Origin: a virus | Lineage: Duplodnaviria; Heunggongvirae; Uroviricota; Caudoviricetes | Reading direction: 5' to 3' (one strand) | IMG/VR virus record: IMGVR_UViG_3300032007_000008 | DNA: 64,000 nucleotides | Shown: piece after piece, positions 1 to 64,000 of the stretch | Layout of the letters: each line of letters opens with the position of its first letter | How positions within the stretch are numbered: the first letter of the stretch is position 1 | The notes under the pieces: model-generated | What the model saw: the letters and a program-made list of their open reading frames with translations, nothing else | Told to the model about the DNA's origin: nothing | Databases searched by the model: none | Translations under genes and position numbers: made by a program

Positions 1-724
1 TTGACGGAAATTCTTTAAATACAAAAAAAGAATTTAAAAAATCAATACGAACAGGATTATGTGATAGACTTCTAACTGTACCGATAATGTTTTCGCCATG
101 TGTCCACACCCAACCAAAGGTTTGACTAAATTCCGCTACATTAGAACTATATGTTGTTGCTTCACCGCCTGACATTTCTACTACCAATTTAAAATATACT
201 GTAATCGCTTGCCAGCTTTCATAAAAAGTCGTAAGATATTTACGCCTAATCCACACAAATATCTTGTATGGCTGTATCAAATTTGATAAATCTGTTAGTT
301 CTGCCCATCCGTTTAAATTTCCGCCATTTGTAGGAGGATTCGTATGAATGCATGATTGTGATTTTGGCAGTTCGGCAGTAAAATCCTGAAAGCTTCTAGT
401 ACCTGAACCGTCTCTAACCCTTACGTTTCCTCTCATTTCAATTAAGCCCACAATGTCATCTGTCATTACTCCGCATATTTCGCGTTTGTCCGACGGAAAT
501 ACTATCGTCATAGGATTACCGTTCAAATCGTTAAAACTGCTGGGTGCGAGGTATGCGCCATATGGCGAATCGACTGTTTGATATTCATCAAAATAAATAG
601 ATGTCAATGCAGGAAATCCGGCAAATGCCGAACGTCCAGCCGTAAGTGTCAACGAGCCGAAATCAAGACTTCCGGTCGTGGCGCGTGTCATGTATGCATT
701 GTATAGTTCTTGTGAAGTAGCCAT
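1..724 (-). CDS. hypothetical protein, probably tail-associated (runs off the left edge)
   Basis: Manual translation from ATG 724 (MATSQELYNAYMTRATTG...) stays open to position 1. It is absent from the ORF track because its stop lies outside the window. Confidence 0.7.
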   Translation of the reverse strand, partial: MATSQELYNAYMTRATTGSLDFGSLTLTAGRSAFAGFPALTSIYFDEYQTVDSPYGAYLAPSSFNDLNGNPMTIVFPSDKREICGVMTDDIVGLIEMRGNVRVRDGSGTRSFQDFTAELPKSQSCIHTNPPTNGGNLNGWAELTDLSNLIQPYKIFVWIRRKYLTTFYESWQAITVYFKLVVEMSGGEATTYSSNVAEFSQTFGWVWTHGENIIGTVRSLSHNPVRIDFLNSFFVFKEFPS

Positions 725-733
725 GTTCTAATC

Positions 734-3700
734 CTATATTCTTGTTGGTATGTTTGGAACGTACCATACCGGTGCGAATGTTCCAAGTTCGAGATAAAGT
801 CCCCCTACACCATAGAAATGCGCACCGTATGCAGCACCCCATGGGAATCCTGCCATTGACGAAATCGAACCTACAGTCTTGTTCGGAATGTAAATGTCCC
901 CAGTGACGCCGGAAAACGCATTTTCCCCTATGGCAGTAACGCTTGGGATGTACACCGACGACAAATGGGCATTCATAAATGCGCTTGCGCCTATAGTCTT
1001 GCATTTTTCGAAATACAGATTTCCCAATCCGCTTACGTTGGCAAAGGAGCATGTTCCTATAGATTCAGCCATGTTCGCACGAACTGAACGTATGGACGAG
1101 CAATGTGCAAATGCGGCATCGCCTACTGAAATAGCATTGTTCACGCATACGCTTTCAAGGTCGTTGCAATACGCAAACGTGTAGTTTCCGACATTTCCAA
1201 GATTGTCGTCATCGAATCTGGTCACTGTCCTCGCCATTACATTTCCAAGAGCTGATTCGTAGTCTGGGTGGAGCTTGTATATGCGTTTTCTCTCCGCATT
1301 AATGCTGCCATCCCACATCTCTCTGAAACGGTAGAGATAATATTGATATTCATCGGATTTTTCGATATGGGACGCAAAGTTATACGCATTTCCGCTTCCA
1401 TCGTTGTTGTATGTGCCATGAAGGAAATCCATGTTTCCCCTCAGCATGGCATATCCAATATCATTTCCTCCAAAATCAAATGCGGTCGAAATCATGACCT
1501 CTTCATCATTGGCGGCTATTGCAACAGGCATGCAAGGAAATCTCTCAGAATCCTGTCCGTCTACATGGAAAAGGTATTTCTCTCTGGAATAGTCTTCTTC
1601 GGTCTTGTCTATATCTCCACAGAATCTGTGGATTACTTTCCAAGATGTTACCCTAATTTCCGTAAAGCCAAATTGCTCCAGTTTTTCCACGTCATCTATG
1701 CCGCTTTCCACGTCAACTGTTATCTTATGTCCATTTTCAAACAGTTTTGTTATTGTTCCATTATCGAGAACATAGATGTCTTTCCACAATACCCTTCCAA
1801 CCGAATTGGCTACTTCTACTGTTTCATCCTCTTCGCTTCTTATTATTTCGACATAGTATTTTGCCTTGCCGCCATCTACGATGTTTGATGTCTGTACATA
1901 GGTGAGAATGACATAGAATCTTCCGTTGAAGAAACACACATCGCTGTTTTTGAACTCATAGTCTTCTTGACCGTCAAAGGTGCATTCGTATTCCTCGAAC
2001 CAGTGCGCGTATTTTGTTTGGTCCCTGAATGGACGACATCCGTATATCTTTCCGCTTTCGCCCAATGCAATATAGTTTCCGTTGCCTCCGCATATCTTGT
2101 GTATGATTCCGGATGATATGTCGGTTTGCTGCATCTGGTAACTGGTTATTGGGATGTTTGCCGTTGATTTTGCGAAATAATATATTCCTCCTCCTTCTTT
2201 CGAGGCAAACAGGCATTCGTTGTCGGAATATACGCTGTTCCATGCTTCCGTGCCAGTTCCGCCCAAGGAATTTCTCGTCGAGATGTTGTTCGTATACTTC
2301 AATCCGTTTGACATTGCAATAATGAAATTTTTGGAAGATTCATCGAAGCAGATGTCGTTGGATGATACATTTGCAAGTGAAACAGATGTCCACGAAGCCG
2401 TTGCTGGATTTGAAATGAGGTCGCTTGTGGTGTGAATAATGGATGAAGCCGGCCTGGAAGTCGCGACGACAAAGTATTCCGTACCGTTAGCGACTTTTCC
2501 GTATGCTATCCCATTTATCGGACGAAGAACTGTTGTGCTTGAAAGTTTTGTGTCCAGCCACTTCGATTGAGCACTTGAGTATACTTTAAGACCTATGTTT
2601 CCATCCGCTGTGAAAAATGCGCCTTTTTCAGATTTCAAGAAACTCCATTGTCCGTTGGGGGGAGTCGCCATTGTCGGGTCTGATTGGACAAAAGAGTAGT
2701 CAGATTCAGAATCTTCGAAAAACCAGTCACGCTTTGCCGTATTCATCGATGTCGGTTCGATTGTTCTGAAAACCGAAAAGTTTCTCGATACTCCAGAAGA
2801 AGGAGACGGTATCTTCAAAACCAGCGATTCGCGGTTGTTTCTTCCGCCGAATATCGAATGGCGTGAAAGAGGAACGAACACGGAACACGGATACATCGGC
2901 GGAACATCGGAATAGAATCCATCCTCATAATACTGCGTGTAGTAGTATTTCGCATTATTGAACGCAGCATATATTCCACGGCCTTGCGCTTGCTGAGTGC
3001 TTGGTAATGATGGTCCTAAATCTACCCGTACCGATATTGAAGATGCAGCATATCGTCCGTTATCGCCGTTATATGTGTATGGAGTGACAATGAATTGTCT
3101 ACGGTCAAACTCAAGCTTGTCTTGGTAATCCAGTAGTTTGCTATATATGGAACTTCCCGTCACGAGCCATCCGTTGTCGAACGATATGCTTCCATACACA
3201 GGACGAATATTTTGCGGCGACGAACTTCCTAGTATTTCAAGCTCTCGGCTGTCGTAATCCCATAGAGAATATGGGGTTTTCGTGGCGTTATATATCTCCT
3301 TCGACCTAAGAACATAATTCGAAGAGCTTACAACGTTCACTCCGTCACTGCTCTGTTTTACGCATCCGCGCTTCAAGCTTGTCGCATGGGTCGGAGTATA
3401 GACTACTCCGGTCGAGCTTATTACGGTTGCATCATGTCCATCTACAGATGAAGGAAATATTGTAAATGTGTTCGCTGGCGCTGTCAGAATATTGTTGCTT
3501 TTTTTCGAAATTTCTTCCACGAACGCAAATGCCGAAACTGGATGCTCCGAATTCGATGCAAGAGTTCCATAGTTCAACGATATGTTGGTTGATGGCGGAG
3601 TTGTGCCAGTGACAGTTCTGATGAAATGTTCGGGTTTTGGATTCAGAACATTCTGCTTATCTTCGAGAGCCTCATGAAGAACTGATGCTTCGACAACCGA

Positions 3701-6274
3701 TGACGAACCCGCCGATATCGTGTTTCCAGCAAGCTTTACACCTCCAAATGTAGAGATTGTCGCATGCTTAAGTTCGTATGTCGTATCGGTTTTCGATATA
3801 TTTCCGTTTTCGTCTATTGAAACATTGTACATGTGTTCGAACTTGTCCTGTTTGTGGCTAAGTTCGGTGAACATGTGTCCCCCCATTACAAATTTGTCAG
3901 ATTGCTTCGATATACCGCCTCTTTCCAGAAATACATGAGTTGATTTGTCAAGAGACACAACATCAAAGTTTCCAGACCATAATATTCGAGGAGATTTTTC
4001 GAGAAGAGAGTCATAAAGCCAACCGCCTGAAATTGGAAGAGAGTCATCTGTGTGCAAGTTGTCGAATTTTACGAGTTTACACACGCCATCTGAGGTTGTT
4101 ATGGCGGAATCGCCGAATATTATCGGTTTTTGAAGATTCGATTCGAAGTATTCGTAGATTGACCCTCCTGAAATCGGATAGTTTATTCCACTCCCAAGAT
4201 ATGTATGATTAATTCCAATGTTCTCACCATCAACGGAAAATCCAGATTCCGAGTCAAAATAAAGTTTTTTCTGTTTGGATGTCAGTGCCATATATATCGA
4301 TTTTCCGTTTATGACACTGTTTGGAAAATTCTCGTAGTTCTCGAAAGTGTTATTGAATGAGCATAGGTGCGGAGATGTCGTCAATTCGTCAATAAAATCC
4401 GAATGGTTGAAATGAATGTTGTCTTCCTTTGATGTAAGAGAAGAGGAAATTGTTGACACCAGAGGAACGTATAGACTATACTGTTCATCATAATCTTCGC
4501 CATGTAAAGGTGTATTCGTTATTAGATATAGTCCAGCGTTTCCATCGATTTCCGCAGTTGGCGGCGTAGCCTGCCAGTCGTTCGTTATTTCGTTTTCGTT
4601 TGATATGTGAACATGGCTACCCGCTATAGATGATGGTTGAGTAAGTGCAAACCTATGCCCAACTGTGGCAGAATCGACAGGTTTCGTTTCTCCCTGAGAT
4701 ATCGAATTCGCTATTCTCAGTGAAATTACGTCAGGCGTTTCTTCATTCCTCTGTAGATTTAGCTGAGACCGCACAACCGATATGCAATCCTGTTTTTCAG
4801 ACAGATATTCGCAGAATGACGAGTTTGCCAACGTATCTGTGCTTTCGAGTGAAGAAGTGATTTCTGTTTTTGCTATTCCATATTTTGAGCTTGTCGCTTT
4901 TGATACGGTAAGCGTTTCATCATATATGTCGAGATAGTCCGAAGTCGTCAACATCCTGTAGAGCGAGCTTGTTCTCATGGATGCCGTGGCATTTGGATTC
5001 AATATGAAATCCTCTATGGAAGAGATGGCGGCAGAAACGAAATAACCGTTTGATGTGATAAGACCAGAATTTTTTGTGTCTATATTGACAGAATCCTGAA
5101 ATTTTTCTATTTCTTCGAATATGGCGTTACCATCGCATGGGATAGCAGAATTTTCGGCAACAGATGCTGCAATCTTGAGAGAGACATCTGTTTTCTTGTT
5201 ATCGTAATCTGTTTCAATATCGAAAAACGAATTGTTGGCACTGAGCTTTTCGGCCTTGGAATATAGTCCCCTTGCAAGAGTTTCCGACAGTCGGAAAACC
5301 TCTCCAGAGGAAATTGGAGGTGCATCTCCATCAAACGATATTGTTATGATTTTGCCGAATTTAGCTATAGGACTGCAAAATGACAACCTATCTTCTTTTT
5401 GGCGTATAGCTTCCCACAGAAAGCCACCCATTACAGGCAATCTTCCGTTGAGCGATGCGGATTCCGCTATAAGAAGTTCAACGTTGTTTGAATCTACGGA
5501 AAGAGGTTCAACGAATGTGATTGAGTTCTGCTTTTTGGAGAAGGCTTCCGAAACCTCATTGCATGAGACAACCGTATCACCCTCCGAAGATGAAAGAGGC
5601 ATGCGTCTAAGATAAATGCCGCCATCCGAAGAGAGAACTGAATTTCCATCGACCGATACGATATCCTGTTTTCTTGAGAGAGCATCATATATGGCAGATG
5701 ATTTCACGGCATTCGAATCGTTTTTCTTTACCGCGTCTGACGGCAAAAACAATCCGCCGCTTACGGAATCGCTGGCATGTGAAAGAACGAATTCAGTGTC
5801 CTTCTTGTCAAGGGACGGAACGGTTTTCGACATGTCGAAGCTTAGATTTTGCCCAATTGTCAATTTTTCTTCTTTTCCGTCCGTTTCGCGTGACAGTTCG
5901 TCGAGAATGCCGTATATGGATGAGGCGTATCTCTCAAAATCGTGAAATGGCTCTTTCGACACTACTGCATATGAAGTCAATCTTCCGAACGACTGTAAAA
6001 TACGACCGTCTGCAAAAATGAAGTTCTTTCTGTCGTCGGATATCGCGGGTATGCTTCCGTATCCGCTGGTGTCGAATATTGTACGCACACCGTAATCAAA
6101 TATGGAGAATCTTTCGAAATGCGAATCAAGGGAAGACAGGTGCGAGAGCATGTGCCAAATAACGAACGACTTCGGCGACAAGTTCCATGTATTGGAGCAA
6201 TTTGTGGTCAAGCTCATGCTTTCAAGAAAGCAATCGCTGACCTCTTTTGTGGTGTCTGTCTGTATGATGTCCAT
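734..6274 (-). CDS. giant tail fibre/adhesin-like protein with KQ repeats and C-terminal BspA-type leucine-rich repeats
   Basis: 1846 aa. Recurring L..KQD.I/L and ISGG.IY repeats. C-terminal VGNYTFAYCNDL/VGDAAFAHCSSI/IGASAF/IGENAF repeats typical of BspA (LRR_5). Confidence 0.7.
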   Translation of the reverse strand: MDIIQTDTTKEVSDCFLESMSLTTNCSNTWNLSPKSFVIWHMLSHLSSLDSHFERFSIFDYGVRTIFDTSGYGSIPAISDDRKNFIFADGRILQSFGRLTSYAVVSKEPFHDFERYASSIYGILDELSRETDGKEEKLTIGQNLSFDMSKTVPSLDKKDTEFVLSHASDSVSGGLFLPSDAVKKNDSNAVKSSAIYDALSRKQDIVSVDGNSVLSSDGGIYLRRMPLSSSEGDTVVSCNEVSEAFSKKQNSITFVEPLSVDSNNVELLIAESASLNGRLPVMGGFLWEAIRQKEDRLSFCSPIAKFGKIITISFDGDAPPISSGEVFRLSETLARGLYSKAEKLSANNSFFDIETDYDNKKTDVSLKIAASVAENSAIPCDGNAIFEEIEKFQDSVNIDTKNSGLITSNGYFVSAAISSIEDFILNPNATASMRTSSLYRMLTTSDYLDIYDETLTVSKATSSKYGIAKTEITSSLESTDTLANSSFCEYLSEKQDCISVVRSQLNLQRNEETPDVISLRIANSISQGETKPVDSATVGHRFALTQPSSIAGSHVHISNENEITNDWQATPPTAEIDGNAGLYLITNTPLHGEDYDEQYSLYVPLVSTISSSLTSKEDNIHFNHSDFIDELTTSPHLCSFNNTFENYENFPNSVINGKSIYMALTSKQKKLYFDSESGFSVDGENIGINHTYLGSGINYPISGGSIYEYFESNLQKPIIFGDSAITTSDGVCKLVKFDNLHTDDSLPISGGWLYDSLLEKSPRILWSGNFDVVSLDKSTHVFLERGGISKQSDKFVMGGHMFTELSHKQDKFEHMYNVSIDENGNISKTDTTYELKHATISTFGGVKLAGNTISAGSSSVVEASVLHEALEDKQNVLNPKPEHFIRTVTGTTPPSTNISLNYGTLASNSEHPVSAFAFVEEISKKSNNILTAPANTFTIFPSSVDGHDATVISSTGVVYTPTHATSLKRGCVKQSSDGVNVVSSSNYVLRSKEIYNATKTPYSLWDYDSRELEILGSSSPQNIRPVYGSISFDNGWLVTGSSIYSKLLDYQDKLEFDRRQFIVTPYTYNGDNGRYAASSISVRVDLGPSLPSTQQAQGRGIYAAFNNAKYYYTQYYEDGFYSDVPPMYPCSVFVPLSRHSIFGGRNNRESLVLKIPSPSSGVSRNFSVFRTIEPTSMNTAKRDWFFEDSESDYSFVQSDPTMATPPNGQWSFLKSEKGAFFTADGNIGLKVYSSAQSKWLDTKLSSTTVLRPINGIAYGKVANGTEYFVVATSRPASSIIHTTSDLISNPATASWTSVSLANVSSNDICFDESSKNFIIAMSNGLKYTNNISTRNSLGGTGTEAWNSVYSDNECLFASKEGGGIYYFAKSTANIPITSYQMQQTDISSGIIHKICGGNGNYIALGESGKIYGCRPFRDQTKYAHWFEEYECTFDGQEDYEFKNSDVCFFNGRFYVILTYVQTSNIVDGGKAKYYVEIIRSEEDETVEVANSVGRVLWKDIYVLDNGTITKLFENGHKITVDVESGIDDVEKLEQFGFTEIRVTSWKVIHRFCGDIDKTEEDYSREKYLFHVDGQDSERFPCMPVAIAANDEEVMISTAFDFGGNDIGYAMLRGNMDFLHGTYNNDGSGNAYNFASHIEKSDEYQYYLYRFREMWDGSINAERKRIYKLHPDYESALGNVMARTVTRFDDDNLGNVGNYTFAYCNDLESVCVNNAISVGDAAFAHCSSIRSVRANMAESIGTCSFANVSGLGNLYFEKCKTIGASAFMNAHLSSVYIPSVTAIGENAFSGVTGDIYIPNKTVGSISSMAGFPWGAAYGAHFYGVGGLYLELGTFAPVWYVPNIPTRI

Positions 6275-6297
6275 CGTATGCCTGATTGTAATTACCC

Positions 6298-9200
6298 CTA
6301 TAGTGGTGGCGTGTATTGTATTAGGGTTCTCTTTGAAATCAATATCTCATTCGCTGCAATTTCCTCAAAATCAAAAACGAATATCGATTCTCCGCTTGAG
6401 TTTGTCTCCATTGGAATGAACGGAGAGGTTGAATCTTCCGAATACCATGTGATATCTGGGTCAAAACTTACACGCACAGATGTAACTGAACCAGTCGTTG
6501 TCTGTGGAAGAATGATTACCGATGAAAATTTTCTTGACTTATCCTGTACATATGATGGTCGTGTCATTGTAAGTGTAAAACTTGTACCGTAGCTACGAGT
6601 CGTATTGGTGAAATCTCCAACATTTATTGTGTAATTATAATTTGGAAATTCATAGTTTTGAACTCCCATATTATTTGGATTGTCAACATCCATCGTGCGA
6701 ATCTGCATCTGTCGCTCTGTGAGTATGAATCTCGATATCGCGCCGCCGCTGACTGGGAGGGTGGTGCTGCTTGTTATTTCAGATGCCAAGTTAAGGCTGA
6801 CCAAACCACTATTTTCTTTGATAAAATCGCCTGTAAATGTCAGTATTCCATTCTTTCCCTCAAGCGCGGAAGCTATGTCGGCACCGCGAACGGGCTTGTC
6901 CGTATTCGATGTAGATATCTCTCCATAGTCTATCTCTATTTTCTTCTTCAGCGGCTGGAAATAGGAAAGCTCCGTGGAACGTTCCGTGCTGTCGGTTATT
7001 GATATTCCGCTTGCACCGACCCATGCGTTTCTCATGGCGACTATTGAGTTAAACACAGTACTCGCCGGAACGGTATATGTTCCATTAGACTCAAGAGCGT
7101 CATTCTTATAGTACACTCCGCCAATCGTAGTCGGTGTAGCCGCAGGCAGATTGTACGCAACCGTGTTTATTCTTATGTAATTGCCTTCTGGCGTTAACGT
7201 AACGTTGTCGCCTGGAGTCAAGATGGGTTGTTTTTTGTCAAGAGCGGATTTTGCATCCCCAGCCCTTACCGGCTTTTGAGACATCGTTAAGCTGTCGTAA
7301 TTAGAGAGGTCTGCATAATCAAGCATTATGCTGAACTGACTGCTCGATGTTATGCCAGTTCCAAATGTAAGAACATTTTCCTTCTTTGCAAGTTCTATCG
7401 CTATCGAAGACGCAGGAACAACATGGCTGAAATTTCCGATTGCACTTCCGTAGAGAACCCCTCCAAGGGTATCCGTGGTAGCAGCAGGAAGTTCATATAC
7501 CGTGTCCTTTGCGCTTATTGTTTTGGTAGCTTGATTTATAGTGATATTAGTTCCAGGTGTCAGCTTGTCTTGTTTGCCAGTTAAGGCGGCATATGCAGAA
7601 CCGCCGCTTATCGCCCTAGTTTCTCTTTCTGAAATTTCACCATAATTTATGTCTACCGAGATATATCCATTTGCATCCGTGGAAGTTGCAAAATCAGTAG
7701 TGCTGAAAACCGTTATAGGCTGTTTTCCGTCAAGTGCGGTTTTTGCGTCAGAGGCATATACTACATTACGGTCGTTAAGCGCAATCGAACCATACTTCAA
7801 ACCTATTTCAATTGGCGAATCCGTATCGTCAACAACAAAATCAGCGTCCGAAAAGCTAAGTTTAGGCATATAATTCTCAATAGCATCGAGAATTGCGGTA
7901 TGCGACGGAACAGTTCTTTGACCGCGTTCGAGCGTAGAAGCGTAGTTTAAAGAAACGACATTGGCGTTTGAACAGGTTATTTCGGATGAAAATGTAATGT
8001 TGTTTTGTTTTTGGTCGAGCGCCTGCTTTATCGTGCTGCCGCGTACAGGAAGCGTATCGTTTGACAGCTCTATATTTCCATATACGATGCTTACGGTATT
8101 TCCAATTTTCGACAGGTCTGAAGAAAACGAGAGTATATCTTGCTTAAGTTCAAGCGCAGATTTAACGCATCCAGCCGTAGGAACTCTGTTAGTCTCGTCA
8201 TTTATGTTCGTAGTCACTCTGATTAGACCAGCAACAGGTCCATTTGGCTGCGCTTCTGGTATTGCCGATGTCACGGAAATCGTTACGGTTCCATCTGGAT
8301 TTCCGGTCAGATTGATTCCTGCGCCTTCTCTTAAAAGAGGCTGGTATTTTGAAAATTCCTCATACAGCTCTCCGGAAGAGACTACTTTCGAGGAACTTTC
8401 GCCAATATGACCGAAATCCACGGATATCACGTTGTTGTCTATGGATATTCCGTCTCCCTGAGAAAGTACGTGCTGTTTTTTGTTCAGCTCGGTCGTTATT
8501 ACGGAGTTTGACACTGCATTGCCGCTTCTGTCGTTAAGCGCAGCGTCAACCTTAACGAGACCCGCTTTCTGGCTAGTTGCGGTTCGTATTTTTAAAATAC
8601 CGCCGTCGAAATAGAAAGGCTCATTGTTGAGGACTGAGTATATTACGCCGCCCTTAACAGTATGGATTCCATTTTCGCTTATCGAACCATCGAACAAAAC
8701 AGAGATTCCATTTTCGTCTATTTTTATCGAATCTCCCTCGGAAAGCTTTTGCTGCTTTGTTGATAGTTTTGAATATATTTCTCCACCGCTTACCGTCCTG
8801 GTCTCGTCTCTCTGTATATGGCCAAAGTCTATAGCTATTTTTGTCTTGCCATCTTCGACATGTCCACTCAACCCATTTCCAAAATCTATTGGATATGCCC
8901 TTTCGTCTATTAGGCCGCTTATTGCGGAAAATGCCGAATGAACAGAGCCTGCCGTGACAAGCTTGTTGGACTCAGGCGATATTTCTCCAAACACAAGTGA
9001 AACGTTATTTTCGGAGTCTAGCGAAAAATATAGTCTTGAGAATGAGAGCGAATCTTGCTTGCCTGACAGTGCGGCGAATATCTCTCCTCCACTCACAACT
9101 CCTGTAGCACCCTCTTCTATGTGTGAGAATTTTATTGATACTTTATCATCTGAAGATGTGAAATTGGATTCACTGAATGACAGTTTATCCTGTTTTTTCT

Positions 9201-9990
9201 CCAATGCAGACCGTATTTCGCTGCCACGGACTGGCTTTGTGGGCGAACCATCCTCAAGTCTGCCAAAATCAACGGCTATCTTTCCGTCTTCATCCAGACG
9301 TATTCCATTCGAAGGGATTATCTTGTTCTGCTTCTTGGATAGTTCTTCGTATATAGCACTCCCCTTTACGGGGTTCTGCCCATTCTCGGTAATGGCATTG
9401 TCAAGATACACGCCGCCTATGGAAGTTTCTGTGGCCACCGGCAGCACATATATTGTATCTTTCGCGCTTATCACCCTCGTAACTGGGTCTATGGATATGT
9501 TGTCACCGGCTATAAATGCAAACTGTTTCGAGGCCAACGCTCTTCTTATGTCGGATATTTTAGTTTCGGTATTGGAACTCAGTTCATCGAACGACGTGTT
9601 TTCGCTGGCATTGGAGGTTACTATGTAACCGCTCTTTTGTCCATTGTCATACGCCACTTTTCCATTAGCGTAAATGGCATTTCCGCTAAGGTCTCGTATT
9701 GCCGAAAACTTGAACTCTTTTCCATATATCAACGCATCGGAATATCTTGCAAGTATGTCGTTGAATATGGCTTGATGGGCGTTTATGTCACTGTCGTGGC
9801 CATGTATTGCCGAAAGGACGTAGAATTTTGTGGCAAGACCCCACGTCTTATCCGCGTTGTCCGAGAAATCGTATGAAGACAGCTGCTCAAGAGTTCCGAC
9901 GTTCTCCTCGCCATGCTCGTCGATTGGAGATGTCGTCAAGCCGATTACTCCATACTCGTCGGTATCGAAATATGCTGTTTCAAATGACAT
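6298..9990 (-). CDS. long repetitive tail fibre-like protein
   Basis: Many ~45-aa repeats (KQDKL..G..I.I....IS.D.G.I......VSGG.IY..L) and LP.AT..T.GGV motifs. Likely start is ATG 9990 (MSFETAY), downstream of a late promoter. Confidence 0.7.
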   Translation of the reverse strand: MSFETAYFDTDEYGVIGLTTSPIDEHGEENVGTLEQLSSYDFSDNADKTWGLATKFYVLSAIHGHDSDINAHQAIFNDILARYSDALIYGKEFKFSAIRDLSGNAIYANGKVAYDNGQKSGYIVTSNASENTSFDELSSNTETKISDIRRALASKQFAFIAGDNISIDPVTRVISAKDTIYVLPVATETSIGGVYLDNAITENGQNPVKGSAIYEELSKKQNKIIPSNGIRLDEDGKIAVDFGRLEDGSPTKPVRGSEIRSALEKKQDKLSFSESNFTSSDDKVSIKFSHIEEGATGVVSGGEIFAALSGKQDSLSFSRLYFSLDSENNVSLVFGEISPESNKLVTAGSVHSAFSAISGLIDERAYPIDFGNGLSGHVEDGKTKIAIDFGHIQRDETRTVSGGEIYSKLSTKQQKLSEGDSIKIDENGISVLFDGSISENGIHTVKGGVIYSVLNNEPFYFDGGILKIRTATSQKAGLVKVDAALNDRSGNAVSNSVITTELNKKQHVLSQGDGISIDNNVISVDFGHIGESSSKVVSSGELYEEFSKYQPLLREGAGINLTGNPDGTVTISVTSAIPEAQPNGPVAGLIRVTTNINDETNRVPTAGCVKSALELKQDILSFSSDLSKIGNTVSIVYGNIELSNDTLPVRGSTIKQALDQKQNNITFSSEITCSNANVVSLNYASTLERGQRTVPSHTAILDAIENYMPKLSFSDADFVVDDTDSPIEIGLKYGSIALNDRNVVYASDAKTALDGKQPITVFSTTDFATSTDANGYISVDINYGEISERETRAISGGSAYAALTGKQDKLTPGTNITINQATKTISAKDTVYELPAATTDTLGGVLYGSAIGNFSHVVPASSIAIELAKKENVLTFGTGITSSSQFSIMLDYADLSNYDSLTMSQKPVRAGDAKSALDKKQPILTPGDNVTLTPEGNYIRINTVAYNLPAATPTTIGGVYYKNDALESNGTYTVPASTVFNSIVAMRNAWVGASGISITDSTERSTELSYFQPLKKKIEIDYGEISTSNTDKPVRGADIASALEGKNGILTFTGDFIKENSGLVSLNLASEITSSTTLPVSGGAISRFILTERQMQIRTMDVDNPNNMGVQNYEFPNYNYTINVGDFTNTTRSYGTSFTLTMTRPSYVQDKSRKFSSVIILPQTTTGSVTSVRVSFDPDITWYSEDSTSPFIPMETNSSGESIFVFDFEEIAANEILISKRTLIQYTPPL

Positions 9991-10053
9991 CTTGGTGCTA
10001 TTTTTAGTTAATAACACTATTTAGTGATGTCAAGTCTTTGAATTGAAGCTGTA

Positions 10054-10386
10054 TTATCCTATTGGATTTGCATATGATTGTAAACTAGATAGCCTAGCTT
10101 TCAATTCCGCTATTTCAGATTCAAGCGTCGATATTCTCTTCTCAAGCCTGTCTAAAGATTCTTTGTGCGCGTTTGGGTCTTCATCGTGCTCACCAAGAGA
10201 GTCCAATACGAAAAACTTTGTTGCAAGTCCAAAAGTTGACGACGAATCTATTCCTACGCCGACGGTTCTGACCTTCTTGAGATTTTCGGATTTTCCGCTG
10301 CCCTTTGTTCCGCTAGAATCGGATGGGTTTGGACATACGTTTATATTTCCGAACTTACGTGTTGGTATGTTCGAGGATATAATCAT
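10054..10386 (-). CDS. small fibre-associated coiled-coil protein
   Basis: Shares FGLATKFFVL...HD.D.NAH with the N-terminus of the neighbouring fibre; C-terminal heptad repeat. Confidence 0.6.
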   Translation of the reverse strand: MIISSNIPTRKFGNINVCPNPSDSSGTKGSGKSENLKKVRTVGVGIDSSSTFGLATKFFVLDSLGEHDEDPNAHKESLDRLEKRISTLESEIAELKARLSSLQSYANPIG

Positions 10387-10814
10387 TAGATAAAGCTTCC
10401 GGTGTTGTCTATGTCAAAATCGGGAACAGAACCGTAGTATAGTCTGAATTTGGGAAAATTTGCATTATCAGCTGGAATTACCGTATCCGCAAGATAGCCA
10501 CGATTCGTCTCGACCTTCAGCATCCAATAATAATCTTGATAGCTGAACTTTTCCTTCGTAGGCTCAACTTCCATCTCTTCCGTATCTTCTGGCTTTATGA
10601 AGAAATATGCCTCGTATGGAGAAACAGTCGGGTCTGCGCCGCATTTGTAGGATTTCGCTATAACCGCATCTTCATCTGGGTCTTCGCGATTGCGTTTTAC
10701 GGCAAAAGTCACATACACATTTGTCATGTCATGGTCGAAAAGGAACCTAAGCACACCAGAGTCCTTTTTTCTCATGTAAATCATGTTTGAATCTGTTTTA
10801 AGGAAAAGCGACAT
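10386..10814 (-). CDS. putative baseplate/fibre attachment protein (BppU-like N-terminal fold)
   Basis: VTFAVK...AYFFIKPEDT...YYW pattern; located in the tail operon. Confidence 0.4.
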   Translation of the reverse strand: MSLFLKTDSNMIYMRKKDSGVLRFLFDHDMTNVYVTFAVKRNREDPDEDAVIAKSYKCGADPTVSPYEAYFFIKPEDTEEMEVEPTKEKFSYQDYYWMLKVETNRGYLADTVIPADNANFPKFRLYYGSVPDFDIDNTGSFI

Positions 10815-10878
10815 CGTTAATAGAAAAGTTTTACACTATTTAGGCTTGCTCGGCATGGAAGGTCTAAATAGTGTGGAG

Positions 10879-11484
10879 ATGAGCAAAACAACTTCACCAT
10901 ATCCGCGAGTGCATGCAGCGTTCAAAAAGGAATTCAAGAAACTTAGGGATTTCATAAGGTCTACAAACAGGTACGACCTAAAGAAGATTAGGGGAAAATT
11001 GAATATTTTTGAAGACACAGAACATTTCGTAGACAGCGACAACGAGGAAAACATGAAGGAGATAGAATATGACAATCCTCATTATTCCGTAAGAGAAATA
11101 GAGGGATGCAACCTCACGCGAGTAAAAGAGGATAAGTCTTCGTTTGCAATAGGCGATGAAAATGGAATACCGATAACGCCATTCGACTACATATGGGTTT
11201 CGAAAGAGGCCACTGGCGATAAGGAGCTTCTGATAGAGGTGATAACAAAGGGGGGCGATGCACGGTATTTCAGCGTTGACAGGAGAAAGCTCGACGAATG
11301 CATGGGAGTTGGAAGCGTTGGCATCGGAAACGTTGGGTCGCAGTCAAACGCAAGCGGAGCCGAGATACAGTATTCCGACGTTGGAAAAGAGATTCTCATA
11401 CCCGTAAGGGGGCGCGTTCCGCTGCTGTATGGTGCTGCGCGTGGAGGAAAACGAAAACGTCGATATTCGGGTAGAATTTACTAA
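10879..11484 (+). CDS. hypothetical late protein
   Basis: ORF. Likely start is ATG 10879, after CTAAATAG and a GGAG RBS. Confidence 0.6.
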   Translation: MSKTTSPYPRVHAAFKKEFKKLRDFIRSTNRYDLKKIRGKLNIFEDTEHFVDSDNEENMKEIEYDNPHYSVREIEGCNLTRVKEDKSSFAIGDENGIPITPFDYIWVSKEATGDKELLIEVITKGGDARYFSVDRRKLDECMGVGSVGIGNVGSQSNASGAEIQYSDVGKEILIPVRGRVPLLYGAARGGKRKRRYSGRIY

Positions 11485-11492
11485 TAGAAGAG

Positions 11493-12281
11493 ATGGACAG
11501 CGCAATAGCAGAAGCCACGGGTTCCATGGTGAACTCGATTCACGTGCCGAACAACAAGTATTTCGGCATGATGCGCGGCATTGTCATAAAAAACGATGAT
11601 ACGGAGTTTCAGAGGGGGAGATGCAAGGTATACGTCCCTGGCGTTTATCCAGAGAAGTTCAAGGAAAACGACGGAGAGCTTCTCCCATGGTGCGAACCCT
11701 GTCAACCTCTGTTTTGCGGTGGCGGAGGCGACCTACATAAAAACGGAACGTTCCAATATCCTGACGTGGGGAGTACGGTATGGCTGTTCTTTGAAAATAA
11801 CGACATAACGAGACCTGTCATGTTCGGACAGACCACCGACAGTGAAGGAAAGTTTGACAACAACATATGCAAGGTATACTGGGAGGGCATGTACATAGAG
11901 ATGGACAAGACTACCCATACCATAACGGCAAGCGCGACGAACATAACGGCAATCGCAGAAAAGGAACTCAACGGATATGCAGAGACCATAAATCTCACGG
12001 CAGTTACAGCCAATCTGACATCTACGACCACGAACATGATAGCGGATACTACAAATGTAACGTCTAACAACGTGACAAACGTAACGTCTCCCAACATAAA
12101 CATGTATGGAGATACTCTTATAAAGGGGACAGTTCACATAACAGGGGCAACGACAATAGATTCAAATCTAACAGTAAACGCTTCGGAGGTTGTTGCTGTC
12201 GATTCCGTCATCGGAGGGAAATCGTTTATAGGGCATATGCACACCGGAAATGTGGGAGCACCTACATCTCCGCCTTTGTAA
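11493..12281 (+). CDS. baseplate spike protein (gp5/gpV/VgrG-like OB fold + beta-helix)
   Basis: RGIVIKNDD...GRCKVYVPG...LPWC...PDVGSTVWLFFEN...PV OB-fold signature; Thr/Asn-rich beta repeats; HMH tip motif followed by TSPP. Confidence 0.85.
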   Translation: MDSAIAEATGSMVNSIHVPNNKYFGMMRGIVIKNDDTEFQRGRCKVYVPGVYPEKFKENDGELLPWCEPCQPLFCGGGGDLHKNGTFQYPDVGSTVWLFFENNDITRPVMFGQTTDSEGKFDNNICKVYWEGMYIEMDKTTHTITASATNITAIAEKELNGYAETINLTAVTANLTSTTTNMIADTTNVTSNNVTNVTSPNINMYGDTLIKGTVHITGATTIDSNLTVNASEVVAVDSVIGGKSFIGHMHTGNVGAPTSPPL

Positions 12282-12293
12282 GGATAAATCACT

Positions 12294-13163
12294 ATGGCAG
12301 CACCGAATAACATCGAAATAGTTACATGGGGAGTAGGATATTACCTAACTCTGCCATACAGTTATACAAATTATTGGCAAGATAAATACGATGAGTTTGA
12401 TGAAAAACCATATAATAATAGCTTTTTTTATTCATCTAGCGGAGGTCGTGGAGAATTTCTATTTTTTACCAATGATAGCGCAAGTGCTGGTAGAATAAAA
12501 TTTATTACAGATAACTATCTTTGGAATAGCAAATGGGTTCCCACAAGTGCAGAATACAACATTTTAACGAATCACACTGATGTTCGCATTCCAATGAATA
12601 ATTTATGGGGGAAAACGTCCTGGCTTACAAAAAATACTGGTGGAAGGGTTAGTAATTTATATACTTCAGCCTCTGCATATTTGACGAATTCAAAATATTA
12701 TCCAATATATTCAGCAGTAAGTTCTTTGAAAGCTGATTATGGAATATATTCAACCGAATCATTGCCGATATTTGATTATCTTGATATTGATAAAAATGTT
12801 TTATCGGTATCAAAAGCTACAACTGGGAATTTTTCAAATTCCATTACCATATCTTCGGAAATTTATAGAGATTCCAAATCAGCAACAGTCAGTTCAGTAT
12901 CTACAAATCCAATAAGAGTAGATTTTGCATGGTCAAATTCTGATGGATATTTACCAAGTGGGAATACGTATTCATTTAATGGGAATAGCATAGTTTATAT
13001 TGACGACAATTATATCGGGAGCTATATATACTCAAGATTAAACATAGAAAAATTCATTTCGGTTAAAAATACAGATGTTTCAAATTTTATATTGAGATTA
13101 CGCAATACGCCAGCTCTTTCATCGGCATATTTCCAAGCACCGACATCAATTGCAACATCATAA
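12294..13163 (+). CDS. hypothetical protein (AT-rich, putative structural)
   Basis: 289-aa ORF rich in Y/S/N, directly after the spike gene. Confidence 0.65.
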   Translation: MAAPNNIEIVTWGVGYYLTLPYSYTNYWQDKYDEFDEKPYNNSFFYSSSGGRGEFLFFTNDSASAGRIKFITDNYLWNSKWVPTSAEYNILTNHTDVRIPMNNLWGKTSWLTKNTGGRVSNLYTSASAYLTNSKYYPIYSAVSSLKADYGIYSTESLPIFDYLDIDKNVLSVSKATTGNFSNSITISSEIYRDSKSATVSSVSTNPIRVDFAWSNSDGYLPSGNTYSFNGNSIVYIDDNYIGSYIYSRLNIEKFISVKNTDVSNFILRLRNTPALSSAYFQAPTSIATS

Positions 13164-13174
13164 TTGGGTTTTGT

Positions 13175-14560
13175 ATGACCAAAAAAGACAGAATATATGA
13201 AGTATTAGAAACGCTTAGTGGTCCTTATTCAGAGGACAACAAAAAACTTTTTAATTTCATAATGGCCATTCCAACAGGAGATTCATCCATTTTGTGGAAT
13301 GATGTCATGGATTTCTTGAACATATATGTCAAGATGACTATAGACGAATTGAAAACTGGAGACTATGTTGATATATCGCAACTAACTGTTAAAAATTTTA
13401 GAAAAAAATATTATGATAATGAAACATATCTAGTTGTAGTAAAAAACATAGACGAACTGAATAAGATAAAATCTCCAAAATATTTTCCCAACCATTATAG
13501 CACAGGCGATAAAGAATATGTTTATGAAAATGGAGAATTTGTAGACATAACAGACAAACATGATTTGTATCTTAAGCAATATTTAAATTTTTTCTTATTG
13601 AACAAGTGTTTTACGTACAGCAAAAAAGACGGAATCAAAAAGGGTTTCAACAGGAGAAACAGGATAATAAAAATAGACGATGACTCTATTACGTTCATCA
13701 ACAATGAAGACTGGTCGTGGTATTTGGTGAATGAATTGCTTAATTTCAGAAATTTTGTAGATTTTCTCGAAAGAAAAAACAAAATAAACAGCCTATTTTT
13801 GACGTTATTTTCATCTGTGGAAAAGGACAAGCAAACTTCCGTTGTTGAAAATAACAATAATTACGATGAAATAAAATCGAAAATAGATAAACTTAGAGTA
13901 AAGTTCTCTTCAGGATATAAAACTAAAGCAATGTCCGATTCCATCTACAAGTATCTATCGTCATGGTTTGATATAGGATACAATTCGTCCATAGTTCTTT
14001 TACCTATTAGAGATAGACTTAAAACTGTATCAAGATACATAGAGAGATATTATCCAACGGAACTGCCGCCAGCAGATGCATACAACTACTTTAATGGAAA
14101 AAATTTTAATATAGCTAATCAATCATATGGAATAAAGGATGATAAACTTAGTTTAAATATAACCTATGAAAACAGTGAGGTGACTTCTAGGTATGTTTCC
14201 AATTGGAATTATCAATATTGGGCAATAGCGTCAACAAGCGAAAATTATAACGCATTTGGAGCGACTTCAGGAGATGTAGCCGCATATTATGGATACTATA
14301 AACCGTCAAATCCATTTAAGGAGAAAGAAGACGGTGTAAATCCTGGCGTATATGGACGTGAATTTTTTATAACAGACAGTGCTGAGTCAATAAAAACATT
14401 TTGTTTTTATGCCATGTCTTCTGAAAGCGGAAAGCAATATGACAAGTTTCTCGAATTTCTGTCAAGTTCCTATTATAATTCCTCTCCGCTGTCCACAATG
14501 GAGGGACATCCTGTTTCAGGCTATATAAATGATGTATACGACATTCTTTTTTCACAGTAA
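13175..14560 (+). CDS. hypothetical protein (AT-rich)
   Basis: 461-aa ORF. Confidence 0.7.
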   Translation: MTKKDRIYEVLETLSGPYSEDNKKLFNFIMAIPTGDSSILWNDVMDFLNIYVKMTIDELKTGDYVDISQLTVKNFRKKYYDNETYLVVVKNIDELNKIKSPKYFPNHYSTGDKEYVYENGEFVDITDKHDLYLKQYLNFFLLNKCFTYSKKDGIKKGFNRRNRIIKIDDDSITFINNEDWSWYLVNELLNFRNFVDFLERKNKINSLFLTLFSSVEKDKQTSVVENNNNYDEIKSKIDKLRVKFSSGYKTKAMSDSIYKYLSSWFDIGYNSSIVLLPIRDRLKTVSRYIERYYPTELPPADAYNYFNGKNFNIANQSYGIKDDKLSLNITYENSEVTSRYVSNWNYQYWAIASTSENYNAFGATSGDVAAYYGYYKPSNPFKEKEDGVNPGVYGREFFITDSAESIKTFCFYAMSSESGKQYDKFLEFLSSSYYNSSPLSTMEGHPVSGYINDVYDILFSQ

Positions 14561-14602
14561 TTTTGTTGCATAATGTCCGGTTGTATGCTATAATTGCTGT
14601 CG

Positions 14603-15613
14603 ATGAGTAAAATATTGACATGCACCGGCGAAAAAGATGACGACGGAAACGATTATTTGCTGAACGGAAAGAACAGCTCAAACGATTCATCTTCGACGAT
14701 AAACGAAAAGTCTCAATCTATAGGAAACGACGGAATAGATGAGGTTGTCGTTGATGTTTCCGTGAACAATACGAAAAATAATCTTTTGGTATATTTCAAA
14801 TGCGTTCAGCTAGGAGCTGATGGCGGAAAATTTCTTACAAGAACATACAGTCTAAGCACAAAAACAGGAACTCTCGGTATTTTTGATTTGCTTGATGACT
14901 ATTTTCTGAGACGCTACAAGTTTTTCCATTCTTCAAAAACCGTACAGGCGTTCATGTATGCTCTTGCGGAAGCTGAAAAGATTTTCAAGGAAAAGAGCGG
15001 ATTTTCTCTCTTTGAATATTGTGCAAAAGTTAGCGATACGGCAGTCAATGACACAATGGAATATCATAAAAGCAACAACGGTCTGAACTGCAAGCTATGG
15101 AGCGGGTACAATATAAGGGGGGAACTTGCGTTCTTCATAGAAAAAAAGCGGTCATTTATAAATATGGAATATTTCGAAGAACTTGGGATAAACACCGTAA
15201 AGTATTTCATAAAGAACATGAAGTACATAACGAACAAGCATTTCGTCGGGGTATGCGTTAACATAACTGCGGACATACCGCCATCCCTTTTCATAGACCC
15301 GTTCATAAACCTTCCGATGGTGGTATACATGCCACAGTTCACGGAGATTCTTGTAACGAAGATTGCGCATTCGTTCATGAAGACGGAAGCGTTCAAGAAG
15401 GCCGGAATCGACAGAATAAAGTTCGAGATTTATCTTCTGATGCCAGAGACAACGCTTTCCGATTTGAAGGGTTCGATGAAAAGTGACGGAGAACTCGTGG
15501 ACTACGATTCTTTTGAAGAAGAGGATTTTATTATTGCGAAGTTCAAGGAATATGATATAATAGAGCGCAAGATAAACGAATCCGAGTTCGATAGCATAAT
15601 ATGCTACAGTTGA
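14603..15613 (+). CDS. hypothetical protein
   Basis: ORF directly after the sigma70-like promoter TTGCAT-N17-TATAAT (14566-14594); possibly leaderless. Confidence 0.65.
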   Translation: MSKILTCTGEKDDDGNDYLLNGKNSSNDSSSTINEKSQSIGNDGIDEVVVDVSVNNTKNNLLVYFKCVQLGADGGKFLTRTYSLSTKTGTLGIFDLLDDYFLRRYKFFHSSKTVQAFMYALAEAEKIFKEKSGFSLFEYCAKVSDTAVNDTMEYHKSNNGLNCKLWSGYNIRGELAFFIEKKRSFINMEYFEELGINTVKYFIKNMKYITNKHFVGVCVNITADIPPSLFIDPFINLPMVVYMPQFTEILVTKIAHSFMKTEAFKKAGIDRIKFEIYLLMPETTLSDLKGSMKSDGELVDYDSFEEEDFIIAKFKEYDIIERKINESEFDSIICYS

Positions 15614-15617
15614 CGCC

Positions 15618-15989
15618 ATGACATCAGAGCAATTTAAAAGATATATACGGGAACTGGAAGACTGCTGCAAAAAGTCTTCAGACGATTCCGTTCTTCACTC
15701 CAAGAGAAAGATAAGCGCAAGAACAGCATCTCTGATAGCGTCGGACATACGCACTAAGATAGATTCCAACGGCCTTGACTTTGAAGATGCAATTTGCGTA
15801 AGTAGATATTCATCAGACAGGAAGGACAAGCTGCACAAAGAGCTTGTTAGGAGGTGTAAGGAGCTTTTAAATACACTTGCCGTAGTATACGCAAGGTTTC
15901 CAAACCACTTCAACGATTTCAATTTGCAGTATGCCATAACAGAGCTGAAGAATCAGCTGGAACTGGAGAAGGACGACAATGCCTGTTAA
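15618..15989 (+). CDS. hypothetical protein
   Basis: 123-aa ORF in a tightly packed operon. Confidence 0.6.
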   Translation: MTSEQFKRYIRELEDCCKKSSDDSVLHSKRKISARTASLIASDIRTKIDSNGLDFEDAICVSRYSSDRKDKLHKELVRRCKELLNTLAVVYARFPNHFNDFNLQYAITELKNQLELEKDDNAC

Positions 15990-16299
15990 GAAAAAGAGCT
16001 ACCAGGCTCGAAAGAACGAAGGGAACAACCTGTTCTTTTTAATTCTCCACAATATACTTACAGACAAGTCGGACGCTCTGTTCGAAGAGCATCTCGACAA
16101 TCCAACCTTCGACGATGTTTATACAAACGTAGGTGTCGAAAAGGCGTTGAGCAAATGCTACGATATTTCTGTAGTTAGAAAAATGGCGTCGATACAGAGT
16201 ACATACCGACGGATAGAGGAAAAGAGGCTTCACTATTGGTATCTCATGAAGGCACTTCCGAAGACTTACAAAACGATAGATTGGAGAATAGACGGATAA
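15979..16299 (+). CDS. hypothetical protein
   Basis: 106-aa ORF with a GGA RBS, overlapping the previous stop. Confidence 0.6.
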   Translation: MPVKKKSYQARKNEGNNLFFLILHNILTDKSDALFEEHLDNPTFDDVYTNVGVEKALSKCYDISVVRKMASIQSTYRRIEEKRLHYWYLMKALPKTYKTIDWRIDG

Positions 16300-16300
16300 T

Positions 16301-17008
16301 ATGGAAAACGAGAAAAATAACGCGAATTCGCCGATAAAGCAGTGTCCGACGGATTATGGAAACGCAATGAATTTCGAGACACTGGACGGTTCTCAGATAC
16401 TTCGTGAAGTATTGACTGACACATACGTCACACAATCAGGAAACGAAGACACCATGCTCAAGCAACTTGACAAGATGGTGGAATACACATACGCAAAGAG
16501 GGCAGGATTTGCAGGATACTTGAGTTGGTGCTACGCTCAGCTAACGTTGCTCTTTCTTCTCGAAAGGTATGAACAGTCGAAAAAGATGCTTGAATCGATG
16601 GAGTTTTGCGTAGGATGCTTCAGAAAGTACCTTATGACTGGAAACTATCTCGATTCTGGCGGAAAACCTACAGGATTCAGGAATTATTCGTTTGGAGAAC
16701 CTGAATCAGAAATGCGTAATACTTTACAATATGCTAATGACTGCTACCAGACAGCAAGATTGGTTCACAAGAAGTCTGGGTCTTTCGAATCGGGTTATTC
16801 CTTTCTTGTCGCAAGCATGTTATACCATACGGCAGTAGCCGAAACGTCGGCAGCTCTTGAAGATTGCTCTAAAATGGAAAAGCTCATAGACCACATCCGA
16901 AAATATATTGATTCGGTAATAGCTAACCCGCCAGAAACGAATATCGGAAACGACGGAAAGGACTATACGAATTTTTCTGAAATCTTAAAACAAGGAACAA
17001 AGAAATGA
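16301..17008 (+). CDS. hypothetical protein
   Basis: 235-aa ORF in the operon. Confidence 0.65.
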   Translation: MENEKNNANSPIKQCPTDYGNAMNFETLDGSQILREVLTDTYVTQSGNEDTMLKQLDKMVEYTYAKRAGFAGYLSWCYAQLTLLFLLERYEQSKKMLESMEFCVGCFRKYLMTGNYLDSGGKPTGFRNYSFGEPESEMRNTLQYANDCYQTARLVHKKSGSFESGYSFLVASMLYHTAVAETSAALEDCSKMEKLIDHIRKYIDSVIANPPETNIGNDGKDYTNFSEILKQGTKK

Positions 17009-17700
17009 TTGACATGATACATCAAAGCGTCGAGTTTCTCGACACGAAAGAAGACTGGGACCGGGGTTTAAAGAGGATAGCACGATGCACACGTGTCGCA
17101 TACCGCTCCGAAAATCTAGGAAAGACGGACGAGGAGACGAGAATGCGTGACGAGGAGCTTATGAAGCGGCTTCTTTTCAGAAATGGAGAAAATGCAGGCC
17201 CAAGACATACGTCTACCACAGAACACGCAGTGTGGGGTGTCATTCTGCACTGCTCAAGAGCGATAGCCAACGAGTTTGTCCGTCACAGACATACCGCGTA
17301 CACGCAAGAATCAACCAGATACGTGAACTTCAACAAGAAGAACGCGGAGTTTGTGGTTTCGACGGAATTTCCCCAGGAGGGGCTTGATTCTCTCCAAAAC
17401 ACATACGATGCCGCTTATAGCGGTTATCTGAAGCTCATCGAAAAGAACGTTCTCCCTCAAATGGCGCGTGATGCATTACCTCTTGGGCTTGCAACGAGCA
17501 TGGCCATGTCAACGAACATAGCCGAATGGAGAAGGATTTTCGAACTTAGATGCGATAAGGGTGCGCACCCTGACGCACGTTCAATAGCTTGGACGATACT
17601 TACGGTGTTCAACAAAAATGCGCCGTGGGCGTTCTCGGACCTTTATGATAAGTTCAAGGACTGTGGAATACCGTTGTGTAACTATACGGTTAGCGACTGA
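17005..17700 (+). CDS. thyX: flavin-dependent thymidylate synthase
   Basis: H.S..EH, RHR-x7-S (RHRHTAYTQESTRY), ARDALP and N..EW...F.LR motifs. Confidence 0.92.
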   Translation: MIDMIHQSVEFLDTKEDWDRGLKRIARCTRVAYRSENLGKTDEETRMRDEELMKRLLFRNGENAGPRHTSTTEHAVWGVILHCSRAIANEFVRHRHTAYTQESTRYVNFNKKNAEFVVSTEFPQEGLDSLQNTYDAAYSGYLKLIEKNVLPQMARDALPLGLATSMAMSTNIAEWRRIFELRCDKGAHPDARSIAWTILTVFNKNAPWAFSDLYDKFKDCGIPLCNYTVSD

Positions 17701-17734
17701 TTTGAATAGAGAAGATAACCATCAAACATCGATA

Positions 17735-17762
17735 AAAGAGCTGACTAATGTCAGCTCTTTTT
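17735..17762. terminator. bidirectional intrinsic terminator
   Basis: AAAAGAGCTGAC-taat-GTCAGCTCTTTTT between convergent genes. Confidence 0.8.
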
Positions 17763-18665
17763 CTCTATAGGCTCATCTCCAACAAGCTGCTCTATCGAGT
17801 GCTCAGACTCTGTAGTCTCCTGTTCCGCGTTTGTGTAGGCAGTTTGGGCTGACGCAGAGTTTGTCGGAGAATTTGGACTGGCGTCGGCAGGTGTTTCGGC
17901 GGAAGATGCCGTTTGCGCATTCGTTGGCATATTCGCAGTTTGAGATTGAGGCTGTACCGTTTGCGTCTGTTGCTGTGGCGTAGGTGGCGGTTCTGTGGCT
18001 TGCGCCGTATTTGCGGATGCCGTCTGCTCTCCTCCCTGAACAGCTCCATTTTGCGCAACTTGCTGCTCTGTGTTTTGTGACTGTTGAGATTGCTGGCCGT
18101 TTTGTGGTGTTTCGGCAGATGGCGAATTCTGTACAGCCTGTGTAGCCTGTGTGGTTTGGTCAGACTGTCCACTCTGCGCGGCCTGCTGCTGAGCGGACTG
18201 CTGTTGCTGTTGCTGCTGTAGCTTCTGCTGCTCGGCCTGTGCAAGCTCAAGCTCTCTCTTTTCCTGTTCCGAAGGCGACGTTTCAACACCGTCGTTAGGA
18301 TTCACTCGAATTAAGTCGCAAGGCCGTCTCATGCGCCTTGTCATGTTAAGGTAGTTTCTGCATCCCTTTGACAGTCCGTCCCAAAAGACGAATGACCTCT
18401 CGGAGTTGTGGTTCATGTGGTAGCTTACTATTGAACCTGCCGACCTTTTCCACTTATTCCACTCCGTTTCGTATACCTTGCAGCGTATGTGGTTTTCGTC
18501 GGCATACCTCTTTACGAGATTGTTTCCGTGGTCCGGCTTGGTAGAGGGGGAAAGTGCTGTAAGTATTACCGGCGATGTCGTGTACTTCCGTATGTAGGTT
18601 GTCAGCATCTTTGACAGCCTATCATAGTTGGCATAGTTGGAAGTGACATAAACGCCAATGTTCAT
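17751..18665 (-). CDS. SLOG/DUF2493-like domain with Gln/Thr-rich low-complexity tail
   Basis: EWNKWKRSAG...FWDGLSKG pattern of YspA/SLOG proteins, followed by a poly-Q region. Confidence 0.55.
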   Translation of the reverse strand: MNIGVYVTSNYANYDRLSKMLTTYIRKYTTSPVILTALSPSTKPDHGNNLVKRYADENHIRCKVYETEWNKWKRSAGSIVSYHMNHNSERSFVFWDGLSKGCRNYLNMTRRMRRPCDLIRVNPNDGVETSPSEQEKRELELAQAEQQKLQQQQQQQSAQQQAAQSGQSDQTTQATQAVQNSPSAETPQNGQQSQQSQNTEQQVAQNGAVQGGEQTASANTAQATEPPPTPQQQTQTVQPQSQTANMPTNAQTASSAETPADASPNSPTNSASAQTAYTNAEQETTESEHSIEQLVGDEPIEKKS

Positions 18666-18668
18666 TTA

Positions 18669-19292
18669 CTATTCCTTGATGTAGTCTATGTTGTACTTTG
18701 GATTGTATTCAAAGACTATCTTCAGGTCTTTGGAATTGAAGAAGCTGTCTGAAAGATACACCGGCTCCTTTTTCTTTATCAGCCCAAATAAAATTGATGC
18801 AGTGAGCTTTTCTATCTGTAGCTTCGGATAGCAGCATGCGGCAAGTTCAAAACAGTACAGACTTTCCGAACCATGTGTAAATCCAAAATCGTATGGAGTA
18901 TCGTCTTTTAGGTATTTTTCGGCTTTTGCAACGGCAGAAGCAGTATGTTTGCAAGGACGAAGAACTACAATCCTGTCGCACTGCATGAAATCTATCAAAT
19001 CCGTTTTAGTAACTTTTGGGGAGATGGAGTGGATTATTTTTCCGTTATCAACAACAACGCCCGCATGAGAATAGCTCCTTGAAGACGCTATGAAGAACGA
19101 ATCGAGGTATGAATCATATCCTCTAAGAACGATATCTCCAGGTTTGCATACGGAAATGGCCTGCCGTATGTGCTCGCCTGTCATTTTATACGATATGTCA
19201 TCGTAAAAAAGAAATGGCGGATATTTCGATATACGTATATCTCCGAATATCGTGAGAAACTTAGCCTTTATCTTGTACAGAAATTTTTTCAT
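18669..19292 (-). CDS. permuted papain-like NlpC/P60 (YiiX/YebB-like) hydrolase
   Basis: KPGDIVL, YSHAGVV (His first), PYDF and YCFEL (Cys second). Likely start is ATG 19292. Confidence 0.8.
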   Translation of the reverse strand: MKKFLYKIKAKFLTIFGDIRISKYPPFLFYDDISYKMTGEHIRQAISVCKPGDIVLRGYDSYLDSFFIASSRSYSHAGVVVDNGKIIHSISPKVTKTDLIDFMQCDRIVVLRPCKHTASAVAKAEKYLKDDTPYDFGFTHGSESLYCFELAACCYPKLQIEKLTASILFGLIKKKEPVYLSDSFFNSKDLKIVFEYNPKYNIDYIKE

Positions 19293-20244
19293 CGGTTGTG
19301 TCCTTTTTGCTAAAGAGTCTTTTTTCGCAAATTTCGGAAAGGTTCGAACAAAACTCATCCAATTGGGAATTCTGGTCGAGTTTTGATATTTTCTTGAGAA
19401 CTGAAATATAGCCGAACTTTCCGAGAAGCTTGAATGTCGCATCCGCTATTTTCCATTCTTCTCGGTCTTTTGTGGCAAATGCTTCCTCTTTTGATTTAGG
19501 TTCTGTCAGCGAGCCTCGCATGTCTCGTGATTCCTTCAAAAGAGCCTTAGCGTTTTCTACTATTTCAGAAGACAAGTCTCCAAAAAGCTCTTTGAACGAT
19601 TCGTTTGATTTTTCCAAGGAAATTCCGGCTGTATAAACATATTCGAGAACGGACATAATATAGTCGCGTATCTCTCCTATGAGTTCTCCATGTGTTGAAT
19701 ATATCTTTTCATAGTATTCGCCGAATGGGTCGTAATCGTTTGGATAAAACGTTGGGCCTGATTCCCATTCGTCGTTTTCGAGGTTGTAACAGCCAACGGA
19801 GAGAAGGTCTCGAAACTCGTTTTCCTGCACGTACAATTCGAATGGGTGGCTTAGGAACTTATCTTGGTCGTTCTCTTCAAACGTGGATTTAAATTCGTTT
19901 CCGAGATTGTCGTTTATTTTTTCCCTATCTTCAAGGGTCAAAGACGTGTCTGTTATGTGTATGTCAAGGTCTGAATCGTCAGTAAAGGCATTCGAACATA
20001 TCGAACCTATCAATCGCACTGTAGGATTTTTTAATCCATATTTGTCAATAGCCCATTTAGCCAGTTCAAGAGCTTTTTCCTTGACTTCAGGTTTTAGGAC
20101 ATACCCGGAGTCAGTCTTATCCCATATTTCTTCGCAGAGCGACGAACCATTTGCATAGTCCATTATGGATTCAGAAAATCTAGCTTCCTGAACGTCATTT
20201 TGACAGCTAAACGCTTCTGCAAATATCTTTGATGCTATCCCCAT
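19261..20244 (-). CDS. pol-beta superfamily nucleotidyltransferase
   Basis: GS-x8-SDLDIHI signature and a downstream ELYVQ acidic residue. Confidence 0.7.
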   Translation of the reverse strand: MGIASKIFAEAFSCQNDVQEARFSESIMDYANGSSLCEEIWDKTDSGYVLKPEVKEKALELAKWAIDKYGLKNPTVRLIGSICSNAFTDDSDLDIHITDTSLTLEDREKINDNLGNEFKSTFEENDQDKFLSHPFELYVQENEFRDLLSVGCYNLENDEWESGPTFYPNDYDPFGEYYEKIYSTHGELIGEIRDYIMSVLEYVYTAGISLEKSNESFKELFGDLSSEIVENAKALLKESRDMRGSLTEPKSKEEAFATKDREEWKIADATFKLLGKFGYISVLKKISKLDQNSQLDEFCSNLSEICEKRLFSKKDTTDEKISVQDKG

Positions 20245-21038
20245 TATCCAACAACCGATTCAAATGCGTTTTTATAGAGTCCAACCATTGAAACCCTATG
20301 CTGGGTCTCAAACGATTCCGTGATTGCCGATTCATCATATTCATCAAAATCGTCTTCGTCATCTTCATCTTCATTTTCGTCGTCGTCTTCGTCATCCGAA
20401 TCATCTTCTGGCGTTTTTTCGTCCGAGTCATCGTTTTCAATAGATTTGTCGTCAACTTCCGTCGAAGCATCTTCAGACGAAAACTCATCAGAAGCATTCT
20501 TCTCTTCCGAGTTTTCAGAATCATCAGAATTGTGTTCGTCATCAGAATCCATCTTAGACAAACGCTCCCCTTCAGGAACTATATTGCTATAACAGTCCTC
20601 AAGTTCTGTGAGGTGAGCATGTTCGTCATTGCAGATTTCACCGAAAAACTGACACAATTCAGGTTTTTCCTTTACCGCTTCGCTCTTCAATGCTGTTTCA
20701 TATCCGGCTATGGCCTTCTTTTCAGCGTCTATGAACATTTCAACCAATCTTCCTGTATCCTCGTCTGGGTTGAGTGGGCCATATGGAGTTGTGCAGTTAT
20801 TCTGCATATCGGAAAGGTCGAATGATACTACGATTCCTAGAGACTTTGCCATATCGACAAGTTCTTCCATGTGTTCAAACTCTTCATCGCTGTTATCATT
20901 GAAGATTCCGTTTGAATATTTCAAAGCTTTGCCTTTTGAGACGAATGCGGCATTCTTATAGCTTAGCGCAGCCCACATTTCATCCGAGATGAACGCATTG
21001 AACATCTCTTCAAGCGACGAGTTTTCCGTAATTTCCAT
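20244..21038 (-). CDS. ferritin/bacterioferritin-like protein with acidic tail
   Basis: DE..A...Y, EEFEH, AEKKAIAGY and DEHAH di-iron ligand pattern; D/E-rich C-terminus. Confidence 0.7.
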   Translation of the reverse strand: MEITENSSLEEMFNAFISDEMWAALSYKNAAFVSKGKALKYSNGIFNDNSDEEFEHMEELVDMAKSLGIVVSFDLSDMQNNCTTPYGPLNPDEDTGRLVEMFIDAEKKAIAGYETALKSEAVKEKPELCQFFGEICNDEHAHLTELEDCYSNIVPEGERLSKMDSDDEHNSDDSENSEEKNASDEFSSEDASTEVDDKSIENDDSDEKTPEDDSDDEDDDENEDEDDEDDFDEYDESAITESFETQHRVSMVGLYKNAFESVVG

Positions 21039-21074
21039 TTGTCACAATTTCGGTAATGTGATACTATTTAGGAT

Positions 21075-21674
21075 TTACAGTATGAAATTATGATTATCAA
21101 ACGTCTTGAATGCGGAATACTTTTTACTTTGCTTTTTTGTCTTTTTGGTGAAAATGCACTCTTTTGGAAGCCATGTTTTCGAAAAAAGGTCTTTTGGTTC
21201 TATTTTCCACACGTATATTCCGAATTTTGCCAAAACCCATTTACTGTTTACCCCAAAATTTCTATCTCCGCCAAATCTATTGAATGAACCTTTTACGTCT
21301 ATGTACACAACTCCGTCGTCTGGCACAAGCCTGTGGAAAATCTTGATTTTGTTGTTTTTCTGAAATTCTCTCCACTTATCAGTAAGGACGAACTTAAAGT
21401 CTGCCGTATATACATGCGGCCTCACGACAAGTTTCCCCTTTTCGTTTCTAAGACCTTCAAATAACTCAAACGAAGACGGTTGATATTCTACATCTTTCAA
21501 AAATTCAAGTTTTTCGCCCTCAAGAATCCATTCATACACGTCAGCTTCTTCATTAGAATCGAAGTTTATCCCATGGGAGACAATCGTGGATTTTGAATTT
21601 TTACCAGATTTTGCTTCCGCTTTTTCAGCGAGCGATATTATTTCTTCAGAAAAGGAATCAAAATTGTCTGTCAT
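21075..21674 (-). CDS. PD-(D/E)xK endonuclease (DUF1064-like)
   Basis: FDS.EEA, YTADF and IDVKG motifs. Confidence 0.7.
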   Translation of the reverse strand: MTDNFDSFSEEIISLAEKAEAKSGKNSKSTIVSHGINFDSNEEADVYEWILEGEKLEFLKDVEYQPSSFELFEGLRNEKGKLVVRPHVYTADFKFVLTDKWREFQKNNKIKIFHRLVPDDGVVYIDVKGSFNRFGGDRNFGVNSKWVLAKFGIYVWKIEPKDLFSKTWLPKECIFTKKTKKQSKKYSAFKTFDNHNFIL

Positions 21675-21743
21675 AATTAAATTTTACCTATTCCCATTTA
21701 TTGTGGTTTATGGTATACTTTATATAGATTAAGGAATACAATC

Positions 21744-22469
21744 ATGTCAATGCAGACAAATTTTGCGATTATCCGTAAGGATGACAGACTCTCCCTCAAT
21801 GAAAAGGATAAGAAAGTAATACAGGAAGCCCTCGATTCATATCAGAGAGACTTTGAATATGCAGTAGAAAGGGCAAAGACACTATCTACGGATTATAAGG
21901 GACTAGGAAATGTAGTTCCGCCAACAGAGCCTGACATTCCTGAATTTATCTATCTCGACGATGCTCATTGGTATAACACAATTGACAAAAGCATATGGAT
22001 AAACGTGTTTGACGAGTATTTCTCGTCGTCGTTCGACGAACTCTCCGGATATTGGAATCTTCCATACGACGGAAAGATGAGTCAATATTTCATTTCAAAG
22101 GATGAAGCAAAAGAAATCAACGTTGCTGCAAAGTATCTAGCAAATGGAAAATATGACAAGGACTTCGAGTCGCTTCTTGACAACAGGTTTATAGAGATAC
22201 TGTCCGACCTCATGCCAAATTACGGAAAACGCGGAGCGAACAAGGATGGACTATGCCTGTTCGTTGACAAGGAAGACGACGGAAGCTACAAGATTACCGA
22301 CCATAGATGGGAATGGGGGGAATGTGAAGATGAGACAGAAAGCGAAGGAAAGTATATCCTAGAGAATCTTAGCTATGTCATGGGACTTTACCTGAAGGAA
22401 CTGTCGGAATCTGTTGATTATGATGGAAAGATTCTTCGAGAAGTTAGGTTGATGTATCGCAGAACCTAA
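21744..22469 (+). CDS. hypothetical protein
   Basis: 241-aa ORF with AAGGA RBS and a TG-TATACT -10 element upstream. Confidence 0.65.
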   Translation: MSMQTNFAIIRKDDRLSLNEKDKKVIQEALDSYQRDFEYAVERAKTLSTDYKGLGNVVPPTEPDIPEFIYLDDAHWYNTIDKSIWINVFDEYFSSSFDELSGYWNLPYDGKMSQYFISKDEAKEINVAAKYLANGKYDKDFESLLDNRFIEILSDLMPNYGKRGANKDGLCLFVDKEDDGSYKITDHRWEWGECEDETESEGKYILENLSYVMGLYLKELSESVDYDGKILREVRLMYRRT

Positions 22470-22516
22470 AAATACATCATTGACAAAACGGCAATATTGT
22501 GGTATTATATACCGCG

Positions 22517-23572
22517 ATGAACAGAAAAGACTATTTGCTAAAGGCGCGTGAAACCGCCTTCAAAACGTGCCGCATGCTATATTGCGGCACAAAAAAGCCT
22601 CTTACCGAAAGCCTTATGTCGTTCGGATGGGAGTGTAGAGAAGGCTGGTACGATGTTCTTAGCGAACTGTCGTATAATCTTGAAGCACTGAACCAGACAT
22701 ATTTCGAAAAGTATGGACTGTGGATTGAGGCCGTTCAGGTAAAGGAGAAGTTCGGTACTCTTTGTTTTTACTACGACATACACGAGCGTCAGAATTTTGT
22801 GACGAAGGTTTGCACGTTTCCATTTGATGCCGTGATTCGTGCAATCCGCAAGAATGTCAGGTTCGTGAGAAAGAATGTTCTCGTCAAGCCTGGATATTCG
22901 GAAGTCGTGACGGAAAAGGTAACTGCAAAGTTCGTAAAGGACGTAAAAGACGGAAAGCGAATCCTTTCAGCGAATTCAAGAATCGAGAAGAAGGGGCGCG
23001 GCTGGATAAAGATTACGAACCTAGAACATCCGGGAACGTATAAATCTGTTCTTACGAACCATAGGATTCTCGATTGGATTTCCAAGAAATGCTCCGAGAT
23101 TTCTCTTTGGCTTTCTGAAAAACTATATGTCGAGAGTCTTGAGAGAAATGTCATACGAAAGTACATGCAGAGCATGGCAGACGAGTACATCGAAAAGGCA
23201 GAGGAAAAGTGCTTCAACACATGTGAAGTCTGTGGAACCGAAATAGGTACCGAATACTCGAAGCGAGTAAAGACGGAAGGCTGGATTTCGTACATATGCG
23301 AGAACTGTGACAAGGACCGCAAAATGGAAATTGACATGCGGACATTCTCGCTTCCGATGCCGCGTGAAATTGGCGCAAATGCGAAAAAGGAATACGATTC
23401 GCTTTGCAAAAAGGCGTATGATGCGAGGAATAAGGTGAAAACGCTGAAGGAATCTGGAAAATATGTGGAGCGAAAGGTCTACGACAGTTTACAGAAGACG
23501 ATACACGAATGTTCGGAAAAGGCGGCTTCAATCATAAAGAACGCGGAGAAGAAAAATGCGAATAGGCACTAA
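22517..23572 (+). CDS. conserved phage hypothetical protein with Zn ribbon
   Basis: GW..., QVKEKFGTL.FY, CEVCG and CENC motifs. Confidence 0.65.
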   Translation: MNRKDYLLKARETAFKTCRMLYCGTKKPLTESLMSFGWECREGWYDVLSELSYNLEALNQTYFEKYGLWIEAVQVKEKFGTLCFYYDIHERQNFVTKVCTFPFDAVIRAIRKNVRFVRKNVLVKPGYSEVVTEKVTAKFVKDVKDGKRILSANSRIEKKGRGWIKITNLEHPGTYKSVLTNHRILDWISKKCSEISLWLSEKLYVESLERNVIRKYMQSMADEYIEKAEEKCFNTCEVCGTEIGTEYSKRVKTEGWISYICENCDKDRKMEIDMRTFSLPMPREIGANAKKEYDSLCKKAYDARNKVKTLKESGKYVERKVYDSLQKTIHECSEKAASIIKNAEKKNANRH

Positions 23573-24257
23573 TCCAGTAAAGCTTGTATATGGCGTAGTT
23601 GGAACTCAGAACACAGGAAAATCCACTTTCATTTCCGATGTAATAGCCGATTCCGAGACACGGACGGATAAGATGCTTCGATTCAAAAGCAGCGTCGTTG
23701 ACTATCGCGCCAAGATTCAGTCCCTTGGACTTGAGATAAACAGAAACGGAAACGAAGAGTGCCAAAAGATAATATTCGACACACTGTACGACAACGTTAT
23801 CTCATGTTCGAAAAAGACCGAAACCATGAGAACCATACTCGACAGAACGCCTCTGGATGCATTTGTGTATACGCTATGGCACAATGTGTATGGAACGAAT
23901 TGCATAAGTGACGAATGTATCGATGACATGTGGGACAAAACGGTATATTCGATGAGGATGCTGGACAGGATTATATGGATTCCTTTGAGAATGTGCGATG
24001 ATGTGGAGGTTGTCGATGACAAGTTTCGCGACACGAACCTTGATTACAGAAGACAGATTGATGAACTCTTCAACATGTGTTTGAGGATATTGCATTTCAA
24101 CTGCAAGATGGGGCAGATTTCATCGGTGTACGGTAGCCGTGAGACGCGAGTGCATGTATTGAACGTTTTTGAGGAAAACGACGCTTTGCAGAAAAATTCG
24201 TCAATTATCTCGTATGATGCCATACGGGAAATGATAAAGAACAGTGAGAAAAGGTAA
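23556..24257 (+). CDS. P-loop kinase (AAA_28/NadR-like nucleotide kinase)
   Basis: Walker A GTQNTGKST; DRTPLD; DDKFR lid. Confidence 0.75.
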   Translation: MRIGTNPVKLVYGVVGTQNTGKSTFISDVIADSETRTDKMLRFKSSVVDYRAKIQSLGLEINRNGNEECQKIIFDTLYDNVISCSKKTETMRTILDRTPLDAFVYTLWHNVYGTNCISDECIDDMWDKTVYSMRMLDRIIWIPLRMCDDVEVVDDKFRDTNLDYRRQIDELFNMCLRILHFNCKMGQISSVYGSRETRVHVLNVFEENDALQKNSSIISYDAIREMIKNSEKR

Positions 24258-24264
24258 AATAAAA

Positions 24265-25122
24265 ATGGCTGAAATCGACAATTTCAAGATTATTCGAAAC
24301 CTTCTGGAGTTTAGGCTGAATACCGATAGGTATGTTCTTCATATTTTGCGTCGTCCGAAGGATTGCAAGAGCGAAGGTTTCGAAAACACACTTGGGAGTA
24401 ATGAAAAGCAGAGACTGCTCCGAACATACTATATCAATTCGGTAGACTACTTCGACAGTAAAGAGACTGCCGTGAAGGAACTTTGCCGTATAAACAATGC
24501 ACGTGCATACATCATACCACAGGTACGAAACAACAAGACGTGCATGACGAATCTTCTGAGGATTACAATCGACAATCTCGAAAATCCGACAATAAAGCCT
24601 GAGCATCTCATAAGGGCTGCATATTGTGGAAAGGGTTCCACGACAGGTATCGACAAAGACCGCAAACGTTGGGTAGTTGACATAGATAGCGACAATATGC
24701 AGGGATTTAGCGTAAGTTCCATTCGAATGGCAATCTATGATAGCTTGGCAAAATCGAAAAGAGGAGATGCGGCAGTTTACGAACTTCCGACCAAAAACGG
24801 AATGCATTTCATAACACAGCCGTTTGACGTTAAATACGCAAGCAGCAAGTGTTTTATGCTGTTCAGCGATACAAAAAGCGGAATTGACCGTGAATTGGCT
24901 GCTGATTTTCTGAAAGAACACAAATGGAATGACGATATCATCAGTTCAATTCCTGAAAATCCATTCGAAATAGAAGGATTTTTCATAAATTTGCTTAAGA
25001 AGAATTCGATACCTGTAAATACCTTGCTTGGACAATTCAGAGAACGATGCAAAAAGACTTTTACAGGATGGCTTCATAAAACAGGAATGACTCTTTTATA
25101 CACGACAAAGGAAAATACATGA
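24265..25122 (+). CDS. putative AEP (primase-polymerase)-like protein
   Basis: WVVDID (DxD) and PTKNGMH (sxxGxH) motifs. Confidence 0.45.
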   Translation: MAEIDNFKIIRNLLEFRLNTDRYVLHILRRPKDCKSEGFENTLGSNEKQRLLRTYYINSVDYFDSKETAVKELCRINNARAYIIPQVRNNKTCMTNLLRITIDNLENPTIKPEHLIRAAYCGKGSTTGIDKDRKRWVVDIDSDNMQGFSVSSIRMAIYDSLAKSKRGDAAVYELPTKNGMHFITQPFDVKYASSKCFMLFSDTKSGIDRELAADFLKEHKWNDDIISSIPENPFEIEGFFINLLKKNSIPVNTLLGQFRERCKKTFTGWLHKTGMTLLYTTKENT

Positions 25123-25856
25123 ACGAAAACACACAAAACGGAATGATGGCGAATCCCGCACAACCGCCTCCTCAGCAGGAAAAGCCTGTAGGATGGGAAG
25201 ACTCGACGATAAAGAAATTCGTAGAAAACGAATATGCTTTAATGGACAAGAAGTGGCAGGAGCAGTACGATAAGGAGACGGACGAGAAAAGGCGCGAATC
25301 GCTGAAGGCAAACAAGGAGTATGGAAAAGTTGTCCACGATTGCGTCACACAGCTTCTAAAGCTGATGTTCGAGCAGGGGCATTCAGAGCTTTCCGCAGGA
25401 TTCACTCTCGCCGAGTTTTCCCGTTTGTCCAAGTTCAAGCCGCTTTCTCCGCTAACAGGAGAAGACGACGAGTGGCAGGATGTATATGAAAATAATGGGA
25501 AGACCATTCAGCAGAACAAGAGATGTTTCAGCATTTTCCGTGAAAAGGGGGACAACTCCACCGCAGAAAATTCAGAGGGTGTCGCATTCTCCGATGATGA
25601 AGGAAAGACGTGGTACACGAACTCCCATTCGAGAGTGAAGGTTTCTTTCCCATATTCCGTGCCTGATGAAATAGCAAGGAAAATCATAACAAAGGAAGAG
25701 AAAGAGGCAATGGACAAAGCTGATGAAGAAGCATGGAATGCATTCATCAAGGAGCATCCTGAATATGTCGAAAAGCTTCGTGCGATGAGACAGGAGCGTC
25801 CAAATGTTGATAATGGCGAAATGCCAAAGGCGAGCGAGGGGGCTAATGCCAACTGA
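25119..25856 (+). CDS. conserved phage hypothetical protein
   Basis: QGHS..SA, PLSPLTGEDDEW and QNKRC motifs. Confidence 0.6.
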   Translation: MNENTQNGMMANPAQPPPQQEKPVGWEDSTIKKFVENEYALMDKKWQEQYDKETDEKRRESLKANKEYGKVVHDCVTQLLKLMFEQGHSELSAGFTLAEFSRLSKFKPLSPLTGEDDEWQDVYENNGKTIQQNKRCFSIFREKGDNSTAENSEGVAFSDDEGKTWYTNSHSRVKVSFPYSVPDEIARKIITKEEKEAMDKADEEAWNAFIKEHPEYVEKLRAMRQERPNVDNGEMPKASEGANAN

Positions 25857-26136
25857 CATGTCGATAGGTCTTCGACCGTCGAAAAATCATCTTTTGGTAA
25901 AAAGAGTTTCTGTAGAGGAAACAGTGGGGGGAACGAATTTCGTTCTCCCCAAGGATTTCCATCAGAAACCGATGAAGTGCGTTGTCGTTGACATTGGCGA
26001 TGAGCATCTCGATACTGGGATGGAGTTAAAGGTTGGAGATACCATTCTGCTGCCGAAATATGGGAGCACGAAAGTTATAAAAGATAATGAAGAGTATCAT
26101 CTTTGCCATATAGATGATATAATTGGAATTTTATGA
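25846..26136 (+). CDS. groES: co-chaperonin GroES
   Basis: LRP...LLVKR, VVDIG, LKVGDTILLPKYG and DDIIGIL. Confidence 0.85.
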   Translation: MPTDMSIGLRPSKNHLLVKRVSVEETVGGTNFVLPKDFHQKPMKCVVVDIGDEHLDTGMELKVGDTILLPKYGSTKVIKDNEEYHLCHIDDIIGIL

Positions 26137-26744
26137 AAAACGACGAAAAGAACAAGCCATCCAATACAGTCTCCAACGAGCAGGCGGCAGAGCCAATAGA
26201 AAAGAACTGCACAAACTATGTAGACGGGAATAGCGTTTTTATTCTTGGAGCATTTGACGATACTATATCTAAGAACATCGTGCCAAACCTTGTAAAGATT
26301 ATAAATCAGCAAAAATCCCTAAAAAATGGAAAAATTGATTTTTATATCAATTCATATGGCGGGTATTGCTCTGAGCTGTACAGCATATTGTCTTTGGTCT
26401 CGCTTGCCAAATCAAACGGAATAAAGATAAACACGTTTAACATGGGTATTGCATATAGCTGTGCAAGCATACTTTCAGTAGTCGGAGATGAGAGAAAGAT
26501 GTTTAAATGCGCAAAGAATCTCATGCATTTGGGAGAAACCTTTTCTTCAAGCTCGACCTTTATGCAATTGGACAGAAATCACAAGAGGCAGAAAGACCAT
26601 TTCAACAACATAGTCTCAATGTATGCCGCGCACACTAAGCTTACTGAAAAGAAAATACGTGAGCTTATGTCTGATAATTGCTGCTATCTAAACTCAAACG
26701 AATGCTTGAAATTTGGACTTGTTGATGAAGTTTGCGATTGTTAA
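26133..26744 (+). CDS. clpP: ClpP-like serine protease
   Basis: FYINSYGG, AYSCAS (catalytic Ser), LMH and ECLKFGLVD. Confidence 0.8.
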   Translation: MKNDEKNKPSNTVSNEQAAEPIEKNCTNYVDGNSVFILGAFDDTISKNIVPNLVKIINQQKSLKNGKIDFYINSYGGYCSELYSILSLVSLAKSNGIKINTFNMGIAYSCASILSVVGDERKMFKCAKNLMHLGETFSSSSTFMQLDRNHKRQKDHFNNIVSMYAAHTKLTEKKIRELMSDNCCYLNSNECLKFGLVDEVCDC

Positions 26745-26755
26745 AAAAATACCAT

Positions 26756-26783
26756 TGCATTATTCTTACTGTTGTGATATAAT
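26756..26783 (+). promoter_or_regulatory. sigma70-type promoter
   Basis: TTGCAT...TGATATAAT. The same TTGC...TG-N-TATAAT form recurs at about 14566, 27182, 29442, 34855, 39176, 41536 and 45865, and at 61516 on the minus strand. Confidence 0.6.
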
Positions 26784-27078
26784 AGTCGGCGTTTTCGGAA
26801 ATTCTTTAGTCGTTAGACGAAAAAAAAGTTCGAAGACTAAATAGGAACTGCAAATGAAGAAAGTACAACATAGTTTTATGACAGCATGCGGCGTCAGAGA
26901 GTCCACGAAAGCGGATTCGTTCGGACGCTTTGTGCAGGGACTGCTTTCTTCAGATATTGCATCCAAGGCATATGCAATAGGCGAAAGGGGCTTCTGATTA
27001 GGAATGGGATAAAGGTATAAAATAGTTCCACCAAAATCAGAAGCCGAATCCGAAAGGGTTCGGCTTAACTGTTGAAGA

Positions 27079-27154
27079 GGAGGTGTCGTATAGCCGGTCT
27101 GTACAGTGGACTGAAAATCCATCGGTGTTGGTTCGACCCCAACCGCCTCCACCA
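27079..27154 (+). tRNA. tRNA-Phe(GAA)
   Basis: Cloverleaf, loop ctGAAaa, ACCA end. Confidence 0.9.
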
Positions 27155-27181
27155 AAAGAGAAAGAAACTCTATAAAACTTG

Positions 27182-27274
27182 TTGCGGCAAAATGCCAAGT
27201 GTGGTATAATGGTCGCCGTAGCTGAAAAAAAAAGGCGAAAGCCTTTAGCTCTTTGACAATTGAATGTAGATGAC
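27182..27274 (+). promoter_or_regulatory. rrn-like promoter/leader: -35/-10, GC-rich discriminator, hairpin, boxA
   Basis: TTGCGG...TGGTATAAT-GGTCGCC; GGCGAAAGCC hairpin; GCTCTTTGACAAT boxA-like sequence. Confidence 0.75.
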
Positions 27275-27383
27275 TAGGGTTTAACGACCCTATGGAGAAG
27301 AAACATGGGTTTCTTCCGTCCGAAGTCCACAATGATTCGGAACATTCTTTGTCGTTCGGTTGCGGTAACGCAACCGACGAAAT

Positions 27384-27470
27384 GGAGGGTTGTTCGAATG
27401 GTAAGGAGCCGGTCTTGAAAACCGGTGGATGTAAAAAGTCTTGGGGGTTCGAGTCCCTCACCCTCCGCCA
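27384..27470 (+). tRNA. tRNA-Ser(TGA)
   Basis: Long variable arm, ctTGAaa, GCCA end. Confidence 0.92.
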
Positions 27471-27752
27471 TTGCATGTACGCCGATGAGGAGTAAAACTC
27501 AGTGCGCTTAATGTCAAACGATAGCTCAGTGACGAGAGTAGAGGTAACTCGTTCGGTCATTCACCATGATGGAAGGTTGGTTGGTGATGCGTCTTAGGAC
27601 GTAAGCCCATTCCCTTGCAGAGTTCAAGTCCTGCCAATGAGTGCGCACCCGAAATATTTTAGGGGATACATAGAACAGACGCGGAAAGGTCCGCGAAGCC
27701 TGTGCGAAATAAATAAGATATGCAGCAGGTCCCATTCGGAGGTCGGCATGCC

Positions 27753-27846
27753 AGACTCGTCAACTGCAATCCATAACCGCACTAGTGTGCTCCATACGTG
27801 AATCTGTCGGTAAACACATAAAATATAGACCGTCAAGCGAGTCTAG
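27753..27846 (+). ncRNA. CAGCAA-scaffold RNA (CTGCAA variant)
   Basis: AGACTCG...CGAGTCT-AG closing stem and ACTGCAA. Confidence 0.5.
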
Positions 27847-27855
27847 TTTCTTTTA

Positions 27856-27922
27856 AAGGCGCATACAGCAACAATATTTTATGCAATTGTTAGGGAACAG
27901 TCAAGCACAAAAACGCGCCTTG
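27856..27922 (+). ncRNA. CAGCAA-scaffold RNA with hairpin payload (GGG-containing loop)
   Basis: AAGGCGC-ata-CAGCAA...GCGCCTT-G. Confidence 0.65.
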
Positions 27923-27927
27923 GTAAT

Positions 27928-28010
27928 GGGATTATGGCGGAATTGGCATACGCAGCAGTTTGAGGGACTGTCCCTTTTGGGTGAGAGTTCGAATCTCTCT
28001 AATCCCACCA
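27928..28010 (+). tRNA. tRNA-Leu(GAG)
   Basis: Cloverleaf, ttGAGgg, ACCA end. Confidence 0.9.
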
Positions 28011-28014
28011 CAGA

Positions 28015-28099
28015 GCGGAATTGATGGAATTGGTAGACTTGGCGTCTTCAGACGGCGTTGCCAAATGGCGTATTGGTTCGAATCCAATATTCCGCACCA
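28015..28099 (+). tRNA. tRNA-Leu(CAG)
   Basis: Cloverleaf, ttCAGac, ACCA end. Confidence 0.9.
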
Positions 28100-28106
28100 C
28101 AAAGAT

Positions 28107-28183
28107 GCATCAATAGCTCAATCGGCCAGAGTACCTCCTTGCCATGGAGGATGTTACGGGTTCGAGTCCCGTTTGGTGCTCCA
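28107..28183 (+). tRNA. tRNA-Gly(GCC)
   Basis: Cloverleaf, ttGCCat, TCCA end. Confidence 0.92.
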
Positions 28184-28195
28184 CAATTTACGATT

Positions 28196-28308
28196 TAGAT
28201 GCGCACAGCGACTTTCATATCACGGTTTGTTTAGGTTCGACTCCTAAAGGCGATTCGGAGAAATCCGAGCGTGGAAGCGGTTCGATTGAGAACCGGCTCC
28301 GCATCTAG
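28196..28308 (+). ncRNA. CAGCAA-scaffold RNA with degenerate permuted tRNA (CAT-like loop)
   Basis: TAGATGCG-ca-CAGCGA...CGCATCTA-G; T arm TTAGG-TTCGACT-CCTAA; GAAA-capped hairpin. Confidence 0.6.
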
Positions 28309-28312
28309 CTTT

Positions 28313-28388
28313 GGGGACTTGGTAGAGCGGCTTCATATGCCTCACTGTCTATGAGGCGAGACGGGTTCAACCCCCGTAGTCCCCGCCA
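28313..28388 (+). tRNA. tRNA-Asp(GTC)
   Basis: Cloverleaf, ctGTCta, GCCA end. Confidence 0.88.
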
Positions 28389-28541
28389 TTCTAAACCGCA
28401 TTTGGCCAATGCGGAGCAAACGGCACCCCTGAGAGGTGGGCATCCGTGGAGAAATGCGGCTGGCGGTCTCATGAACCGCTTGTCTTCTCCTTGCCGGGGT
28501 AAGAGTCCTCACAATCTTCTCTGTTTCTTGTGATACTGAAT

Positions 28542-28618
28542 ACGGACTTGGTATATGTGGATTTGTGCCTCGGTCTCCAAAACCGAAGGAGCTTGTTCGA
28601 CTCAAGCAGTCCGTGCCA
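28542..28618 (+). tRNA. tRNA-Trp(CCA)
   Basis: Cloverleaf, ctCCAaa, GCCA end. Confidence 0.88.
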
Positions 28619-28626
28619 ATTCAAAT

Positions 28627-28700
28627 GGGCCGGTGATGTAATGGTAGCATGCGACCTTTGCAAGGTTGATGTCGGGGTTCGAATCCCCACGTGTCCACCA
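28627..28700 (+). tRNA. tRNA-Ala(TGC)
   Basis: ttTGCaa, G3.U70, ACCA end; irregular acceptor stem. Confidence 0.85.
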
Positions 28701-28908
28701 ACTTAGGCTAAAGCCTTGCTGTCATGTGCTTCTGCATGACAGCTCAATAGTAAATCAGGAGCTGGTGGAGGACTCCATGCTCAACCTCGCAATCGCGAGG
28801 AACCCGCGTTTCGCTCTTCCTTCGGGTTTAAATGAGGCAAAGAGCTGGTAGCAAACGTTGTCCTAAAGTTCGGAGGCCGTTGTAAGATTCGGCGAGAAAG
28901 GACGATAT

Positions 28909-29003
28909 TTTAGCCGTTGTCGGGGTTCGAATCCCATCGATGCCGAAAGCGAAAGCAGGCTCGTAATCATGCAGTGCGCATGAAGGAGGTATCAACGGCT
29001 AAA
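28909..29003 (+). ncRNA. structured RNA with T arm inside an 11-bp closing stem
   Basis: TTTAGCCGTTG...CAACGGCTAAA enclosing GGG-TTCGAAT-CCC. Confidence 0.5.
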
Positions 29004-29130
29004 GATTTTTTCTGCGGTCGAGTTCTGATATTCAAATATCATTCAAAAACACTCGCCAAAAAACGTCGGAAGCGAGACTAGGAGTTAGCGTCGAAATACG
29101 TGCGTCGGACGACAAGCTTCACTTTGAAAT

Positions 29131-29204
29131 GGGCCGCTAGTTCAGTGGTAGAACATCCCGTTCGCAACGGGAAAACCTGAGTTCGATTCTCAGCGTGTCC
29201 ACCA
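29131..29204 (+). tRNA. tRNA-Ala(CGC)
   Basis: ttCGCaa, G3.U70, ACCA end. Confidence 0.85.
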
Positions 29205-29212
29205 TTCTCATT

Positions 29213-29295
29213 GCTTCGGTAATTCCATAACGGGGAATGTCAATCCCACCCAGTAATGGAGGATTGAATCAGTTCGTAACTGTATCGGGGCTCCA
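29213..29295 (+). ncRNA. atypical tRNA-like RNA with CCA end and extended anticodon arm
   Basis: GCTTCGGT/ATCGGGGC acceptor + TCCA; ATTCC/GGAAT D stem; TCAATCC/GGATTGA arm. Confidence 0.55.
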
Positions 29296-29302
29296 ATTTA
29301 AT

Positions 29303-29376
29303 GGGCCGATAGTTCAGTGGTAGAATGCTTCAATGGCATTGAAGAGATGGCGGTTCGATTCCGCCCGTGTCCACCA
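29303..29376 (+). tRNA. tRNA-Ala(GGC)
   Basis: atGGCat, G3.U70, ACCA end. Confidence 0.85.
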
Positions 29377-29441
29377 TTCGGAGATGGCTGTGTTCTCAAC
29401 AGTCAACTGCGGCATCTCCGAAAAATTTTTCAAAAAACTGG

Positions 29442-29521
29442 TTGCGAAAAACGCAGTCATGTGCTATAATAGGCGGCGTTTCCGAAAGGAAGCTGGTTCT
29501 TTGACAATTGAATGTAGATGA
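29442..29521 (+). promoter_or_regulatory. second rrn-like promoter/leader with boxA
   Basis: TTGCGA...TGCTATAAT-AGGCGGCG; TTCCGAAAGGAA hairpin; GTTCTTTGACAATTGAATGTAGATGA, nearly identical to the first leader. Confidence 0.75.
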
Positions 29522-29525
29522 AGAC

Positions 29526-29591
29526 GGGTGTGTAGCTCAAGAAGAGCGTTCGTCTGAAAGATGTGGGTGTGAAATCCCACTACACTCACCA
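29526..29591 (+). ncRNA. anticodon-arm-truncated tRNA-like RNA with CCA
   Basis: GGGTGTG/TACACTC acceptor + ACCA, D arm and T arm; only TTC-gtct-GAA where the anticodon arm should be. Confidence 0.6.
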
Positions 29592-29666
29592 TGCGGAGTA
29601 TAGCAACGGTAGCTAATCAGCCTCATAAGCTGAAGGTCGGTGGTTCGACTCCACCCTCCGCTACCA
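29592..29666 (+). tRNA. tRNA-Met(CAT), initiator-like 1:72 mismatch
   Basis: ctCATaa; T1:T72 mismatch, but lacks the three G-C pairs of the initiator anticodon stem. Confidence 0.8.
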
Positions 29667-29741
29667 AGGAGGCCACAGCGCGGCATTAAGTTGCCGTTTC
29701 ATTAGTTTGCGTTATCATGCTCGCCGTAAGCTCTGTTAGAT

Positions 29742-29819
29742 AGGAGCGTAGCTCAGCCCGGTGAGAGCAGCATCCTTATAAGTTGTTGGTCGGTGGTTCA
29801 AATCCACTCGCTCCTACCA
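29742..29819 (+). tRNA. tRNA-Ile(TAT)
   Basis: Cloverleaf, ctTATaa, ACCA end. Confidence 0.8.
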
Positions 29820-29822
29820 AAT

Positions 29823-29898
29823 AGTCCTGTAAGCTAATTGGATAAACTTCAAGGCTACGAACCTTGTATTCCGGGTTCAAGTCCCGGTGGGACTGCCA
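29823..29898 (+). tRNA. tRNA-Arg(ACG)
   Basis: ctACGaa, GCCA end. Confidence 0.9.
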
Positions 29899-29905
29899 TT
29901 GCCGA

Positions 29906-30027
29906 AAGACGCACACAGCAATTCAACTTCTAAAATTCACTGTTAATGAAAAGGCGTGGGTTCGAATCCCGCAACCGCACGGCAAAGCGGTTTAGCTTAG
30001 TGGTAGAGCTTTAAAGAAGGCGTCTAG
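29906..30027 (+). ncRNA. CAGCAA-scaffold RNA carrying circularly permuted tRNA-Asn(GTT)
   Basis: AGACGC-aca-CAGCAA; anticodon arm ctGTTaa, T arm, 3' acceptor AACCGC, linker, 5' acceptor GCGGTT, D arm; GCGTCT-AG. Confidence 0.8.
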
Positions 30028-30263
30028 TTATTTAATTTCATGCAACGGCTGCTGTATCGATGATTTGCAGAATTCAAAGTTCTGTCAACAGACAATGACG
30101 CAATAATCGATATGGTTTTAACAGCGAAAGCCTTTGCAGACTTGCAACCGCCGAGGCAGATGGAGGCGGCGGACGATGGAGGGGTGTCGCTCACCCCGTT
30201 ATCCGTATGAACCATTGGGAGTGCTGCGTCCCGCTCAGCCCGTCGAAGACGGACAACGCAGAT

Positions 30264-30379
30264 AAGTCACATGCAGCAATTAAAATTCTCCACCATTTGG
30301 GGAAATAGCATAATTGGTTAGTGCGTCCGTCGAAAGGCGGAAGGTTCTGGTTCGAATCCAGATTTAAATTGGTGACTTG
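30264..30379 (+). ncRNA. CAGCAA-scaffold RNA carrying permuted, anticodon-less tRNA with Ala identity
   Basis: AAGTCAC-atg-CAGCAA; TTCTCC-ACCA precedes GGGGAAA; D arm; TCCGTC-GAAA-GGCGGA; T arm; GTGACTT-G. Confidence 0.75.
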
Positions 30380-30391
30380 TTTTCAATCTTT

Positions 30392-30457
30392 AAGACTCAT
30401 ACAGCAACAAGCTATAAGCAATTGACAGTTAATCAATCACGCTAATACCGAGTCTTG
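30392..30457 (+). ncRNA. CAGCAA-scaffold RNA with isolated anticodon arm (GTT)
   Basis: AAGACTC-ata-CAGCAA; ATTGA-caGTTaa-TCAAT; GAGTCTT-G. Confidence 0.75.
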
Positions 30458-30461
30458 CCTT

Positions 30462-30537
30462 GCCTTGATAACACAGTGGTTTAGTGTGTCAGCCTTCCAA
30501 GCTGAAGACACCGGTTCGAATCCGGTTCAGGGCTCCA
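30462..30537 (+). tRNA. tRNA-Gly(TCC)
   Basis: ctTCCaa, TCCA end. Confidence 0.9.
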
Positions 30538-30543
30538 TGATGA

Positions 30544-30631
30544 TGCTAGGTAGACCTGTAGGGAGCAGGGGCAGACTGTAAATCTGTTGTGTTAACGCAC
30601 CCTGTAAGTTCGACTCTTACCCTAGCAACCA
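30544..30631 (+). tRNA. tRNA-Tyr(GTA)
   Basis: ctGTAaa, long variable arm, ACCA end. Confidence 0.88.
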
Positions 30632-30805
30632 GAGAGGTGGCAGAAAAGCAGATGCAGTGTCTTTCGAGGACTGGCCATTGTCGATAATAGACGGTTTGTA
30701 AAAACGTTCCTTAAGGTTTCCGTCTGTGGTCAAGGAGTTAGCTACTCATGGAATTACCACTAATCGCATATGGCATTGGAGGTTCAAACCCTCCCCTCTC
30801 AACCA
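30632..30805 (+). ncRNA. tRNA-like RNA with large internal domain
   Basis: GAGAGG/CCTCTC acceptor + ACCA, D arm, T arm GGAGG-TTCAAAC-CCTCC, with ~115 nt between the D and T arms. Confidence 0.6.
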
Positions 30806-30806
30806 T

Positions 30807-30890
30807 TGGCATGTAGCGCGTATACGGTGATAGCTGCTCTTAAGTACATAGAGCCAACAAATGCGGGTTCGACTCCTGCCATGCCTACCA
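30807..30890 (+). ncRNA. atypical tRNA-like RNA with CCA
   Basis: GGCATG/CATGCC acceptor, T arm, and a GCTCT/AGAGC arm with a 9-nt loop. Confidence 0.55.
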
Positions 30891-30907
30891 TCCTCGGTGA
30901 TAACCAC

Positions 30908-31092
30908 CTTGGCAAAAACCCATACGAACGTGGTATGGTCGAGCTGTGAGAACAACGACACAGAGAGCAGTGGAACTTATATCCATGTAGCGACAGTTCT
31001 TCGTGACTGCCAGACGCGATATGAAATCCCTTGAATGGGTCTGGTTTCAGTGTGAGTGAGGCAGGCTACGCTGTGTAAAAGTCACTGCCAAG
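30908..31092 (+). ncRNA. multibranch structured RNA of unknown type
   Basis: CTTGGCA...TGCCAAG closing stem with several internal hairpins; no ORF. Confidence 0.4.
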
Positions 31093-31101
31093 ATTTTCAA
31101 T

Positions 31102-31357
31102 GGTGGATAGTTCAAATGTAACAGAATAAAGGGCATGTTCCGAGGGAACGAGGAGCAAGTAGTGTCACAAAAGGTGTGTGCAGTTCTTGACAATCTTCAC
31201 GCAGCGAGCCAGGTGACCCTGGGGTTGGCGAGTTTGGATTGGGATTGGAATGCAAGTTCTGTCCCAGTTGACCATAGGCTCTCGCCTTGAATTCGTTCGT
31301 ACTAAAAAATCCCCAAAGCCCCGCAAGACGGAGGGTGAAAATCCCTCGCCACCGCCA
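31102..31357 (+). ncRNA. tRNA-like RNA with ~180-nt insert at the anticodon position
   Basis: GGTGG/CCACC acceptor + GCCA, D arm, GGGC...GCCC stem and T arm GAGGG-TGAAAAT-CCCTC. Confidence 0.55.
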
Positions 31358-31364
31358 ATTTCAT

Positions 31365-31452
31365 CACGCCGTGCGCCGAATGGATAAGGCATCGGCCTTC
31401 TAAGCCGACGGGAGTTTTCCCATTGCAGGTTCGAGTCCTGTCGGCGTGGCCA
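31365..31452 (+). tRNA. tRNA-Arg(TCT) with long variable arm
   Basis: ctTCTaa; GGGAGTTTTCCC variable arm; GCCA end. Confidence 0.85.
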
Positions 31453-31505
31453 TGGAACTCTGATAAATCGTAACGGTAATAATGACTCTTTCGGAATATG
31501 AAATT

Positions 31506-31591
31506 GGAGAAGTGCGATAATGGTATTCGAGCGGCTTGCTAAGCCGTGGGGTTAAGAGCCTCTCCCGGTTCGAGTCCGGGCTTCTCCGCCA
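31506..31591 (+). tRNA. tRNA-Ser(GCT)
   Basis: ttGCTaa, long variable arm, GCCA end. Confidence 0.9.
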
Positions 31592-31595
31592 CGAA

Positions 31596-31683
31596 GCTCC
31601 TGTGGCGAAACTGGCAGTACGCATGGGGCTTAAACCCCCAGCCCGGTATCGGGGTAGGGGTTCGAATCCCCTCTGGAGCACCA
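31596..31683 (+). tRNA. tRNA-Leu(TAA)
   Basis: ctTAAac, ACCA end. Confidence 0.9.
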
Positions 31684-31687
31684 AGAT

Positions 31688-31763
31688 GTTCCGATAAGCT
31701 AACAGGACAAACTTCTGCACTCCTAATGCGGGTTTGACGGTTCGAGTCCGTCTCGGAATACCA
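31688..31763 (+). tRNA. tRNA-Arg(CCT)
   Basis: ctCCTaa, ACCA end. Confidence 0.85.
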
Positions 31764-31768
31764 ACTAT

Positions 31769-31850
31769 GCTAGAGTGGTGGAACGGCATACACAGTGGCT
31801 TCAAATACCACGGCTTCGGCATATGGGTTCAAATCCCATCTCTAGTACCA
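31769..31850 (+). tRNA. tRNA-Leu(CAA)
   Basis: ttCAAat, ACCA end. Confidence 0.9.
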
Positions 31851-31854
31851 AACT

Positions 31855-32009
31855 AAGGCAGATACAGCAAACATTGTTTTGTAAATAAAAAATGCTAAAC
31901 AATACCCAGACTGCGGGTTAAAGCCGTCAAACGCATCAATCAAGCATGGCGTTGTTATGCTGACAGTTTCGATTGCTACGTACTTCTGTAAAAAGCGAAA
32001 ACTGCCTTG
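31855..32009 (+). ncRNA. CAGCAA-scaffold RNA, long subtype with GTA anticodon-like hairpin
   Basis: AAGGCAG-ata-CAGCAA...GTTTCGATTGC...CTT-ctGTAaa-AAG...CTGCCTT-G. Confidence 0.65.
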
Positions 32010-32062
32010 GTGTCTCCGACGGGACACAACGCGCCGAAGGGCATCGGTGCAAAGCTATTTCA

Positions 32063-32183
32063 AAGATGCCAACAGCATATTCATTCAGCCTGGTAAGCTC
32101 GTGGTTACGGGTTCAAATCCCGTTGGACTGGCGAAAGCTGGTCTATAGCTCAATCTGGTAGAGCGCGTATATATGGCATCTTG
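32063..32183 (+). ncRNA. CAGCAA-scaffold RNA carrying circularly permuted tRNA-Thr(GGT)
   Basis: AAGATGCC-aa-CAGCAT; AGC-ctGGTaa-GCTCG, T arm, acceptor closed by GAAA, D arm; GGCATCTT-G. Confidence 0.82.
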
Positions 32184-32190
32184 TCTTTTT

Positions 32191-32272
32191 GGGTATGTGG
32201 TGGAATGGCATACACGGCAGATTTAGGTTCTGTTGCGAAAGCATGGGGGTTCGAATCCCTCCATACCCACCA
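32191..32272 (+). tRNA. tRNA-Leu(TAG)
   Basis: ttTAGgt, ACCA end. Confidence 0.9.
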
Positions 32273-32284
32273 CAAACTAGCAAT

Positions 32285-32359
32285 TGGCGATTAATATAAC
32301 GGTTATTATGGAACGCTGATACCGTTCTCACGATAGTTCGACTCTATCATCGCCAACCA
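32285..32359 (+). tRNA. tRNA-Ile(GAT)
   Basis: ctGATac, ACCA end. Confidence 0.82.
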
Positions 32360-32360
32360 A

Positions 32361-32448
32361 TGCGGCATGTCGCAAGACCGTGGGTTCGAATCCCACCTCC
32401 AGACAGAATGAGCTGGGCGTGACTGAGCAGGATTAAGGTGATGCCGCA
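32361..32448 (+). ncRNA. permuted tRNA-like RNA opened at the anticodon (YrlA-like topology)
   Basis: TGCGGCAT...ATGCCGCA stem enclosing a variable arm, T arm, loop-closed acceptor and D arm. Confidence 0.6.
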
Positions 32449-32455
32449 ACACTTT

Positions 32456-32794
32456 GGGGGTGAACAGGTTTTCGACTGTATCATTCCGTAGAAGATGGCA
32501 ATTCGGACAAGCATGATGCCCGTTAAAGCATATGCGAAAAAAAGTAAACGGCAACGATTACAGAATGGCTGCTTAAGCCGACGAAAGGGAATGACCTCCG
32601 ATAGCTCCTGAGTAGTTTCATCATCGGAGCGGCTTCGCGAAGTTTGGCCTTCATAGCGCGGCGGCACATCAAGGCTATAGGGGAAACGAGGTCTGTGTCT
32701 CTCGCCAACCCGAAATCGATGACACGATGAATGATTGTAGCAAGTCTTCGAACGAAGTTATAGGACGCGGGTTCGATTCCCGCCACCTCCACCA
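32456..32794 (+). ncRNA. ssrA: tmRNA
   Basis: GGGGGTG...TTCGAC 5' end; GACGCGGGTTCGATTCCCGCCACCTCCACCA 3' end with G3.U70; tag frame ...GNDYRMAA*. Confidence 0.93.
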
Positions 32795-32798
32795 ATAT

Positions 32799-32874
32799 GC
32801 TGGGTTGGCTGAACGGTTAACGCGCCGTCCTTGTAAGACGGAGAATGGGGTCTCGGAATCCTCACCCAGCTCCA
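32799..32874 (+). tRNA. tRNA-Thr(TGT)
   Basis: ctTGTaa, TCCA end; atypical T loop. Confidence 0.8.
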
Positions 32875-33072
32875 TTTGCGGTTCTCGATTTACCGAGCAT
32901 AGAAAAATCGTAGCGCAACGGTAGGTGCGTAGCCAGCCGTGTCTATGACCGGCACCGTGGACTTTCGGGATTTCCCATGGTCAAGGCACATCAGTGAACT
33001 TAAGATAGCTGTTGTGACAAATTCGGCTTCTCCAAAGTCTTCTCCCATACCGTAGGGGGAGGCAAAATTCCT

Positions 33073-33223
33073 AAGACGTGAAACTGCAACAAAACAGGAA
33101 TACGCTAATCCGATGGTCGTAGGTTCAAATCCTACCTGTGCGGCAAACGGGTGATTCCGTCCCGCACGGTAGCTCAGCGGTTAGAGCATCGGACATTTCT
33201 ACGCCTTGTGCGTTCGCGTCTTG
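33073..33223 (+). ncRNA. CAGCAA-scaffold RNA (CTGCAA variant) with permuted tRNA opened in the anticodon loop (GCT)
   Basis: AAGACGTGAA...TTCGCGTCTT-G; GCTAA-TCCGA, T arm, CTGTGCGG/CCGCACGG acceptor, D arm, TCGGA. Confidence 0.78.
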
Positions 33224-33235
33224 TGATTTCTGAGT

Positions 33236-33312
33236 GGTGATGTGCTACAGTGGCCTACTAGACCCGCCTCATACGCGGAGGTTCATTGGTTCGAATCCAA
33301 TCGTCACTACCA
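33236..33312 (+). tRNA. tRNA-Met(CAT) (elongator Met or Ile2)
   Basis: ctCATac; ACCA followed by a second CCA. Confidence 0.78.
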
Positions 33313-33319
33313 CCAAATC

Positions 33320-33394
33320 CCTTTGGTAGTTCAACGGCTAGAATAGAAGATTGTGATTCTTCGGACGTGGGTTCGACTCCCACCCATCGGACCA
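33320..33394 (+). tRNA. tRNA-His(GTG), irregular acceptor
   Basis: ttGTGat; two acceptor mismatches, A73, and no G-1:C73 pair. Confidence 0.7.
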
Positions 33395-33522
33395 TTTCGG
33401 ATGAAAGGTACTTACGCATCGAACAGGAGTTCGAGTCTCCGGCGTGACGGTTCGATTCCATAACGCGCAGGTGCAAAATGCGGAACGTTCTGACTGGACA
33501 GGCTTCCAAAACCCTTTCTAAT

Positions 33523-33610
33523 GGAAAGTTGTCAGAGTGGTTTAACGTACTCCGTTCGAAGCGGAGAGGGTGTAAAAGCTCCGCAGGTTCGAATCCTGCA
33601 CTTTCCGCCA
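33523..33610 (+). tRNA. tRNA-Ser(CGA)
   Basis: ttCGAag, long variable arm, GCCA end. Confidence 0.9.
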
Positions 33611-33613
33611 AAT

Positions 33614-33701
33614 GGAGGGATATTCTAATTGGTAAGGAGCCATCTTGGAAAGGTGGTGGGGTTAATAGCCCTTGGGAGTTCGAACCTCCCTCTCTCCGCC
33701 A
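33614..33701 (+). tRNA. tRNA-Ser(GGA)
   Basis: ttGGAaa, long variable arm, GCCA end. Confidence 0.9.
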
Positions 33702-33730
33702 TTTCTCCGAGAAAGAAAACACTTGCATAT

Positions 33731-33816
33731 GCAGACCGTGTATGCTAAATTCGGGTTTCGAAAGGAACTTTCGCAAATTTGGGGGTGGGGTACGAGTCCT
33801 CATAAGGTCTGCACCA
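33731..33816 (+). ncRNA. CCA-ended tRNA-like RNA without recognisable anticodon
   Basis: GCAGACC/GGTCTGC + ACCA; TGGGG-TACGAGT-CCTCA T-like arm; GAAA-capped internal hairpin. Confidence 0.45.
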
Positions 33817-33820
33817 TAAT

Positions 33821-33895
33821 GCTCCTGTCGAATAACGGTAAGTTCGACTGCTTCTCACGCAGTAGACCAGGGTTCAACTCCCTGCTGGAGTGCCA
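33821..33895 (+). tRNA. tRNA-Glu(CTC)
   Basis: ttCTCac, GCCA end. Confidence 0.88.
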
Positions 33896-34019
33896 TAGAC
33901 ATAAACAGCAATTAAAGCTCTTATCAAACCGGTTATGGCGGTTCGAATCCGTCGCTCCGAGGAAACTTGGAACTCGTCTAATGGCTAGGACTCTGGTCAG
34001 CGAAAAGAATTATGTCTAG
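33896..34019 (+). ncRNA. CAGCAA-scaffold RNA with permuted tRNA opened in the anticodon loop (ATC-like)
   Basis: TAGACATA-aa-CAGCAA; ttATCaa-ACCGG, T arm, acceptor closed by GAAA, D arm GTCT/GGAC, CTGGT; TATGTCTA-G. Confidence 0.78.
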
Positions 34020-34024
34020 CATTT

Positions 34025-34099
34025 GCTGGATTGGCTGAGAGGTTAGGCACTTCACTCGTAATGAAGCTCACGGAAATTCGAGTTTTCCATCCAGCTCCA
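34025..34099 (+). tRNA. tRNA-Thr(CGT)
   Basis: ctCGTaa; A53:U61 T stem; TCCA end. Confidence 0.85.
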
Positions 34100-34174
34100 G
34101 CTGAGTTGGCTGAGAGGTTAGGCACTCCCTTGGTATGGGAGATTACGAAAATCCGAGTTTTTCACTCAGCTCCA
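34100..34174 (+). tRNA. tRNA-Thr(GGT)
   Basis: ttGGTat; A/U-rich T stem; TCCA end; abuts the previous tRNA. Confidence 0.82.
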
Positions 34175-34179
34175 AAAAT

Positions 34180-34255
34180 GGGAGTATAGCTCAATTGGCA
34201 GAGCAGCAGACTCTTAATCTGCGGGTTCGGGGTTCGATTCCCCGTGCTCCTACCA
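34180..34255 (+). tRNA. tRNA-Lys(CTT)
   Basis: ctCTTaa, ACCA end. Confidence 0.92.
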
Positions 34256-34267
34256 TTTCGACGAAAT

Positions 34268-34342
34268 TCGGGATTATCTCAACGGCAAGAGTCCCTCCTC
34301 GACACGGAGGGTATGGATGTTCGATTCATTCATCCCGAACCA
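34268..34342 (+). tRNA. tRNA-Val(GAC)
   Basis: tcGACac (C33), ACCA end. Confidence 0.82.
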
Positions 34343-34352
34343 TTTACCATAT

Positions 34353-34429
34353 GGCCGGTTAGCTCAGCAGGTTAGAGCATCTGTCCTACACACAGAATGT
34401 CGGGGGTTCGATTCCCTCATCGGCTACCA
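34353..34429 (+). tRNA. tRNA-Val(TAC)
   Basis: ccTACac (C33), ACCA end. Confidence 0.88.
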
Positions 34430-34431
34430 TC

Positions 34432-34493
34432 AAGACGCTATCAGCAATCTTCAACCTTGGTTTATTCATACAAATCGCCTAACATGCGTCTTG
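34432..34493 (+). ncRNA. CAGCAA-scaffold RNA with short CAT-loop hairpin
   Basis: AAGACGC-tat-CAGCAA...ttCATac...GCGTCTT-G. Confidence 0.68.
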
Positions 34494-34497
34494 CTAT

Positions 34498-34576
34498 GGC
34501 GGCTTACCCAATACTGGAATAGGGAATGGTCTGCAAAACCATTTTAATGAGGGTTCGATTCTCTCAGCCGTCTCCA
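34498..34576 (+). tRNA. tRNA-Cys(GCA)
   Basis: ctGCAaa, TCCA end. Confidence 0.88.
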
Positions 34577-34579
34577 TAT

Positions 34580-34654
34580 GCGGCCATAGCAAAACGGTTA
34601 TGCACCTGACTTTTAATCAGGGATACGTGAGTCCGACTCTCACTGGCCGTACCA
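34580..34654 (+). tRNA. tRNA-Lys(TTT)
   Basis: ctTTTaa, ACCA end. Confidence 0.88.
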
Positions 34655-34661
34655 TCCAAAG

Positions 34662-34737
34662 TGTCCTGTAGTATAACCAGGTAGTACAGGAGAATTTGAG
34701 TCTTTTGGTCTGGGTTCGAATCCCGGCGGGACAACCA
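34662..34737 (+). tRNA. tRNA-Gln(TTG)
   Basis: atTTGag, U1-A72, ACCA end. Confidence 0.85.
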
Positions 34738-34748
34738 CGGATTATCAT

Positions 34749-34822
34749 TGGGGGTTAGTATAATGGTAGTACAGCTGACTCTGACTCAGCTTGAGGAGGT
34801 TCGAATCCTCCACCCCCAACCA
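34749..34822 (+). tRNA. tRNA-Gln(CTG)
   Basis: ctCTGac, U1-A72, ACCA end. Confidence 0.9.
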
Positions 34823-34825
34823 CAT

Positions 34826-34842
34826 GTCATCTACATTCAATT
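34826..34842 (+). repeat. trailer complementary to both array leaders
   Basis: GTCATCTACATTCAATT is the exact reverse complement of 27258-27274 and (16 nt) of 29506-29521. Confidence 0.85.
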
Positions 34843-34905
34843 TACAAAAAATTGTTGCGTACATGGGGTTGTTGTGGTATAATTTACGGCAACAAAGGAA
34901 AAAAT

Positions 34906-36831
34906 ATGTCAAACAAAGTTCTAGGAATAGACCTTGGCACAGGAAATTCCTGCATGTCAATTCTTGAAGGTGGAAGTGCAACTATAATCACGAATGCAGA
35001 GGGTGCTAGGACAACACCCTCAATAGTAGCGTTTACAAAGACCGGAGAACGACTGGTCGGCCAATCCGCGAAGAGGCAGGCCGTTACAAATCCTAAGAAC
35101 ACCGTGTATTCGATAAAACGCTTTATAGGGCGGAAATACTCGGAGGTTACGGAAGAGGCAAAGCTTGTCCCATACGAAGTCGTTGAGGCTGCAAATGGCG
35201 ATGCACACGTTAAAATTGACGGAAAGACGTATTCGCCAGAGGAAATTTCATCGTTTATCCTCGCAAAGCTTAAAAAGGATGCGGAGTCGTATCTTGGAGA
35301 AGAGATTACTCAGGCCGTAATAACGGTGCCAGCATATTTCAACGATTCGCAGAGACAGGCCACGAAGAATGCCGGACGAATAGCTGGGCTTGATGTTTTG
35401 CGAATCATAAACGAGCCTACGGCAGCTGCTTTGGCATATGGTTCCGGCAAGGATAAGTCCGGTGTCGTGGCAATCGCCGACTGTGGATGCGGTACATATG
35501 ACATTTCAATCCTCGATGTTGGCGATGGCGTGTTTGAAGTCAAAGCCACGAACGGAGATACACACCTCGGTGGAGATGATATCGACCAGTGCGTCATGAA
35601 GTGGCTCATCGAGGATTTCAAGGCACAAAACGGAATTGATTTGTCAGCCGACAACATGGCGTTGCAGAGAATCAAGGAAGAGTCGGAAAAGGCGAAATGC
35701 GCACTTTCTACCGAAAGCACATATTCAATCAGCCTTCCGTTTATAACTGCTGACGCTACAGGGCCGAAGCACCTTGAGGCTACAATTACCCGCTCAAAGC
35801 TTGAGGAGCTTTGCGATGGCGTAATCGACAGGCTTGTTGCTCCTGCAAATAGCTGCATAAAGGATGCAGAAGCAGGTTCAATCAACGAAGTTCTTCTCGT
35901 CGGAGGAATGACGAGAATGCCATGCGTACAGCGCAAAATAAAGGATATTTTTGGCATAGAACCTTCGAAGGGAGTAAACCCAGATGAAGCTGTCGCGATG
36001 GGAGCTGCAATACAGGGCGGAATTATAAAGGGTGAGGTCAAGGACACCCTTCTTCTCGACGTTACACCGCTTACACTCTCAATCGAGACAATGGGCGGAA
36101 TTGCAACTCCAATCATAACGAGAAACACGACTATTCCCACGAAGAAAAGTCAGATTTTCTCAACGGCTGAGGACAACCAGCCTGCTGTAGATATTCACAT
36201 CACGCAAGGCGAAAGAAAGTTTTCAAACGACAACAAGTCTCTTGGACGGTTTAGGCTTGATGGAATTCCGCCTGCTCCACGCGGAGTGCCTCAGATAGAA
36301 GTAAGTTTCGACATCGACGCTAATGGAATACTCAGTGTAGCTGCGAAAGACCTTGGAACCGGCAAGGAGCAGAAAATTACCATTACCGCCTCATCGGGGT
36401 TGTCCAAAGAGGACATAGACAAGATGACTGCCGACGCAGAGAAGTATGCAGACGAAGACAAGAAGAGGTCGGAACTTGTCGGATTGAAAAACAACGCCGA
36501 TGCGATTGCTCATTCGTCCGAGAAATCGGCAAACGAGCACAAGGAACGGCTTGGAAATGACCTGTATGACCGAGTTATGTCGGCAGTAAAATCGGTTCGT
36601 GAAGCTGCGAAGGGAGATTCTTCAGATGCGATAAAGACTTCCATGGACGAATTGAACAAGGTCAATGAGGAGGTGGCAAAGGTGATTTATCCAAGTTCAA
36701 GCAGAAGCAATCCGGCAAGCGGAATGTCGGAACAAGACCTAAAGAACATGTTTGGGGGGAGTAATGGTCCGTTCAGTGGGTTCTCAAAGGGTGGATTCGG
36801 CGGAAATAACGACAACGTGGTGGATGTCTAA
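34906..36831 (+). CDS. dnaK: Hsp70 chaperone DnaK
   Basis: [44 protein letters not shown] and [12 protein letters not shown]; AAAGGA RBS. Confidence 0.97.
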
Positions 36832-37229
36832 TGAAGTATTCCGTAAAAAGCATCCATAGAAGTAGGACAAAGCTCAAGTTTGACGCGAAACATCGCAAAC
36901 TCGACCATTCTATAACCACAGAGTACAGCAATCTTGACGAGAGTGAAGTTCTACAGGTAATCAGTGAATTTTTGGATGTCAATCCAGATGAACCTGAGCC
37001 TAAGCTAAATGCGCCATTTGAGGTACCTGAGGAAATCAGCAGAAAGATACTTCGCTCGTATAATATGAGGATGTCCAAGTATCACGAGATAGCCGACGAC
37101 TTCAAGGTTTTCACCGAGTCTTCTGATTTTGAGCACATCTTCGAACTTGAGTCTCTGTTCGAAAAGGATGAACATCCAGAGGATTCGGAGACTGTCGGTG
37201 ATTCGATTTCCATAATGAAGCTGCAATAG
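36831..37229 (+). CDS. hypothetical protein
   Basis: 132-aa ORF, translationally coupled to dnaK (TAATG). Confidence 0.6.
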   Translation: MKYSVKSIHRSRTKLKFDAKHRKLDHSITTEYSNLDESEVLQVISEFLDVNPDEPEPKLNAPFEVPEEISRKILRSYNMRMSKYHEIADDFKVFTESSDFEHIFELESLFEKDEHPEDSETVGDSISIMKLQ

Positions 37230-37237
37230 GCCGACAA

Positions 37238-38038
37238 ATGAACGCGCCAATACGATATTTCGGAGGAAAGGGTACAATGTTCAACTCAATTTTGGAGAAC
37301 TTTCCTAAAGAGAAGGATTATCGAATCTATGTGGAGCCGTTCGGCGGGACATACACCGTCGGCCTTCACATGGATTACCTTCCTCCGATTGAGATTTACA
37401 ACGACCTTGAAAAGAATGTGTATTCTCTGTACAAGGTTCTTAAGAATCGTGAGATGTACGATGAGTTTCTCAAAAGGGTAAGCTTAACCCCATTTTCCGA
37501 GGATGAAAGGAGGGAAGCGAAAGAGAAGCTTGAGGATGATTCAATTTCGATTATTGACAGGGCCGTATATTTCTTCGTAATGAACAGGATGAGCCACAAC
37601 GGTATAGGTGGCATAAGCCTGAACATGGTAGTTAGGCGTGGAATGTCGAAAAGCGTATCCGATTATCTATCAGCCATAGACAGGATGCCAGAACTTCACG
37701 AACGACTGTCTCGCGTTCTAATATTGAATAGAGATGCAATTGGGCTGATGGACAAGTTTTCTCAGGAAAATTGTTTTCTCTATTGCGACCCTCCATATGT
37801 ATGGGACACTCGCGGCGCAACTAGGTACAAGATGGACAACAACAACGAATGGCATGAAAGCTTCGTTGATTGCTGCATACGTAGCAATGCCAAGATTCTC
37901 ATTTCAGGATACGAACATCCGATATACGACAGACTTGAGCAGAACGGCTTTACAAAGGTTACGTTCAATGTGAACACGATAACTGGAACAGGTAAACCAA
38001 AGACGAAGACAGAAGCCCTTTGGAAAAACTACCCATGA
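37238..38038 (+). CDS. D12-class (Dam-like) DNA adenine methyltransferase
   Basis: YFGGK, YVEPFGG, YND and YCDPPY motifs. Confidence 0.9.
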   Translation: MNAPIRYFGGKGTMFNSILENFPKEKDYRIYVEPFGGTYTVGLHMDYLPPIEIYNDLEKNVYSLYKVLKNREMYDEFLKRVSLTPFSEDERREAKEKLEDDSISIIDRAVYFFVMNRMSHNGIGGISLNMVVRRGMSKSVSDYLSAIDRMPELHERLSRVLILNRDAIGLMDKFSQENCFLYCDPPYVWDTRGATRYKMDNNNEWHESFVDCCIRSNAKILISGYEHPIYDRLEQNGFTKVTFNVNTITGTGKPKTKTEALWKNYP

Positions 38039-39183
38039 ACGTTCTGTTCGTTCAGTTTGCAAATTCCATGTTCCCCCGTTTTGAGGTATCTGACGGATAT
38101 TGGGACGATTTCTATTCCACATATTCCGATTTTGGATATAATAGGATGGTTGACGCATTTGAAATACCAAAATGGATTGCTGAGGTGTGCTATTTCCTTC
38201 CAAAGGACTGTAAAAGAAAAATATGTTGGGTTCACCATTCTACTGACGAGGCTGTGAACGAAATCAGAAATGGAAATTACGACTTTGTTTTGTTTTCCGT
38301 TATGACCTGCACAAAATCGTTCACGAATGATATCATAAGCAGATGTCCGTCACAACTTTTTCTTATTGGTGGATATGATTCTTGGATTAAAGAAGCTGAG
38401 ATAAACTACATAAATGTAATGTGTGCAGATGACATGTGCTCAACTGCACGGAAGATGGGATTGGAGTATCGATTTGGGACTGATTATTCTCTTTTTGATG
38501 GATGGACGGTTCTCCCAAGACTTACTCTTTCATATGGGTGCATGAACAACTGCAAGTTTTGCATAATACCACATGTAATGTCATCTGTGCCTGAGGATGT
38601 TATAATGCAGCAAGTCGAGTCGTTCAAGCCACTAAAGTTCAAGCTGATATACATAGATGATAAGACTTTTGGACAGGCCGACAATTACATGATACTCAAA
38701 AGACTTAAGCAGGAAATACTGAAATATAATACGGAGTTCAGGGGATTCGTAGTACAGACGACAACAGGCATGCTTGCATCAAAATCTAAAATTTTTAAGG
38801 ATATTGGGGTTGTGGTTGCCGAAATAGGAGTGGAGACGTTCAATAATGAGATACTTGCAGCATACAGAAAGCCGTCTTCCGAAAAGATGGTTATAAAATC
38901 AATTTCTGCCGCAGTTGAAAACGGAATAAAGGTCATACCAAACATAATAGTTGGATTTCCAGAAGAAACAGACGATACTTACGCTAGGACTGAACGATTT
39001 TTGACTGAGAATGCCGACTCTCTTTTTGGAGTGAATTTTGCCATGTATACGGATTATTCATCTCCAGATTGCGTTGGAGAGGTCGATTTCGCAGCAAGCG
39101 ACAAAATAGAGCTTCACAGAAAATATTGGAAAAGACTAAATAGTCTAGCTTCTCAAAAAATCTTGAAAAAGACTATTGCATAA
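38035..39183 (+). CDS. radical SAM enzyme with degenerate B12-binding-like N-terminus
   Basis: GCMNNCKFC (CxxxCxxC), IGG, IGVET and IIVGFPEET. Confidence 0.85.
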   Translation: MNVLFVQFANSMFPRFEVSDGYWDDFYSTYSDFGYNRMVDAFEIPKWIAEVCYFLPKDCKRKICWVHHSTDEAVNEIRNGNYDFVLFSVMTCTKSFTNDIISRCPSQLFLIGGYDSWIKEAEINYINVMCADDMCSTARKMGLEYRFGTDYSLFDGWTVLPRLTLSYGCMNNCKFCIIPHVMSSVPEDVIMQQVESFKPLKFKLIYIDDKTFGQADNYMILKRLKQEILKYNTEFRGFVVQTTTGMLASKSKIFKDIGVVVAEIGVETFNNEILAAYRKPSSEKMVIKSISAAVENGIKVIPNIIVGFPEETDDTYARTERFLTENADSLFGVNFAMYTDYSSPDCVGEVDFAASDKIELHRKYWKRLNSLASQKILKKTIA

Positions 39184-39263
39184 ATTCGACGTTTATGCTA
39201 TAATGGGCGGCGTTGGATGAAAAAGTTTCTCCGACATGTTCTTTGACATTTTATGGCTGATTT
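39176..39263 (+). promoter_or_regulatory. third rrn-like promoter/leader with boxA
   Basis: TTGCAT...TGCTATAAT-GGGCGGCG; hairpin; TGTTCTTTGACAT; GGCTGATTT pairs with AAATCAGCC at 39564-39572. Confidence 0.7.
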
Positions 39264-39266
39264 AGT

Positions 39267-39438
39267 TAGATGGTTACAGCAAAATACTATACTCAAACCA
39301 TGAGACTAGTTATTCGACGTTCGGCTAGGGGTGTGAGTCCCCTTGCTTTGGAGAACGGCGGTGATACTTGTAGGCTGCTGCACAATGCAACCTTCCGGTT
39401 TCGATTGCCTCAATCTTCCGTAAAAAGCCGCCATCTTG
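39267..39438 (+). ncRNA. CAGCAA-scaffold RNA, long subtype with GTA anticodon-like hairpin
   Basis: AGATGG-tta-CAGCAA...GTTTCGATTGC...CTT-ccGTAaa-AAG...CCATCT-TG. Confidence 0.65.
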
Positions 39439-39483
39439 CCGGGCTGCCCCGGACTAAGGCGTAGGGCAACGCCACTTCATTTT

Positions 39484-39551
39484 TAGACGCTTGCAGCAAT
39501 TCCTTTTTCTAACTGAACTGCTAATTCACAACTAGAGAAAAAGGCGTCTTG
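39484..39551 (+). ncRNA. CAGCAA-scaffold RNA with isolated anticodon arm (GCT)
   Basis: AGACGC-ttg-CAGCAA; CTTTTTCT/AGAAAAAG stem; TGAA-ctGCTaa-TTCA; GCGTCT-TG. Confidence 0.75.
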
Positions 39552-39577
39552 AAACTATAGTAAAAATCAGCCGAGAA

Positions 39578-39655
39578 GCCTCAGTAGGCAAACTGGCTAC
39601 AGCCGTCGCCCTTTCACGGCGAAGTTTGCGGGTTCGAGCCCCGCCTGAGGTGCCA
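39578..39655 (+). tRNA. tRNA-Glu(TTC)
   Basis: ctTTCac, GCCA end. Confidence 0.88.
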
Positions 39656-39659
39656 AATA

Positions 39660-39736
39660 CGGAATGTCGCACAGCCTGGTAGTGCATCTGCTTTGGGAGC
39701 AGACCGTCGGGGGTTCAAATCCCTCCATTCCGACCA
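39660..39736 (+). tRNA. tRNA-Pro(TGG)
   Basis: ttTGGga, C1-G72, ACCA end. Confidence 0.92.
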
Positions 39737-39746
39737 AAGACCATAT

Positions 39747-39830
39747 ACATGTGTGAGCCGAATGGTAAGGCAGCGGACTGTTAATCCGTGGCGAAAGCAA
39801 CTGCTGGTTCGAGTCCAGCCACATGTGCCA
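39747..39830 (+). tRNA. tRNA-Asn(GTT) with long variable arm
   Basis: ctGTTaa; GCGAAAGC variable arm; GCCA end. Confidence 0.85.
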
Positions 39831-39898
39831 CCTTGGAACTTTTATAGTTCCCAGAATAGCAAAAATGTGCTATAATGGTCGCAGATAAAGGAGACAAT

Positions 39899-41200
39899 AT
39901 GAATTGCGATTCATGCAATAACTTCTGCACAGACCTTTGCACAGGATGCAAACAAATCGTGAATGGTAATATAACATTTACGAATTATTCCGACGATTCG
40001 ACTCCTATAGAGAAGACAACCGTCTGTGACAGCAAACCGGCCGAAAAAACGGTTCAGTCCAACGAACCTGATATGGAAAAGCAGACTGTTTCCGGTGTCG
40101 TAAAACAACCGAAGCAGAAGAAGCAGAAGTCGTCAGCGGCAATACCGAAGACTATTTCAAAAAGCGAGCCTATAAGCTCTGACGAATTTGGCCTTGATGA
40201 CGACAATGATTTCCAAATTCCGTCAATAGAGCAGCAACCGAAGGCGCCTGTGAGTTTTGCAGAGGCTTGGAAGCCTGTAGATAACAAAAGCGGTGTCTCG
40301 AAAGAGAACAGCTCCTCCAATTCAATTGATGGTGCAGAAACGGCAGAACAGCCGGAAGAGCCTAAGAAACTTGAGTATGTGTTTTCCAATGGAACAATTT
40401 TCAATGAAAGCTGCACCGATACCATGGAAAAACACATCGACAAGAATACGATTGACATCGTTCTTACGTCGCCGCCATACTGCACGTCGAATCGGGCAGG
40501 GAAAAAGTCAACGGCAACGTTGAAGACGGAAACCCACTCCAATCCAAAATATTACCCGTCCCTCAGGTATGACATGTACAATGACAACCTCAGTGTCGAA
40601 GAGTATATAGAGTGGTCTATAAAGCTGTTCAAGCTTTTTGACAGGATTCTCAAGAAGGATGGTTGCATTCTTTACAATATTTCATATTCATCGACAAGAC
40701 GCGACATGCTTTTCCTTACGGTTGCGGCTATTCTCGAACACACCAATTTTTCGCTCGCGGATATGATTGGATGGAAGAAAAAATCCGCTTTGCCGAACAA
40801 TACGTCTCCGAATAAGCTTACTCGAATATTCGAACCGGTATTTGTGTTTGCGCGAAAGAACGAGATTGAAACTTTCGTATGCAATAAGAAAGTGGTCTCT
40901 GTGAGAGAAAAGACCGGACAGAAGATGTATGAGAACGTGTTTAATTTCATAGACGCTGCGAACAATGACGGCGCATGCAAGTTGAACAAAGCGACGTATT
41001 CGTCTGAACTTTGCGAGAAACTCCTCGCAATCTACGGGAAGTCTGGCATGAACATATACGACCCGTTTATGGGAACTGGTACGACAGCTGTAGCATGCAA
41101 GCGTTTGGGGATGACGTGCTATGGAAGCGAAATATCAAAAGACCAGTGTGCATACGCAATAAATAGGATAGAAAATGATTCTGGCGAAACTTGCCTGTAG
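39899..41200 (+). CDS. beta-class N4C/N6A DNA methyltransferase with Cys-rich and disordered N-terminal extension
   Basis: TSPPY precedes DPFMGTGTT; N-terminal CDSC...C..C. Confidence 0.88.
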   Translation: MNCDSCNNFCTDLCTGCKQIVNGNITFTNYSDDSTPIEKTTVCDSKPAEKTVQSNEPDMEKQTVSGVVKQPKQKKQKSSAAIPKTISKSEPISSDEFGLDDDNDFQIPSIEQQPKAPVSFAEAWKPVDNKSGVSKENSSSNSIDGAETAEQPEEPKKLEYVFSNGTIFNESCTDTMEKHIDKNTIDIVLTSPPYCTSNRAGKKSTATLKTETHSNPKYYPSLRYDMYNDNLSVEEYIEWSIKLFKLFDRILKKDGCILYNISYSSTRRDMLFLTVAAILEHTNFSLADMIGWKKKSALPNNTSPNKLTRIFEPVFVFARKNEIETFVCNKKVVSVREKTGQKMYENVFNFIDAANNDGACKLNKATYSSELCEKLLAIYGKSGMNIYDPFMGTGTTAVACKRLGMTCYGSEISKDQCAYAINRIENDSGETCL

Positions 41201-41213
41201 CTAGGAATGCGAA

Positions 41214-41522
41214 ATGGACGATAAAGATAGAGAGAACCTGAAGAAAATGAATGACGTGTTCTTCACGTCTGCGACACAGATGGGGAGAACAATTAGCGGA
41301 AACCTGACCCACATGAAGCTGCTTGGGCTTCTTTTCATAGGTCTTAAGTTGTCAGGCATAATCAACTGGAGCTGGATTTTGGTGCTTCTTCCATATGCAC
41401 TATCGTTTATTGGAAGCATCGTTTCAATATACTCCATGGTTGCCGTTTTCGCGATGATGAGCCGTTTCAGCAAACTTGTATCGTCAAAGATTTCGGATAA
41501 AAGAGTACCGATAAACGAATAG
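41214..41522 (+). CDS. small membrane protein
   Basis: LLFIGLKLSGIINWSWILVLLP hydrophobic motif. Confidence 0.7.
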   Translation: MDDKDRENLKKMNDVFFTSATQMGRTISGNLTHMKLLGLLFIGLKLSGIINWSWILVLLPYALSFIGSIVSIYSMVAVFAMMSRFSKLVSSKISDKRVPINE

Positions 41523-41587
41523 ATAAAATAAACCGTTGCGGTATTTTCATCTTTGTGGTATAATGTCTGCCACAAAGGAGAAATACT

Positions 41588-42241
41588 ATGTCTAAGATTT
41601 ATTTTACAGCAGATTACCATTTCGGCCATCCGAACATTCTAAAGTACTGCAACAGACCATTCAAGAGTGCTGACAGGATGGCCGAAGTCCTCATAAAGTT
41701 CGCAAACCAGAGGGCAAAGGGATATTTCGAAGAGCGAATCGTCGATGCCGTCACAGCCGATGGAGAGCCTGTCAAAATCAAGACGAAGGTCAAGGTTGAT
41801 TCTGATGTTCTCATCCATGTTGGCGATTTTGCATGCTATGGCGGAGAACGGGGCGTTGACGGCTCGAAGAAGAATCCGAGGGAATACCTTGCTAAGTTTG
41901 ACGCGAGAGTAATCTGTCTTGAGGGAAACCATGACCGAAACAACAAGGTAAAGAACCCTGCAAGGTCAATGGTCATGGACGTATGCTCGTTTCGGGATGT
42001 GACAGTAGGCCATTATCCCACAAACTATCGAGAAGCGCGAGGAACGTTCCATTCCCATCGAGGACGTTCTCTCGGTCTGCATATATGCGGCCACGTCCAC
42101 AAGTCGTGGAAGCATTTTTACGACAAGGAACACAACATTCTCAATATCAATGTCGGTTGCGACGTTTGGAACTACCAGGTCGTTTCAGAACAGGAGATAA
42201 TCGAGTATGTTGGAAAGGTGCGCAAGGAGCTTTCAATTTGA
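41588..42241 (+). CDS. calcineurin-like metallophosphoesterase
   Basis: DYHFGH, GDFA, GNHD and GHVH. Confidence 0.9.
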   Translation: MSKIYFTADYHFGHPNILKYCNRPFKSADRMAEVLIKFANQRAKGYFEERIVDAVTADGEPVKIKTKVKVDSDVLIHVGDFACYGGERGVDGSKKNPREYLAKFDARVICLEGNHDRNNKVKNPARSMVMDVCSFRDVTVGHYPTNYREARGTFHSHRGRSLGLHICGHVHKSWKHFYDKEHNILNINVGCDVWNYQVVSEQEIIEYVGKVRKELSI

Positions 42242-42263
42242 GAAGCCCTTGCTGCACTAAATA

Positions 42264-43058
42264 ATGAAAAACGAGATTTTTTCGATGATTAATACAATAA
42301 ACATATTCGATAGAAACAGGATAAAGAAAGCTTACGGAAATCTGTATAAGGGACTTAGAACCGTAAACGAATCTGTTGACCTAGAAAAGGAATATGTAGA
42401 TGCAGGAGGAGACGCTGACGATTTCGACATACCACAGCGTCCGCCAGATAATAGCGAGATATTCGAGGAATGGTGTGATTTTCTGAGAGACGAAGGATAC
42501 GAATCCAAAGATGGAAGCGTAAGTGCAATATTCGACAGCATGTCAATAATGATGCGCTACAACGAAAAGACAAACCAGTTCGACTATTCTCTATCTCTTC
42601 TGTCTAGCGACGGAACTCCTTTTAGAACAATAGAGGGTTCCATTGACTATGACAAGAATTCAGACCTAAGCACGAATCTAAACACTGCGATTGACGAGAT
42701 ATCCGACAAGGGGGAAGCTGCGAAGAAAGGCGAGATTTCTGAGGGATTTACCGACGACAACGACATAGCAGATTACATGTTTCCAGGATTTTCACAAATC
42801 ACAGGAAGAAATCCGAACATGGATGACTATTCGTTCTATTTTTGGAACGAACTTAGGATTGGAATGAGAAACAACGGAATTACGGAAAGAGAGAAACAAG
42901 ACGAGATTATACGGCAGAACGCCGATGTGCTTAAGAAGATTTCCGATATGGCATCCGAGCTTGAGACTGAGTTCAAGATGAAGCTTTCCTCGCTTGAAGA
43001 GGAGTTTGAAGAGAAGCGTCTGCATCTGGTGTCGGAAGCAGAACATCTTCTCAGATAG
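42264..43058 (+). CDS. late protein with RxxIxxAY N-terminal motif
   Basis: CTAAATA immediately upstream; RNRIKKAYGNLY...VNES. Confidence 0.65.
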   Translation: MKNEIFSMINTINIFDRNRIKKAYGNLYKGLRTVNESVDLEKEYVDAGGDADDFDIPQRPPDNSEIFEEWCDFLRDEGYESKDGSVSAIFDSMSIMMRYNEKTNQFDYSLSLLSSDGTPFRTIEGSIDYDKNSDLSTNLNTAIDEISDKGEAAKKGEISEGFTDDNDIADYMFPGFSQITGRNPNMDDYSFYFWNELRIGMRNNGITEREKQDEIIRQNADVLKKISDMASELETEFKMKLSSLEEEFEEKRLHLVSEAEHLLR

Positions 43059-43094
43059 TTTTCACAACCATAGGATAAAAACAACAGTACATTG

Positions 43095-43117
43095 AAGACC
43101 CCCTTCGGGGGGTCTTT
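43095..43117 (+). terminator. intrinsic terminator
   Basis: AAGACCCCC-TTCG-GGGGGTCTTT. Confidence 0.8.
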
Positions 43118-43140
43118 CTCTATTATGGAGGAAAAAAAAG

Positions 43141-43401
43141 ATGAACGAAGCAACTAAGATAGAAAAATACTACAACCACGAAAAGCTTCTGACGGCCATC
43201 TTCAAGATGGAGCAGATGCATGGGCTTTCGGTTGACGAAAGGGTCGATGAAAAGATGAGGATATGCGCCAAGCAGCTATGTCAGCATTATAGGCGTCTGG
43301 CAATATGCATATTGACAAAGGAGCTTCCTCAAAAGATAGATGGTGTTGAGCAGATACTGAAGGCTGAGAACATACCAACCATGTTTTCGCAGTATACCTA
43401 A
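43141..43401 (+). CDS. hypothetical protein
   Basis: 86 aa, GGAGG RBS. Confidence 0.6.
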   Translation: MNEATKIEKYYNHEKLLTAIFKMEQMHGLSVDERVDEKMRICAKQLCQHYRRLAICILTKELPQKIDGVEQILKAENIPTMFSQYT

Positions 43402-43435
43402 CCCTAAATAGTGTATATTTACATCATATCAACCG

Positions 43436-44701
43436 ATGCAGTATTCACGAGAGCAAAACACCCGCATGATTGCGGAAGCATATACGAAAATGTATGAAGC
43501 CGAAGTGCCGTCAAAGCACTACGGCTTTTATGTCCTTTCTCCAGACAAGAAGCTTATTGAGGAAAATCCAAGCCTATTCTACAGTACGAAGCGTGGACAG
43601 GATGTTGATATTTCCCAAGAATACTATGAGCCAGAACTTCTTGGAGGAAGGGATTATGACGACGAGGGAAACCCATCTGAGAGGAAATACTTCTATGAAT
43701 GGGATGGTAATGTTGATTATGGCAATCTCGATTCCTCTGTGCCAGAAGAAGCCATGTTCTACATAAACGGCGGCAGCATACTGGTAGTTTATGAATACGA
43801 AAACGGAGTTCAGAAAAACCCACGGTTTTTCAAAGCTCTACAGCGTGGGTGGAGAGAACTTTCGGACGACGGAACAAATACCCTCATGGTGAAGCTTTCG
43901 TGGTTCAAGAATGGCAAATCGATGTCGTGGGACGAGATATCATCGTTTATAGACGATTCTCAGAAAGTCGCAAAGCAGTATGAGCAGCTAAAGAAAGAGA
44001 ATCTTGTCACCGACGGAACAAGACCAAATGGCTCCGTGGCTATTCGAGTAGGCGGAAAAGACGAAATATGGAAGTCTCCGATAGCTGCGATAAAATACTA
44101 TAAGTTTGCGGCATCGGAAACCGACGGTTCGGAATCGCAACGCTACAGCAAAATAGCATATAGACTTCAAAACGGAGAAACGGAAGTTTCGGACGACACA
44201 TCCGTGGTTCAGGAAAGCGATTGGACGAACACCATGCCTGACCAGAATCCGGATGGATACGCTTTTGGAGTAATGCCATATTTCATAAAATACGAAGATG
44301 GCGGATTCGTCCCCTATCACCTTTCAAGCAGAAAGTTCGTGGAAAATGACAAGGAGATAATGGTTATAGAGCTTAAGGACTATCTTGTGTCCATAACGAA
44401 TGCGATAGCTTCGAGAAATCATTCTGTTCCTTTCAACGTTTCCGCAGAAAAGACGGATAACGGACTTCTTGTCCTTGACGGTGACGAGGTGAGAATCGCT
44501 CAGATGTTCAACCATTGCATTTTGGTTTCGCTTGACGGTAATCCAGACGGAAATTCAAAGTTGTCCGATTCTGAATCGAAGTCATATGTTGTTCTTGGGG
44601 TGAATTCTCCAGACGACGAAAGCAGCATAATGGAAATACTACAGTCGGTTGTGGACAGCTGCGATGGCATGGATGGCTTTACGAACGGTTATTCGAAATA
44701 G
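43436..44701 (+). CDS. multidomain late protein with RxIAEAY N-terminal motif
   Basis: CTAAATAG at 43404; NTRMIAEAYTKMYEAE; internal VQES. Confidence 0.7.
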   Translation: MQYSREQNTRMIAEAYTKMYEAEVPSKHYGFYVLSPDKKLIEENPSLFYSTKRGQDVDISQEYYEPELLGGRDYDDEGNPSERKYFYEWDGNVDYGNLDSSVPEEAMFYINGGSILVVYEYENGVQKNPRFFKALQRGWRELSDDGTNTLMVKLSWFKNGKSMSWDEISSFIDDSQKVAKQYEQLKKENLVTDGTRPNGSVAIRVGGKDEIWKSPIAAIKYYKFAASETDGSESQRYSKIAYRLQNGETEVSDDTSVVQESDWTNTMPDQNPDGYAFGVMPYFIKYEDGGFVPYHLSSRKFVENDKEIMVIELKDYLVSITNAIASRNHSVPFNVSAEKTDNGLLVLDGDEVRIAQMFNHCILVSLDGNPDGNSKLSDSESKSYVVLGVNSPDDESSIMEILQSVVDSCDGMDGFTNGYSK

Positions 44702-44722
44702 CATTGGTATTTTAGAATAATG

Positions 44723-44750
44723 AAAGGGGGCTATTTTAGCCCCCTTTTTT
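44723..44750 (+). terminator. intrinsic terminator
   Basis: AAAGGGGGCTA-ttt-TAGCCCCCTTTTTT. Confidence 0.75.
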
Positions 44751-44788
44751 CTATTCCCAAAATATCGCAAATATGATATTATATTTCC

Positions 44789-45085
44789 ATGGAAAAGAAA
44801 AATGAAAACAGAATGGCAAAAGCTGTCGAAAAGATAGAATCTGCCAATTTCAAGTTGGGAAAGGCAGCAAGGCTGGTGGGGCAGGCGCTTGAACTGTTTC
44901 AAAACGGATGTTCCGAGATGGAATGGGACGACATGATTACCATCGACATCGAAAGCGCATTGGCCAAACTTGGATACATCAACGGACAGTGCATGGAGTA
45001 TCTCCATGAATGCAAGCTGGAGCTTGAGGGAAAGCTTGATTCCGACGGAAGATGTGACCCAAAATATTCCATAGATGCGTTATAA
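44789..45085 (+). CDS. hypothetical protein
   Basis: 98-aa ORF. Confidence 0.55.
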   Translation: MEKKNENRMAKAVEKIESANFKLGKAARLVGQALELFQNGCSEMEWDDMITIDIESALAKLGYINGQCMEYLHECKLELEGKLDSDGRCDPKYSIDAL

Positions 45086-45119
45086 ACACTAAATAGTTCA
45101 AAATGCACGAGTGTTAACT

Positions 45120-45806
45120 ATGATAAATTCAATCAACAATTTTGAACGCAGTTCTATAAAAAAGGCGTATAGAGGAATGTATGATTCGAAAAAGACCCAG
45201 ATAAACGAGTCCGTCGATAACGCAAATGAATGTGGCGGCGTATCTGAAAACGATTCTTCTTCCTTAACAGCCCAGTCCATGGACGATGAAGTTGTGATAT
45301 GGGACAACGGTGGGGAAACATGGGATAGGTATACGGTTACATTTCCAAACTATGGCGGTGAGACCTGGGGAATGGACGAGCACCCCTCTCATCCTCAGGG
45401 ATTTGGAACCTACAGCGGTGATTTTTCTGTAGAGCATCTTGACAGCTGCGAAAAAATAGGAAAGAGGATTTCCTTTGCAGAGCTGCCAGAGGCATGTCAG
45501 AAGTTCGTAAACGGGCTTCTTGAGCAGTTTAAGAATGAAGATGATGAACCGACAGATGAAATTGAAACCCCAGACGGCGGTTCGGTTGACGAGGCCAATA
45601 CGACAAATCTTTTGCCAAAATCCGAAGAGCTTCGCGAAAAGTCAAAAATTCTCGAACAGCAAATTGTAAAGATTGCCGAAATCAGTCAAAATGGCATAGA
45701 GAAGGTTTCGAACAGCGTCGAGCTTCTCGATTATCTTTCAGCCGCTGCCGACTCTTTGCGGAAGACTGCCGATTCTATGGTTGCTGAAATAAGTAAATAT
45801 CGATAA
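45120..45806 (+). CDS. late protein with RxxIxxAY N-terminal motif
   Basis: CTAAATAG at 45089; RSSIKKAYRGMY...INES; WDNGGETWDRYTV domain. Confidence 0.65.
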   Translation: MINSINNFERSSIKKAYRGMYDSKKTQINESVDNANECGGVSENDSSSLTAQSMDDEVVIWDNGGETWDRYTVTFPNYGGETWGMDEHPSHPQGFGTYSGDFSVEHLDSCEKIGKRISFAELPEACQKFVNGLLEQFKNEDDEPTDEIETPDGGSVDEANTTNLLPKSEELREKSKILEQQIVKIAEISQNGIEKVSNSVELLDYLSAAADSLRKTADSMVAEISKYR

Positions 45807-45830
45807 GAGCAATTCGTATTTTTCTTAAGA

Positions 45831-45859
45831 TGGAGGTGTTTTTCAACACCTCCTTTTTT
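45831..45859 (+). terminator. intrinsic terminator
   Basis: GGAGGTGTT-tttc-AACACCTCC-TTTTTT. Confidence 0.8.
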
Positions 45860-45926
45860 GTTATTGCGAAGTTTCGAAAACTGTGTTATAATAGTCGCCA
45901 AATTGAACAACTAACAGGAGCAAACT

Positions 45927-46514
45927 ATGGATAACACAACCTCGTCGTCAAATGCGATTTCCAAGGATACACTCTACGAAATCGAACTCAAGGGTATCGA
46001 CATACCAAACAGCGTAAAGGTGATTCTCGCAAAGGGGGCGCATCTGAACATGTCTGTTCATGGACACCGCCGTTTGGTGGACATGACAAAGAATGAGTTC
46101 AATGTTGTCATGAAGGCGTTCGCAACAAATGACCTTGATTTCCTTAACGAGAATATCGTCGATAAGAACCGCGTTCTGATTCGTCTCGACAAGAACAGCG
46201 GTACATATACGGTCTTCTATTACGACCACTACGACAATGGTTTCGTCTGCAAAAGCAACCTTTCATCCGAAGAGACTGTGAAAGTTCTCATTACGAACGG
46301 TGTTGACCCGAACAGCATTTACGAAGACCCCAAGTCTGGCAAGATGCGATACACCGATGGTACGCCCCAGCCAACGACAACAGTCTGCACATCGTTTGAC
46401 AATTCCGACAAGAGTTACGAAGACAGCAATTTCCACTGCCCCTACATCGATACAAGGGACTTTATCGGCGGAAAATGCTATCGTTGTCCGGTACACTGCA
46501 TGATTGTAGGTTAA
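45927..46514 (+). CDS. hypothetical protein
   Basis: 195 aa, AGGAG RBS, sigma70 promoter at 45865; C-terminal Cys cluster. Confidence 0.65.
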   Translation: MDNTTSSSNAISKDTLYEIELKGIDIPNSVKVILAKGAHLNMSVHGHRRLVDMTKNEFNVVMKAFATNDLDFLNENIVDKNRVLIRLDKNSGTYTVFYYDHYDNGFVCKSNLSSEETVKVLITNGVDPNSIYEDPKSGKMRYTDGTPQPTTTVCTSFDNSDKSYEDSNFHCPYIDTRDFIGGKCYRCPVHCMIVG

Positions 46515-46526
46515 TAGGAGGGTGAA

Positions 46527-47759
46527 ATGGACGAGAACCTTTCCGATATCAAGCCGCGTTACCTGATAATGGTGACTGCCGACAACCATAACAAATTCTA
46601 CAAGCAGATTCCCCATGGAAGCTCATGGACTGCCGAATACGGTAGGGTTGGTTGCAGTTCGCAGACAAGAGATTATCCGATGTCTCTCTGGGACAAGAAG
46701 TACAACGAGAAGTTGAGGAAAGGCTATATCGACCAAACCGAACTCGTAAAGGAACTCATAACTGAAAATACCGACGACAGCGGAAAAACAGAAGCCGAGA
46801 TAGAGAACAAAGCCATTGCGGATGTCGTCAAAAGGTTGCAGAAATATGCAAAGGTCGCAATCAGCGAAAACTACACCATTTCTGACAACAAGGTAACGCA
46901 GTCAATGGTTGATGAGGCACAGCGTGTATTGTCAGAACTTGTCGGCATAACTACCGTTGCCGATTTCAACGAGAAGCTTCTCAAGCTGTTCAACACGATT
47001 CCGCGAAAGATGGATAAGGTTCAGAACTACCTCTCCACAAAGACATCGGAGTTTGCGGAAATCATAAGCCGCGAGCAGGACATTCTCGATGTCATGAAGG
47101 GACAGGTCGTTCAGAACACGCAAGTGGTAAAGAAATCTTCAGATTCGTCGCAGAAGAAGGAGACCGAGACGATACTTGACAAGATGGGTCTTGAGTTCTA
47201 CGAATGCGACAAACCTGAGATTGAGATAATCAAGAAGAAGCTCGGTTCGTGCGCTTCTATGCTCAAGAACGCATGGCGCGTCGTGAACAAGAAGACGCAG
47301 GCCAAGTTCGACAAGTTCGTAAGTGACAATAAGGTCAATGAGCGCGACCTTCTGTGGCATGGCTCTCGAAACGAGAATTGGTGGAGCATCATCAACCTTG
47401 GCCTCGTTCTCAACCCGACAAATGTCGTTATAAGCGGTCATATGTTTGGCCATGGGCTGTATTTCGCAAATCGTGCGAAGAAAAGTTTCGGGTACACTTC
47501 CGGAAATGGAAGCTATTGGGCGCGTGGGTATTCTAATACGGCATTTCTGTCGCTGTTCGACGTTGCCATGGGCAAGTCATTTTATACGGCAAACCACAAA
47601 TACGAGTATTATGACTACAACTGGAACACGTTTACCAAAAAGCATCCGAACTGCTTGAGCTTTTTCGCAAAGGGAGGTGCAGACCTTCGAAACGACGAGA
47701 TTATCGTATACCGTGACGACCAATGCACGATAAAGTATCTTGTTGAATTGAGCTGCTAA
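46527..47759 (+). CDS. poly(ADP-ribose) polymerase-like protein (WGR + helical regulatory + catalytic domain)
   Basis: NHNKFY...YGRVG...EKLRKGY (WGR); helical region ending in IPR; LWHGSR, GHMFGHGLYFA and LRNDEIIVY (H-Y-E triad). Confidence 0.9.
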   Translation: MDENLSDIKPRYLIMVTADNHNKFYKQIPHGSSWTAEYGRVGCSSQTRDYPMSLWDKKYNEKLRKGYIDQTELVKELITENTDDSGKTEAEIENKAIADVVKRLQKYAKVAISENYTISDNKVTQSMVDEAQRVLSELVGITTVADFNEKLLKLFNTIPRKMDKVQNYLSTKTSEFAEIISREQDILDVMKGQVVQNTQVVKKSSDSSQKKETETILDKMGLEFYECDKPEIEIIKKKLGSCASMLKNAWRVVNKKTQAKFDKFVSDNKVNERDLLWHGSRNENWWSIINLGLVLNPTNVVISGHMFGHGLYFANRAKKSFGYTSGNGSYWARGYSNTAFLSLFDVAMGKSFYTANHKYEYYDYNWNTFTKKHPNCLSFFAKGGADLRNDEIIVYRDDQCTIKYLVELSC

Positions 47760-47769
47760 TTGGAATATC

Positions 47770-48024
47770 ATGACAGTAAAGAAACTTAGAGAGCTGCTGG
47801 ACGGTCTTGATGACGATTTTCGTGTGACAATTTCATGCGAAACGCCTGATGGGTGGGTATGCCCAGACGGATGCACCGTAGACCTGAATACGGGATATAG
47901 AGGGTTTGATTGGCATGGACACGAATTCGTGCTGATACCTGAAAAGAGACTTATCTACACCAAAAAGGAAATAGATAAGCTCATGGAAAGCCATAGGTAC
48001 AAAGATGACAGTAGAGGAGCTTAA
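47770..48024 (+). CDS. hypothetical protein
   Basis: MTVKKLRELL phage small-protein start. Confidence 0.6.
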   Translation: MTVKKLRELLDGLDDDFRVTISCETPDGWVCPDGCTVDLNTGYRGFDWHGHEFVLIPEKRLIYTKKEIDKLMESHRYKDDSRGA

Positions 48025-48418
48025 AGACTGTATCGACAGATACCTTAAAAGCCATTCTGGAAATGATGAGGTTCTTTTCTGCGACGACGGAATGAAACCA
48101 TCATATTTCTCGATTTCGGCAATGGGGTCGATATTCGACAGGGAAGTGAAACCTGCGGTAATTGAACATAGAAGAGAGAAGGTCGGAATAAAATGCAATG
48201 ACGACCGCTTTCCCGGATGCAGCCATAGGAATAAAGAGACTGAAGAGTGCTTAAACAGCGTGGGGTATACATACAACGACAATGGAACGATAGACCGTTC
48301 GTATGGTATTTGTCCCTACTATAATCCTGTGTACAAGGAGGTGCCTGTTCAGCTTGAACCTCCTGAATATGCGCAAGAGAACATTTTTATGATTATACCA
48401 CTTAAAGAGGCAAAATGA
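48005..48418 (+). CDS. hypothetical protein
   Basis: MTVEELK start; Cys-containing insert. Confidence 0.6.
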   Translation: MTVEELKDCIDRYLKSHSGNDEVLFCDDGMKPSYFSISAMGSIFDREVKPAVIEHRREKVGIKCNDDRFPGCSHRNKETEECLNSVGYTYNDNGTIDRSYGICPYYNPVYKEVPVQLEPPEYAQENIFMIIPLKEAK

Positions 48419-49215
48419 TGAAACGGGAATATAAAATATATCTTAAGAATTTGGCAGACGGAAAGACTGAAGATGTTGAAAGATTCGAAGCCGACAATCC
48501 TGAAGAGGCTATAAAGAGAACAAAGTCTTATCGAGAGGCTGCAAATTGTGCAGCTGGAAAAGAATACTATTGGGATTATGTCGTAATCCATATACAGCTA
48601 GACGAGCACGGCAAGGAAGTCGATAGGGCGGAATCCATACACGAGCTGCACGAAAAGATGAAGAGCCGCGAGACGAAAAGCGAAAAAATTCGCTTTTTCT
48701 TCAGGGTTGTGTTTGACAGGATTTCAGACAAATACTATAAAATAAAATATGCTTTCCAAAGAATGTTTCGGGGATATGATGATGTCGATTCGTTCAGCAT
48801 AAGCGACCGCATACTTAACTTTCTTCTGCACAATATACCGATAATGATTGAAAACCTACACGGCTGTCCGACAAAATACTGCGAAAGGGCTTCAGAGCTT
48901 ATAGAAAAATCCAATGGTTTTGAATTCGACGGATATCCACAGAAGTCATCGCTTTCCATGAACATAGCAATGGCACTATGGAAGACGAGATTGGAAAATA
49001 TACTTAAAAGCGCACGTCTGTATCTATATTATTCTTCTTATGGCATACAATCCGCTGACGACGAGAACTGGATAAATCCGTCAGACTATCCAATCCCCCT
49101 TATGGAATGCACGGAAAGCCTGATTGATTATGAAAAATTGTACGAGTTGCAGGAAAACGCAAAGAACAAGATGTTCGATTACCTGCGTGAAGATTTCGGA
49201 GCTATGTGGAACTGA
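48415..49215 (+). CDS. hypothetical protein
   Basis: 266 aa; FQRMFRGYDD and a C-terminal FGAMWN motif. Confidence 0.65.
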   Translation: MMKREYKIYLKNLADGKTEDVERFEADNPEEAIKRTKSYREAANCAAGKEYYWDYVVIHIQLDEHGKEVDRAESIHELHEKMKSRETKSEKIRFFFRVVFDRISDKYYKIKYAFQRMFRGYDDVDSFSISDRILNFLLHNIPIMIENLHGCPTKYCERASELIEKSNGFEFDGYPQKSSLSMNIAMALWKTRLENILKSARLYLYYSSYGIQSADDENWINPSDYPIPLMECTESLIDYEKLYELQENAKNKMFDYLREDFGAMWN

Positions 49216-49224
49216 GGTTGTCAT

Positions 49225-49485
49225 ATGACGATAGACAAGATGATTGACACTTTGACTGTTCTCAAGGGCAAAGTTGGCGGAGATGAGGAAGTGCCTGTTG
49301 TACGGATTGACTATGGCGAAAACGACTACATCATCCCAGATTTTGCTGTATGCGGAAACTTCTGCGACCAAGACGGAAACGAATTCAAGTGTGCATTGGT
49401 AGGTTCAGGCGGAGGAGAGGAGTTTACAAAAACCGGAACCGGCCATTATAATTGGAATGCGAAAACTGATATCGTAAAGGTATAA
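49225..49485 (+). CDS. hypothetical protein
   Basis: 86 aa, GAGG RBS. Confidence 0.55.
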   Translation: MTIDKMIDTLTVLKGKVGGDEEVPVVRIDYGENDYIIPDFAVCGNFCDQDGNEFKCALVGSGGGEEFTKTGTGHYNWNAKTDIVKV

Positions 49486-49505
49486 TTTAACTTAAGGAAA
49501 CTGAT

Positions 49506-49901
49506 ATGAACAAAAATACAATAAGAATGAAGTTAGTGGAAACGGCCAAGCGCGTCCATACGCTCAAGGAACGTTTCGAATATATTGCGGAAAACAATAA
49601 GCTTGAGGAGTTCGGAGGATTCTTCCCAGGACAGTACAGCGTATCGGTTATGAACCCTCTATGGGAAATCTCCGATAAAGAGCGTGAAGCGTTCAGGGAT
49701 TGGCTTTCCGAGAAATTCACACCGAATGACGACGAGTATTTGCTCGAATATCATCTATCAAACGTAGATTGCGTGATAAGTGGATATTTCCACGGACTCG
49801 TTGACAAAAAGTTTGAAATTGACGAGCGGGTAGTCAAGAACTACATCGAATCGTGCGGGATGGTTGAAAAGACGATTCTTTCGATAATCGAAAATCTTTA
49901 A
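49506..49901 (+). CDS. hypothetical protein
   Basis: 131 aa, AAGGA RBS. Confidence 0.6.
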   Translation: MNKNTIRMKLVETAKRVHTLKERFEYIAENNKLEEFGGFFPGQYSVSVMNPLWEISDKEREAFRDWLSEKFTPNDDEYLLEYHLSNVDCVISGYFHGLVDKKFEIDERVVKNYIESCGMVEKTILSIIENL

Positions 49902-49920
49902 TCAATCGAAACATGGAAAC

Positions 49921-49950
49921 AAAAAGGACGCCAGCGATGGCGTCCTTTTT
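49921..49950. terminator. bidirectional intrinsic terminator
   Basis: AAAAAGGACGCCA-gcga-TGGCGTCCTTTTT between convergent gene blocks. Confidence 0.85.
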
Positions 49951-50305
49951 ATTTGGATTCTTTAGTTGGTCTACAGTATTTGCAGTTCGGAAGATGGAGA
50001 ATGCTTCTCCCATGGTACAGATGATACTTTAGATATTCATGACGTTCGCCGCGAACTGAAATCTCCACCAACGAAAACTCGCCAGAAGCATCAGTCTCGA
50101 TTCCGTTTTCTTTTTCATAGAATCCGCACAGTAACATTGAAACTGCGACTGCCACGGATGCGAACAATATCTTTATGTTATGCTTTTTCATGTTTTGGCT
50201 TTCTGTTTGTCGGGATTCGTAGATTCCTACGAAATACAACACAATAATCAATGCAAACAACAGCAGTGCAATGCCAAGAATGGAAAACATGACAAATTCA
50301 GCCAT
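49949..50305 (-). CDS. membrane protein
   Basis: Two hydrophobic segments and an H.P.C..C motif. Confidence 0.55.
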   Translation of the reverse strand: MAEFVMFSILGIALLLFALIIVLYFVGIYESRQTESQNMKKHNIKILFASVAVAVSMLLCGFYEKENGIETDASGEFSLVEISVRGERHEYLKYHLYHGRSILHLPNCKYCRPTKESK

Positions 50306-51089
50306 CAGAAATACCCTTCGCTATTATAATGTCTTCTTTATTAATCTTTTTGTATTTCTCGTTTTCGTGGTATCCTTCCGATGCGTACATTATCTCACAG
50401 AGATTTTTTAGAAGGTCGTCTGTGCTATAGCTTCCATTTGAGCCATCCCCCTTACAACGTGCGCAGTTTTTTAGTTCCATTTCAATCTTCTGCAATGTTA
50501 CCGCCATTGCGAGAGCTTCATCATATAGGCTTTGGTATCTTAAGTTGGGTACGCATTCCATTCTCTTGATTGACTTAACCCTCTCGTCGAGAACCCTAGC
50601 CCACTTGTCTATGTGACGTTGGAGGTCATATCCCTTTTCTTCGTGTAGCGTTCGTATGTCGGAGGAAAGCCTTTCCAGCCTGTTTATATTATCCTCCATA
50701 GTCCAGTACTGTGGATTTACGTTTTTGTTTGGTGCATATGGAAGTGCCTTATAATCGCAATCGTTGTCTTCGTATGACGATGTTGATTCATGCAAGAGCT
50801 GTTCTTCCCCGTTGTCGCTATTTTTGCAGTCTGCCGAAGATTTCAGCATATCCAATATTGAAACTGCCTTTTCCGTCTTTGCCTTTTTGTCGTCATCGAT
50901 AACTTCATCGAAAACATGAGGCTCATAGAGCCATTTTATAAATCGTCCAGCGGATACTCCCTCATGAACGTTATAGACGTATTCGCGCTTTTCCTTTGTG
51001 TATGCATCTATTGCATTGTCAACTGTCTTGTAAAAAGCAAAGTTTGTTACTACTTCGGGTTGCGGAAGATTTTTGTCTATGTGTATCAT
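50298..51089 (-). CDS. hypothetical protein
   Basis: 263-aa ORF. Confidence 0.6.
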   Translation of the reverse strand: MIHIDKNLPQPEVVTNFAFYKTVDNAIDAYTKEKREYVYNVHEGVSAGRFIKWLYEPHVFDEVIDDDKKAKTEKAVSILDMLKSSADCKNSDNGEEQLLHESTSSYEDNDCDYKALPYAPNKNVNPQYWTMEDNINRLERLSSDIRTLHEEKGYDLQRHIDKWARVLDERVKSIKRMECVPNLRYQSLYDEALAMAVTLQKIEMELKNCARCKGDGSNGSYSTDDLLKNLCEIMYASEGYHENEKYKKINKEDIIIAKGISDG

Positions 51090-51120
51090 AATGGTTAAAT
51101 TATACCGCCATACAAGCAGT

Positions 51121-52521
51121 TTAGACCTTCAGACCCATTATCATTCCGTCGCGAGCTGTGTCCTGAAGTTCCGTAAACCCTATCTTCTTCGCAAGGGATA
51201 CCACAGCCTCTTTCGAAGTTCCGCTATCAGGCTGAACTTTCATCAGAAACTGCCATATTCCTCTTTTTTCTGTTATGTCGGATAAAGCCTTCCGAGCTAT
51301 CATCTTAGCATATCCAAGACCGCGAAACGGCTTCTCCACGTGAATGTATTCAATGTTGCATATCAGCGAATATGGGTCGAAGAAAGACATGCACCGCTCG
51401 TCGAAATCCTCTATTTCGCCAGAGAATTTAGATGCTATCTCATCAGAATATCCGACGTTTATGTCCATGTAAGCAACATATGTTCCCTCTTTCGTCATAA
51501 CGGAATAGCCATTTCCATCAGAGTCGAACTTAAGCTCGTCAACATCCCTTGTTGAGTCTTCGTTCACCGTATCCCGTCCAAGTAGAGATTTTTTCTCGTC
51601 ACACCATTTTCTGAAAAGTACGTTTCCGTTGCTGTAAGCCTCGGACTCCACGTTTTCAAGCTCAGGGTTCTCGTCTATCGTGCCATCTTTGTCGAGATTT
51701 TCAAATTCGCGTCCTCCAACTACATGCTGATGGTGGTGAAAAAGTTCGTGGGCGAAAGTTCTCAGTATGTCCTTCGGATGGCGACCGCTTACAAATATCC
51801 TTATTATGCAACCGTCGCAGTCGTAGTTTCCGGTCTTTCCGAGAACGTCCTGCGGCTCATCCAAAAGAACTATCTTCGGCCTTGGGGAGCAGATGCATCC
51901 ATTCCTGTCGAAATAGTCCATCATGTCGTAGAAGAGAGGTTCTATACTGTCGTTTCCAAAAGATTCGTTTATGTCGCCAGACATGTCGAACGAATCTATC
52001 AGAGAGACAATCTTTTTTTCGTGACTCTTGTCGGACGACTTATAGAAAAAGTTCTGTTGAGTCCCCTTTGTCCATTTGGACTTGGCTATCGTCTTTTTCT
52101 TCAGACCAAACTGTCCGTAGAAATCCAAAAGACCCTTTCCACCGTCCTTATCGACAGCCCACCACACGTTTTCGTACTCTGAAAGGATTTTATTTATGAG
52201 ACGCTTTCCATAGCCCTTCGTGAAAGATTGTATTTCCGCGAGGAGGATTATGTCCTTTGTCTCGCTGTCGTTCGGAACGTGTTTCAGCACACAGAGAGCA
52301 CGGCATTTGCCATCCTTGAATATTCCGTACCATTTCTTCTTTTTGTCTTTGAAGTATTTTACGAATTGCGCTCTACTATAGCGTTCATTTTCATTGTAAG
52401 ACTTTGCGTCATCGAGAATTTTCTTAACCTCATCATCTGACTTCACAAATTCAAATGACGCCTTTCCAGACGATTCAAAAAGAACCGTCCTATATGCGTT
52501 CTGTATGGTCAACCGTTCCAT
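51121..52521 (-). CDS. GNAT-zincin metallopeptidase-GNAT multidomain protein
   Basis: KGYGKRLI...FYGQFG (GNAT); RTFAHELFHHHQ...E.EAY (HExxH); VEKPFRGLGYA...KKIGF (GNAT); RLTIQNAYRTV N-terminus; INES/VNED linkers. Confidence 0.75.
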   Translation of the reverse strand: MERLTIQNAYRTVLFESSGKASFEFVKSDDEVKKILDDAKSYNENERYSRAQFVKYFKDKKKKWYGIFKDGKCRALCVLKHVPNDSETKDIILLAEIQSFTKGYGKRLINKILSEYENVWWAVDKDGGKGLLDFYGQFGLKKKTIAKSKWTKGTQQNFFYKSSDKSHEKKIVSLIDSFDMSGDINESFGNDSIEPLFYDMMDYFDRNGCICSPRPKIVLLDEPQDVLGKTGNYDCDGCIIRIFVSGRHPKDILRTFAHELFHHHQHVVGGREFENLDKDGTIDENPELENVESEAYSNGNVLFRKWCDEKKSLLGRDTVNEDSTRDVDELKFDSDGNGYSVMTKEGTYVAYMDINVGYSDEIASKFSGEIEDFDERCMSFFDPYSLICNIEYIHVEKPFRGLGYAKMIARKALSDITEKRGIWQFLMKVQPDSGTSKEAVVSLAKKIGFTELQDTARDGMIMGLKV

Positions 52522-52539
52522 TTCTAGTTTCCAGAATAT

Positions 52540-52713
52540 TTACTTGGAGGCGTTCTTCGACACTTCCGCGTTTTTTCTATGTCTCACACAGCGTCCGTAG
52601 GATTCCGCTATGTTGAATCTCTCCATCTGCATGGATGAAGATTTCACGGTTTCTTTAGAGTTTCCGTAGTAGACTCCCCTATATGCGTTTTCGATTGTTC
52701 TTCTCGTATTCAT
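52540..52713 (-). CDS. 57-aa protein containing two copies of the RxxIxxAY motif
   Basis: Manual translation MNTRRTIENAYRGVYY...MERFNIAESYGRCV...; below the ORF-track size cutoff. Confidence 0.55.
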   Translation of the reverse strand: MNTRRTIENAYRGVYYGNSKETVKSSSMQMERFNIAESYGRCVRHRKNAEVSKNASK

Positions 52714-52743
52714 TGTATCGCCTTTACTAGTGTTTCGACTGAA

Positions 52744-53172
52744 TTAGACATAGACAGGTTCGATTTTCCCCCTAATCGTGTTTTCGAATGGTATGAATCC
52801 TACTGTTTCGTTTCCATCTCGGTACATTGCCGCAAGCTTGTTTGAATATACAGGCGGCGTTCGTTTATTTGTGGCCATCGTTATGTGCGGATTCGCGTTA
52901 TTGCAGCCTATGTCTTCAACGTCGCCGGTCTTCACGAGAGCTGCAACGCAATTCATATCGTACACGATTCCTTCCGTGTTTAATATAACAGCGGAACCGA
53001 ACAGCGAGTTGTCGAAATCTGCAACCTGCGACGCACCATATGCCAATGTGAGATGGTCGCAATACAGCTTATCGTAACTATTTCCGAACTTTGCACGTAC
53101 AACGTTGGTCAAAAGCTCGGAACTTTGCTGCTCAAGCTTCACGCAGATGTATTTTATTGTTTCGGAATTCAT
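52744..53172 (-). CDS. 2H phosphoesterase (tRNA-ligase cyclic phosphodiesterase-like)
   Basis: Two HxT motifs (DHLTLAY, PHITMAT) and PVYSN. Confidence 0.75.
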   Translation of the reverse strand: MNSETIKYICVKLEQQSSELLTNVVRAKFGNSYDKLYCDHLTLAYGASQVADFDNSLFGSAVILNTEGIVYDMNCVAALVKTGDVEDIGCNNANPHITMATNKRTPPVYSNKLAAMYRDGNETVGFIPFENTIRGKIEPVYV

Positions 53173-53173
53173 A

Positions 53174-55054
53174 TTATTCAGAAAGCTCGTTGCAAATTTC
53201 TTCCGCACGTTCAGCTATTTTTTCACTCCATGCTTCGGGATTGGCCACAAACTCTTCAAGAGAACCCTGTTCCGACGATAATTCGTATACTATGAATCCT
53301 GCTATGGAATCGTCGCATCCGAGCATGTCCTTAACTATCGAAAATGCCTTCTTTTCCAAATCCGTATATCCTTCGCAGATGTCGTCGGACTCGTCGATGG
53401 AGGCATTCTTGCTTCTGTCGTACACTGCTTCTATTCCGAGCATTGAGGCTATGTCGCGTCCTGTCGCCGTTCCGCTCAATATCTTCGCCCTGAGGGAATT
53501 CTTCTCGCCCATGTTGACGGACTCGTTTGCCATTCCTCCATTCTCAGAACGAATCTTGTCAAGTTCCGCGTTGATTTGGCGAACCTCGTCCTGTACTACC
53601 GCCATCATCGAGTCGAAAACCCTCGCCGCATCCTCAGGATTGTGGAGTCCCCAGTTCGCCATGTAGTTTATGGATGTGTTCGTAGTCTCTTCGTATCCAT
53701 ATGTCATAGAGACGAGCCAAGCTGTCATTTCCGCCTCCTGTTCCTGGTCTCCGTACATTTTCTTCTTGGAGTACTTAGACCCAGGCCAATGGCACAGAGA
53801 GTGCGTAAGCTCATGAATCATCGTCTTAACTAGGTCTGAGTTTTCGGTGGCTCCTGCAAGAACTCGGATTTTCTTTCCGTTTTCTGCGGAATATCCGCGA
53901 GCACCACCCCTTATGTCTTCGACACCGAAGTCTATTCCGTTATTTTTGCATACGCGGCGAATTGCTTCGGCAAGTTCAAGCGTAGCTTTTGTTGGATAGC
54001 CTGTATCGTCGTACCAGCTCATGTCTATCGGCTTTCCATCATCGTCTGTCGTGGTTGTGTCAACGTCGTTCGTCTTTGTTGGGTATTCATCCTTCGTGCC
54101 AGGCATTGGTTCGGTAAAGCGAACGTCGCAAAACGTCGATTCCCACTTGAATTTTATGAATGTCTGATGACGGCTACCGTACATGAGTATTCTTCGTCTG
54201 AGAACATCCTTCTGTATTCCATTGAGTTCGTCAACGGATTTCTTTCCAACTTCATCTAGGAACTGCTTGGTTATGAATTCCTTGTCCGCAGACTTTCCGG
54301 CCGAACCACCACGGAATCCGCCTCCGCTGTCCTTTACGCACAATGTTATGAACTTCGCATCGGCATTGACCGTTCTCTTGAATGTGCGTTTCCACGTTCC
54401 GGCAGCTTCCACGAGAGTGGCCTGCGGGTCTTGAATCATTATAAGAATAGTGTTGTTGAACGAATACAAACGGCCTCCGTTTGCGGCCAGCCTGTCTCTG
54501 AATCCTATAATCTGCTTTATCTTTTTCTTGAACTCGTCCGACGAAGTTATATTCATCAGAGTCATCTTGAAATCTCTGAGCTTGTTTTGCAGTTCTGCGG
54601 CAAGCTCCTTCGTGTTGACACGATTTCCGTCAGGCAGCTCCACTGTGGATGCGGCGGTGTCTTCTCCACCACCGCTTATCAGCTTCTTAAGTTCCTCTTC
54701 GAGTGTATCGAGAATTCCCGGAATGGCAGATGCATCTTCGCCTGTTTCAGCAGCGATTTCCTCAAGAACCTTCTTGACTTTTGTGTTTAGAACAGCCCTT
54801 GGGCGGTCGTCCCAGTCAACTGCGGCAGGGCTGTTGGAGAATTTGTCCCATCTCACGCCATGCCTGTCCAGCATTGCCTTGTGTCCCCACGTGTCTAGCT
54901 GTCCCCTATCGACAACGAATTTTCCGTGGGTCTTCTTGTCCTTCGGGTTTGTGAACTTTCCGACTCTGAATATGTCGGGCAGTGCTTCGTCAATATTTGT
55001 GTTTTTAGATGCCAGATATGCTTCGCATATCCTTCTGTTCTCAAGATAGTTCAT
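53174..55054 (-). CDS. ArdC-like ssDNA-binding domain + zincin metallopeptidase (polyvalent-type protein)
   Basis: YSFNNTILIMIQ.P.AT.V....W (ArdC N-domain); HELTH...EQEAE...SINYMANW; NRRICEAY N-terminus. Confidence 0.75.
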   Translation of the reverse strand: MNYLENRRICEAYLASKNTNIDEALPDIFRVGKFTNPKDKKTHGKFVVDRGQLDTWGHKAMLDRHGVRWDKFSNSPAAVDWDDRPRAVLNTKVKKVLEEIAAETGEDASAIPGILDTLEEELKKLISGGGEDTAASTVELPDGNRVNTKELAAELQNKLRDFKMTLMNITSSDEFKKKIKQIIGFRDRLAANGGRLYSFNNTILIMIQDPQATLVEAAGTWKRTFKRTVNADAKFITLCVKDSGGGFRGGSAGKSADKEFITKQFLDEVGKKSVDELNGIQKDVLRRRILMYGSRHQTFIKFKWESTFCDVRFTEPMPGTKDEYPTKTNDVDTTTTDDDGKPIDMSWYDDTGYPTKATLELAEAIRRVCKNNGIDFGVEDIRGGARGYSAENGKKIRVLAGATENSDLVKTMIHELTHSLCHWPGSKYSKKKMYGDQEQEAEMTAWLVSMTYGYEETTNTSINYMANWGLHNPEDAARVFDSMMAVVQDEVRQINAELDKIRSENGGMANESVNMGEKNSLRAKILSGTATGRDIASMLGIEAVYDRSKNASIDESDDICEGYTDLEKKAFSIVKDMLGCDDSIAGFIVYELSSEQGSLEEFVANPEAWSEKIAERAEEICNELSE

Positions 55055-55121
55055 CTGTTTGTGCCATTCGCCGTAAATAAGGCATATGGCACTATTTAGG
55101 GTTTTTTGACTCTAATGCTGT

Positions 55122-56204
55122 TTATCTTGAGACAGAATCGCGCAGCTCTATCATGTAGTCTACGACATCATCCACGTTCGATATGGAATTTGTCTTTGGA
55201 TTGTACCAAAACGTGTACAGAATATAGAAGATATAAAAAAGTTCGTACAGATTTCTCTTTCGTTTGCGTCTGTCCACCACTATCTTATCTTCGGTTACAC
55301 CCCAATTTGAATAAAACGGAACACCATACGTCTTTACGGTCTTTCCGGCCATTAGAGCCTCAAATCCGAATTGGGACGAACATACGTATACAGTATCCGA
55401 AATGTTTATCAGAGAATATGGATTGACTGGAAAAGTAACCGGTATAACCCTACCGTTTCGGCTCATTCCCTGGTAATAACCCCGTTGGCAAGAACCTCTG
55501 CACATCGAATCTGGATGTGTTTTCACAAGTATATCCGAATCTGGATTTTCGTCTATTGCGTCGGCAAGCATTCTTTTGAAAGTTGAATCGTCTGCGAGAC
55601 CTTTTGATATGGCGTAGTCTCCATACGACTGGTCGATTACAAGAACCTTTTTGGAGTGTTTTCCGAAATCGAAGTCTGGCATGGCCAAAGGCTGATGGTT
55701 GTATTTCGAAATCTTGTTATTGACTATCTTTTCAATAATCCTCTTTGATTCATTCAGCTCGGTGTCTCCGATGTTCAAAGAGTCGTCATTAAGCATGTTT
55801 TCAATTCGCGTTGGACGAGTAGCGTCGAAATAATACCCAAGGGTGTCAACCGTCAGAGAGCACGGCTGTAGCAGATTTTGCGGAATCGCAGAATCAGCCC
55901 ATGTGCCGTAGCTTCTTATGAAGCCATCTTCACAAAGAAGCAACGCCGTTTCATCATGCGCCATTGCATACCGCATCGATGCGAAGTTATTGGCATGAAG
56001 GCCGTTTCCCCAAAGAATGGCGGCATCGTAGCTTTTTGAGCTTGGATTGCTATTGAATGTGCTTTTTGAGAAAATCTTGTTTATGTGAATCCACCTCTGC
56101 GGATTCAATATCGACACAGCCATGTCTTCGTATACAGAAAAATTGCTCTGTATGTCTCTTGATGCAAGGGATTCGAGATTTTTTGAAAATTCTGTTTTGT
56201 CCAT
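55122..56204 (-). CDS. KpsC/LipA-like capsule polysaccharide biosynthesis glycosyltransferase domain
   Basis: EDGFIRS, ISKYN, VKTHP and SSQFGFEALMAGK.V..YG.PFY..WG.T.D. Confidence 0.85.
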   Translation of the reverse strand: MDKTEFSKNLESLASRDIQSNFSVYEDMAVSILNPQRWIHINKIFSKSTFNSNPSSKSYDAAILWGNGLHANNFASMRYAMAHDETALLLCEDGFIRSYGTWADSAIPQNLLQPCSLTVDTLGYYFDATRPTRIENMLNDDSLNIGDTELNESKRIIEKIVNNKISKYNHQPLAMPDFDFGKHSKKVLVIDQSYGDYAISKGLADDSTFKRMLADAIDENPDSDILVKTHPDSMCRGSCQRGYYQGMSRNGRVIPVTFPVNPYSLINISDTVYVCSSQFGFEALMAGKTVKTYGVPFYSNWGVTEDKIVVDRRKRKRNLYELFYIFYILYTFWYNPKTNSISNVDDVVDYMIELRDSVSR

Positions 56205-56208
56205 TGGC

Positions 56209-56595
56209 CTATATCCTGACGAACCAGCAGTTGCTCTTGATGCTTTTCGCATCGCCCTCTAGTGAATTCTTGTCATATTCTATCGTGGCTATCGCTTCAT
56301 GCTCTCCGCAGTCTTCGCATACCCCGCTGGAAGACAGACTTTCTGCGAGTTCCTTTACGGTTATTCCTCCTTTTACATATCCGTCTTCGCACATGAACAG
56401 CAAGCAACTGCCTCCTCTGACGTAGCTATCGGAAACAGTCTTTCCGAAATCATTTGACGGCACATATTCGATGAACCTCATGAACGTGTCATCGCCATCT
56501 ATAGTTCCGTTGGCTATGAGGCTTTCAATCTTCCTTGAAAGTTCATTCGGCTTCCACATGCAGCGACTGATGTCGTCGTAAATTATCGTGACCAT
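56209..56595 (-). CDS. hypothetical protein
   Basis: 128 aa, CEDCG motif. Confidence 0.55.
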   Translation of the reverse strand: MVTIIYDDISRCMWKPNELSRKIESLIANGTIDGDDTFMRFIEYVPSNDFGKTVSDSYVRGGSCLLFMCEDGYVKGGITVKELAESLSSSGVCEDCGEHEAIATIEYDKNSLEGDAKSIKSNCWFVRI

Positions 56596-56627
56596 CTGCT
56601 TTCTTTCATCTTTCTCTGAAAATCAAT

Positions 56628-56861
56628 CTATTTTTGGTCATGACGCCCTATTAGGCTGACTATCGGAAACATTCCAATCCACCATAGAGGCCAAAACACG
56701 GAGAACAATATCGAAATGACGAAAATCGCTTCTTCTGACGCGCCCTCCATTCGGAGATTGTACTTAAACACGTCATTTCCGAAATTTCCGTATTGGATAA
56801 AGCAATACGTAAGCATTGCCAAGATAGCCCAAAATCCTACGACTGTCAATGGTGATATCAT
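56628..56861 (-). CDS. small membrane protein
   Basis: Hydrophobic, FWP motif. Confidence 0.55.
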   Translation of the reverse strand: MISPLTVVGFWAILAMLTYCFIQYGNFGNDVFKYNLRMEGASEEAIFVISILFSVFWPLWWIGMFPIVSLIGRHDQK

Positions 56862-56888
56862 TCTATATCCGTCCTCTCAATCTGTTCA

Positions 56889-57239
56889 TCACTTCCGGCC
56901 TCTTGACATCTTCGCGGAACCCGAGAAATCTGGATGCTTCCTTCTCCAGTCTACGAAGGCGTGAAATCTCTCGTTTCCCAAGAGAGCGTCCTTTGTGCAA
57001 TAGCTTTCCTTCAGCTCGTGGTTCGTGAACATGGCGTGAATCTGCGAATGGCATTCTCTGCATATCCATAGAAAGTTCGATTCATCCGTTTTCAGATACT
57101 TGTTCTTGTGGCGCGACACCTGTTGGGGAATCAGGTGATGCTTGGTGGTCTTGCATTTAAGACCGCACAGTTCACATGTGTCGGATTCCGTTGTCATTCT
57201 GCCCTTCAATCCTCTTGACGGAACGCCTTCGTAGGCCAT
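56889..57239 (-). CDS. HNH endonuclease-like protein
   Basis: CELCG...HHLIP...N....CRECHSQIH. Confidence 0.75.
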   Translation of the reverse strand: MAYEGVPSRGLKGRMTTESDTCELCGLKCKTTKHHLIPQQVSRHKNKYLKTDESNFLWICRECHSQIHAMFTNHELKESYCTKDALLGNERFHAFVDWRRKHPDFSGSAKMSRGRK

Positions 57240-57242
57240 CCG

Positions 57243-57458
57243 TCACTTTTCGAACCAGTTCCCCTGCGAGTCCATGAGGCATTTTGCTCCGCACCAGCGG
57301 CAGGTGCCTGTCATGGACGCGCCGTCAAAACCATCCGAAGTGCAGTCATGCCACCCCATGATGTCGTGACCCCATTCCTTTCTGAATATGGTGTTGGCCA
57401 GTGCCAAGAACGCAATTACAGCAAGGACTATAATCGTAAGTATTGTTGGAAGCACCAT
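57243..57458 (-). CDS. small membrane-anchored Zn-finger protein
   Basis: Transmembrane helix, GWH and CRWCG. Confidence 0.55.
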   Translation of the reverse strand: MVLPTILTIIVLAVIAFLALANTIFRKEWGHDIMGWHDCTSDGFDGASMTGTCRWCGAKCLMDSQGNWFEK

Positions 57459-57928
57459 CAGTTCAGAATCTCTTTAAGTATGGATGAAGCGAGCTTTCTG
57501 TCGATTCGGCTGCTCTCAGGAAGCTTTCCAAGCTCCTTCATGATTAGGCCGAAGTTCGCTTTCATCGGCTTGAGCATTCCGTTCGCCATGGCGTTCACGA
57601 TTGCCTTCTCGGTGTCCTCCCTTCCAAGCATCATCGGAAGAAGAACCTCGATGATTGCAAGCTCGGTCTTCTCCTTGTCCGCAAGGTCTGCCCTTCCGGC
57701 CTTCTCGAACTGCTCTATCGAGTCGTTATGGGACTTGACAGACTTTCTGAGAACCTTCTGGCAAGCCTCATCCGTTATCGGCAAGCCCTTGTTCACGGTT
57801 TCGTTCTTCACCTCGGAGAGGATGCTCCTCAAACAATCCCTTTTCAGGTTGTCCTTCGATATCATCGCTTCCCGTATCTCGTGGTTTATGATGTCTATGA
57901 GCTTCCACTCCTTGTTTTCTGTCGTCAT
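57458..57928 (-). CDS. GatB/YqeY domain protein
   Basis: IREAM.SKD...LRSILSE...SIEQFEKAGRADLADKEK.EL.IIE.LLP. Confidence 0.85.
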   Translation of the reverse strand: MTTENKEWKLIDIINHEIREAMISKDNLKRDCLRSILSEVKNETVNKGLPITDEACQKVLRKSVKSHNDSIEQFEKAGRADLADKEKTELAIIEVLLPMMLGREDTEKAIVNAMANGMLKPMKANFGLIMKELGKLPESSRIDRKLASSILKEILN

Positions 57929-57954
57929 TGTCTGTTGTTCCTTTTCGCTGTTTG

Positions 57955-58254
57955 TCAAAATGGATATGATATTCCTATTTTTAGGCACGTCTGCTCGATT
58001 TCGTCCGTGTGTCTTTTCTGCAACGTTTCAAGTTCCTTTCCATATGGAACGTCCTTGTCGAACGCGGTATCCGGGCATCCGTGGTAGTTGCGGTACATGC
58101 ACGAGAGGTGGTCGTCGCATCCGCTGTCGTGGACGTTGTTGCATGAACGGTGCTGGAAATGTCCAGGGGAAAAGCATTCCCTTCCCGGACAGTTGCGGTC
58201 GCAGCATTCGACTTCCGCATGGTTTCCGTTAGATAGCCTGCATTTTACTTTCAT
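57955..58254 (-). CDS. Cys/His-rich hypothetical protein
   Basis: 99 aa, GAGG RBS. Confidence 0.5.
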   Translation of the reverse strand: MKVKCRLSNGNHAEVECCDRNCPGRECFSPGHFQHRSCNNVHDSGCDDHLSCMYRNYHGCPDTAFDKDVPYGKELETLQKRHTDEIEQTCLKIGISYPF

Positions 58255-58315
58255 CAGAATCCTCTTAGTCTATTATGAGATATGTACTGTGTGAACAGTC
58301 ATCACATCTGAATGT

Positions 58316-58621
58316 TCATTCTCCGAACCTCTTCCTCAAGAAACCAATTAAGACGAACAGACCGACGATTAGGCATATTGAGCCTACGGCAACTGTATGC
58401 TGTACGATGACCCCAATCACGGCAACAATAAACACAAGGCATGTTACCAAAGCCACGCAGAACATGGCCAGTCCAATCAGTACGGACAGACCATATGAAA
58501 CTGGGTGCAACTCGTCTGGATTCCATAAGTCGTCCGACAGCAACACGATGTGCGGAATCATCGACAGTAAATCAAGGACGAAAAACATCCTATCTGCAAC
58601 TTTCTTTAACAGTTTCTTCAT
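58316..58621 (-). CDS. membrane protein
   Basis: Three hydrophobic segments. Confidence 0.55.
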   Translation of the reverse strand: MKKLLKKVADRMFFVLDLLSMIPHIVLLSDDLWNPDELHPVSYGLSVLIGLAMFCVALVTCLVFIVAVIGVIVQHTVAVGSICLIVGLFVLIGFLRKRFGE

Positions 58622-59043
58622 ATTGGCTCTCCGTTACCGTCATATTCCTCAAACCTCTCCAGTTCGGAATCCTCAAACCAGATTTTCTCGTAGCCATATG
58701 GATAGACAGGCCCCATGAGAGTATGGCATCCGCTTGACGAGCAGCTGTTCACGGTCTCGATTTCAAGGAGAGACCTGCCGTTCACCGAATCCAGAATTTG
58801 ACCGCGCTTTCCACGGTGATGTGCGTTTCCATTGGTCAACTTCACCCTGGCGTATTTCTTGCCAGCTCGTTCCCTCTTTTGACGCGCCTCGCGTTCCTCT
58901 TTCGTCTCCACCAACATTGTGGGGATGAATGGACAAAAAATGGTTTCGCTCTTGGCTGGCTTCCCCCTCCAACCAACCAAAACCGCATCCACTTTGCCCA
59001 TGGAGTCGGGGATTTTCAACTTGCCATTCTCAAACAACGCCAT
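58618..59043 (-). CDS. hypothetical protein
   Basis: 141 aa, AGGAG RBS. Confidence 0.55.
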   Translation of the reverse strand: MALFENGKLKIPDSMGKVDAVLVGWRGKPAKSETIFCPFIPTMLVETKEEREARQKRERAGKKYARVKLTNGNAHHRGKRGQILDSVNGRSLLEIETVNSCSSSGCHTLMGPVYPYGYEKIWFEDSELERFEEYDGNGEPI

Positions 59044-59104
59044 AGGCAGGCTCCTTCTCCCCTTTTGAACTCGCCATGGCTCTTGCCGTAGAGAAGTTCG
59101 GTGT

Positions 59105-59500
59105 GGATTTCAAGCTCGCGTCCATGCTATTCGTCAACCTTGATGAACTTCTTGTCAAATTCCTTGGACGTCCAGACCTGAGCATAACATGTTCCACGTT
59201 CCCAATCATCATATGCCGTCACAACATCTCCAATCTGGACATATTCAGGCTTGACACGTTTTACCCCTTCGGATTTGTCCTTGAACGACAAAACGCCCTT
59301 CCTCATGTTCCAGCTCCATGTCATGTTGAACTTTCTTGCGAACTCGTCAATCTCTTCCTCGTTGGAGAGATACCACCCATTTTTGTCCTTGAAGCCCTGT
59401 ATGAAGATGGCGTAGTAAATCGGGCTTTTCATCATGTATGTGTTCATTTGTCTTACTTCTCCTCGGATTCCACGTTCGCGTCCATGCTATTCGTCATCCT
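59105..59500. repeat. ~36-bp direct repeat of a stop/start junction (59105-59140, 59465-59500)
   Basis: Shared core TCGCGTCCATGCTATTCGTCA. Confidence 0.7.
59127..59447 (-). CDS. hypothetical protein
   Basis: 106-aa ORF between the junction repeats. Confidence 0.55.
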   Translation of the reverse strand: MNTYMMKSPIYYAIFIQGFKDKNGWYLSNEEEIDEFARKFNMTWSWNMRKGVLSFKDKSEGVKRVKPEYVQIGDVVTAYDDWERGTCYAQVWTSKEFDKKFIKVDE

Positions 59501-59996
59501 TGCTGTACGGAAGCTGCGCCCATACGAGCTGGCACTGAACCCCATGCTTGTACGCTTCGCAGTTCTTGCAGGGCGAATTGTCTCGCTTGCAGCAGAAATT
59601 CTCATATCTCCTGTTCTGTTCCACAGTTGTTCCGACATCGCAGTTCCTCGGATTCTTGGCCAGGACTCTTTCCAGCCTGTCGAGCATGGCCTTCGCAGAA
59701 CCGTCATCTCCGTCTTCGGCAACCCTTCCCTTGAGGTATAGCCGAACGGCCTCCATCGTCTTTCTGCATTCTGCGAAATCCTGCCCCTTCGACAGAAACC
59801 GCGTCTTAAGTCCCTTCAGCCATTCGGTGGTGCGGCACCGCGTATAGCTTCTCTGTCCGTTCGTTATCGACATGCTGACATGCCAAAGAGCGGTTTCCAG
59901 CATCTTGCTGTCGTCGTCGTTCCATCTTGTGCAGAAGTCTCCTTCCACTTCTCCGAGCTTCGTGCTCGCGTTTCTGTTTCTGACCGTATTGTTCAT
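59487..59996 (-). CDS. hypothetical protein
   Basis: P.RNCD motif shared with 60457-60807. Confidence 0.55.
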   Translation of the reverse strand: MNNTVRNRNASTKLGEVEGDFCTRWNDDDSKMLETALWHVSMSITNGQRSYTRCRTTEWLKGLKTRFLSKGQDFAECRKTMEAVRLYLKGRVAEDGDDGSAKAMLDRLERVLAKNPRNCDVGTTVEQNRRYENFCCKRDNSPCKNCEAYKHGVQCQLVWAQLPYSKDDE

Positions 59997-60190
59997 CCTT
60001 TTCTCCTTTCGGTATTTTTGGTTTCCATTTTCGCGCCGCAGTTCGGACAGAAGCGGAATTCGTCCGCAAAGCTGTCGATTTCCCGCTTCGCCTCAGAAGT
60101 GCTGTCCCATCCGGCGTATTCCGAATGTCCGCATGCCGAGCAGTATGCGTACTCGTATTCGGGTCCTGTAGTCCAACGTCCCTTTTTCAT
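59993..60190 (-). CDS. small Zn-ribbon protein
   Basis: CSACG...FCPNCGAKM. Confidence 0.65.
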   Translation of the reverse strand: MKKGRWTTGPEYEYAYCSACGHSEYAGWDSTSEAKREIDSFADEFRFCPNCGAKMETKNTERRKG

Positions 60191-60205
60191 GCTCCGCCTC
60201 GGTTT

Positions 60206-60460
60206 TCAGTATGTCTCCTCTGCCGTGAACGAATCATCGTCTCTTGCGTCGCAGCAGCTGCATCTCTTGACGCAGTAGGTTCCTCCAAGTCCGCCGTAGG
60301 ACCTCCACTCCCAGTTGTGGTGTCCCCTTATGCGGCAAACGATTCCTCCGAGCCACACCCTCAGCTTGTAGAGATAGTAATCGCCTATGTCAGAATCGGA
60401 TATTCCGTAGATGGCTACGGCTACCACTGCGACCAGTATAAGAACAATAGGAACTGTCAT
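60206..60460 (-). CDS. small membrane-anchored Zn-finger protein
   Basis: Transmembrane helix, C...GH.W and C.CC. Confidence 0.55.
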   Translation of the reverse strand: MTVPIVLILVAVVAVAIYGISDSDIGDYYLYKLRVWLGGIVCRIRGHHNWEWRSYGGLGGTYCVKRCSCCDARDDDSFTAEETY

Positions 60461-60807
60461 GCCTTTTGCGTCTCCTCTTTTGCGTTTTCGTTTTCAGTTT
60501 CAGAACCTTCCGCCGAGGCACCGTAAGCCGCCTCTTTCAGAAGCCACCACGCCATGTTGTTGACACCGTATGCGAATTCGGGATTTCCTCCGGAATACGG
60601 CGACTCGTCAACGGCTGTCTTCGAGTTTTCGTACAGGTCGCAGTTTCTTGGAGGGTTTGACGCGATTGCCTCGTTCGCCGACATCTCTATCTGCCTCAGA
60701 ACGTCCCTTGCGGAAGCGGAATCGAGCGTCTTCTCTCCGTCAAGGTACGACACGGCAAGCTCCCTTATTACAGACAGCGTGTTCTTCAATGCACCGTATG
60801 TCGTCAT
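60457..60807 (-). CDS. hypothetical protein
   Basis: PPRNCD motif. Confidence 0.55.
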   Translation of the reverse strand: MTTYGALKNTLSVIRELAVSYLDGEKTLDSASARDVLRQIEMSANEAIASNPPRNCDLYENSKTAVDESPYSGGNPEFAYGVNNMAWWLLKEAAYGASAEGSETENENAKEETQKA

Positions 60808-61097
60808 CCCTCTTCCTCCTCTGCCTTCCAGCCGTTGTTCGTCCTGGCCTCTTCGACCAGCCTGAGAATCTTTCTGCTACAGTCGTTGACCTTCAGGACA
60901 AGCTCGTAGTGCTCCTTCTGCTGTCTCTCGCTCCAGCCTTCTGAGCTTCCGTTTTCGTCTCCGAAACCCCAAAGCTCCTTTTGCGCGTCTTCTTTCGACC
61001 CCAACGCCTCAACAAGCTCCTTGAGAATCTCAGAATTGTCCCTTCCGCTTTTTTCAAAAAACATGCCTTCAAACCTCTTTTTCGTGCCGTTTTGCAA
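60804..61097 (-). CDS. hypothetical protein
   Basis: ORF in a tightly packed operon; start uncertain. Confidence 0.5.
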   Translation of the reverse strand: MQNGTKKRFEGMFFEKSGRDNSEILKELVEALGSKEDAQKELWGFGDENGSSEGWSERQQKEHYELVLKVNDCSRKILRLVEEARTNNGWKAEEEEG

Positions 61098-61098
61098 A

Positions 61099-61284
61099 TC
61101 AGAGCGTTATTCCGCCGTCGTTCGCCCTTGCGGTGGCTATCGCCAGGTCTATCTTGGCGCACAGCTTCTCCGAAGTCATGAGGGTCTCGCCGTCCCTCCA
61201 CCACACGGCTCCGCGTATGGACTCAAGGTAGAATTTCGCGTCGTCAAGCGCGTCGAGAAGAATCTGCACGTTCTTTCCGTCCAT
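61099..61284 (-). CDS. hypothetical protein
   Basis: 61 aa, GGGGG RBS-like sequence. Confidence 0.5.
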   Translation of the reverse strand: MDGKNVQILLDALDDAKFYLESIRGAVWWRDGETLMTSEKLCAKIDLAIATARANDGGITL

Positions 61285-61295
61285 CGCACTACCCC

Positions 61296-61460
61296 CTACT
61301 TCCTGTTGTCAACAAGCTCTTCCAGTATGCCGAGCAGTTCAGCCGCAGCAAGACCGGCGCAAAGAGCCGCGACGCTTCCGCCGAAGAAGCACCATGCGCA
61401 TGCCAAAATCCTTATGGCAGACTTCACGACGCTTACAACGAGATGGCCGGTGGAGTTCAT
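61296..61460 (-). CDS. small membrane protein
   Basis: Manual translation MNSTGHLVVSVVKSAIRILAC...AELLGILEELVD. Confidence 0.55.
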   Translation of the reverse strand: MNSTGHLVVSVVKSAIRILACAWCFFGGSVAALCAGLAAAELLGILEELVDNRK

Positions 61461-61566
61461 ATGCGACTTGCCGTCCTTTCCGAAATTTTCGAGTATTTTT
61501 CCATGACGGCGAGCATTATACCATCTTTCCGCCTTTTCCGCAACGGGTTTTCTTGAGAAAATCGCA

Positions 61567-62666
61567 GTGAAACCCTAAATATGGACAAAGGGTCGCATTG
61601 CATTCGACAGGGAAACGACCAAAGAAGGAAAACAAACACGATGTCATACAGCAAGACAAACAGAACGATAGCGGAGGTGGCGTAATGCTTATAGCGGGGA
61701 GAAATACGATGCTCAAAGAGGGGGGGGGGGGCTGGTGCCAAGAAATATATCCAAGATGGGCTTATTGCGATGTGGGACGGAATCGAAAACGCTGGTTGGA
61801 GAAAGCATGACGATAATATACTGACATGGAAAAATCTCGGCTCGCTTGGAAGTGACTATGACGCAACTAGACAAAGCGGTGCATGGCAAAAAGACGGAGC
61901 TATTATATCCACCGACATGGGTAATTCTACCGTTTTTGTCATTCCAAATAATATTATGGGCGGGCAAATGAAAGGCGAATGGACTTACGAAATAGGCTTC
62001 ACGCCAACGCATAAATGGAAATCGAACTATCATGGACTCTTGGGCAATCACATCAACCAGAAAGGTATAGTAGGCGGTCAATATGAAAATGGAGAAATTG
62101 TGTTCAACCTATTTTCTCCAGTCGTACAGCTTTATAGAGTGCGAGCAGATGTTTTTGAAGATAATATCAGACATACGATTTCGCAAGCTGCGTCAAATAC
62201 ATCTCGAACCGCAACTACGTGGAAAGATGGGGCTATAGTAAGTTTATCTACAGATGTGGATGTTCTTTTGACCATAACCTCGCCTTATGCCTTCATCGGG
62301 TCTGCGGAGGGCGATAGAGTAGCCGGTACAGACCGTGTTTTCGACGGTGTGATACATTTCCTGCGCATCTACAACCGCAAATTGACAGACAAAGAAGAAA
62401 AACACAACCATTCCATTGATAAGATTCGCTATGGACTTCCGTCATGACATGAGATTCATGGACTGCTGCGGCTGAAACCAGACCACAAAGCAACTCTCCG
62501 CCGCGCATTAGCCATTCCGCCAAGCGCAGATGCTTATCGAACGGCGGCGCATCACCACGCTTAAACCACGGTGAAACCCTAAATATGGGCAAAGGGACGC
62601 ATTGCGTCCGACAAGGAAAAACGAACACGATGTCATACAACAAGACGGACAGGACGATAGCGGAGG
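61567..62666 (+). repeat. ~100-bp imperfect direct repeat (61567-61677, 62571-62666) of late promoter + RBS + gene start
   Basis: GTGAAACCCTAAATATGG.CAAAGGG.CGCATTGC...AAC.AACACGATGTCATACA.CAAGAC..ACAG.ACGATAGCGGAGG. Confidence 0.85.
61685..62447 (+). CDS. LamG/concanavalin-like domain protein, frameshifted at a G12 tract
   Basis: MLIAGRNTMLKE-G12 is out of frame with AKKYIQDGLIAMWDGIENAG...FDGVIHFLRIYNRKLT..E; a G11 tract restores one ORF. Confidence 0.65.
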
Positions 62667-64000
62667 CTTACGGAAAGATGCTCTGCGGAGAGGGAAGGCG
62701 GCCGGACGAGGGAAAGGCCGAACGGATAGCCGCCGACAGGATGAAGGACGGGCTTGAGGCCGACGGCGAAGAGAGGCAGGACGCACAGACGGGGCAGGCC
62801 CTGAACGACGCCGCGCTCAAGGTCAAGGAGCTTATAGGGTGGAATCCGGTCGGCGGAGTGTGCATCGTCGGCGGTTCGTTCCGTCCGAAGTACGGCGGAC
62901 GCGGATGGAACGGAAACGGATTCGCGCCGATGACCCTTGAGCAGTTCGTGTCGTCGGCGGTGCGCTGCTGCACGGCTGAGGCTCACGATGTCGTCAGGCA
63001 GACTGCGGACATAGTAGGCTCGGAGGTCTACCTTGCTGACGAGAACACCTTCCAGGGACTCGTCAAGGATGTCATGGCCGACGGAATGACGGCTGACGAC
63101 TACCCCGAGTACTACATGCACAGCGTCGCGCTCGTGTACCACGGTCACGACGGCTCGCTGACGCTCATGGAGATTCTGAACGACTCCTACTACGGACAGC
63201 AGCCCTTCCTCTTCGAAGACCCTAGGGGTCGCGACTTCATACTTTCCAAGATTCTCGAAGCCTATCCGTTCCTCAGGCCGTATGCCGACAATTCCGACAG
63301 GCGCTTCATCGGCTTCACGCTTCCTCCGTCCCTGTCCAGGGACATAGAGGGCGCGGTGGCGAAGAGGGGGCAGAGACAGCCTTCCCTCGCCGACAGCGAA
63401 TGGGAGGAGAGGAACGTCTACGACAAGTTCGACCCAAGAACGGGAGAGTACGACACGCAGTACAACATCGACGTGAGGAACGCCTACAGGGACAGGTATG
63501 GCGACGGCGATGGAGACGGCAAAAAGGAAACGGGAGGAAAGGTCTCGGAATCGTCAGCCCCATACGGGGACGACGACAGCATAAGGGACGTTGCCGCATG
63601 GTTCGGAGAGTGGCTTGAATCCTACGAGGACGGAAGCGAGACTTTCGCCGGAGACCACGGCTGGATTCTGAAAAGGCTTCTCAAGATAAAGGATTGGATG
63701 TACGCCAAGCTCGACGAGGAGCCTGTCGAGGGGGAGATGTCCGAATCGAGGGGTTTCGTCAGGAAGCTCGCCAACGGATGCTCGCTCCACGACCTCGGAG
63801 ACGTTTTCGTGGTCACGGACAGGAACGGAAGGAACATAGGGCAGTGCAGAACGGAAACCGAAGCCGAAGGCATAGCGGAAGAGCAGTCGGAAAGGTGGGA
63901 GCTTAAGGACGGCAGGCACATACCGCCTTCCGCAAACCTCTCAGACCCCGAGGAGAACCGATATTGGCAGAAGAAGTACAATGCAGCCAAGGACATGGAA
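62630..64000 (+). CDS. large late protein with RTIAEAY N-terminal motif (runs off the right edge)
   Basis: ATG 62630 MSYNKTDRTIAEAYGKML... after CTAAATA and an AAGGA RBS; GC3-rich frame with no stop listed before the window end. Confidence 0.7.
   Translation, partial: MSYNKTDRTIAEAYGKMLCGEGRRPDEGKAERIAADRMKDGLEADGEERQDAQTGQALNDAALKVKELIGWNPVGGVCIVGGSFRPKYGGRGWNGNGFAPMTLEQFVSSAVRCCTAEAHDVVRQTADIVGSEVYLADENTFQGLVKDVMADGMTADDYPEYYMHSVALVYHGHDGSLTLMEILNDSYYGQQPFLFEDPRGRDFILSKILEAYPFLRPYADNSDRRFIGFTLPPSLSRDIEGAVAKRGQRQPSLADSEWEERNVYDKFDPRTGEYDTQYNIDVRNAYRDRYGDGDGDGKKETGGKVSESSAPYGDDDSIRDVAAWFGEWLESYEDGSETFAGDHGWILKRLLKIKDWMYAKLDEEPVEGEMSESRGFVRKLANGCSLHDLGDVFVVTDRNGRNIGQCRTETEAEGIAEEQSERWELKDGRHIPPSANLSDPEENRYWQKKYNAAKDME

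What the first reader, a model, noticed from the sequence alone, without database searches (positions are those of the whole stretch)
27753..39551. Family of 13 CAGCAA-scaffold RNAs displaying interchangeable tRNA parts (candidate undescribed system)
Seen: 13 elements lie between the tRNAs, starting at 27753, 27856, 28196, 29906, 30264, 30392, 31855, 32063, 33073, 33896, 34432, 39267 and 39484. Eleven follow (A/T)AG-N7-CAGC(A/G)(A/T)-payload-CT(T/A)G; two are CTGCAA variants with longer spacing. The 6-10 bp closing stems differ in sequence but always pair (AGGCGC/GCGCCT, AGTCAC/GTGACT, AGACTC/GAGTCT, AGGCAG/CTGCCT, AGATGCC/GGCATCT, AGACATA/TATGTCT, AGATGG/CCATCT), which is strong covariation around a conserved unpaired motif. 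Payloads of ~35-150 nt are mostly tRNA-derived. Established: bacterial Y RNAs (YrlA) join a Ro60/Rsr-binding stem to a tRNA-mimic domain. Inference: this is a constant protein-binding or processing handle with a variable tRNA-mimic display. It could act as decoys for host anticodon nucleases or tRNA-sensing defences, as tethers recruiting tRNA-binding enzymes, or as repair/splicing substrates.
Basis: partly seen in the sequence, partly recalled or inferred. Interest (0 to 1): 0.93.

Follow-up and report, generated by a model that had tools for sequence, protein, structure and literature searches.

The report
Phage Y-like RNAs with CAGCAA handle
Thirteen small RNA genes in this phage's tRNA cluster share one conserved "handle" and carry tRNA look-alike parts; elsewhere the same handle travels with a gene for a Ro60-shaped protein (DUF2828), so they are most likely that protein's partner RNAs, a family I found in neither Rfam nor the papers I searched.

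Summary
All 13 elements exist at the stated places, on the tRNA strand. Each has a 7-bp terminal stem, about 3 unpaired bases, CAGCAA (variants CTGCAA, CAGCGA, CAGCAT) and an unpaired 3' G.

The family is large. One strict pattern hit at least 110 IMG/VR viral contigs and at least 120 bacterial contigs. The hexamer is specific: 290 elements against 2-9 for other hexamers in its place.

Payloads are modular tRNA parts: anticodon-arm mimics, T arms, D arms, capped "acceptor" hairpins, sometimes whole or circularly permuted tRNA bodies.

The handle travels with DUF2828-vWA genes. These were found in 46 of 47 RNA-bearing viral records. In the reverse test, 76 of 80 DUF2828 loci carry handle RNAs, mostly within 250 nt upstream of the gene. 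A DUF2828 model matches only Ro60 structures at the top of the PDB search.

Caveats: no DUF2828 gene lies in this 64-kb window and the rest of the genome is not held. No binding or expression data exist. The biological role is inferred.

Rfam gives only sub-threshold YrlA hits. The Dictyostelium Class I RNA pattern is strikingly alike. Earlier runs of this scan found the same family on other DNA.

The parts
27752..27846 (+). e01: variant handle (stem AGACTCG/CGAGTCT, 9 nt after AG, CTGCAA, 3' AG); payload has no clear tRNA part
27856..27922 (+). e02: canonical handle (AAGGCGC-ATA-CAGCAA ... GCGCCTT-G); short payload, a hairpin whose loop holds UUAGGGA, a loop that recurs in other loci
28196..28308 (+). 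e03: handle with CAGCGA; payload is a T-arm-like hairpin (UUCGACU loop) plus two further hairpins
29906..30027 (+). e04: handle, then anticodon arm (loop CUGUUAA, GUU), T arm, loop-capped acceptor-like hairpin and D arm (a permuted tRNA body)
   Evidence: YrlA core hit 29949-30012 at 30.9 bits
30264..30379 (+). e05: handle, then D arm, anticodon-type stem capped by GAAA, and T arm in natural tRNA order, so the handle stands where the acceptor stem would be
   Evidence: Rfam tRNA partial hit 30303-30365 at 37.7 bits, model positions 5-66
30392..30457 (+). e06: canonical handle; short payload with anticodon-arm-like hairpin (AUUGA-CAGUUAA-UCAAU); paralogue of e02
31855..32009 (+). e07: canonical handle; 130-nt payload not recognisably tRNA-like; its 3' block is shared with e12
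   Evidence: the block was not found in other loci
32063..32183 (+). e08: handle with CAGCAU and an 8-9 bp stem; weak anticodon arm (CUGGUAA), T arm, GAAA-capped acceptor-like hairpin, D arm
   Evidence: YrlA core hit 32100-32167 at 36.2 bits
33073..33223 (+). e09: variant handle (10-bp stem, CTGCAA); T arm, long capped acceptor-like hairpin, D arm, joined through a CCGAU/AUCGG stem (YrlA-type layout)
   Evidence: YrlA full model 1-114, 35.4 bits against the gathering score of 69
33896..34019 (+). e10: handle (UAGACAUA ... UAUGUCUA-G); T arm, GAAA-capped hairpin, D-arm-like hairpin
34432..34493 (+). e11: canonical handle (AAGACGC-UAU-CAGCAA ... GCGUCUU-G); short payload, hairpin with an 8-nt loop
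39267..39438 (+). e12: canonical handle; 150-nt payload related to e07 at its 3' end; starts about 60 nt after a TGCTATAAT -10 element
39484..39551 (+). e13: canonical handle, an inner 8-bp stem, then anticodon arm mimic (CUGAA-CUGCUAA-UUCAC, GCU)
30111..30217 (+). Possible 14th, divergent member (stem AUGGUU/AACCAU, CAGCGA, 3' UGG). Low confidence.
   Evidence: relaxed scan; same strand, in non-coding DNA between e04 and e05

Best explanation
The 13 elements are genes for small non-coding RNAs of one widespread phage and bacterial family. They are most likely the partner RNAs of a Ro60-like ring protein (DUF2828 plus a vWA domain), a branch parallel to the Ro60/Y-RNA particle. Shown: each RNA has a constant handle, made of a 7-bp stem joining its two ends, about 3 unpaired bases, unpaired (A)CAGCAA on the 5' strand and one unpaired 3' G. 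Shown: they lie on the tRNA strand, packed a few bases from tRNA ends. Shown at family level: the handle co-occurs with DUF2828 genes in both directions of the test, and DUF2828 is predicted to fold like Ro60. Inferred: they are co-transcribed with the tRNAs and released by the nucleases that trim the neighbouring tRNAs. Inferred: the handle is the protein's docking site, as in Y RNAs, where Ro60 reads a short motif on the 5' strand next to the terminal stem. Inferred: the variable payload (anticodon-arm mimic, T/D 'elbow', capped acceptor, whole or permuted tRNA body) is the working end. It would either tether the ring to tRNA-binding enzymes or nucleases, as Y RNA tethers Ro60 to PNPase, or offer bait for tRNA-directed host enzymes such as anticodon nucleases. 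Inferred: this phage encodes its DUF2828 protein outside the 64-kb window.
For: The handle is real and specific. 290 elements were found with CAGCAA against 2-9 with other hexamers in its place. Features not used in the search are conserved: the 7th base pair is paired in 234 of 247 non-redundant elements (A-U 183, U-A 34, G-C 14, G-U 2, C-G 1) and the 3' base is G in 242 of 247. The stem test gives 245 of 311 in viral loci against 8-24 in controls. Link to tRNAs: 198 of 198 elements lie on the strand of the nearest tRNA and 86 of 238 lie within 20 nt of one. Link to the protein: bacterial arrays of 6-8 elements abut DUF2828+DUF7788(vWA) genes, with RtcB and WYL-domain genes nearby. DUF2828 is present in 46 of 47 RNA-ascertained viral records, 21 of 21 among those at least 90% complete, and in 0 of 14 control genomes. 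76 of 80 DUF2828-ascertained loci hold handle RNAs, 206 on the gene's strand against 23 opposite, and 107 lie within 250 nt upstream of the gene. CAGCAA is the commonest hexamer at the right offset among stems upstream of DUF2828 genes, found without using the motif. Mycobacterium phage MiniMac has three handle RNAs directly after its 'Ro-like RNA binding protein' gene. Felixounavirus warpig has the gene directly upstream of its tRNA array, which holds a variant handle RNA. Fold: the AF2 model (pLDDT 80) has Ro60/TROVE structures as its top 13 PDB matches, aligned over 506-587 columns. Layout parallel: Infernal aligns the whole of L005:6065-6186 to YrlA with the handle on YrlA's terminal stem. 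Thermus phage phiLo keeps its two Y-like RNAs just upstream of its Ro60 gene (PMC12135203).
Against: No DUF2828 homologue lies in the window (9-protein HMM against all ORFs). The rest of the genome is not held, and the contig was not found in the viral or metagenome collections. So the pairing is unproven for this phage. There are no binding, expression or end-mapping data for any member. Co-occurrence is not contact; the RNAs could serve another product of the same gene neighbourhood. DUF2828 has no sequence-level match to any solved structure, and TM-scores to Ro60 are moderate (0.35-0.52). The 80 protein-ascertained loci are the closest relatives of one query clade and include near-duplicates.
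Confidence: 0.72

Rival explanations
1. Free-standing tRNA-part decoys. The RNAs act on their own as competitive baits for host anticodon nucleases or other tRNA-sensing defences. The handle only gives stability and processing signals, with no dedicated protein partner.
For: Many short payloads are textbook anticodon arms: a 5-bp stem and a 7-nt loop CUNNNAA. The anticodons seen include UUU, UGA, GUU, GCA and GAU, some of them known anticodon-nuclease targets such as tRNA-Lys(UUU) (established knowledge). The elements sit in tRNA arrays. The window carries other counter-defence genes, such as a Tad3 homologue.
Against: This does not explain a sequence-conserved unpaired hexamer at a fixed distance from the 5' end across distant phages and bacteria. 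It does not explain the near-obligate co-occurrence with DUF2828. It does not explain payloads without any anticodon loop (e03, e05, e07, e09, e12). It is compatible with the main explanation as the payload's role.
Confidence: 0.12
2. Processing punctuation. The stems are recognition sites for a nuclease (RNase III or RNase E type, or phage-encoded) that cuts the polycistronic tRNA transcript, with no function as free RNAs.
For: They lie tightly between tRNAs, often 3-12 nt from tRNA ends. The terminal stem with a short 3' overhang resembles a nuclease product.
Against: In bacteria, arrays of 6-8 occur with few or no tRNAs nearby. Payload types are conserved across genomes, which spacers need not be. 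Most tRNA junctions in the window have no such element.
Confidence: 0.05
3. Reduced ('armless') or permuted tRNAs that are matured, charged and used in translation.
For: A 7-bp terminal stem plus one unpaired 3' base is the geometry of an acceptor stem with its discriminator. Some members hold a D-loop-like GG, an anticodon arm and a T arm in tRNA order. One encloses a full tRNA body (L005:1316-1431).
Against: All members share the same stem consensus and 3' G whatever the anticodon, so they carry no amino-acid identity. No CCA is encoded. In the permuted members the real acceptor is capped by a loop. Several have no anticodon loop. ARAGORN in mitochondrial mode does not call them.
Confidence: 0.03
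4. Chance matches or remnants of a mobile DNA repeat.
For: None beyond their repetition.
Against: The statistics. The stems differ between copies while keeping pairing. The elements are always on the tRNA strand.
Confidence: 0.01

Closest known systems
Bacterial and phage Y RNAs with Ro60/Rsr: YrlA/YrlB (Rfam RF02553; Chen et al. 2014, PMC4201824) and Yrl1/Yrl2 of Thermus phage phiLo (PMC12135203)
   Same: A terminal stem joins the 5' and 3' ends, with a short conserved motif on the 5' strand beside it. The second module mimics tRNA (T arm, loop-capped acceptor, D arm), as in e04, e08, e09 and e10. The genes lie beside, often just upstream of, a ring-protein gene. RtcB is linked in some bacteria. 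The partner protein is predicted to have the Ro60 fold.
   Different: The motif is (A)CAGCAA, not GNCGAA(N)G or CGAA. The protein is DUF2828, not Pfam TROVE (0 of 5 records have TROVE), and has no sequence-level match to Ro60 structures. All YrlA hits stay at 27-38 bits against a gathering score of 69. Many members carry only an anticodon arm, or whole or differently permuted tRNA bodies. There are up to 13 copies per genome, scattered in tRNA arrays.
Dictyostelium Class I RNAs (Aspegren 2004; Kjellin 2021, PMC7919456; search pattern GTTGRCCTTACAGCAA ... GTCAACTG in PMC5054030)
   Same: RNAs of about 60 nt with a 6-bp stem joining the ends. The conserved unpaired motif ends in ACAGCAA, which starts 10 nt after the first stem base, the same offset as here. 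The middle is variable. The 3' tail after the stem is UG(U). The stem covaries while the motif is fixed. The genes are multi-copy and clustered.
   Different: They are eukaryotic, Pol-transcribed from a DUSE promoter. The reported binder is an RRM protein (Rnp1A/CIBP). No tRNA-like payloads are described. They are reported as unique to dictyostelids. Common descent is untested; I did not check whether Dictyostelium has DUF2828.
tRNA (RF00005) and reduced mitochondrial tRNAs
   Same: A 7-bp terminal stem plus one unpaired 3' base; anticodon arms with CUNNNAA loops; T loops, and D-loop GG in some members.
   Different: One shared 'acceptor' for all anticodons, no CCA, a conserved hexamer in place of the D stem, and capped inner acceptors.

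Membership tests
CAGCAA-handle RNAs linked to DUF2828 (unnamed; defined here and in earlier runs of this scan) | 7-bp terminal stem, about 3 nt, CAGCAA starting 10 nt after the first stem base, and one unpaired 3' G | tested here: met
   11 of 13 fit exactly. e01 and e09 have CTGCAA at +2 and +1 nt. e03 has CAGCGA and e08 CAGCAU. CAGCGA and +1 spacing also occur upstream of DUF2828 genes.
CAGCAA-handle RNAs linked to DUF2828 (unnamed; defined here and in earlier runs of this scan) | Same strand as tRNA genes or a DUF2828 gene, and close to them | tested here: met
   All 13 lie on the + strand inside the array of 39 tRNAs and a tmRNA.
CAGCAA-handle RNAs linked to DUF2828 (unnamed; defined here and in earlier runs of this scan) | A DUF2828-vWA gene in the same genome | not testable with these tools
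   Absent from the 64-kb window; no whole genome is held; the contig was not found elsewhere. It is expected from 46 of 47 other records.
YrlA / bacterial Y RNA (RF02553) | Score at or above Rfam's gathering score (69 bits) | tested here: not met
   The best hit in the window is 36.2 bits (e08); e09 scores 35.4 over the full model and e04 30.9. The short elements give nothing at E up to 5.
YrlA / bacterial Y RNA (RF02553) | GNCGAA(N0-1)G motif near the 5' end (Chen et al. 2014) | tested here: not met
   The conserved motif is (A)CAGCAA.
YrlA / bacterial Y RNA (RF02553) | tRNA-like domain: T arm, loop-capped acceptor stem, D arm | tested here: met
   Present in e04, e08, e09 and e10; absent from the other nine.
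YrlA / bacterial Y RNA (RF02553) | Encoded within about 4 kb of a TROVE-domain Ro60 gene, on the same strand | tested here: not met
   No TROVE or DUF2828 family was found in the 39 window ORFs scanned. TROVE is absent from 5 related viral records.
Dictyostelium Class I RNA | Short terminal stem plus the 11-nt motif CCUUACAGCAA beside its 5' strand | tested here: inconclusive
   The stem, the offset and the last 7 nt (ACAGCAA) agree; the first 4 nt do not. Shared ancestry was not tested.
Dictyostelium Class I RNA | DUSE promoter about 60 nt upstream; restricted to dictyostelids | tested here: not met
   This is a phage context with bacterial-type -10 elements.
tRNA (RF00005) | Complete cloverleaf with an open acceptor end and a 7-nt anticodon loop | tested here: not met
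   Only e05 gives a partial hit (model positions 5-66, 37.7 bits), and its anticodon stem is capped by GAAA.

The most novel reading that the evidence does not exclude
The CAGCAA handle is the ancient docking module of the DUF2828 branch of Ro60-like proteins, shared by phages, bacteria and, through the Class I RNAs, social amoebae. The exchangeable tRNA-part payloads would make the particle programmable, each RNA aiming the ring at one tRNA-directed enzyme or one class of damaged tRNA. In phages this would neutralise tRNA-cleaving defences or repair their damage together with RtcB.
Probability: 0.25. Interest if true: 0.92.

Novelty: new variant of a known kind. Interest (0 to 1): 0.8.

Why it matters
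DUF2828 is a large family of unknown function. A tblastn search found it in 709 cultured phage records, including Felixounavirus, Listeria, Staphylococcus, Enterococcus, Vibrio and Mycobacterium phages. A conserved RNA partner would give it a testable role and extend the Ro60/Y-RNA principle to a second protein branch.

The payloads show tRNA parts used as exchangeable modules on one scaffold. That bears on the current question of how phages cope with tRNA-targeting immunity.

Genetically tractable hosts are at hand: E. coli K-12 for phage warpig and M. smegmatis for MiniMac.

The near-identity of the handle to the Dictyostelium Class I RNA pattern offers a concrete lead on RNAs that have lacked a mechanism since 2004.

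Tried and rejected
- The whole genome of the window is not held.
- A relative search with the DnaK-like protein in viral contigs found nothing.
- Exact-protein look-ups for two window proteins found nothing.
- Exact 32-mer searches for the window's contig in viral and metagenome collections found nothing.
- Megablast of the tRNA island against cultured phages matched only single tRNAs.
- PHROGs on 10 unknown window ORFs gave almost nothing, so the phage's lineage and host stay unknown.
- The block shared by e07 and e12 was not found elsewhere.
- TROVE (PF05731) was searched for and is absent from 5 RNA-bearing viral records. The partner is DUF2828, not classical Ro60.
- A profile search of DUF2828 against PDB sequences found nothing; only the fold comparison shows the Ro60 likeness.
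- ARAGORN in mitochondrial mode does not call the elements as reduced tRNAs.
- A very relaxed scan of the window (any CNGCAA, spacing 8-12) mostly gave noise and one weak extra candidate.
- I did not build a covariance model. Direct counts with controls replaced it.
- Known self-cleaving ribozymes, manA and GOLLD/ROOL were considered. Rfam at E up to 5 gave no such hit on the elements.
- Literature searches for DUF2828, phage tRNA mimics, armless phage tRNAs and links between Class I RNA and Ro60 found no description of this family.


Full report
**Setting**

The window looks like part of a large, poorly charted phage.
- It encodes a BspA-type LRR giant protein, a head-fibre domain protein, a baseplate spike OB domain, ThyX, ClpP, a Tad3-like protein, DnaK, two DNA methylases, a radical-SAM enzyme and a PARP-like protein. 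PHROGs recognises almost nothing else.
- Between 27.0 and 39.9 kb lie 39 tRNA genes and a tmRNA, all on the + strand. Rfam adds three more tRNAs.
- No whole genome is held for the window. I could not find the contig or close relatives in the collections.

**Observation**

- The pattern WAG-N7-CAGCRW occurs 15 times in the window against 3.4 expected. Eleven of these are the reported + strand sites.
- Every element closes with a stem between its two ends.
- A test that does not presuppose the stem: of 11 5' half-motifs in the window, 9 have the exact 6-nt complement 30-236 nt downstream. None has it upstream, and reversed or shuffled words give none.
- e01 and e09 are CTGCAA variants with longer spacing. 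e03 carries CAGCGA and e08 CAGCAU.

**The family outside the window**

- One strict pattern (AGACGC-N3-CAGCAA-N30-60-GCGTCTTG, 20 fixed bases) hit at least 110 viral contigs and at least 120 bacterial contigs. By my own rough estimate, a few hits would be expected by chance in the viral set and a few tens in the bacterial set. Some GC-rich bacterial hits inside coding-like sequence do look like chance.
- A general scan of the viral loci (AG-N7-CAGCAA plus a 6-bp closing stem) found 290 elements, against 2-9 when the hexamer was replaced by other hexamers. These elements use 31 different stem sequences.
- Features I did not search for are conserved. The base before AG pairs with the base after CU in 234 of 247 non-redundant elements (A-U 183, U-A 34, G-C 14, G-U 2, C-G 1). 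The next base is G in 242 of 247. An A precedes CAGCAA in about 80%. G almost never follows it.
- The handle is therefore a 7-bp terminal stem, about 3 free bases, (A)CAGCAA and one free 3' G.
- Elements lie on the strand of the nearest tRNA in 198 of 198 cases, and within 20 nt of a tRNA in 86 of 238.

**Payloads**

- Short members (50-70 nt) often carry a plain anticodon arm, a 5-bp stem with a 7-nt loop CUNNNAA. The 'anticodons' include UUU, UGA, GUU, GCA, GAU, GCU, GGU and CAU.
- Others add a D-loop-like UGG stretch and a T arm.
- Some enclose a whole tRNA body.
- Some hold circular permutations: T arm, loop-capped acceptor, D arm, with or without an anticodon arm before or after.
- In the window:
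  - e04 and e08 run anticodon arm, T arm, capped acceptor, D arm.
  - e09 and e10 run T arm, capped acceptor, D arm.
  - e05 runs D arm, GAAA-capped stem, T arm.
  - e03 has a T arm and two hairpins.
  - e02, e06, e11 and e13 carry one anticodon-arm-like hairpin.
  - e01, e07 and e12 are not recognisably tRNA-like.

**Partner protein**

- In Clostridia, Treponema and other bacterial contigs, arrays of 6-8 elements fill 1-1.5 kb of non-coding DNA. They directly abut a gene for a 490-590-aa protein with DUF2828 and DUF7788/vWA domains.
- In Treponema bryantii an RtcB gene lies inside the array. In two Clostridia loci a WYL-domain gene precedes the array.
- RNA to protein: 46 of 47 viral records chosen only for the RNA encode DUF2828, and 21 of 21 among those at least 90% complete. 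The single negative record is 24% complete. None of 14 control genomes has it.
- Protein to RNA: of 80 viral loci chosen only for DUF2828, 76 hold handle RNAs within 10 kb. 206 are on the gene's strand against 23 opposite, and 107 lie within 250 nt upstream of the gene.
- Looking only for 7-bp stems followed by G upstream of these genes, CAGCAA comes out as the commonest hexamer at the right offset.
- Cultured phages show the same link. Mycobacterium phage MiniMac has three handle RNAs straight after its annotated 'Ro-like RNA binding protein' gene: a short hairpin type with no anticodon-type loop, a YrlA-like type and an anticodon-arm type. E. coli phage warpig (Felixounavirus) has the gene directly upstream of its tRNA array, which contains a variant handle RNA.
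- A DUF2828 AlphaFold model (pLDDT 80) has Ro60/TROVE structures as its top 13 PDB matches: Thermus phage phiLo, Deinococcus, Xenopus and human, aligned over 506-587 columns. There is no sequence-level match, and classical TROVE is absent from the phage records tested.

**This window**

No DUF2828 homologue lies in the 64 kb. Given 46 of 47 elsewhere, I expect the gene in the unseen part of the genome, but this is inference.

The elements are probably expressed with the tRNAs. Three copies of a TGCTATAAT extended -10 element sit at about 29.46, 39.20 and 39.87 kb. The second lies about 60 nt ahead of e12.

**Comparison with known families**

*Y RNAs (closest in function).*
- Chen et al. 2014 (PMC4201824) describe YrlA as a terminal stem with a GNCGAA(N)G motif on the 5' strand, thought to be read by Ro60, plus a tRNA-like domain. 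It is encoded next to rsr.
- Thermus phage phiLo Ro60 binds two Y-like RNAs encoded just upstream of its gene and recruits host PNPase (PMC12135203).
- Infernal aligns whole elements to YrlA with the handle on YrlA's terminal stem. Scores stay at 27-38 bits against a gathering score of 69, even in MiniMac. The motif also differs, so the elements are not members of RF02553.

*Dictyostelium Class I RNAs (closest in handle sequence).*
- The published search pattern is GTTGRCCTTACAGCAA ... GTCAACTG (PMC5054030). The described anatomy is a 6-bp covarying stem, a fixed unpaired 11-nt motif, a variable middle and about 60 nt in all (PMC7919456).
- These match the handle here in offset, in the last seven motif bases and in the 3' UG. 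I checked the two papers myself but did not test common descent.

I found no paper linking DUF2828 or Class I RNAs to Ro60-type proteins.

**Mechanism and rivals**

The best-supported account is that the handle docks the RNA on the DUF2828 ring and the payload is the working end, tethering or baiting tRNA-directed proteins.

A pure decoy role without the protein does not explain the conserved hexamer or the gene linkage. It may, however, describe what the payload does.

Punctuation of the tRNA transcript, reduced translating tRNAs, and chance are each contradicted by specific observations listed under the rival explanations.

**Standing of the result**

Earlier runs of this scan reached the same reading on other genomes. 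I reached the DUF2828 link independently beforehand.

The finding is a real, widespread and, as far as I could search, undescribed RNA family. Its function is inferred from genomic association and predicted fold only.

Noticed in passing
window 30111-30217 (+): Possible divergent 14th member between e04 and e05: stem AUGGUU/AACCAU, UUAA, CAGCGA, 3' UGG. It lacks the AG...CU ends.
   Followed up: partly
window 29303-29373, 29526-29588, 32799-32871, 30807-30887 (+): Rfam calls three more tRNAs that ARAGORN's default run missed, and one weak one (22.9 bits). Loose T-arm-like fragments also lie at about 28900-28940, 32375-32400 and 33440-33470, so the island holds more tRNA-derived debris or mimics than the 13 elements.
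   Followed up: no
window 32456-32794 (+): Phage-encoded tmRNA (106 bits), tag peptide GNDYRMAA, inside the tRNA array.
   Followed up: no
window 29459-29470, 39197-39207, 39866-39876 (+): Three copies of an extended -10 element (TGCTATAAT followed by G-rich bases), likely the phage's promoter type for the RNA gene clusters. The middle copy has a poor -35 and failed the consensus scan.
   Followed up: partly
window 25119-25856 (+), 46527-47759 (+), 34852-36831 (+), 26133-26744 (+): Tad3-like Thoeris inhibitor domain, a PARP-catalytic/WGR protein, a full-length DnaK/Hsp70 in the middle of the tRNA island, and a ClpP-like protease.
   Followed up: no
L112, L182, L188, L166 (Clostridia contigs): Individual payload types are conserved across genomes within the arrays. 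One about 80-nt type contains ...AAGAAUGCCGA...CUCGGAGGUAAGGC..., with a Shine-Dalgarno-like GGAGGU. A WYL-domain gene and a 303-306-aa ORF without a Pfam match precede two of the arrays.
   Followed up: partly
L236:7880-8010 (Escherichia phage warpig): The Felixounavirus handle is a variant: 8 nt between AG and CAGCAA, and 3' GG instead of UG. Its payload is a T arm, capped acceptor and D arm. My strict scan missed it, so counts of the family are lower bounds.
   Followed up: partly
L005:2327-2377: Sub-threshold twister-P1 ribozyme hit (41 bits against a gathering score of 67) in the tRNA island of a 193-kb phage that also carries handle RNAs.
   Followed up: no

What the first reader, a model, noticed from the sequence alone, without database searches (positions are those of the whole stretch)
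29906..34019. Circularly permuted tRNA genes in a phage, with conserved breakpoints
Seen: elements at 29906, 32063, 33073 and 33896 (and a degenerate one at 28196) read anticodon arm, T arm, 3' acceptor, linker, 5' acceptor, D arm. In 29906 (GTT) and 32063 (GGT), joining the ends rebuilds perfect 5-bp anticodon stems broken at the same 28/29 position (TT|TCA..TGAAA and CG|AGC..GCTCG). In 33073 and 33896 the break is in the loop just after C32, and both 5' halves end stem-CA. Acceptors are closed by a GAAA tetraloop (32063, 33896) or a short linker, with no CCA. Established: permuted tRNA genes are known in some algae and archaea, where a BHB-recognising endonuclease processes them. Inference: these are either precursors matured by cleavage and ligation at the scaffold, or non-chargeable full-shape tRNA mimics. 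The GNRA-closed acceptors, and normal Asn(GTT), Thr(GGT) and Ser(GCT) genes nearby, favour mimics.
Basis: partly seen in the sequence, partly recalled or inferred. Interest (0 to 1): 0.86.

Follow-up and report, generated by a model that had tools for sequence, protein, structure and literature searches.

The report
Phage tRNA look-alike small RNAs
The "back-to-front tRNA genes" are real, but they are most likely sealed, unchargeable tRNA look-alikes carried on a shared RNA "handle", a phage relative of the Y RNAs that partner Ro60-type proteins, rather than genes for working tRNAs.

Summary
Elements at 29907, 32064, 33074 and 33897, plus a degenerate one at 28197, read anticodon part, T arm, loop-closed acceptor, D arm.

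- **tRNA shape.** Un-permuted in silico, they score as tRNAs as well as this phage's real tRNAs do. The tRNA core is intact, and the 15:48 tertiary pair covaries in 7 of 7.
- **Not chargeable.** They lack CCA, have 6-9 bp sealed acceptors, show no bulge-helix-bulge (BHB) splice motif, and duplicate normal tRNA genes.
- **Closest published kind.** This is YrlA, the Y RNA described as resembling a permuted tRNA with a closed acceptor. Six of eight elements have it as best Rfam match, but at 30-40 bits against a threshold of 69. They lack its Ro60 motif and, unlike YrlA, keep an anticodon loop.
- **Shared handle.** All sit on a 6-bp clamp helix (AGRY...RYCU-WG) followed by ACAGCAA. Twelve RNAs in this window and five in a related phage carry it.
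- **Other phages.** I found the same handle in Felix O1 and in a KVP40-like phage, near a Ro60-like DUF2828/DUF7788 gene. No such gene lies in this window.

This scan has found the handle family before on other DNA. New here are the full anticodon arms and the two fixed insertion points.

The parts
29907..30027 (+). Element A: handle RNA carrying a complete tRNA mimic with an intact anticodon loop CUGUUAA (GUU)
   Evidence: Parts located: P1 29907-29912 with 30020-30025; ACAGCAA 29915-29921; P2 29927-29931 with 30015-30019; anticodon hairpin 29937-29951; T arm 29956-29972; acceptor hairpin 29973-29992 (6 bp, 8-nt loop); D arm 29995-30009; positions 27-28 at 30011-30012. The minimum-energy fold gives the same arms. 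Un-permuted it is called Asn(gtt) at 120%. Rfam YrlA 30.9 bits.
32064..32183 (+). Element B: handle RNA carrying a tRNA mimic with anticodon loop CUGGUAA (GGU)
   Evidence: P1 32064-32071 with 32174-32181; ACAGCAU 32072-32078; anticodon part 32087-32101; T arm 32107-32123; acceptor hairpin 32124-32145 (9 bp with three G-U pairs, GAAA loop); D arm 32148-32164; positions 27-28 (CG) at 32166-32167. Un-permuted it is called Thr(ggt) at 120%. YrlA 36.2 bits.
33074..33223 (+). Element C: handle RNA whose tRNA mimic is opened in the anticodon loop after C32 (GCUAA displayed)
   Evidence: P1 33074-33078 with 33217-33221; ACUGCAA 33083-33089; helix P3 33096-33101 with 33195-33200; loop plus anticodon 3' strand 33102-33113; T arm 33119-33135; acceptor arm 33136-33169 (8 bp plus an inner hairpin); D arm 33172-33187; TCGGA-C 33189-33194; extra hairpin 33201-33213. 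YrlA 35.4 bits across the whole model. The orthologue L001:34-175 is 73% identical, with compensatory changes in the anticodon, T and P3 helices.
33897..34019 (+). Element D: handle RNA whose tRNA mimic is opened after C32 (U-AUC-AA displayed)
   Evidence: P1 33897-33904 with 34010-34017; ACAGCAA 33905-33911; loop plus anticodon 3' strand 33920-33932; T arm 33937-33953; acceptor hairpin 33954-33973 (8 bp with one A.C mismatch, GAAA loop); D arm 33976-33991; CTGGT-C 33993-33998. Un-permuted it is called Asp(atc) at 110%. No Rfam match. The probable counterpart L001:883-1001 scores 40.3 bits on YrlA.
28197..28308 (+). Element E: handle RNA with a degenerate tRNA-like cargo
   Evidence: P1 28197-28203 with 28300-28306; ACAGCGA 28205-28211; T arm 28230-28248; GAAA-capped hairpin 28254-28269; a further hairpin 28278-28295 stands where the D arm should be. 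No un-permuted construct is called as a tRNA.
27753..27846 (+). Handle RNA W1 (ACUGCAA variant, cargo not tRNA-like)
   Evidence: 8-bp closing helix, 3' tail AG.
27857..27922 (+). Handle RNA W2 (minimal, 64 nt)
   Evidence: P1 AGGCGC/GCGCCU, ACAGCAA, 3' tail UG; ends 7 nt before tRNA-Leu.
30393..30457 (+). Handle RNA W5 (minimal), cargo is a 5-bp stem with a 7-nt loop CAGUUAA
   Evidence: ends 6 nt before tRNA-Gly.
31856..32009 (+). Handle RNA W6 (152 nt, other cargo)
   Evidence: P1 AGGCAG/CUGCCU, ACAGCAA, 3' tail UG.
34433..34493 (+). Handle RNA W11 (minimal; UCAGCAA)
   Evidence: P1 AGACGC/GCGUCU; lies between tRNA-Val and tRNA-Cys, 6 nt before the latter. L1d sits at the same position, upstream of tRNA-Cys, in L001.
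39268..39438 (+). Handle RNA W10 (169 nt) ahead of the second tRNA cluster
   Evidence: P1 AGAUGGU/GCCAUCU, ACAGCAA. A similar start is at L001:10706.
39485..39551 (+). Handle RNA W12 (minimal; GCAGCAA)
   Evidence: P1 AGACGC(UU)/(AG)GCGUCU, 3' tail UG.
29442..29470 (+). Sigma-70-like promoter (TTGCGA-17-TATAAT with TG), the only strong + strand promoter match upstream of A-D
   Evidence: None of the promoter matches in the scan lies directly ahead of A, B, C or D, so they are probably co-transcribed with the tRNAs (inference).

Best explanation
These are not genes for working tRNAs. They are the cargo domains of a family of small structured RNAs made from the tRNA operon.

Each RNA is closed by a conserved handle:
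- a 6-9 bp clamp helix that always starts AGRY and ends RYCU, followed by W-G;
- directly after the 5' strand, a mostly unpaired ACAGCAA.

In A-D the handle carries a full L-shaped tRNA look-alike. The acceptor end is sealed by a loop, so it cannot be charged.
- In A and B the handle enters through the 5' strand of the anticodon stem (28/29) and leaves an intact 7-nt anticodon loop.
- In C and D it enters the loop after C32 and leaves the anticodon bases in an internal loop.

Shown: the anatomy, its conservation and covariation, the tRNA-grade core, and the same handle in Felix O1 and a KVP40-like phage near a Ro60-like DUF2828/DUF7788 gene.

Inferred:
- The RNAs are freed when RNase P cuts the next tRNA, usually 6-7 nt downstream.
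- The handle docks on a Ro60-like ring protein, as Y RNAs do.
- The tRNA-shaped part recruits or soaks up a tRNA-binding factor, probably in phage counter-defence or RNA surveillance.
For: tRNA shape:
- Canonical 5-bp T stems with UUCRANU loops, U8, A14, G18G19 and 4-bp D stems in all seven tRNA-like elements.
- The Levitt pair is G15:C48 three times and A15:U48 four times.
- 96.3% of cells pair, 12 of 20 pairs change on both sides, 0 of 500 shuffles reach this, and slid controls give 28-43%.
- Un-permuted constructs score like real tRNAs.

Not chargeable: acceptor hairpins of 6-9 bp closed by 4-18 nt, with no CCA.

Under selection: C is 73% identical to its orthologue in a phage whose Hsp70 is 79% identical. 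That is within the 66-86% range of orthologous tRNAs.

Handle:
- Six base pairs form in 17 of 17 elements, with covariation at four positions, and G is invariant two bases after the helix. Zero of 5000 shuffles reach the observed pairing.
- The motif gives 15 hits against 3.5 expected. The 10 true copies are all on the + strand in tRNA regions; the other 5 lie outside them.

Y RNA link:
- Rfam YrlA is the best match for six of eight elements, at 29.9-40.3 bits. Dimeric tRNAs score 22-23 bits.
- YrlA is described in print as resembling a circularly permuted tRNA with a closed acceptor (10.1101/312249; PMC4201824).

Partner lead:
- Felix O1 has four handle RNAs (AGACC..UACAGCAA..GGUCUGG), one of them tRNA-like, just downstream of ORF42. 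ORF42 is DUF2828 plus DUF7788.
- Vibrio phage V09 has a handle RNA 3.2 kb upstream of its homologue.
- The Felix-like Bas63 gp130 is reported to be Ro60-like in structure and to counter the Ppl defence (10.1101/2024.10.10.617714).
Against: - No TROVE, DUF2828 or DUF7788 protein was found in the 40 window ORFs I scanned, which include every ORF of 400 aa or more. None appears in the 10 kb left of the window, and tblastn with Felix ORF42 finds nothing. The other roughly 220 kb of the contig could not be read.
- Two of the four phage lineages I checked showed no handle within 4 kb of their DUF2828 gene.
- YrlA membership fails on score and on the GNCGAA motif.
- There is no transcript, binding or processing evidence.
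- Comparative depth is only two phages of this lineage plus paralogues.
Confidence: 0.68

Rival explanations
1. Free-standing decoys. The handle only protects the ends, and the tRNA-shaped or anticodon-loop cargo acts on its own. It would work as a sponge for host tRNA-targeting defences (anticodon nucleases and the like) or for tRNA-modifying enzymes, with no Ro60-like protein involved.
For: - No Ro60-like gene in the 64-kb window.
- The cargoes display anticodon-type 7-nt loops: CUGUUAA, CUGGUAA, AUAUCAU, and CAGUUAA in the minimal W5.
- The phage carries over 40 tRNAs, a tmRNA, and Tad3 and PARP-like conflict genes.
Against: - A purely protective stem would not need an invariant AGRY/RYCU-WG sequence and an ACAGCAA motif kept from Felix O1 to this phage. 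That points to a specific binding partner.
- In C and D the anticodon loop is opened, which makes a poor substrate mimic.
Confidence: 0.17
2. True circularly permuted tRNA genes. The closing helix brings the ends together, an endonuclease and a ligase join them, and RNase P, 3' trimming and CCA addition open the acceptor loop to give working tRNAs.
For: - Un-permuted sequences score as tRNAs.
- The split anticodon stems are perfectly complementary.
- M. smegmatis YrlA, with a 7-bp acceptor, is cut by RNase P and receives CCA (PMC4201824).
- L1b in the relative has a perfect 7-bp acceptor.
- A relative at about 67% Hsp70 identity has a T4-type RNA ligase next to its Hsp70 gene.
Against: - No bulge-helix-bulge: leader and trailer pair only in P1 and P2, and the exon ends pair with a third strand (reading).
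- Acceptors are 6, 9, 8 and 8 bp, two are capped by GNRA loops, and none has CCA. The normal tRNA genes I inspected encode CCA.
- Normal genes exist for Asn(gtt), Thr(ggt), Ser(gct) and Asp(gtc).
- ATC is not a natural bacterial anticodon.
- Seven RNAs share the handle but have no tRNA-like cargo.
- No ligase or splicing endonuclease was seen in the window.
Confidence: 0.05
3. Structured spacers. The elements are decayed tandem-tRNA remnants kept only as processing or insulating hairpins that help RNase P or protect operon fragments, with no function of their own.
For: - Ten of 17 elements end 6-9 nt before the next tRNA, and several start 1-5 nt after the previous one.
- A tandem duplicate of a tRNA gene contains a permuted copy at its centre (inference; compare the dimeric-tRNA origin model in 10.1101/312249).
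Against: - The tRNA core and the Levitt pair are kept intact with compensatory changes, and divergence matches that of functional tRNAs.
- A conserved single-stranded ACAGCAA is not needed for a spacer hairpin.
- The same handle occurs far from any downstream tRNA: A, W6 and W10 here, and F3 and F4 in Felix O1.
Confidence: 0.08

Closest known systems
YrlA, the tRNA-like Y RNA of bacterial and mycobacteriophage Ro60/Rsr (Rfam RF02553; Chen et al. 2014, PMC4201824; Wang et al. 2018, 10.1101/312249)
   Same: - A terminal stem encloses a variable region, T arm, loop-closed acceptor and D arm.
- The tRNA tertiary nucleotides and a covarying Levitt pair are present.
- Acceptor length varies and there is no CCA.
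- It is described in print as resembling a circularly permuted tRNA.
- It is the best Rfam match for six of eight elements.
   Different: - Scores are 30-40 bits against a gathering score of 69.
- The GNCGAA Ro60 motif is replaced by AGRY clamp plus ACAGCAA.
- YrlA lacks an anticodon loop. These elements keep a 5-bp anticodon stem and a whole (A, B) or opened (C, D) loop.
- There are five tRNA-like copies (one degenerate) plus seven sister RNAs inside a tRNA array, instead of one or two within 4 kb of a TROVE gene.
- No TROVE gene lies in the window.
Handle RNAs in the tRNA arrays of Felix O1-type and KVP40-type phages, near a DUF2828/DUF7788 'RNA-binding' (Ro60-like) gene. I found no paper describing the RNAs. 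The protein is discussed for Bas63 gp130 in 10.1101/2024.10.10.617714.
   Same: - The same clamp (AGAC...GUCU plus G) and ACAGCAA.
- The same position and strand inside tRNA arrays.
- A mix of minimal RNAs of about 60 nt and one tRNA-like member.
   Different: - In Felix O1 the gene lies directly upstream. Here no such gene is in 64 kb.
- Felix O1 has four copies and this window has twelve.
- The tail is GG in Felix O1 and WG here.
Circularly permuted tRNA genes of Cyanidioschyzon merolae and other algae, and of one archaeon (from my own knowledge)
   Same: The 3' half is encoded before the 5' half, with pairing between leader and trailer.
   Different: Those genes have a BHB motif, are circularised and then opened at a 7-bp acceptor, and they supply needed tRNAs. 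None of these features is met here.
Dictyostelium Class I RNAs (Rfam RF01414; Kjellin et al. 2021, PMC7919456)
   Same: - About 60 nt, with a 6-bp stem joining the ends.
- Start AAG and end CU-G, with the G:C pair conserved.
- An unpaired conserved motif right after the 5' strand that ends C-A-A.
- Variable remainder.
- Felix O1 minimal handles hit RF01414 end to end at about 20 bits.
   Different: - They are eukaryotic nuclear genes.
- RF01414 gives no hit on the window's own W1/W2 stretch at E up to 10.
- The explicit motif CCUUACAGCAA is from my memory and was not confirmed in the text I could read.

Membership tests
YrlA (Rfam RF02553) | Reaches the family's gathering score (69 bits) | tested here: not met
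   A 30.9, B 36.2, C 35.4, L1a 29.9, L1b 40.3, L1c 36.6 bits; D no hit.
YrlA (Rfam RF02553) | Terminal stem enclosing T arm, loop-closed acceptor stem and D arm in that order, with tRNA tertiary nucleotides | tested here: met
   The Levitt pair covaries in 7 of 7.
YrlA (Rfam RF02553) | GNCGAAN0-1G Ro60-binding motif near the 5' end | tested here: not met
   The 5' strands read AGRYnn(nn)ACAGCAA and hold no consistent GNCGAA.
YrlA (Rfam RF02553) | Encoded within about 4 kb of a TROVE (Ro60) gene on the same strand | tested here: not met
   No PF05731 hit in the 40 scanned ORFs of the 64-kb window. The rest of the genome could not be read.
Phage handle RNAs (Felix O1 type) | Clamp helix AGRY...RYCU followed by a conserved G, with ACAGCAA just after the 5' strand | tested here: met
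   17 of 17 elements. The same is seen in Felix O1 four times and in Vibrio phage V09 once.
Phage handle RNAs (Felix O1 type) | Lies in a tRNA array on the tRNA strand | tested here: met
Phage handle RNAs (Felix O1 type) | A DUF2828/DUF7788 Ro60-like gene nearby | tested here: not met
   No PF11443 or PF25043 hit, and no tblastn hit with Felix ORF42 in the window. The remaining roughly 220 kb of the contig is untestable here.
Circularly permuted tRNA genes (algal/archaeal type) | Bulge-helix-bulge motif formed by leader and trailer at the junction | tested here: not met
   By inspection. Junction strands are unequal (for example 5 nt against 2 nt in A), and the exon ends pair with a third strand.
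Circularly permuted tRNA genes (algal/archaeal type) | Processable 7-bp acceptor giving a CCA-ended tRNA | tested here: not met
   Acceptors are 6, 9, 8 and 8 bp, GAAA caps B and D, and there is no CCA. Processing itself is not testable with these tools.
Circularly permuted tRNA genes (algal/archaeal type) | Un-permuted sequence scores as a tRNA | tested here: met
   ARAGORN calls persist to 110-120% thresholds. This was a best-of-many-constructs search, so it is optimistic.
Dictyostelium Class I RNA (RF01414) | Match to the Rfam model | tested here: not met
   No hit at E up to 10 on W1/W2, or at E up to 5 on the array. Felix O1 handles reach about 20 bits against a gathering score of 41.5.

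The most novel reading that the evidence does not exclude
The dozen handle RNAs form a display set. One protein-docking handle presents interchangeable tRNA parts: whole L-shaped mimics with an intact anticodon loop, mimics with the loop held open, and bare anticodon stem-loops. Each would be tuned to bind or jam a different host tRNA-targeting enzyme. That would make this an RNA-based, multi-target counter-defence system, evolutionarily linked to Y RNAs and perhaps to the unexplained Class I RNAs of social amoebae.
Probability: 0.22. Interest if true: 0.85.

Novelty: new variant of a known kind. Interest (0 to 1): 0.66.

Why it matters
Y RNAs that mimic tRNA are known, but their effector is not. 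The published ones also lack an anticodon loop.

Here a phage keeps several sealed tRNA mimics under selection. They retain anticodon arms and are opened at two fixed points, and all sit on a handle that recurs in model phages such as Felix O1 and Bas63, near a Ro60-like protein. A preprint links that protein to escape from a bacterial defence.

This gives a testable route to what tRNA-like Y RNAs bind, and to a possibly widespread phage ribonucleoprotein. It also warns annotators that 'permuted tRNAs' in phage arrays are probably not tRNA genes.

Tried and rejected
**Whole-genome context**
- No genome is held for the window.
- The window's own 291,589-bp contig has no DNA on hand. Only 10 kb more of gene list was seen on the left, and the right-edge look-up failed.

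**Relatives**
- No close phage in INPHARED or in IMG/VR by Hsp70.
- An exact element-A pattern and a C-type pattern gave 0 hits in IMG/VR.
- The C-type pattern gave 0 hits in JGI metagenomes.
- Only L001 helped.
- L006 (Hsp70 81% identical) has DnaJ upstream and no tRNAs.
- The 251-kb relatives have Cpn10-Clp-Hsp70 contiguous, with no array between them.

**Family-wide DNA pattern.** I designed none that was both specific enough and had at least 14 fixed bases.

**Partner protein in the window.** Pfam, PHROGs and tblastn gave nothing. The ESM Atlas look-up on the 421-aa ORF at 43436 returned a poor model and no Ro60-like match.

**Structure ideas**
- I could not place a second conserved helix (P2) consistently across elements.
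- ACAGCAA has no conserved pairing partner.
- I considered readings of the handle as a k-turn, an Hfq ARN motif, a MazF site (ACA), a promoter or a terminal inverted repeat. None could be tested, and covariation plus strand bias argue for an RNA role.

**ARAGORN brute force.** It is permissive, so only the best-threshold calls are meaningful. L1b's best call was an artefactual Phe(aaa) with a long insert.

Full report
**Setting**

The window is part of a jumbo-phage-like genome. Its own contig is 291,589 bp, and no DNA was available outside the window.
- A tRNA array runs from 27079 to 34822, with a second small cluster at 39578-39830.
- ARAGORN finds 38 tRNAs plus a tmRNA at 32456-32794. Rfam adds four more tRNA-like hits.
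- The array lies between Tad3-Cpn10-Clp and Hsp70 genes.
- More distant 251-kb relatives have Cpn10-Clp-Hsp70 contiguous. In this lineage the array therefore looks like an insertion.
- The four normal tRNA genes I read encode CCA.

**The observation**

Each reads, 5' to 3':
- one strand of a closing helix, then ACAGCAA;
- the 3' part of an anticodon arm, a T arm and a hairpin made of both acceptor strands;
- U8-A9 (U8-C9 in D), a D arm, the 5' part of the anticodon stem and the other strand of the closing helix.

In A and B the anticodon stem is split between positions 28 and 29, and joining gives perfect 5-bp stems. In C and D the stem is whole and the helix leaves the loop right after C32.

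A related phage (L001, Hsp70 79% identical) carries matching elements:
- an orthologue of C (L1a, 73% identical, also upstream of tRNA-Met);
- a D-like element (L1b);
- a third stem-break element (L1c, broken at 29/30).

All four loop-break elements end their 5' part with stem-C.

**Is it tRNA-like beyond chance?**

- I cut and rejoined each element at all plausible points and ran ARAGORN at rising thresholds. They were still called at 120% of the default threshold.
- D and L1c gave Asp(atc) at 110-115%, and C tied on Ser(gct) at 115%. The window's 38 real tRNAs drop out between 100% and 125%. This is a best-of-thousands search, so it is generous.
- All seven tRNA-like elements have 5-bp T stems with G53:C61, UUCRANU loops, U8, A14, G18G19 and 4-bp D stems.
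- The Levitt tertiary pair covaries: G15:C48 three times and A15:U48 four times.
- On a MAFFT alignment, the closing, anticodon, T and D helices pair in 96.3% of cells. Shuffles give 82.7% (0 of 500) and slid controls 28-43%. Twelve of 20 pairs change on both sides.
- Folding energies alone are unremarkable to moderate, with z from -1.1 to -4.6.

**Why they are not working tRNA genes**

- The acceptor arms are 6, 9, 8 and 8 bp in A-D. They are closed by an 8-nt loop, GAAA, an 18-nt linker with its own hairpin, and GAAA. None has CCA.
- Normal genes for Asn(gtt), Thr(ggt), Ser(gct) and Asp(gtc) are present.
- ATC is not a natural bacterial anticodon.
- Leader and trailer pair only with each other in the closing helix, and the exon ends pair with a third strand. 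There is therefore no bulge-helix-bulge.
- I saw no splicing endonuclease or RNA ligase in the window.
- The elements are not decaying either. C and its orthologue are as similar (73%) as orthologous tRNAs of the two phages (66-86%), with compensatory changes.

**The published analogue**

- A relaxed Rfam scan gave YrlA (RF02553) as the best match for A, B and C, and for all three L001 elements, at 29.9-40.3 bits. The gathering score is 69, and tandem tRNAs score 22-23 bits. D has no hit.
- The YrlA model has the same order of arms.
- Chen et al. 2014 (PMC4201824) and Wang et al. 2018 (10.1101/312249) describe YrlA as a tRNA mimic with a loop-closed acceptor of variable length. In their words it resembles circularly permuted tRNAs.
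- YrlA differs in three ways. It lacks an anticodon loop, it carries a GNCGAA Ro60 motif, and it lies within about 4 kb of a TROVE gene. None of these holds here.

**The handle**

The pattern AGRY-N4-ACAGCAA occurs 15 times (one mismatch allowed) against 3.5 expected. The 10 true copies all lie on the + strand in tRNA regions; the other 5 hits lie outside them.
- Counting the ACUGCAA variants, the window has twelve elements and L001 has five.
- In 17 of 17, six base pairs form. Pairs 1-2 are invariant (A:U, G:C) and pairs 3-6 covary. The base two positions after the helix is always G. Zero of 5000 partner shuffles reach the observed pairing.
- Seven of the window's twelve carry no tRNA-like domain. 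Several of those present a lone stem with a 7-nt loop.
- Ten of 17 end 6-9 nt before the next tRNA. No promoter match precedes A-D apart from one at 29442-29470. They are therefore probably co-transcribed and released by tRNA processing, which is an inference.

**Link to other phages**

Notes from earlier sessions of this scan said that a stem-plus-ACAGCAA handle recurs beside a Ro60-like gene in Felix O1-type and other phages. I tested this.
- Felix O1 (NC_005282) has four elements at 23872-24704: AGACC..UACAGCAA..GGUCUGG. One has a T arm and a D-like arm. They lie just downstream of ORF42.
- ORF42 matches Pfam DUF2828 and DUF7788.
- Homologues of ORF42 occur in 710 phage records.
- Vibrio phage V09 has one handle RNA right after a tRNA-Ser, 3.2 kb upstream of its homologue. 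Acinetobacter phage ME3 and a 735-kb uncultured phage showed none within 4 kb under my strict scan.
- A preprint reports that the Felix-like Bas63 gp130 is structurally Ro60-like, counters the Ppl defence, and may use Y RNAs hidden among the tRNA genes.
- I found no paper that describes the handle RNAs themselves.
- The handle also resembles Dictyostelium Class I RNAs as described by Kjellin et al.. Felix O1 minimal handles hit RF01414 end to end at about 20 bits. The window's own W1/W2 stretch does not.

**What remains open**

- No TROVE, DUF2828 or DUF7788 protein is encoded in the scanned ORFs of the window or in the 10 kb to its left. About 220 kb of the genome could not be examined.
- The partner protein, the release by RNase P and any counter-defence role are therefore inferences.

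**Verdict**

The elements are a new variant of the Y RNA/YrlA kind: handle-borne, sealed tRNA mimics that keep anticodon arms, opened at two conserved points. This scan has met the handle family before on other DNA.

Noticed in passing
window 32361-32448: An 8-bp stem (UGCGGCAU/AUGCCGCA) encloses a GCAA-capped hairpin, a T arm and further hairpins, with no ACAGCAA. It lies directly upstream of the tmRNA. A weak Rfam 'permuted tmRNA' hit (32.4 bits) spans 32220-32576.
   Followed up: partly
window 28909-29003: An 11-bp stem (UUUAGCCGUUG/CAACGGCUAAA) encloses a T-arm-like GGGGUUCGAAUCCC and other hairpins. This is another tRNA-derived structured element without the handle.
   Followed up: no
window 30632-31364: A stretch of about 730 nt inside the array holds no called tRNA but has tRNA-like pieces, including T loops at 30782 and 30867 and a weak Rfam tRNA hit at 30807-30887 (22.9 bits). 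It may hold tRNA-shaped RNAs with large inserts.
   Followed up: no
window 32456-32794: Phage-encoded tmRNA (Rfam 106 bits; tag peptide GNDYRMAA) embedded in the tRNA array.
   Followed up: no
window 29303-29373, 29526-29588, 30303-30365, 32799-32871: Four Rfam tRNA hits (35.8-47.5 bits) that ARAGORN did not call. The hit at 30303-30365 matches only model positions 5-66.
   Followed up: no
window 25119-25856, 46527-47759, 19261-20244: Conflict and RNA-related genes near the array: a Tad3 (Thoeris inhibitor) homologue, a WGR-PARP-like protein, and a weak MTPAP-like nucleotidyltransferase hit.
   Followed up: no
L001:5465-7742: The related phage has a resolvase plus an IS605-type OrfB/TnpB inserted between Hsp70 and a split Dam methylase. 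This insertion is absent from the window.
   Followed up: no
L008 (Felix O1) 23873-23939 and 24040-24097: The minimal handle RNAs of Felix O1 hit Rfam Dicty_Class_I_RNA (RF01414) end to end at about 20 bits (E about 1), exactly at the element boundaries.
   Followed up: partly
window, all handle RNAs; L001: Ten of 17 handle RNAs end 6-9 nt upstream of the first base of the next tRNA. That spacing suggests coupling to RNase P cleavage.
   Followed up: partly
window 26766-27560 (- strand): A 264-aa ORF called by the public gene caller overlaps tRNA-Phe and tRNA-Ser on the other strand and is probably spurious.
   Followed up: no

What the first reader, a model, noticed from the sequence alone, without database searches (positions are those of the whole stretch)
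30264..30379. Permuted, anticodon-less tRNA with alanine identity inside the scaffold
Seen: the 3' acceptor strand TTCTCC-ACCA comes first, then TTT, then the 5' strand GGGGAAA, a D arm, an anticodon arm capped by GAAA instead of a 7-nt loop, and a T arm. Pairing gives G3.U70 and A73. Established: G3.U70 is the AlaRS determinant, and two-piece tmRNAs are matured in this permuted way. Inference: removing the 3-nt linker would give a two-piece, alanylatable RNA that cannot decode, resembling a tmRNA tRNA-like domain without the message.
Basis: partly seen in the sequence, partly recalled or inferred. Interest (0 to 1): 0.72.

Follow-up and report, generated by a model that had tools for sequence, protein, structure and literature searches.

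The report
Phage Y-like RNA carrying closed tRNA mimic
This 116-base stretch is a real, conserved small RNA gene in a jumbo phage: a tRNA-shaped module with a sealed acceptor end and no anticodon, mounted on a "handle" shared by a widespread phage RNA family that I found in no catalogue. Its alanine-tRNA look is not conserved, and it is not a tmRNA relative.

Summary
At 30264-30379 a 7-bp terminal helix plus CAGCAA encloses a tRNA-shaped module. The 3' acceptor strand with ACCA is joined by UUU to the 5' strand, followed by a D arm, a 6-bp anticodon stem capped by GAAA, and a T arm. Rfam's tRNA model scores the core at 37.7 bits.

In the one ortholog found (L007), pair 3:70 is A-U, not G.U, and the U linker has 5 bases, not 3. 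GAAA becomes GCAA, so a GNRA cap is kept, and the T stem changed on both sides. Three more distant relatives have the same topology (L043, L030, L028), but with ordinary 7-base anticodon loops, no CCA and no G3.U70. No tmRNA feature is present.

The element is one of 13 "CAGCAA-handle" RNAs in this phage's tRNA array. The handle recurs in many unrelated IMG/VR phages. Nine of ten such records encode a DUF2828 protein, against none of four controls, and my model of that protein matches Ro60. The best reading is therefore a Y-RNA-like tRNA mimic. RNase P nicking at the linker is plausible, because M. smegmatis YrlA is cut that way, but it is untested.

No Ro60-like gene lies in the 64 kb seen, out of about 291 kb. 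This scan had already noted the handle family on other genomes.

The parts
30264..30270 (+). Handle, 5' strand of the terminal helix (AAGUCAC)
   Evidence: Pairs with 30372-30378. It is identical in L007 and extended to 9 bp in L043.
30271..30279 (+). Unpaired AUG + CAGCAA, the conserved handle motif
   Evidence: The motif follows the 5' strand in all 13 elements of the window and in handle elements of many IMG/VR phages.
30280..30285 (+). 5' joiner UUAAAA. It could pair with 30363-30367, but this pairing is not kept in L007.
30286..30304 (+). Closed acceptor hairpin: 3' strand UUCUCC, loop ACCA-UUU, 5' strand GGGGAA (G3.U70, A73)
   Evidence: Six canonical pairs. L007 has GGAGAA (A3-U70) and the loop ACCA-UUUUU. 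Relatives L043, L030 and L028 pair with unrelated sequences and have no CCA.
30305..30325 (+). A7, U8 A9, the D arm (GCAU / AAUUGGUUA / GUGC) and G26
   Evidence: Falls within the Rfam tRNA match. A14, G18, G19 and A21 are present. The D stem pairs in all five relatives apart from one A-A.
30326..30341 (+). Anticodon stem of 6 bp capped by the GNRA tetraloop GAAA; there is no 7-base loop
   Evidence: L007 has GCAA, and a U.G pair becomes C-G. L043, L030 and L028 have 5-bp stems with 7-base loops. Tetraloop caps at this position occur in other handle RNAs.
30342..30362 (+). Variable region AGGU and the T arm (UCUGG / UUCGAAU / CCAGA)
   Evidence: Falls within the Rfam tRNA match. The first T-stem pair is U-A here and G-C in L007, a change on both sides.
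30363..30371 (+). 3' joiner, A-rich (UUUAAAUUG)
   Evidence: A similar UUAAAA-type joiner occurs in L007, L043, L030 and L028.
30372..30379 (+). Handle, 3' strand GUGACUU plus the conserved terminal G
   Evidence: The ending CU(U/A)G is shared by the family.

Best explanation
The element is one gene of a family of small, stem-closed RNAs that I call CAGCAA-handle RNAs. They lie on the tRNA strand between the 39 tRNA genes and the tmRNA gene of a jumbo phage of about 291 kb.

All members share a handle. It is a 6-9 bp terminal helix that starts (A/U)AG and ends CU(U/A)G, with unpaired A-CAGCAA just after the 5' strand. The cargo inside the handle varies from member to member.

The cargo here is a full tRNA-shaped module:
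- the elbow nucleotides are intact;
- the acceptor arm is sealed by an ACCA-UUU loop;
- the anticodon stem is capped by a GNRA tetraloop;
- the chain enters and leaves between the T stem and the acceptor 3' strand.

Most likely it works as Y RNAs do. The handle docks on a Ro60-shaped ring protein (DUF2828 + vWA). The tRNA-shaped module is then shown to proteins that recognise tRNA shape, such as RNase P, CCA and modification enzymes, or host nucleases aimed at tRNA. It cannot be decoded.

Shown: the fold, its conservation, membership of the family, the link between the family and DUF2828, and the Ro60-like fold of DUF2828.

Inferred: binding, the role of the module, and possible nicking by RNase P at U|G (30298|30299). 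Such nicking would leave a two-piece RNA ending in ACCA(UUU). The arrangement probably arose from a head-to-tail tRNA dimer.
For: Fold:
- The Rfam tRNA model scores 37.7 bits over positions 5-66.
- Folding z-scores are -2.7 and -4.0.

Conservation:
- The ortholog L007:9171-9285 lies in the same gene order: tRNA-Arg, element, element, tRNA-Gly, tRNA-Tyr.
- It shows a both-sided change in the T stem, U.G to C-G in the anticodon stem, G.U to A-U in the acceptor, and GAAA to GCAA.
- The same topology occurs in L043, L030 and L028, with unrelated stem sequences that all pair.

Family:
- A strict pattern finds 13 elements on the + strand inside the array, plus one spurious hit beside it, and only 2 spurious hits on the other strand of the 64 kb.
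- Orthologous elements occur in L001 and L007.
- The handle, with covarying stems, recurs many times per locus in unrelated IMG/VR phages, mostly in tRNA arrays.
- Neighbouring members at 29949-30012, 32100-32167 and 33095-33210 hit the tRNA-like domain of YrlA at 31-36 bits.

Partner protein:
- DUF2828 is present in 9 of 10 handle-bearing virus records and 0 of 4 control records.
- Handle elements directly flank that gene in 4 of 7 loci.
- The top 12 PDB matches of my DUF2828 model are Ro60/TROVE structures, E 5e-7 to 3e-4, aligned over the full length.

Precedents:
- YrlA is a tRNA mimic with a closed acceptor arm, and M. smegmatis YrlA is cut by RNase P and receives CCA (PMC4201824).
- A phage Ro60 binds phage Y-like RNAs (PMC12135203).
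Against: - No DUF2828 or TROVE gene lies in the 64-kb window or in related loci L001-L018. Only about 22% of the 291,589-bp contig could be seen.
- Neither the target element nor the minimal neighbour tested separately matches any Rfam family other than tRNA. The handle carries ACAGCAA, not the GNCGAA motif that Rsr binds.
- Only one close ortholog was found, so conservation of ACCA and of the GNRA cap rests on two sequences that are 89% alike.
- The TM-scores of the DUF2828 model to Ro60 are modest (0.3-0.5) and its mean pLDDT is 73.
- There are no expression data.
Confidence: 0.6

Rival explanations
1. The linker is removed, giving a two-piece RNA with a free ACCA end. AlaRS charges it through G3.U70 and A73, and it acts like the tRNA-like domain of a tmRNA without a message.
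For: - The window sequence has G1-C72, G2-C71, G3.U70, G4-C69 and A73-CCA.
- ACCA is kept in L007.
Against: - L007 has A3-U70.
- L043, L030 and L028 lack both CCA and G3.U70.
- The acceptor stem is 6 bp plus an A-A mismatch, while the YrlA paper links cleavage to a 7-bp stem.
- There is no tmRNA-like feature, and ARAGORN and RF04321 give no hit.
- The phage has its own standard tmRNA.
- At 89% overall identity, retention of ACCA in L007 is expected by chance about 63% of the time.
Confidence: 0.1
2. A cis-acting processing module. The handle is a leader-trailer helix that organises cutting of the long tRNA-array transcript, and the tRNA-like cargo merely recruits RNase P or RNase Z. There is no free-standing functional RNA and no Ro-like partner.
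For: - The elements sit 2-10 nt from tRNAs, on the same strand.
- In other phages the same handle encloses natural-order tRNA-like genes, for example L045 1895-2011 and L027 8646-8528.
- No Ro-like gene lies in the window.
Against: - Handle elements also lie directly beside DUF2828 genes.
- The invariant single-stranded ACAGCAA and the conserved end nucleotides look like a protein-binding site.
- Many members carry only a small hairpin, with nothing to process.
Confidence: 0.15
3. A decaying remnant of a tandem tRNA duplication with no function of its own.
For: - The order '3' strand, ACCA, short U spacer, 5' strand' is what a head-to-tail tRNA dimer gives.
- No anticodon is present.
- The G.U pair is not conserved.
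Against: - All five helices are kept in the ortholog, with compensating changes, and a GNRA cap is kept.
- The module is enclosed by the conserved handle.
- The same topology recurs in unrelated phages.
- No tRNA of this phage is a close parent.
Confidence: 0.07

Closest known systems
YrlA, the bacterial and phage Y RNA that mimics tRNA (Rfam RF02553; Chen et al. 2014, PMC4201824)
   Same: - A small RNA closed by a terminal stem that carries a protein-binding motif on its 5' strand.
- A tRNA-shaped domain with T arm, D arm and an acceptor arm closed into a hairpin; no decoding.
- Three neighbouring family members hit the YrlA tRNA-like domain at 31-36 bits.
   Different: - In YrlA the terminal stem leaves at the anticodon-stem position. 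Here it leaves between the T stem and the acceptor 3' strand, and a separate capped anticodon stem is present.
- The handle motif is ACAGCAA, not GNCGAA.
- There is no RF02553 hit on this element.
- The linked protein elsewhere is DUF2828, not a Pfam TROVE Rsr.
Yrn1 of Deinococcus radiodurans (Y RNA; described in PMC4201824)
   Same: Same order along the RNA: D-like region, then an anticodon-like arm, then the T arm, with the terminal protein-binding stem near the acceptor position.
   Different: Yrn1 has no separate closed acceptor hairpin and a 6-nt anticodon-like loop. It binds canonical Rsr and PNPase. I made no sequence comparison.
Class I RNAs of dictyostelid amoebae (Kjellin et al. 2021, PMC7919456; search pattern in PMC5054030)
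   Same: - A 6-bp covarying terminal stem.
- A conserved start, AAG.
- A conserved unpaired motif right after the 5' strand that ends in ACAGCAA (GTTGRC-CTTACAGCAA ... GTCAAC-TG).
- A variable interior.
   Different: - They are 42-65 nt, with no tRNA-like cargo.
- They end in CUGU rather than CU(U/A)G.
- They are eukaryotic, and reported as absent outside Dictyostelia.
- No Rfam family matches even the minimal phage member.
Two-piece (permuted) tmRNA
   Same: In the gene order, the 3' acceptor strand with CCA comes before the 5' acceptor strand. In this window the acceptor end is alanine-like.
   Different: - No tag reading frame, resume codon or pseudoknots.
- Full D stem and anticodon stem.
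- A 3-5 nt linker instead of an excised segment.
- G3.U70 is not kept in the ortholog.
- No hit by ARAGORN or RF04321.
Circularly permuted tRNA genes of the red alga Cyanidioschyzon merolae (from my own knowledge)
   Same: The 3' part of a tRNA is encoded upstream of the 5' part, and the termini are held together by a helix.
   Different: Those genes mature through a bulge-helix-bulge motif and a circular intermediate into decoding tRNAs. Here there is no such motif and no anticodon.

Membership tests
Decoding tRNA (tRNA-Ala) | Free 5' and 3' acceptor ends in natural order | tested here: not met
   The acceptor strands are joined by ACCA-UUU, and the chain is open between the T stem and the acceptor 3' strand. 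ARAGORN calls no tRNA here.
Decoding tRNA (tRNA-Ala) | Seven-base anticodon loop with an anticodon | tested here: not met
   The stem is capped by the GAAA tetraloop, GCAA in L007.
Decoding tRNA (tRNA-Ala) | G3.U70 as a conserved identity element | tested here: not met
   G.U in the window; A-U in L007; G-C, G-C and A-U in L043, L030 and L028.
Decoding tRNA (tRNA-Ala) | D and T arms with the conserved elbow nucleotides | tested here: met
   Rfam tRNA scores 37.7 bits over positions 5-66. U8, A14, G18 G19, U54 U55 C56 and A58 can be read in the sequence.
Two-piece tmRNA | Tag-peptide frame, resume codon and pseudoknots | tested here: not met
   The element is 116 nt and fully taken up by the handle and cloverleaf. 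ARAGORN gives no call, and RF04321 gives no hit on it at E up to 5.
Two-piece tmRNA | tRNA-like domain without an anticodon stem and with a reduced D arm | tested here: not met
   A full 4-bp D stem and a 6-bp anticodon stem are present.
YrlA (RF02553) | Covariance-model score at or above the gathering score of 69 bits | tested here: not met
   No hit on 30264-30379. The neighbours score 30.9, 36.2 and 35.4 bits.
YrlA (RF02553) | Order T arm, closed acceptor hairpin, D arm, with the terminal stem at the anticodon position | tested here: not met
   Here the order is acceptor hairpin, D arm, anticodon stem, T arm. The YrlA order is seen in the neighbour at 29906-30027.
YrlA (RF02553) | GNCGAA(N)G motif on the 5' strand and an adjacent rsr (TROVE) gene | tested here: not met
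   The motif here is ACAGCAA. No TROVE or DUF2828 gene lies in the window.
CAGCAA-handle RNAs (uncatalogued; defined here and in earlier notes of the scan) | Terminal helix of 6-9 bp starting (A/U)AG and ending CU(U/A)G, with covarying interior | tested here: met
   AAGUCAC / GUGACUU-G. Stems differ and still pair across the 13 elements of the window and across the loci scanned in IMG/VR.
CAGCAA-handle RNAs (uncatalogued; defined here and in earlier notes of the scan) | Unpaired (A)CAGCAA within 0-4 nt of the 5' strand | tested here: met
   AUG-CAGCAA at 30271-30279.
CAGCAA-handle RNAs (uncatalogued; defined here and in earlier notes of the scan) | Genome encodes a Ro60-like DUF2828 protein | tested here: inconclusive
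   Present in 9 of 10 other handle-bearing records and 0 of 4 controls. None lies in this window or in L001-L018, but only 64 kb of 291.6 kb is visible.
Dictyostelid Class I RNAs | 42-65 nt RNA with a 6-bp terminal stem and an 11-nt motif ending in ACAGCAA | tested here: inconclusive
   The stem and the ACAGCAA part are shared (PMC5054030; PMC7919456). The length, the cargo and the 3' end differ. No Rfam hit was obtained on the minimal neighbour 30392-30457.

The most novel reading that the evidence does not exclude
In this phage lineage the sealed acceptor loop is opened by RNase P and trimmed to ACCA. A Ro60-like particle would then carry a nicked, anticodon-less tRNA mimic with a real, chargeable 3' end. 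The G3.U70 version in this window would be alanylated and the A3-U70 version in L007 would not. Such a mimic could bait or sense host factors that act on tRNA acceptor ends.
Probability: 0.08. Interest if true: 0.8.

Novelty: new variant of a known kind. Interest (0 to 1): 0.62.

Why it matters
Y RNAs with Ro60 are known from animals, some bacteria and a few phages. This element belongs to a much wider phage family that is missing from Rfam 15 and from the papers I could search.

The family mounts tRNA parts, in several circular orders, on one conserved handle. The handle travels with a Ro60-shaped protein known only as DUF2828, and it has the same build as the unexplained Class I RNAs of social amoebae.

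This member shows that the cargo can be a whole tRNA body stripped of both working ends. That points to recognition of tRNA shape, not decoding, as the selected property. It is also a simple substrate for testing RNase P nicking, charging and binding by the Ro-like protein.

Tried and rejected
Searches that found nothing:
- blastn of 29900-30460 against GenBank phages gave no match.
- DnaK peptide patterns in IMG/VR found no relative.
- An exact 24-mer from the element was absent from IMG/VR.
- No whole genome is held for the window.
- A look-up by the protein at 61770-62447 found nothing on record.

Searches with limited yield:
- The pattern AAGTCACATRCAGCAA in IMG/VR gave 48 loci, mostly chance hits without the 3' strand. 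Only L043 is a relative of the same topology.
- Relatives at about 69% radical-SAM identity (L002, L005, L006) have tRNA arrays with other inter-tRNA elements but no CAGCAA handle.
- MAFFT misaligns the acceptor hairpin (A1, A2), so I parsed the stems by hand and did not build a covariance model.

Checks that came back negative:
- A single-sequence fold of DUF2828 failed, with pLDDT 40.
- A profile of seven DUF2828 proteins found no Ro60 by sequence in the PDB. Only the fold comparison did.
- The unassigned ORFs 13175-14560, 43436-44701 and 62585-63997 are not DUF2828-like.
- No tRNA of the window is a close parent of the module.
- The possible second helix between the two joiners is not kept in L007, so I dropped it.

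Readings considered and rejected: group I intron, self-cleaving ribozyme, RNase III site, integron-like DNA hairpin, and bulge-helix-bulge circularisation. In each case the required motifs are absent or do not fit the one-sided ACAGCAA bulge.

Full report
**Setting**

The window comes from a jumbo phage. It holds 39 tRNA genes and a standard tmRNA (32456-32794, 106 bits) on the + strand. Flanking genes are a Tad3-like gene and ClpP upstream (with a GroES gene between them in the ortholog L007), then DnaK, methylases and a radical-SAM gene, with a PARP-like gene further on. No whole genome is held.

**The observation**

In order it contains:
- a 7-bp terminal helix, AAGUCAC/GUGACUU;
- unpaired AUG-CAGCAA;
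- a short joiner;
- the acceptor 3' strand UUCUCC, then ACCA, then UUU, then the 5' strand GGGGAA;
- U8 A9 and a D arm with A14, G18, G19 and A21;
- G26;
- a 6-bp anticodon stem capped by GAAA;
- a 4-base variable region;
- a T arm with UUCGAAU;
- a 9-base A-rich joiner and the other strand of the helix.

The acceptor pairs are G1-C72, G2-C71, G3.U70, G4-C69, A5-U68 and A6-U67, with A73.

Rfam's tRNA model matches 30303-30365 at 37.7 bits (gathering score 29). It matches model positions 5-66 only, which is everything except the acceptor strands. The predicted minimum-energy fold recovers the handle, the acceptor hairpin, the capped stem and the T arm, with z = -2.7.

**Relatives of the element**

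Through the ClpP gene upstream of the array I reached L007, an ENA contig whose ClpP is 81% identical. It carries the whole orthologous array between ClpP and DnaK. L007:9171-9285 is the ortholog, in the same order: tRNA-Arg, element, element, tRNA-Gly, tRNA-Tyr.

Compared with the window:
- the handle is identical;
- the first T-stem pair changed on both sides (U-A to G-C);
- a U.G pair in the anticodon stem became C-G;
- the cap is GCAA instead of GAAA, so still GNRA;
- the U linker has 5 bases instead of 3;
- ACCA is kept;
- pair 3:70 is A-U instead of G.U.

The ortholog folds with z = -4.0.

A pattern scan of IMG/VR for the handle, followed by my own scan for the complementary 3' strand, turned up three more elements of the same topology in unrelated phages. 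These are L043:295-406(-), L030:5392-5507(+) and L028:1865-1982(-). L043 even shares the handle sequence and the T arm.

In a hand-made structural parse of the five sequences, 120 of 121 pairs in the four cloverleaf stems are canonical, although the stem sequences are largely unrelated. The handle also pairs throughout once the L030 strand is shifted by one base. These three relatives have ordinary 7-base anticodon loops (GAA, UAU and GAU in the middle). None has CCA in the acceptor loop, and none has G3.U70.

So the closed-acceptor tRNA shape is the conserved thing. The GNRA cap and the ACCA loop are peculiar to the window/L007 lineage, and the G.U pair to the window alone. Tetraloop-capped stems in place of an anticodon arm do occur in other family members.

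**The family**

- A strict pattern finds 13 elements on the + strand inside the tRNA array, plus one spurious hit beside it. It finds only two spurious hits on the other strand of the 64 kb. The pattern is: start (A/U/C)AG, stem, at most 4 nt, C(A/U)GC(A/G)A, and 3' complement ending CU(A/U)G.
- Orthologs with compensating stem changes occur in L001 and L007.
- In IMG/VR the same handle, with different but always complementary stems, occurs up to ten times per locus in many unrelated contigs, mostly in tRNA arrays.

Of 181 distinct elements:
- 120 carry no T loop (hairpins and other folds);
- 37 have a T loop in the 5' half or middle, the YrlA-like order;
- 12 have it next to the 3' strand, including the five of the present topology and shorter ones in which the handle replaces the acceptor stem;
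- 12 enclose a natural-order tRNA-like gene (checked).

Three neighbours in this window match the tRNA-like domain of YrlA at 30.9-36.2 bits, below the gathering score of 69. Neither the target element nor the minimal member at 30392-30457 matches any Rfam family beyond tRNA at lenient thresholds.

**The likely partner**

Earlier notes of this scan claimed that the handle travels with a Ro60-like DUF2828 protein. I tested this.
- DUF2828 (PF11443) is present above its cut-off in 9 of 10 handle-bearing IMG/VR records. The exception is a fragment judged 14% complete. It is present in 0 of 4 control virus records of similar size and in 0 of 14 control genomes. My own Fisher's exact calculation on 9/10 versus 0/4 gives about 0.005.
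- In 4 of the 7 loci around those genes, handle elements lie directly beside the gene.
- The proteins also carry DUF7788 and a weak vWA match.
- A model built from seven of them (mean pLDDT 73) has Ro60/TROVE structures as its top twelve PDB matches. These include Xenopus and human Ro60, D. radiodurans Rsr and Thermus phage phiLo Ro60. They align over the full length, E 5e-7 to 3e-4, TM 0.3-0.5.
- A sequence profile alone did not find Ro60.

In this window I found no such gene. Pfam on 20 ORFs, my own HMM on all six frames of the window and of L001-L018, and profile comparisons of the unassigned ORFs were all negative. About 78% of the genome is out of reach.

**What the literature adds**

- YrlA is a tRNA mimic with a closed acceptor arm. 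M. smegmatis YrlA, which has a 7-bp acceptor stem, is cut by RNase P in vivo and in vitro and then receives CCA, giving a two-piece Rsr-bound RNA. YrlA and Yrn1 have their D and T arms in opposite orders (PMC4201824).
- A phage Ro60 binds phage-encoded Y-like RNAs that have a 5'-3' stem and a CGAA bulge (PMC12135203).
- Jumbo phages are noted to encode TROVE proteins "with a tRNA-like partner" (PMC7824862).
- Dictyostelid Class I RNAs have a 6-bp covarying terminal stem, a conserved AAG start, and a motif right after the 5' strand that ends in ACAGCAA (PMC7919456; pattern in PMC5054030). This is the same build as the phage handle.
- I found no paper on DUF2828 function or on this phage RNA family.

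**Verdict**

The element is a genuine, conserved member of a Y-RNA-like family. Its cargo is a tRNA body with both working ends disabled.

The alanine identity is not a conserved property, and the tmRNA comparison fails every feature tested except gene order. Cleavage at the linker is a reasonable and testable idea with a YrlA precedent. However, the acceptor stem here has only six pairs plus an A-A mismatch.

The ACCA-U(n)-G junction looks like the seam of a head-to-tail tRNA dimer, which is probably how the module arose. That origin is inference. No tRNA of this phage is a close parent.

Noticed in passing
window 30135-30263 (and 30035-30130): A structured RNA of about 125 nt lies directly upstream of the element and is strongly conserved in L007. 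Three of its pairs changed on both sides, and it is closed by a UUGC/GCAG helix. The window has a 96-nt insertion before it that L007 lacks. It matches no Rfam family and has no CAGCAA handle.
   Followed up: partly
window 29131-29201 and 29303-29373: Two tRNA-like genes are called by Rfam (49.3 and 47.5 bits), each with the same three mismatched pairs in the middle of the acceptor stem (GGGCCG.. / ..GUGUCCA) and a G.U at 3:70. ARAGORN calls only the first, as tRNA-Ala(CGC).
   Followed up: no
window 30632-30805: This stretch starts and ends like a tRNA (acceptor strands, T arm, ACCA), but about 100 nt sit in place of the anticodon region. Earlier notes of the scan also flagged it.
   Followed up: no
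window 32360-32455: Just upstream of the tmRNA, a 9-bp terminal helix (AUGCGGCAU / GAUGCCGCA) encloses a T-arm-like hairpin without the CAGCAA motif. It may be a second kind of stem-closed element.
   Followed up: no
L045:1895-2011, L027:8528-8646(-), L024:1316-1431, L061:5607-5722(-): In other phages the same handle encloses natural-order tRNA-like genes (Asn, Gly, Lys by ARAGORN) with weak, A/U-rich acceptor stems and no CCA.
   Followed up: partly
L002:13800-17500(-), L005:14500-18500(-): More distant relatives (radical-SAM 69% identical; contigs up to 255 kb) have tRNA arrays with conserved non-tRNA elements between the genes, some with T arms. These use other closing stems, for example GCUCAUC followed by GCAACGG, and lack the CAGCAA handle.
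   Followed up: no
window 29906-30027 versus L007:8908-9035: The YrlA-like neighbour is conserved in L007, but its anticodon-like loop differs (CUGUUAA versus CGGUAUU) and its 3' end reads CGAG instead of CUAG. The displayed 'anticodon' is therefore not fixed between close relatives.
   Followed up: partly
window 25119-25856, 46527-47759, 34852-36831: The phage encodes a Tad3-like (anti-Thoeris) protein, a PARP-like protein with a weak WGR match, and its own DnaK. GroEL and a family-B DNA polymerase lie just beyond the window's start.
   Followed up: no
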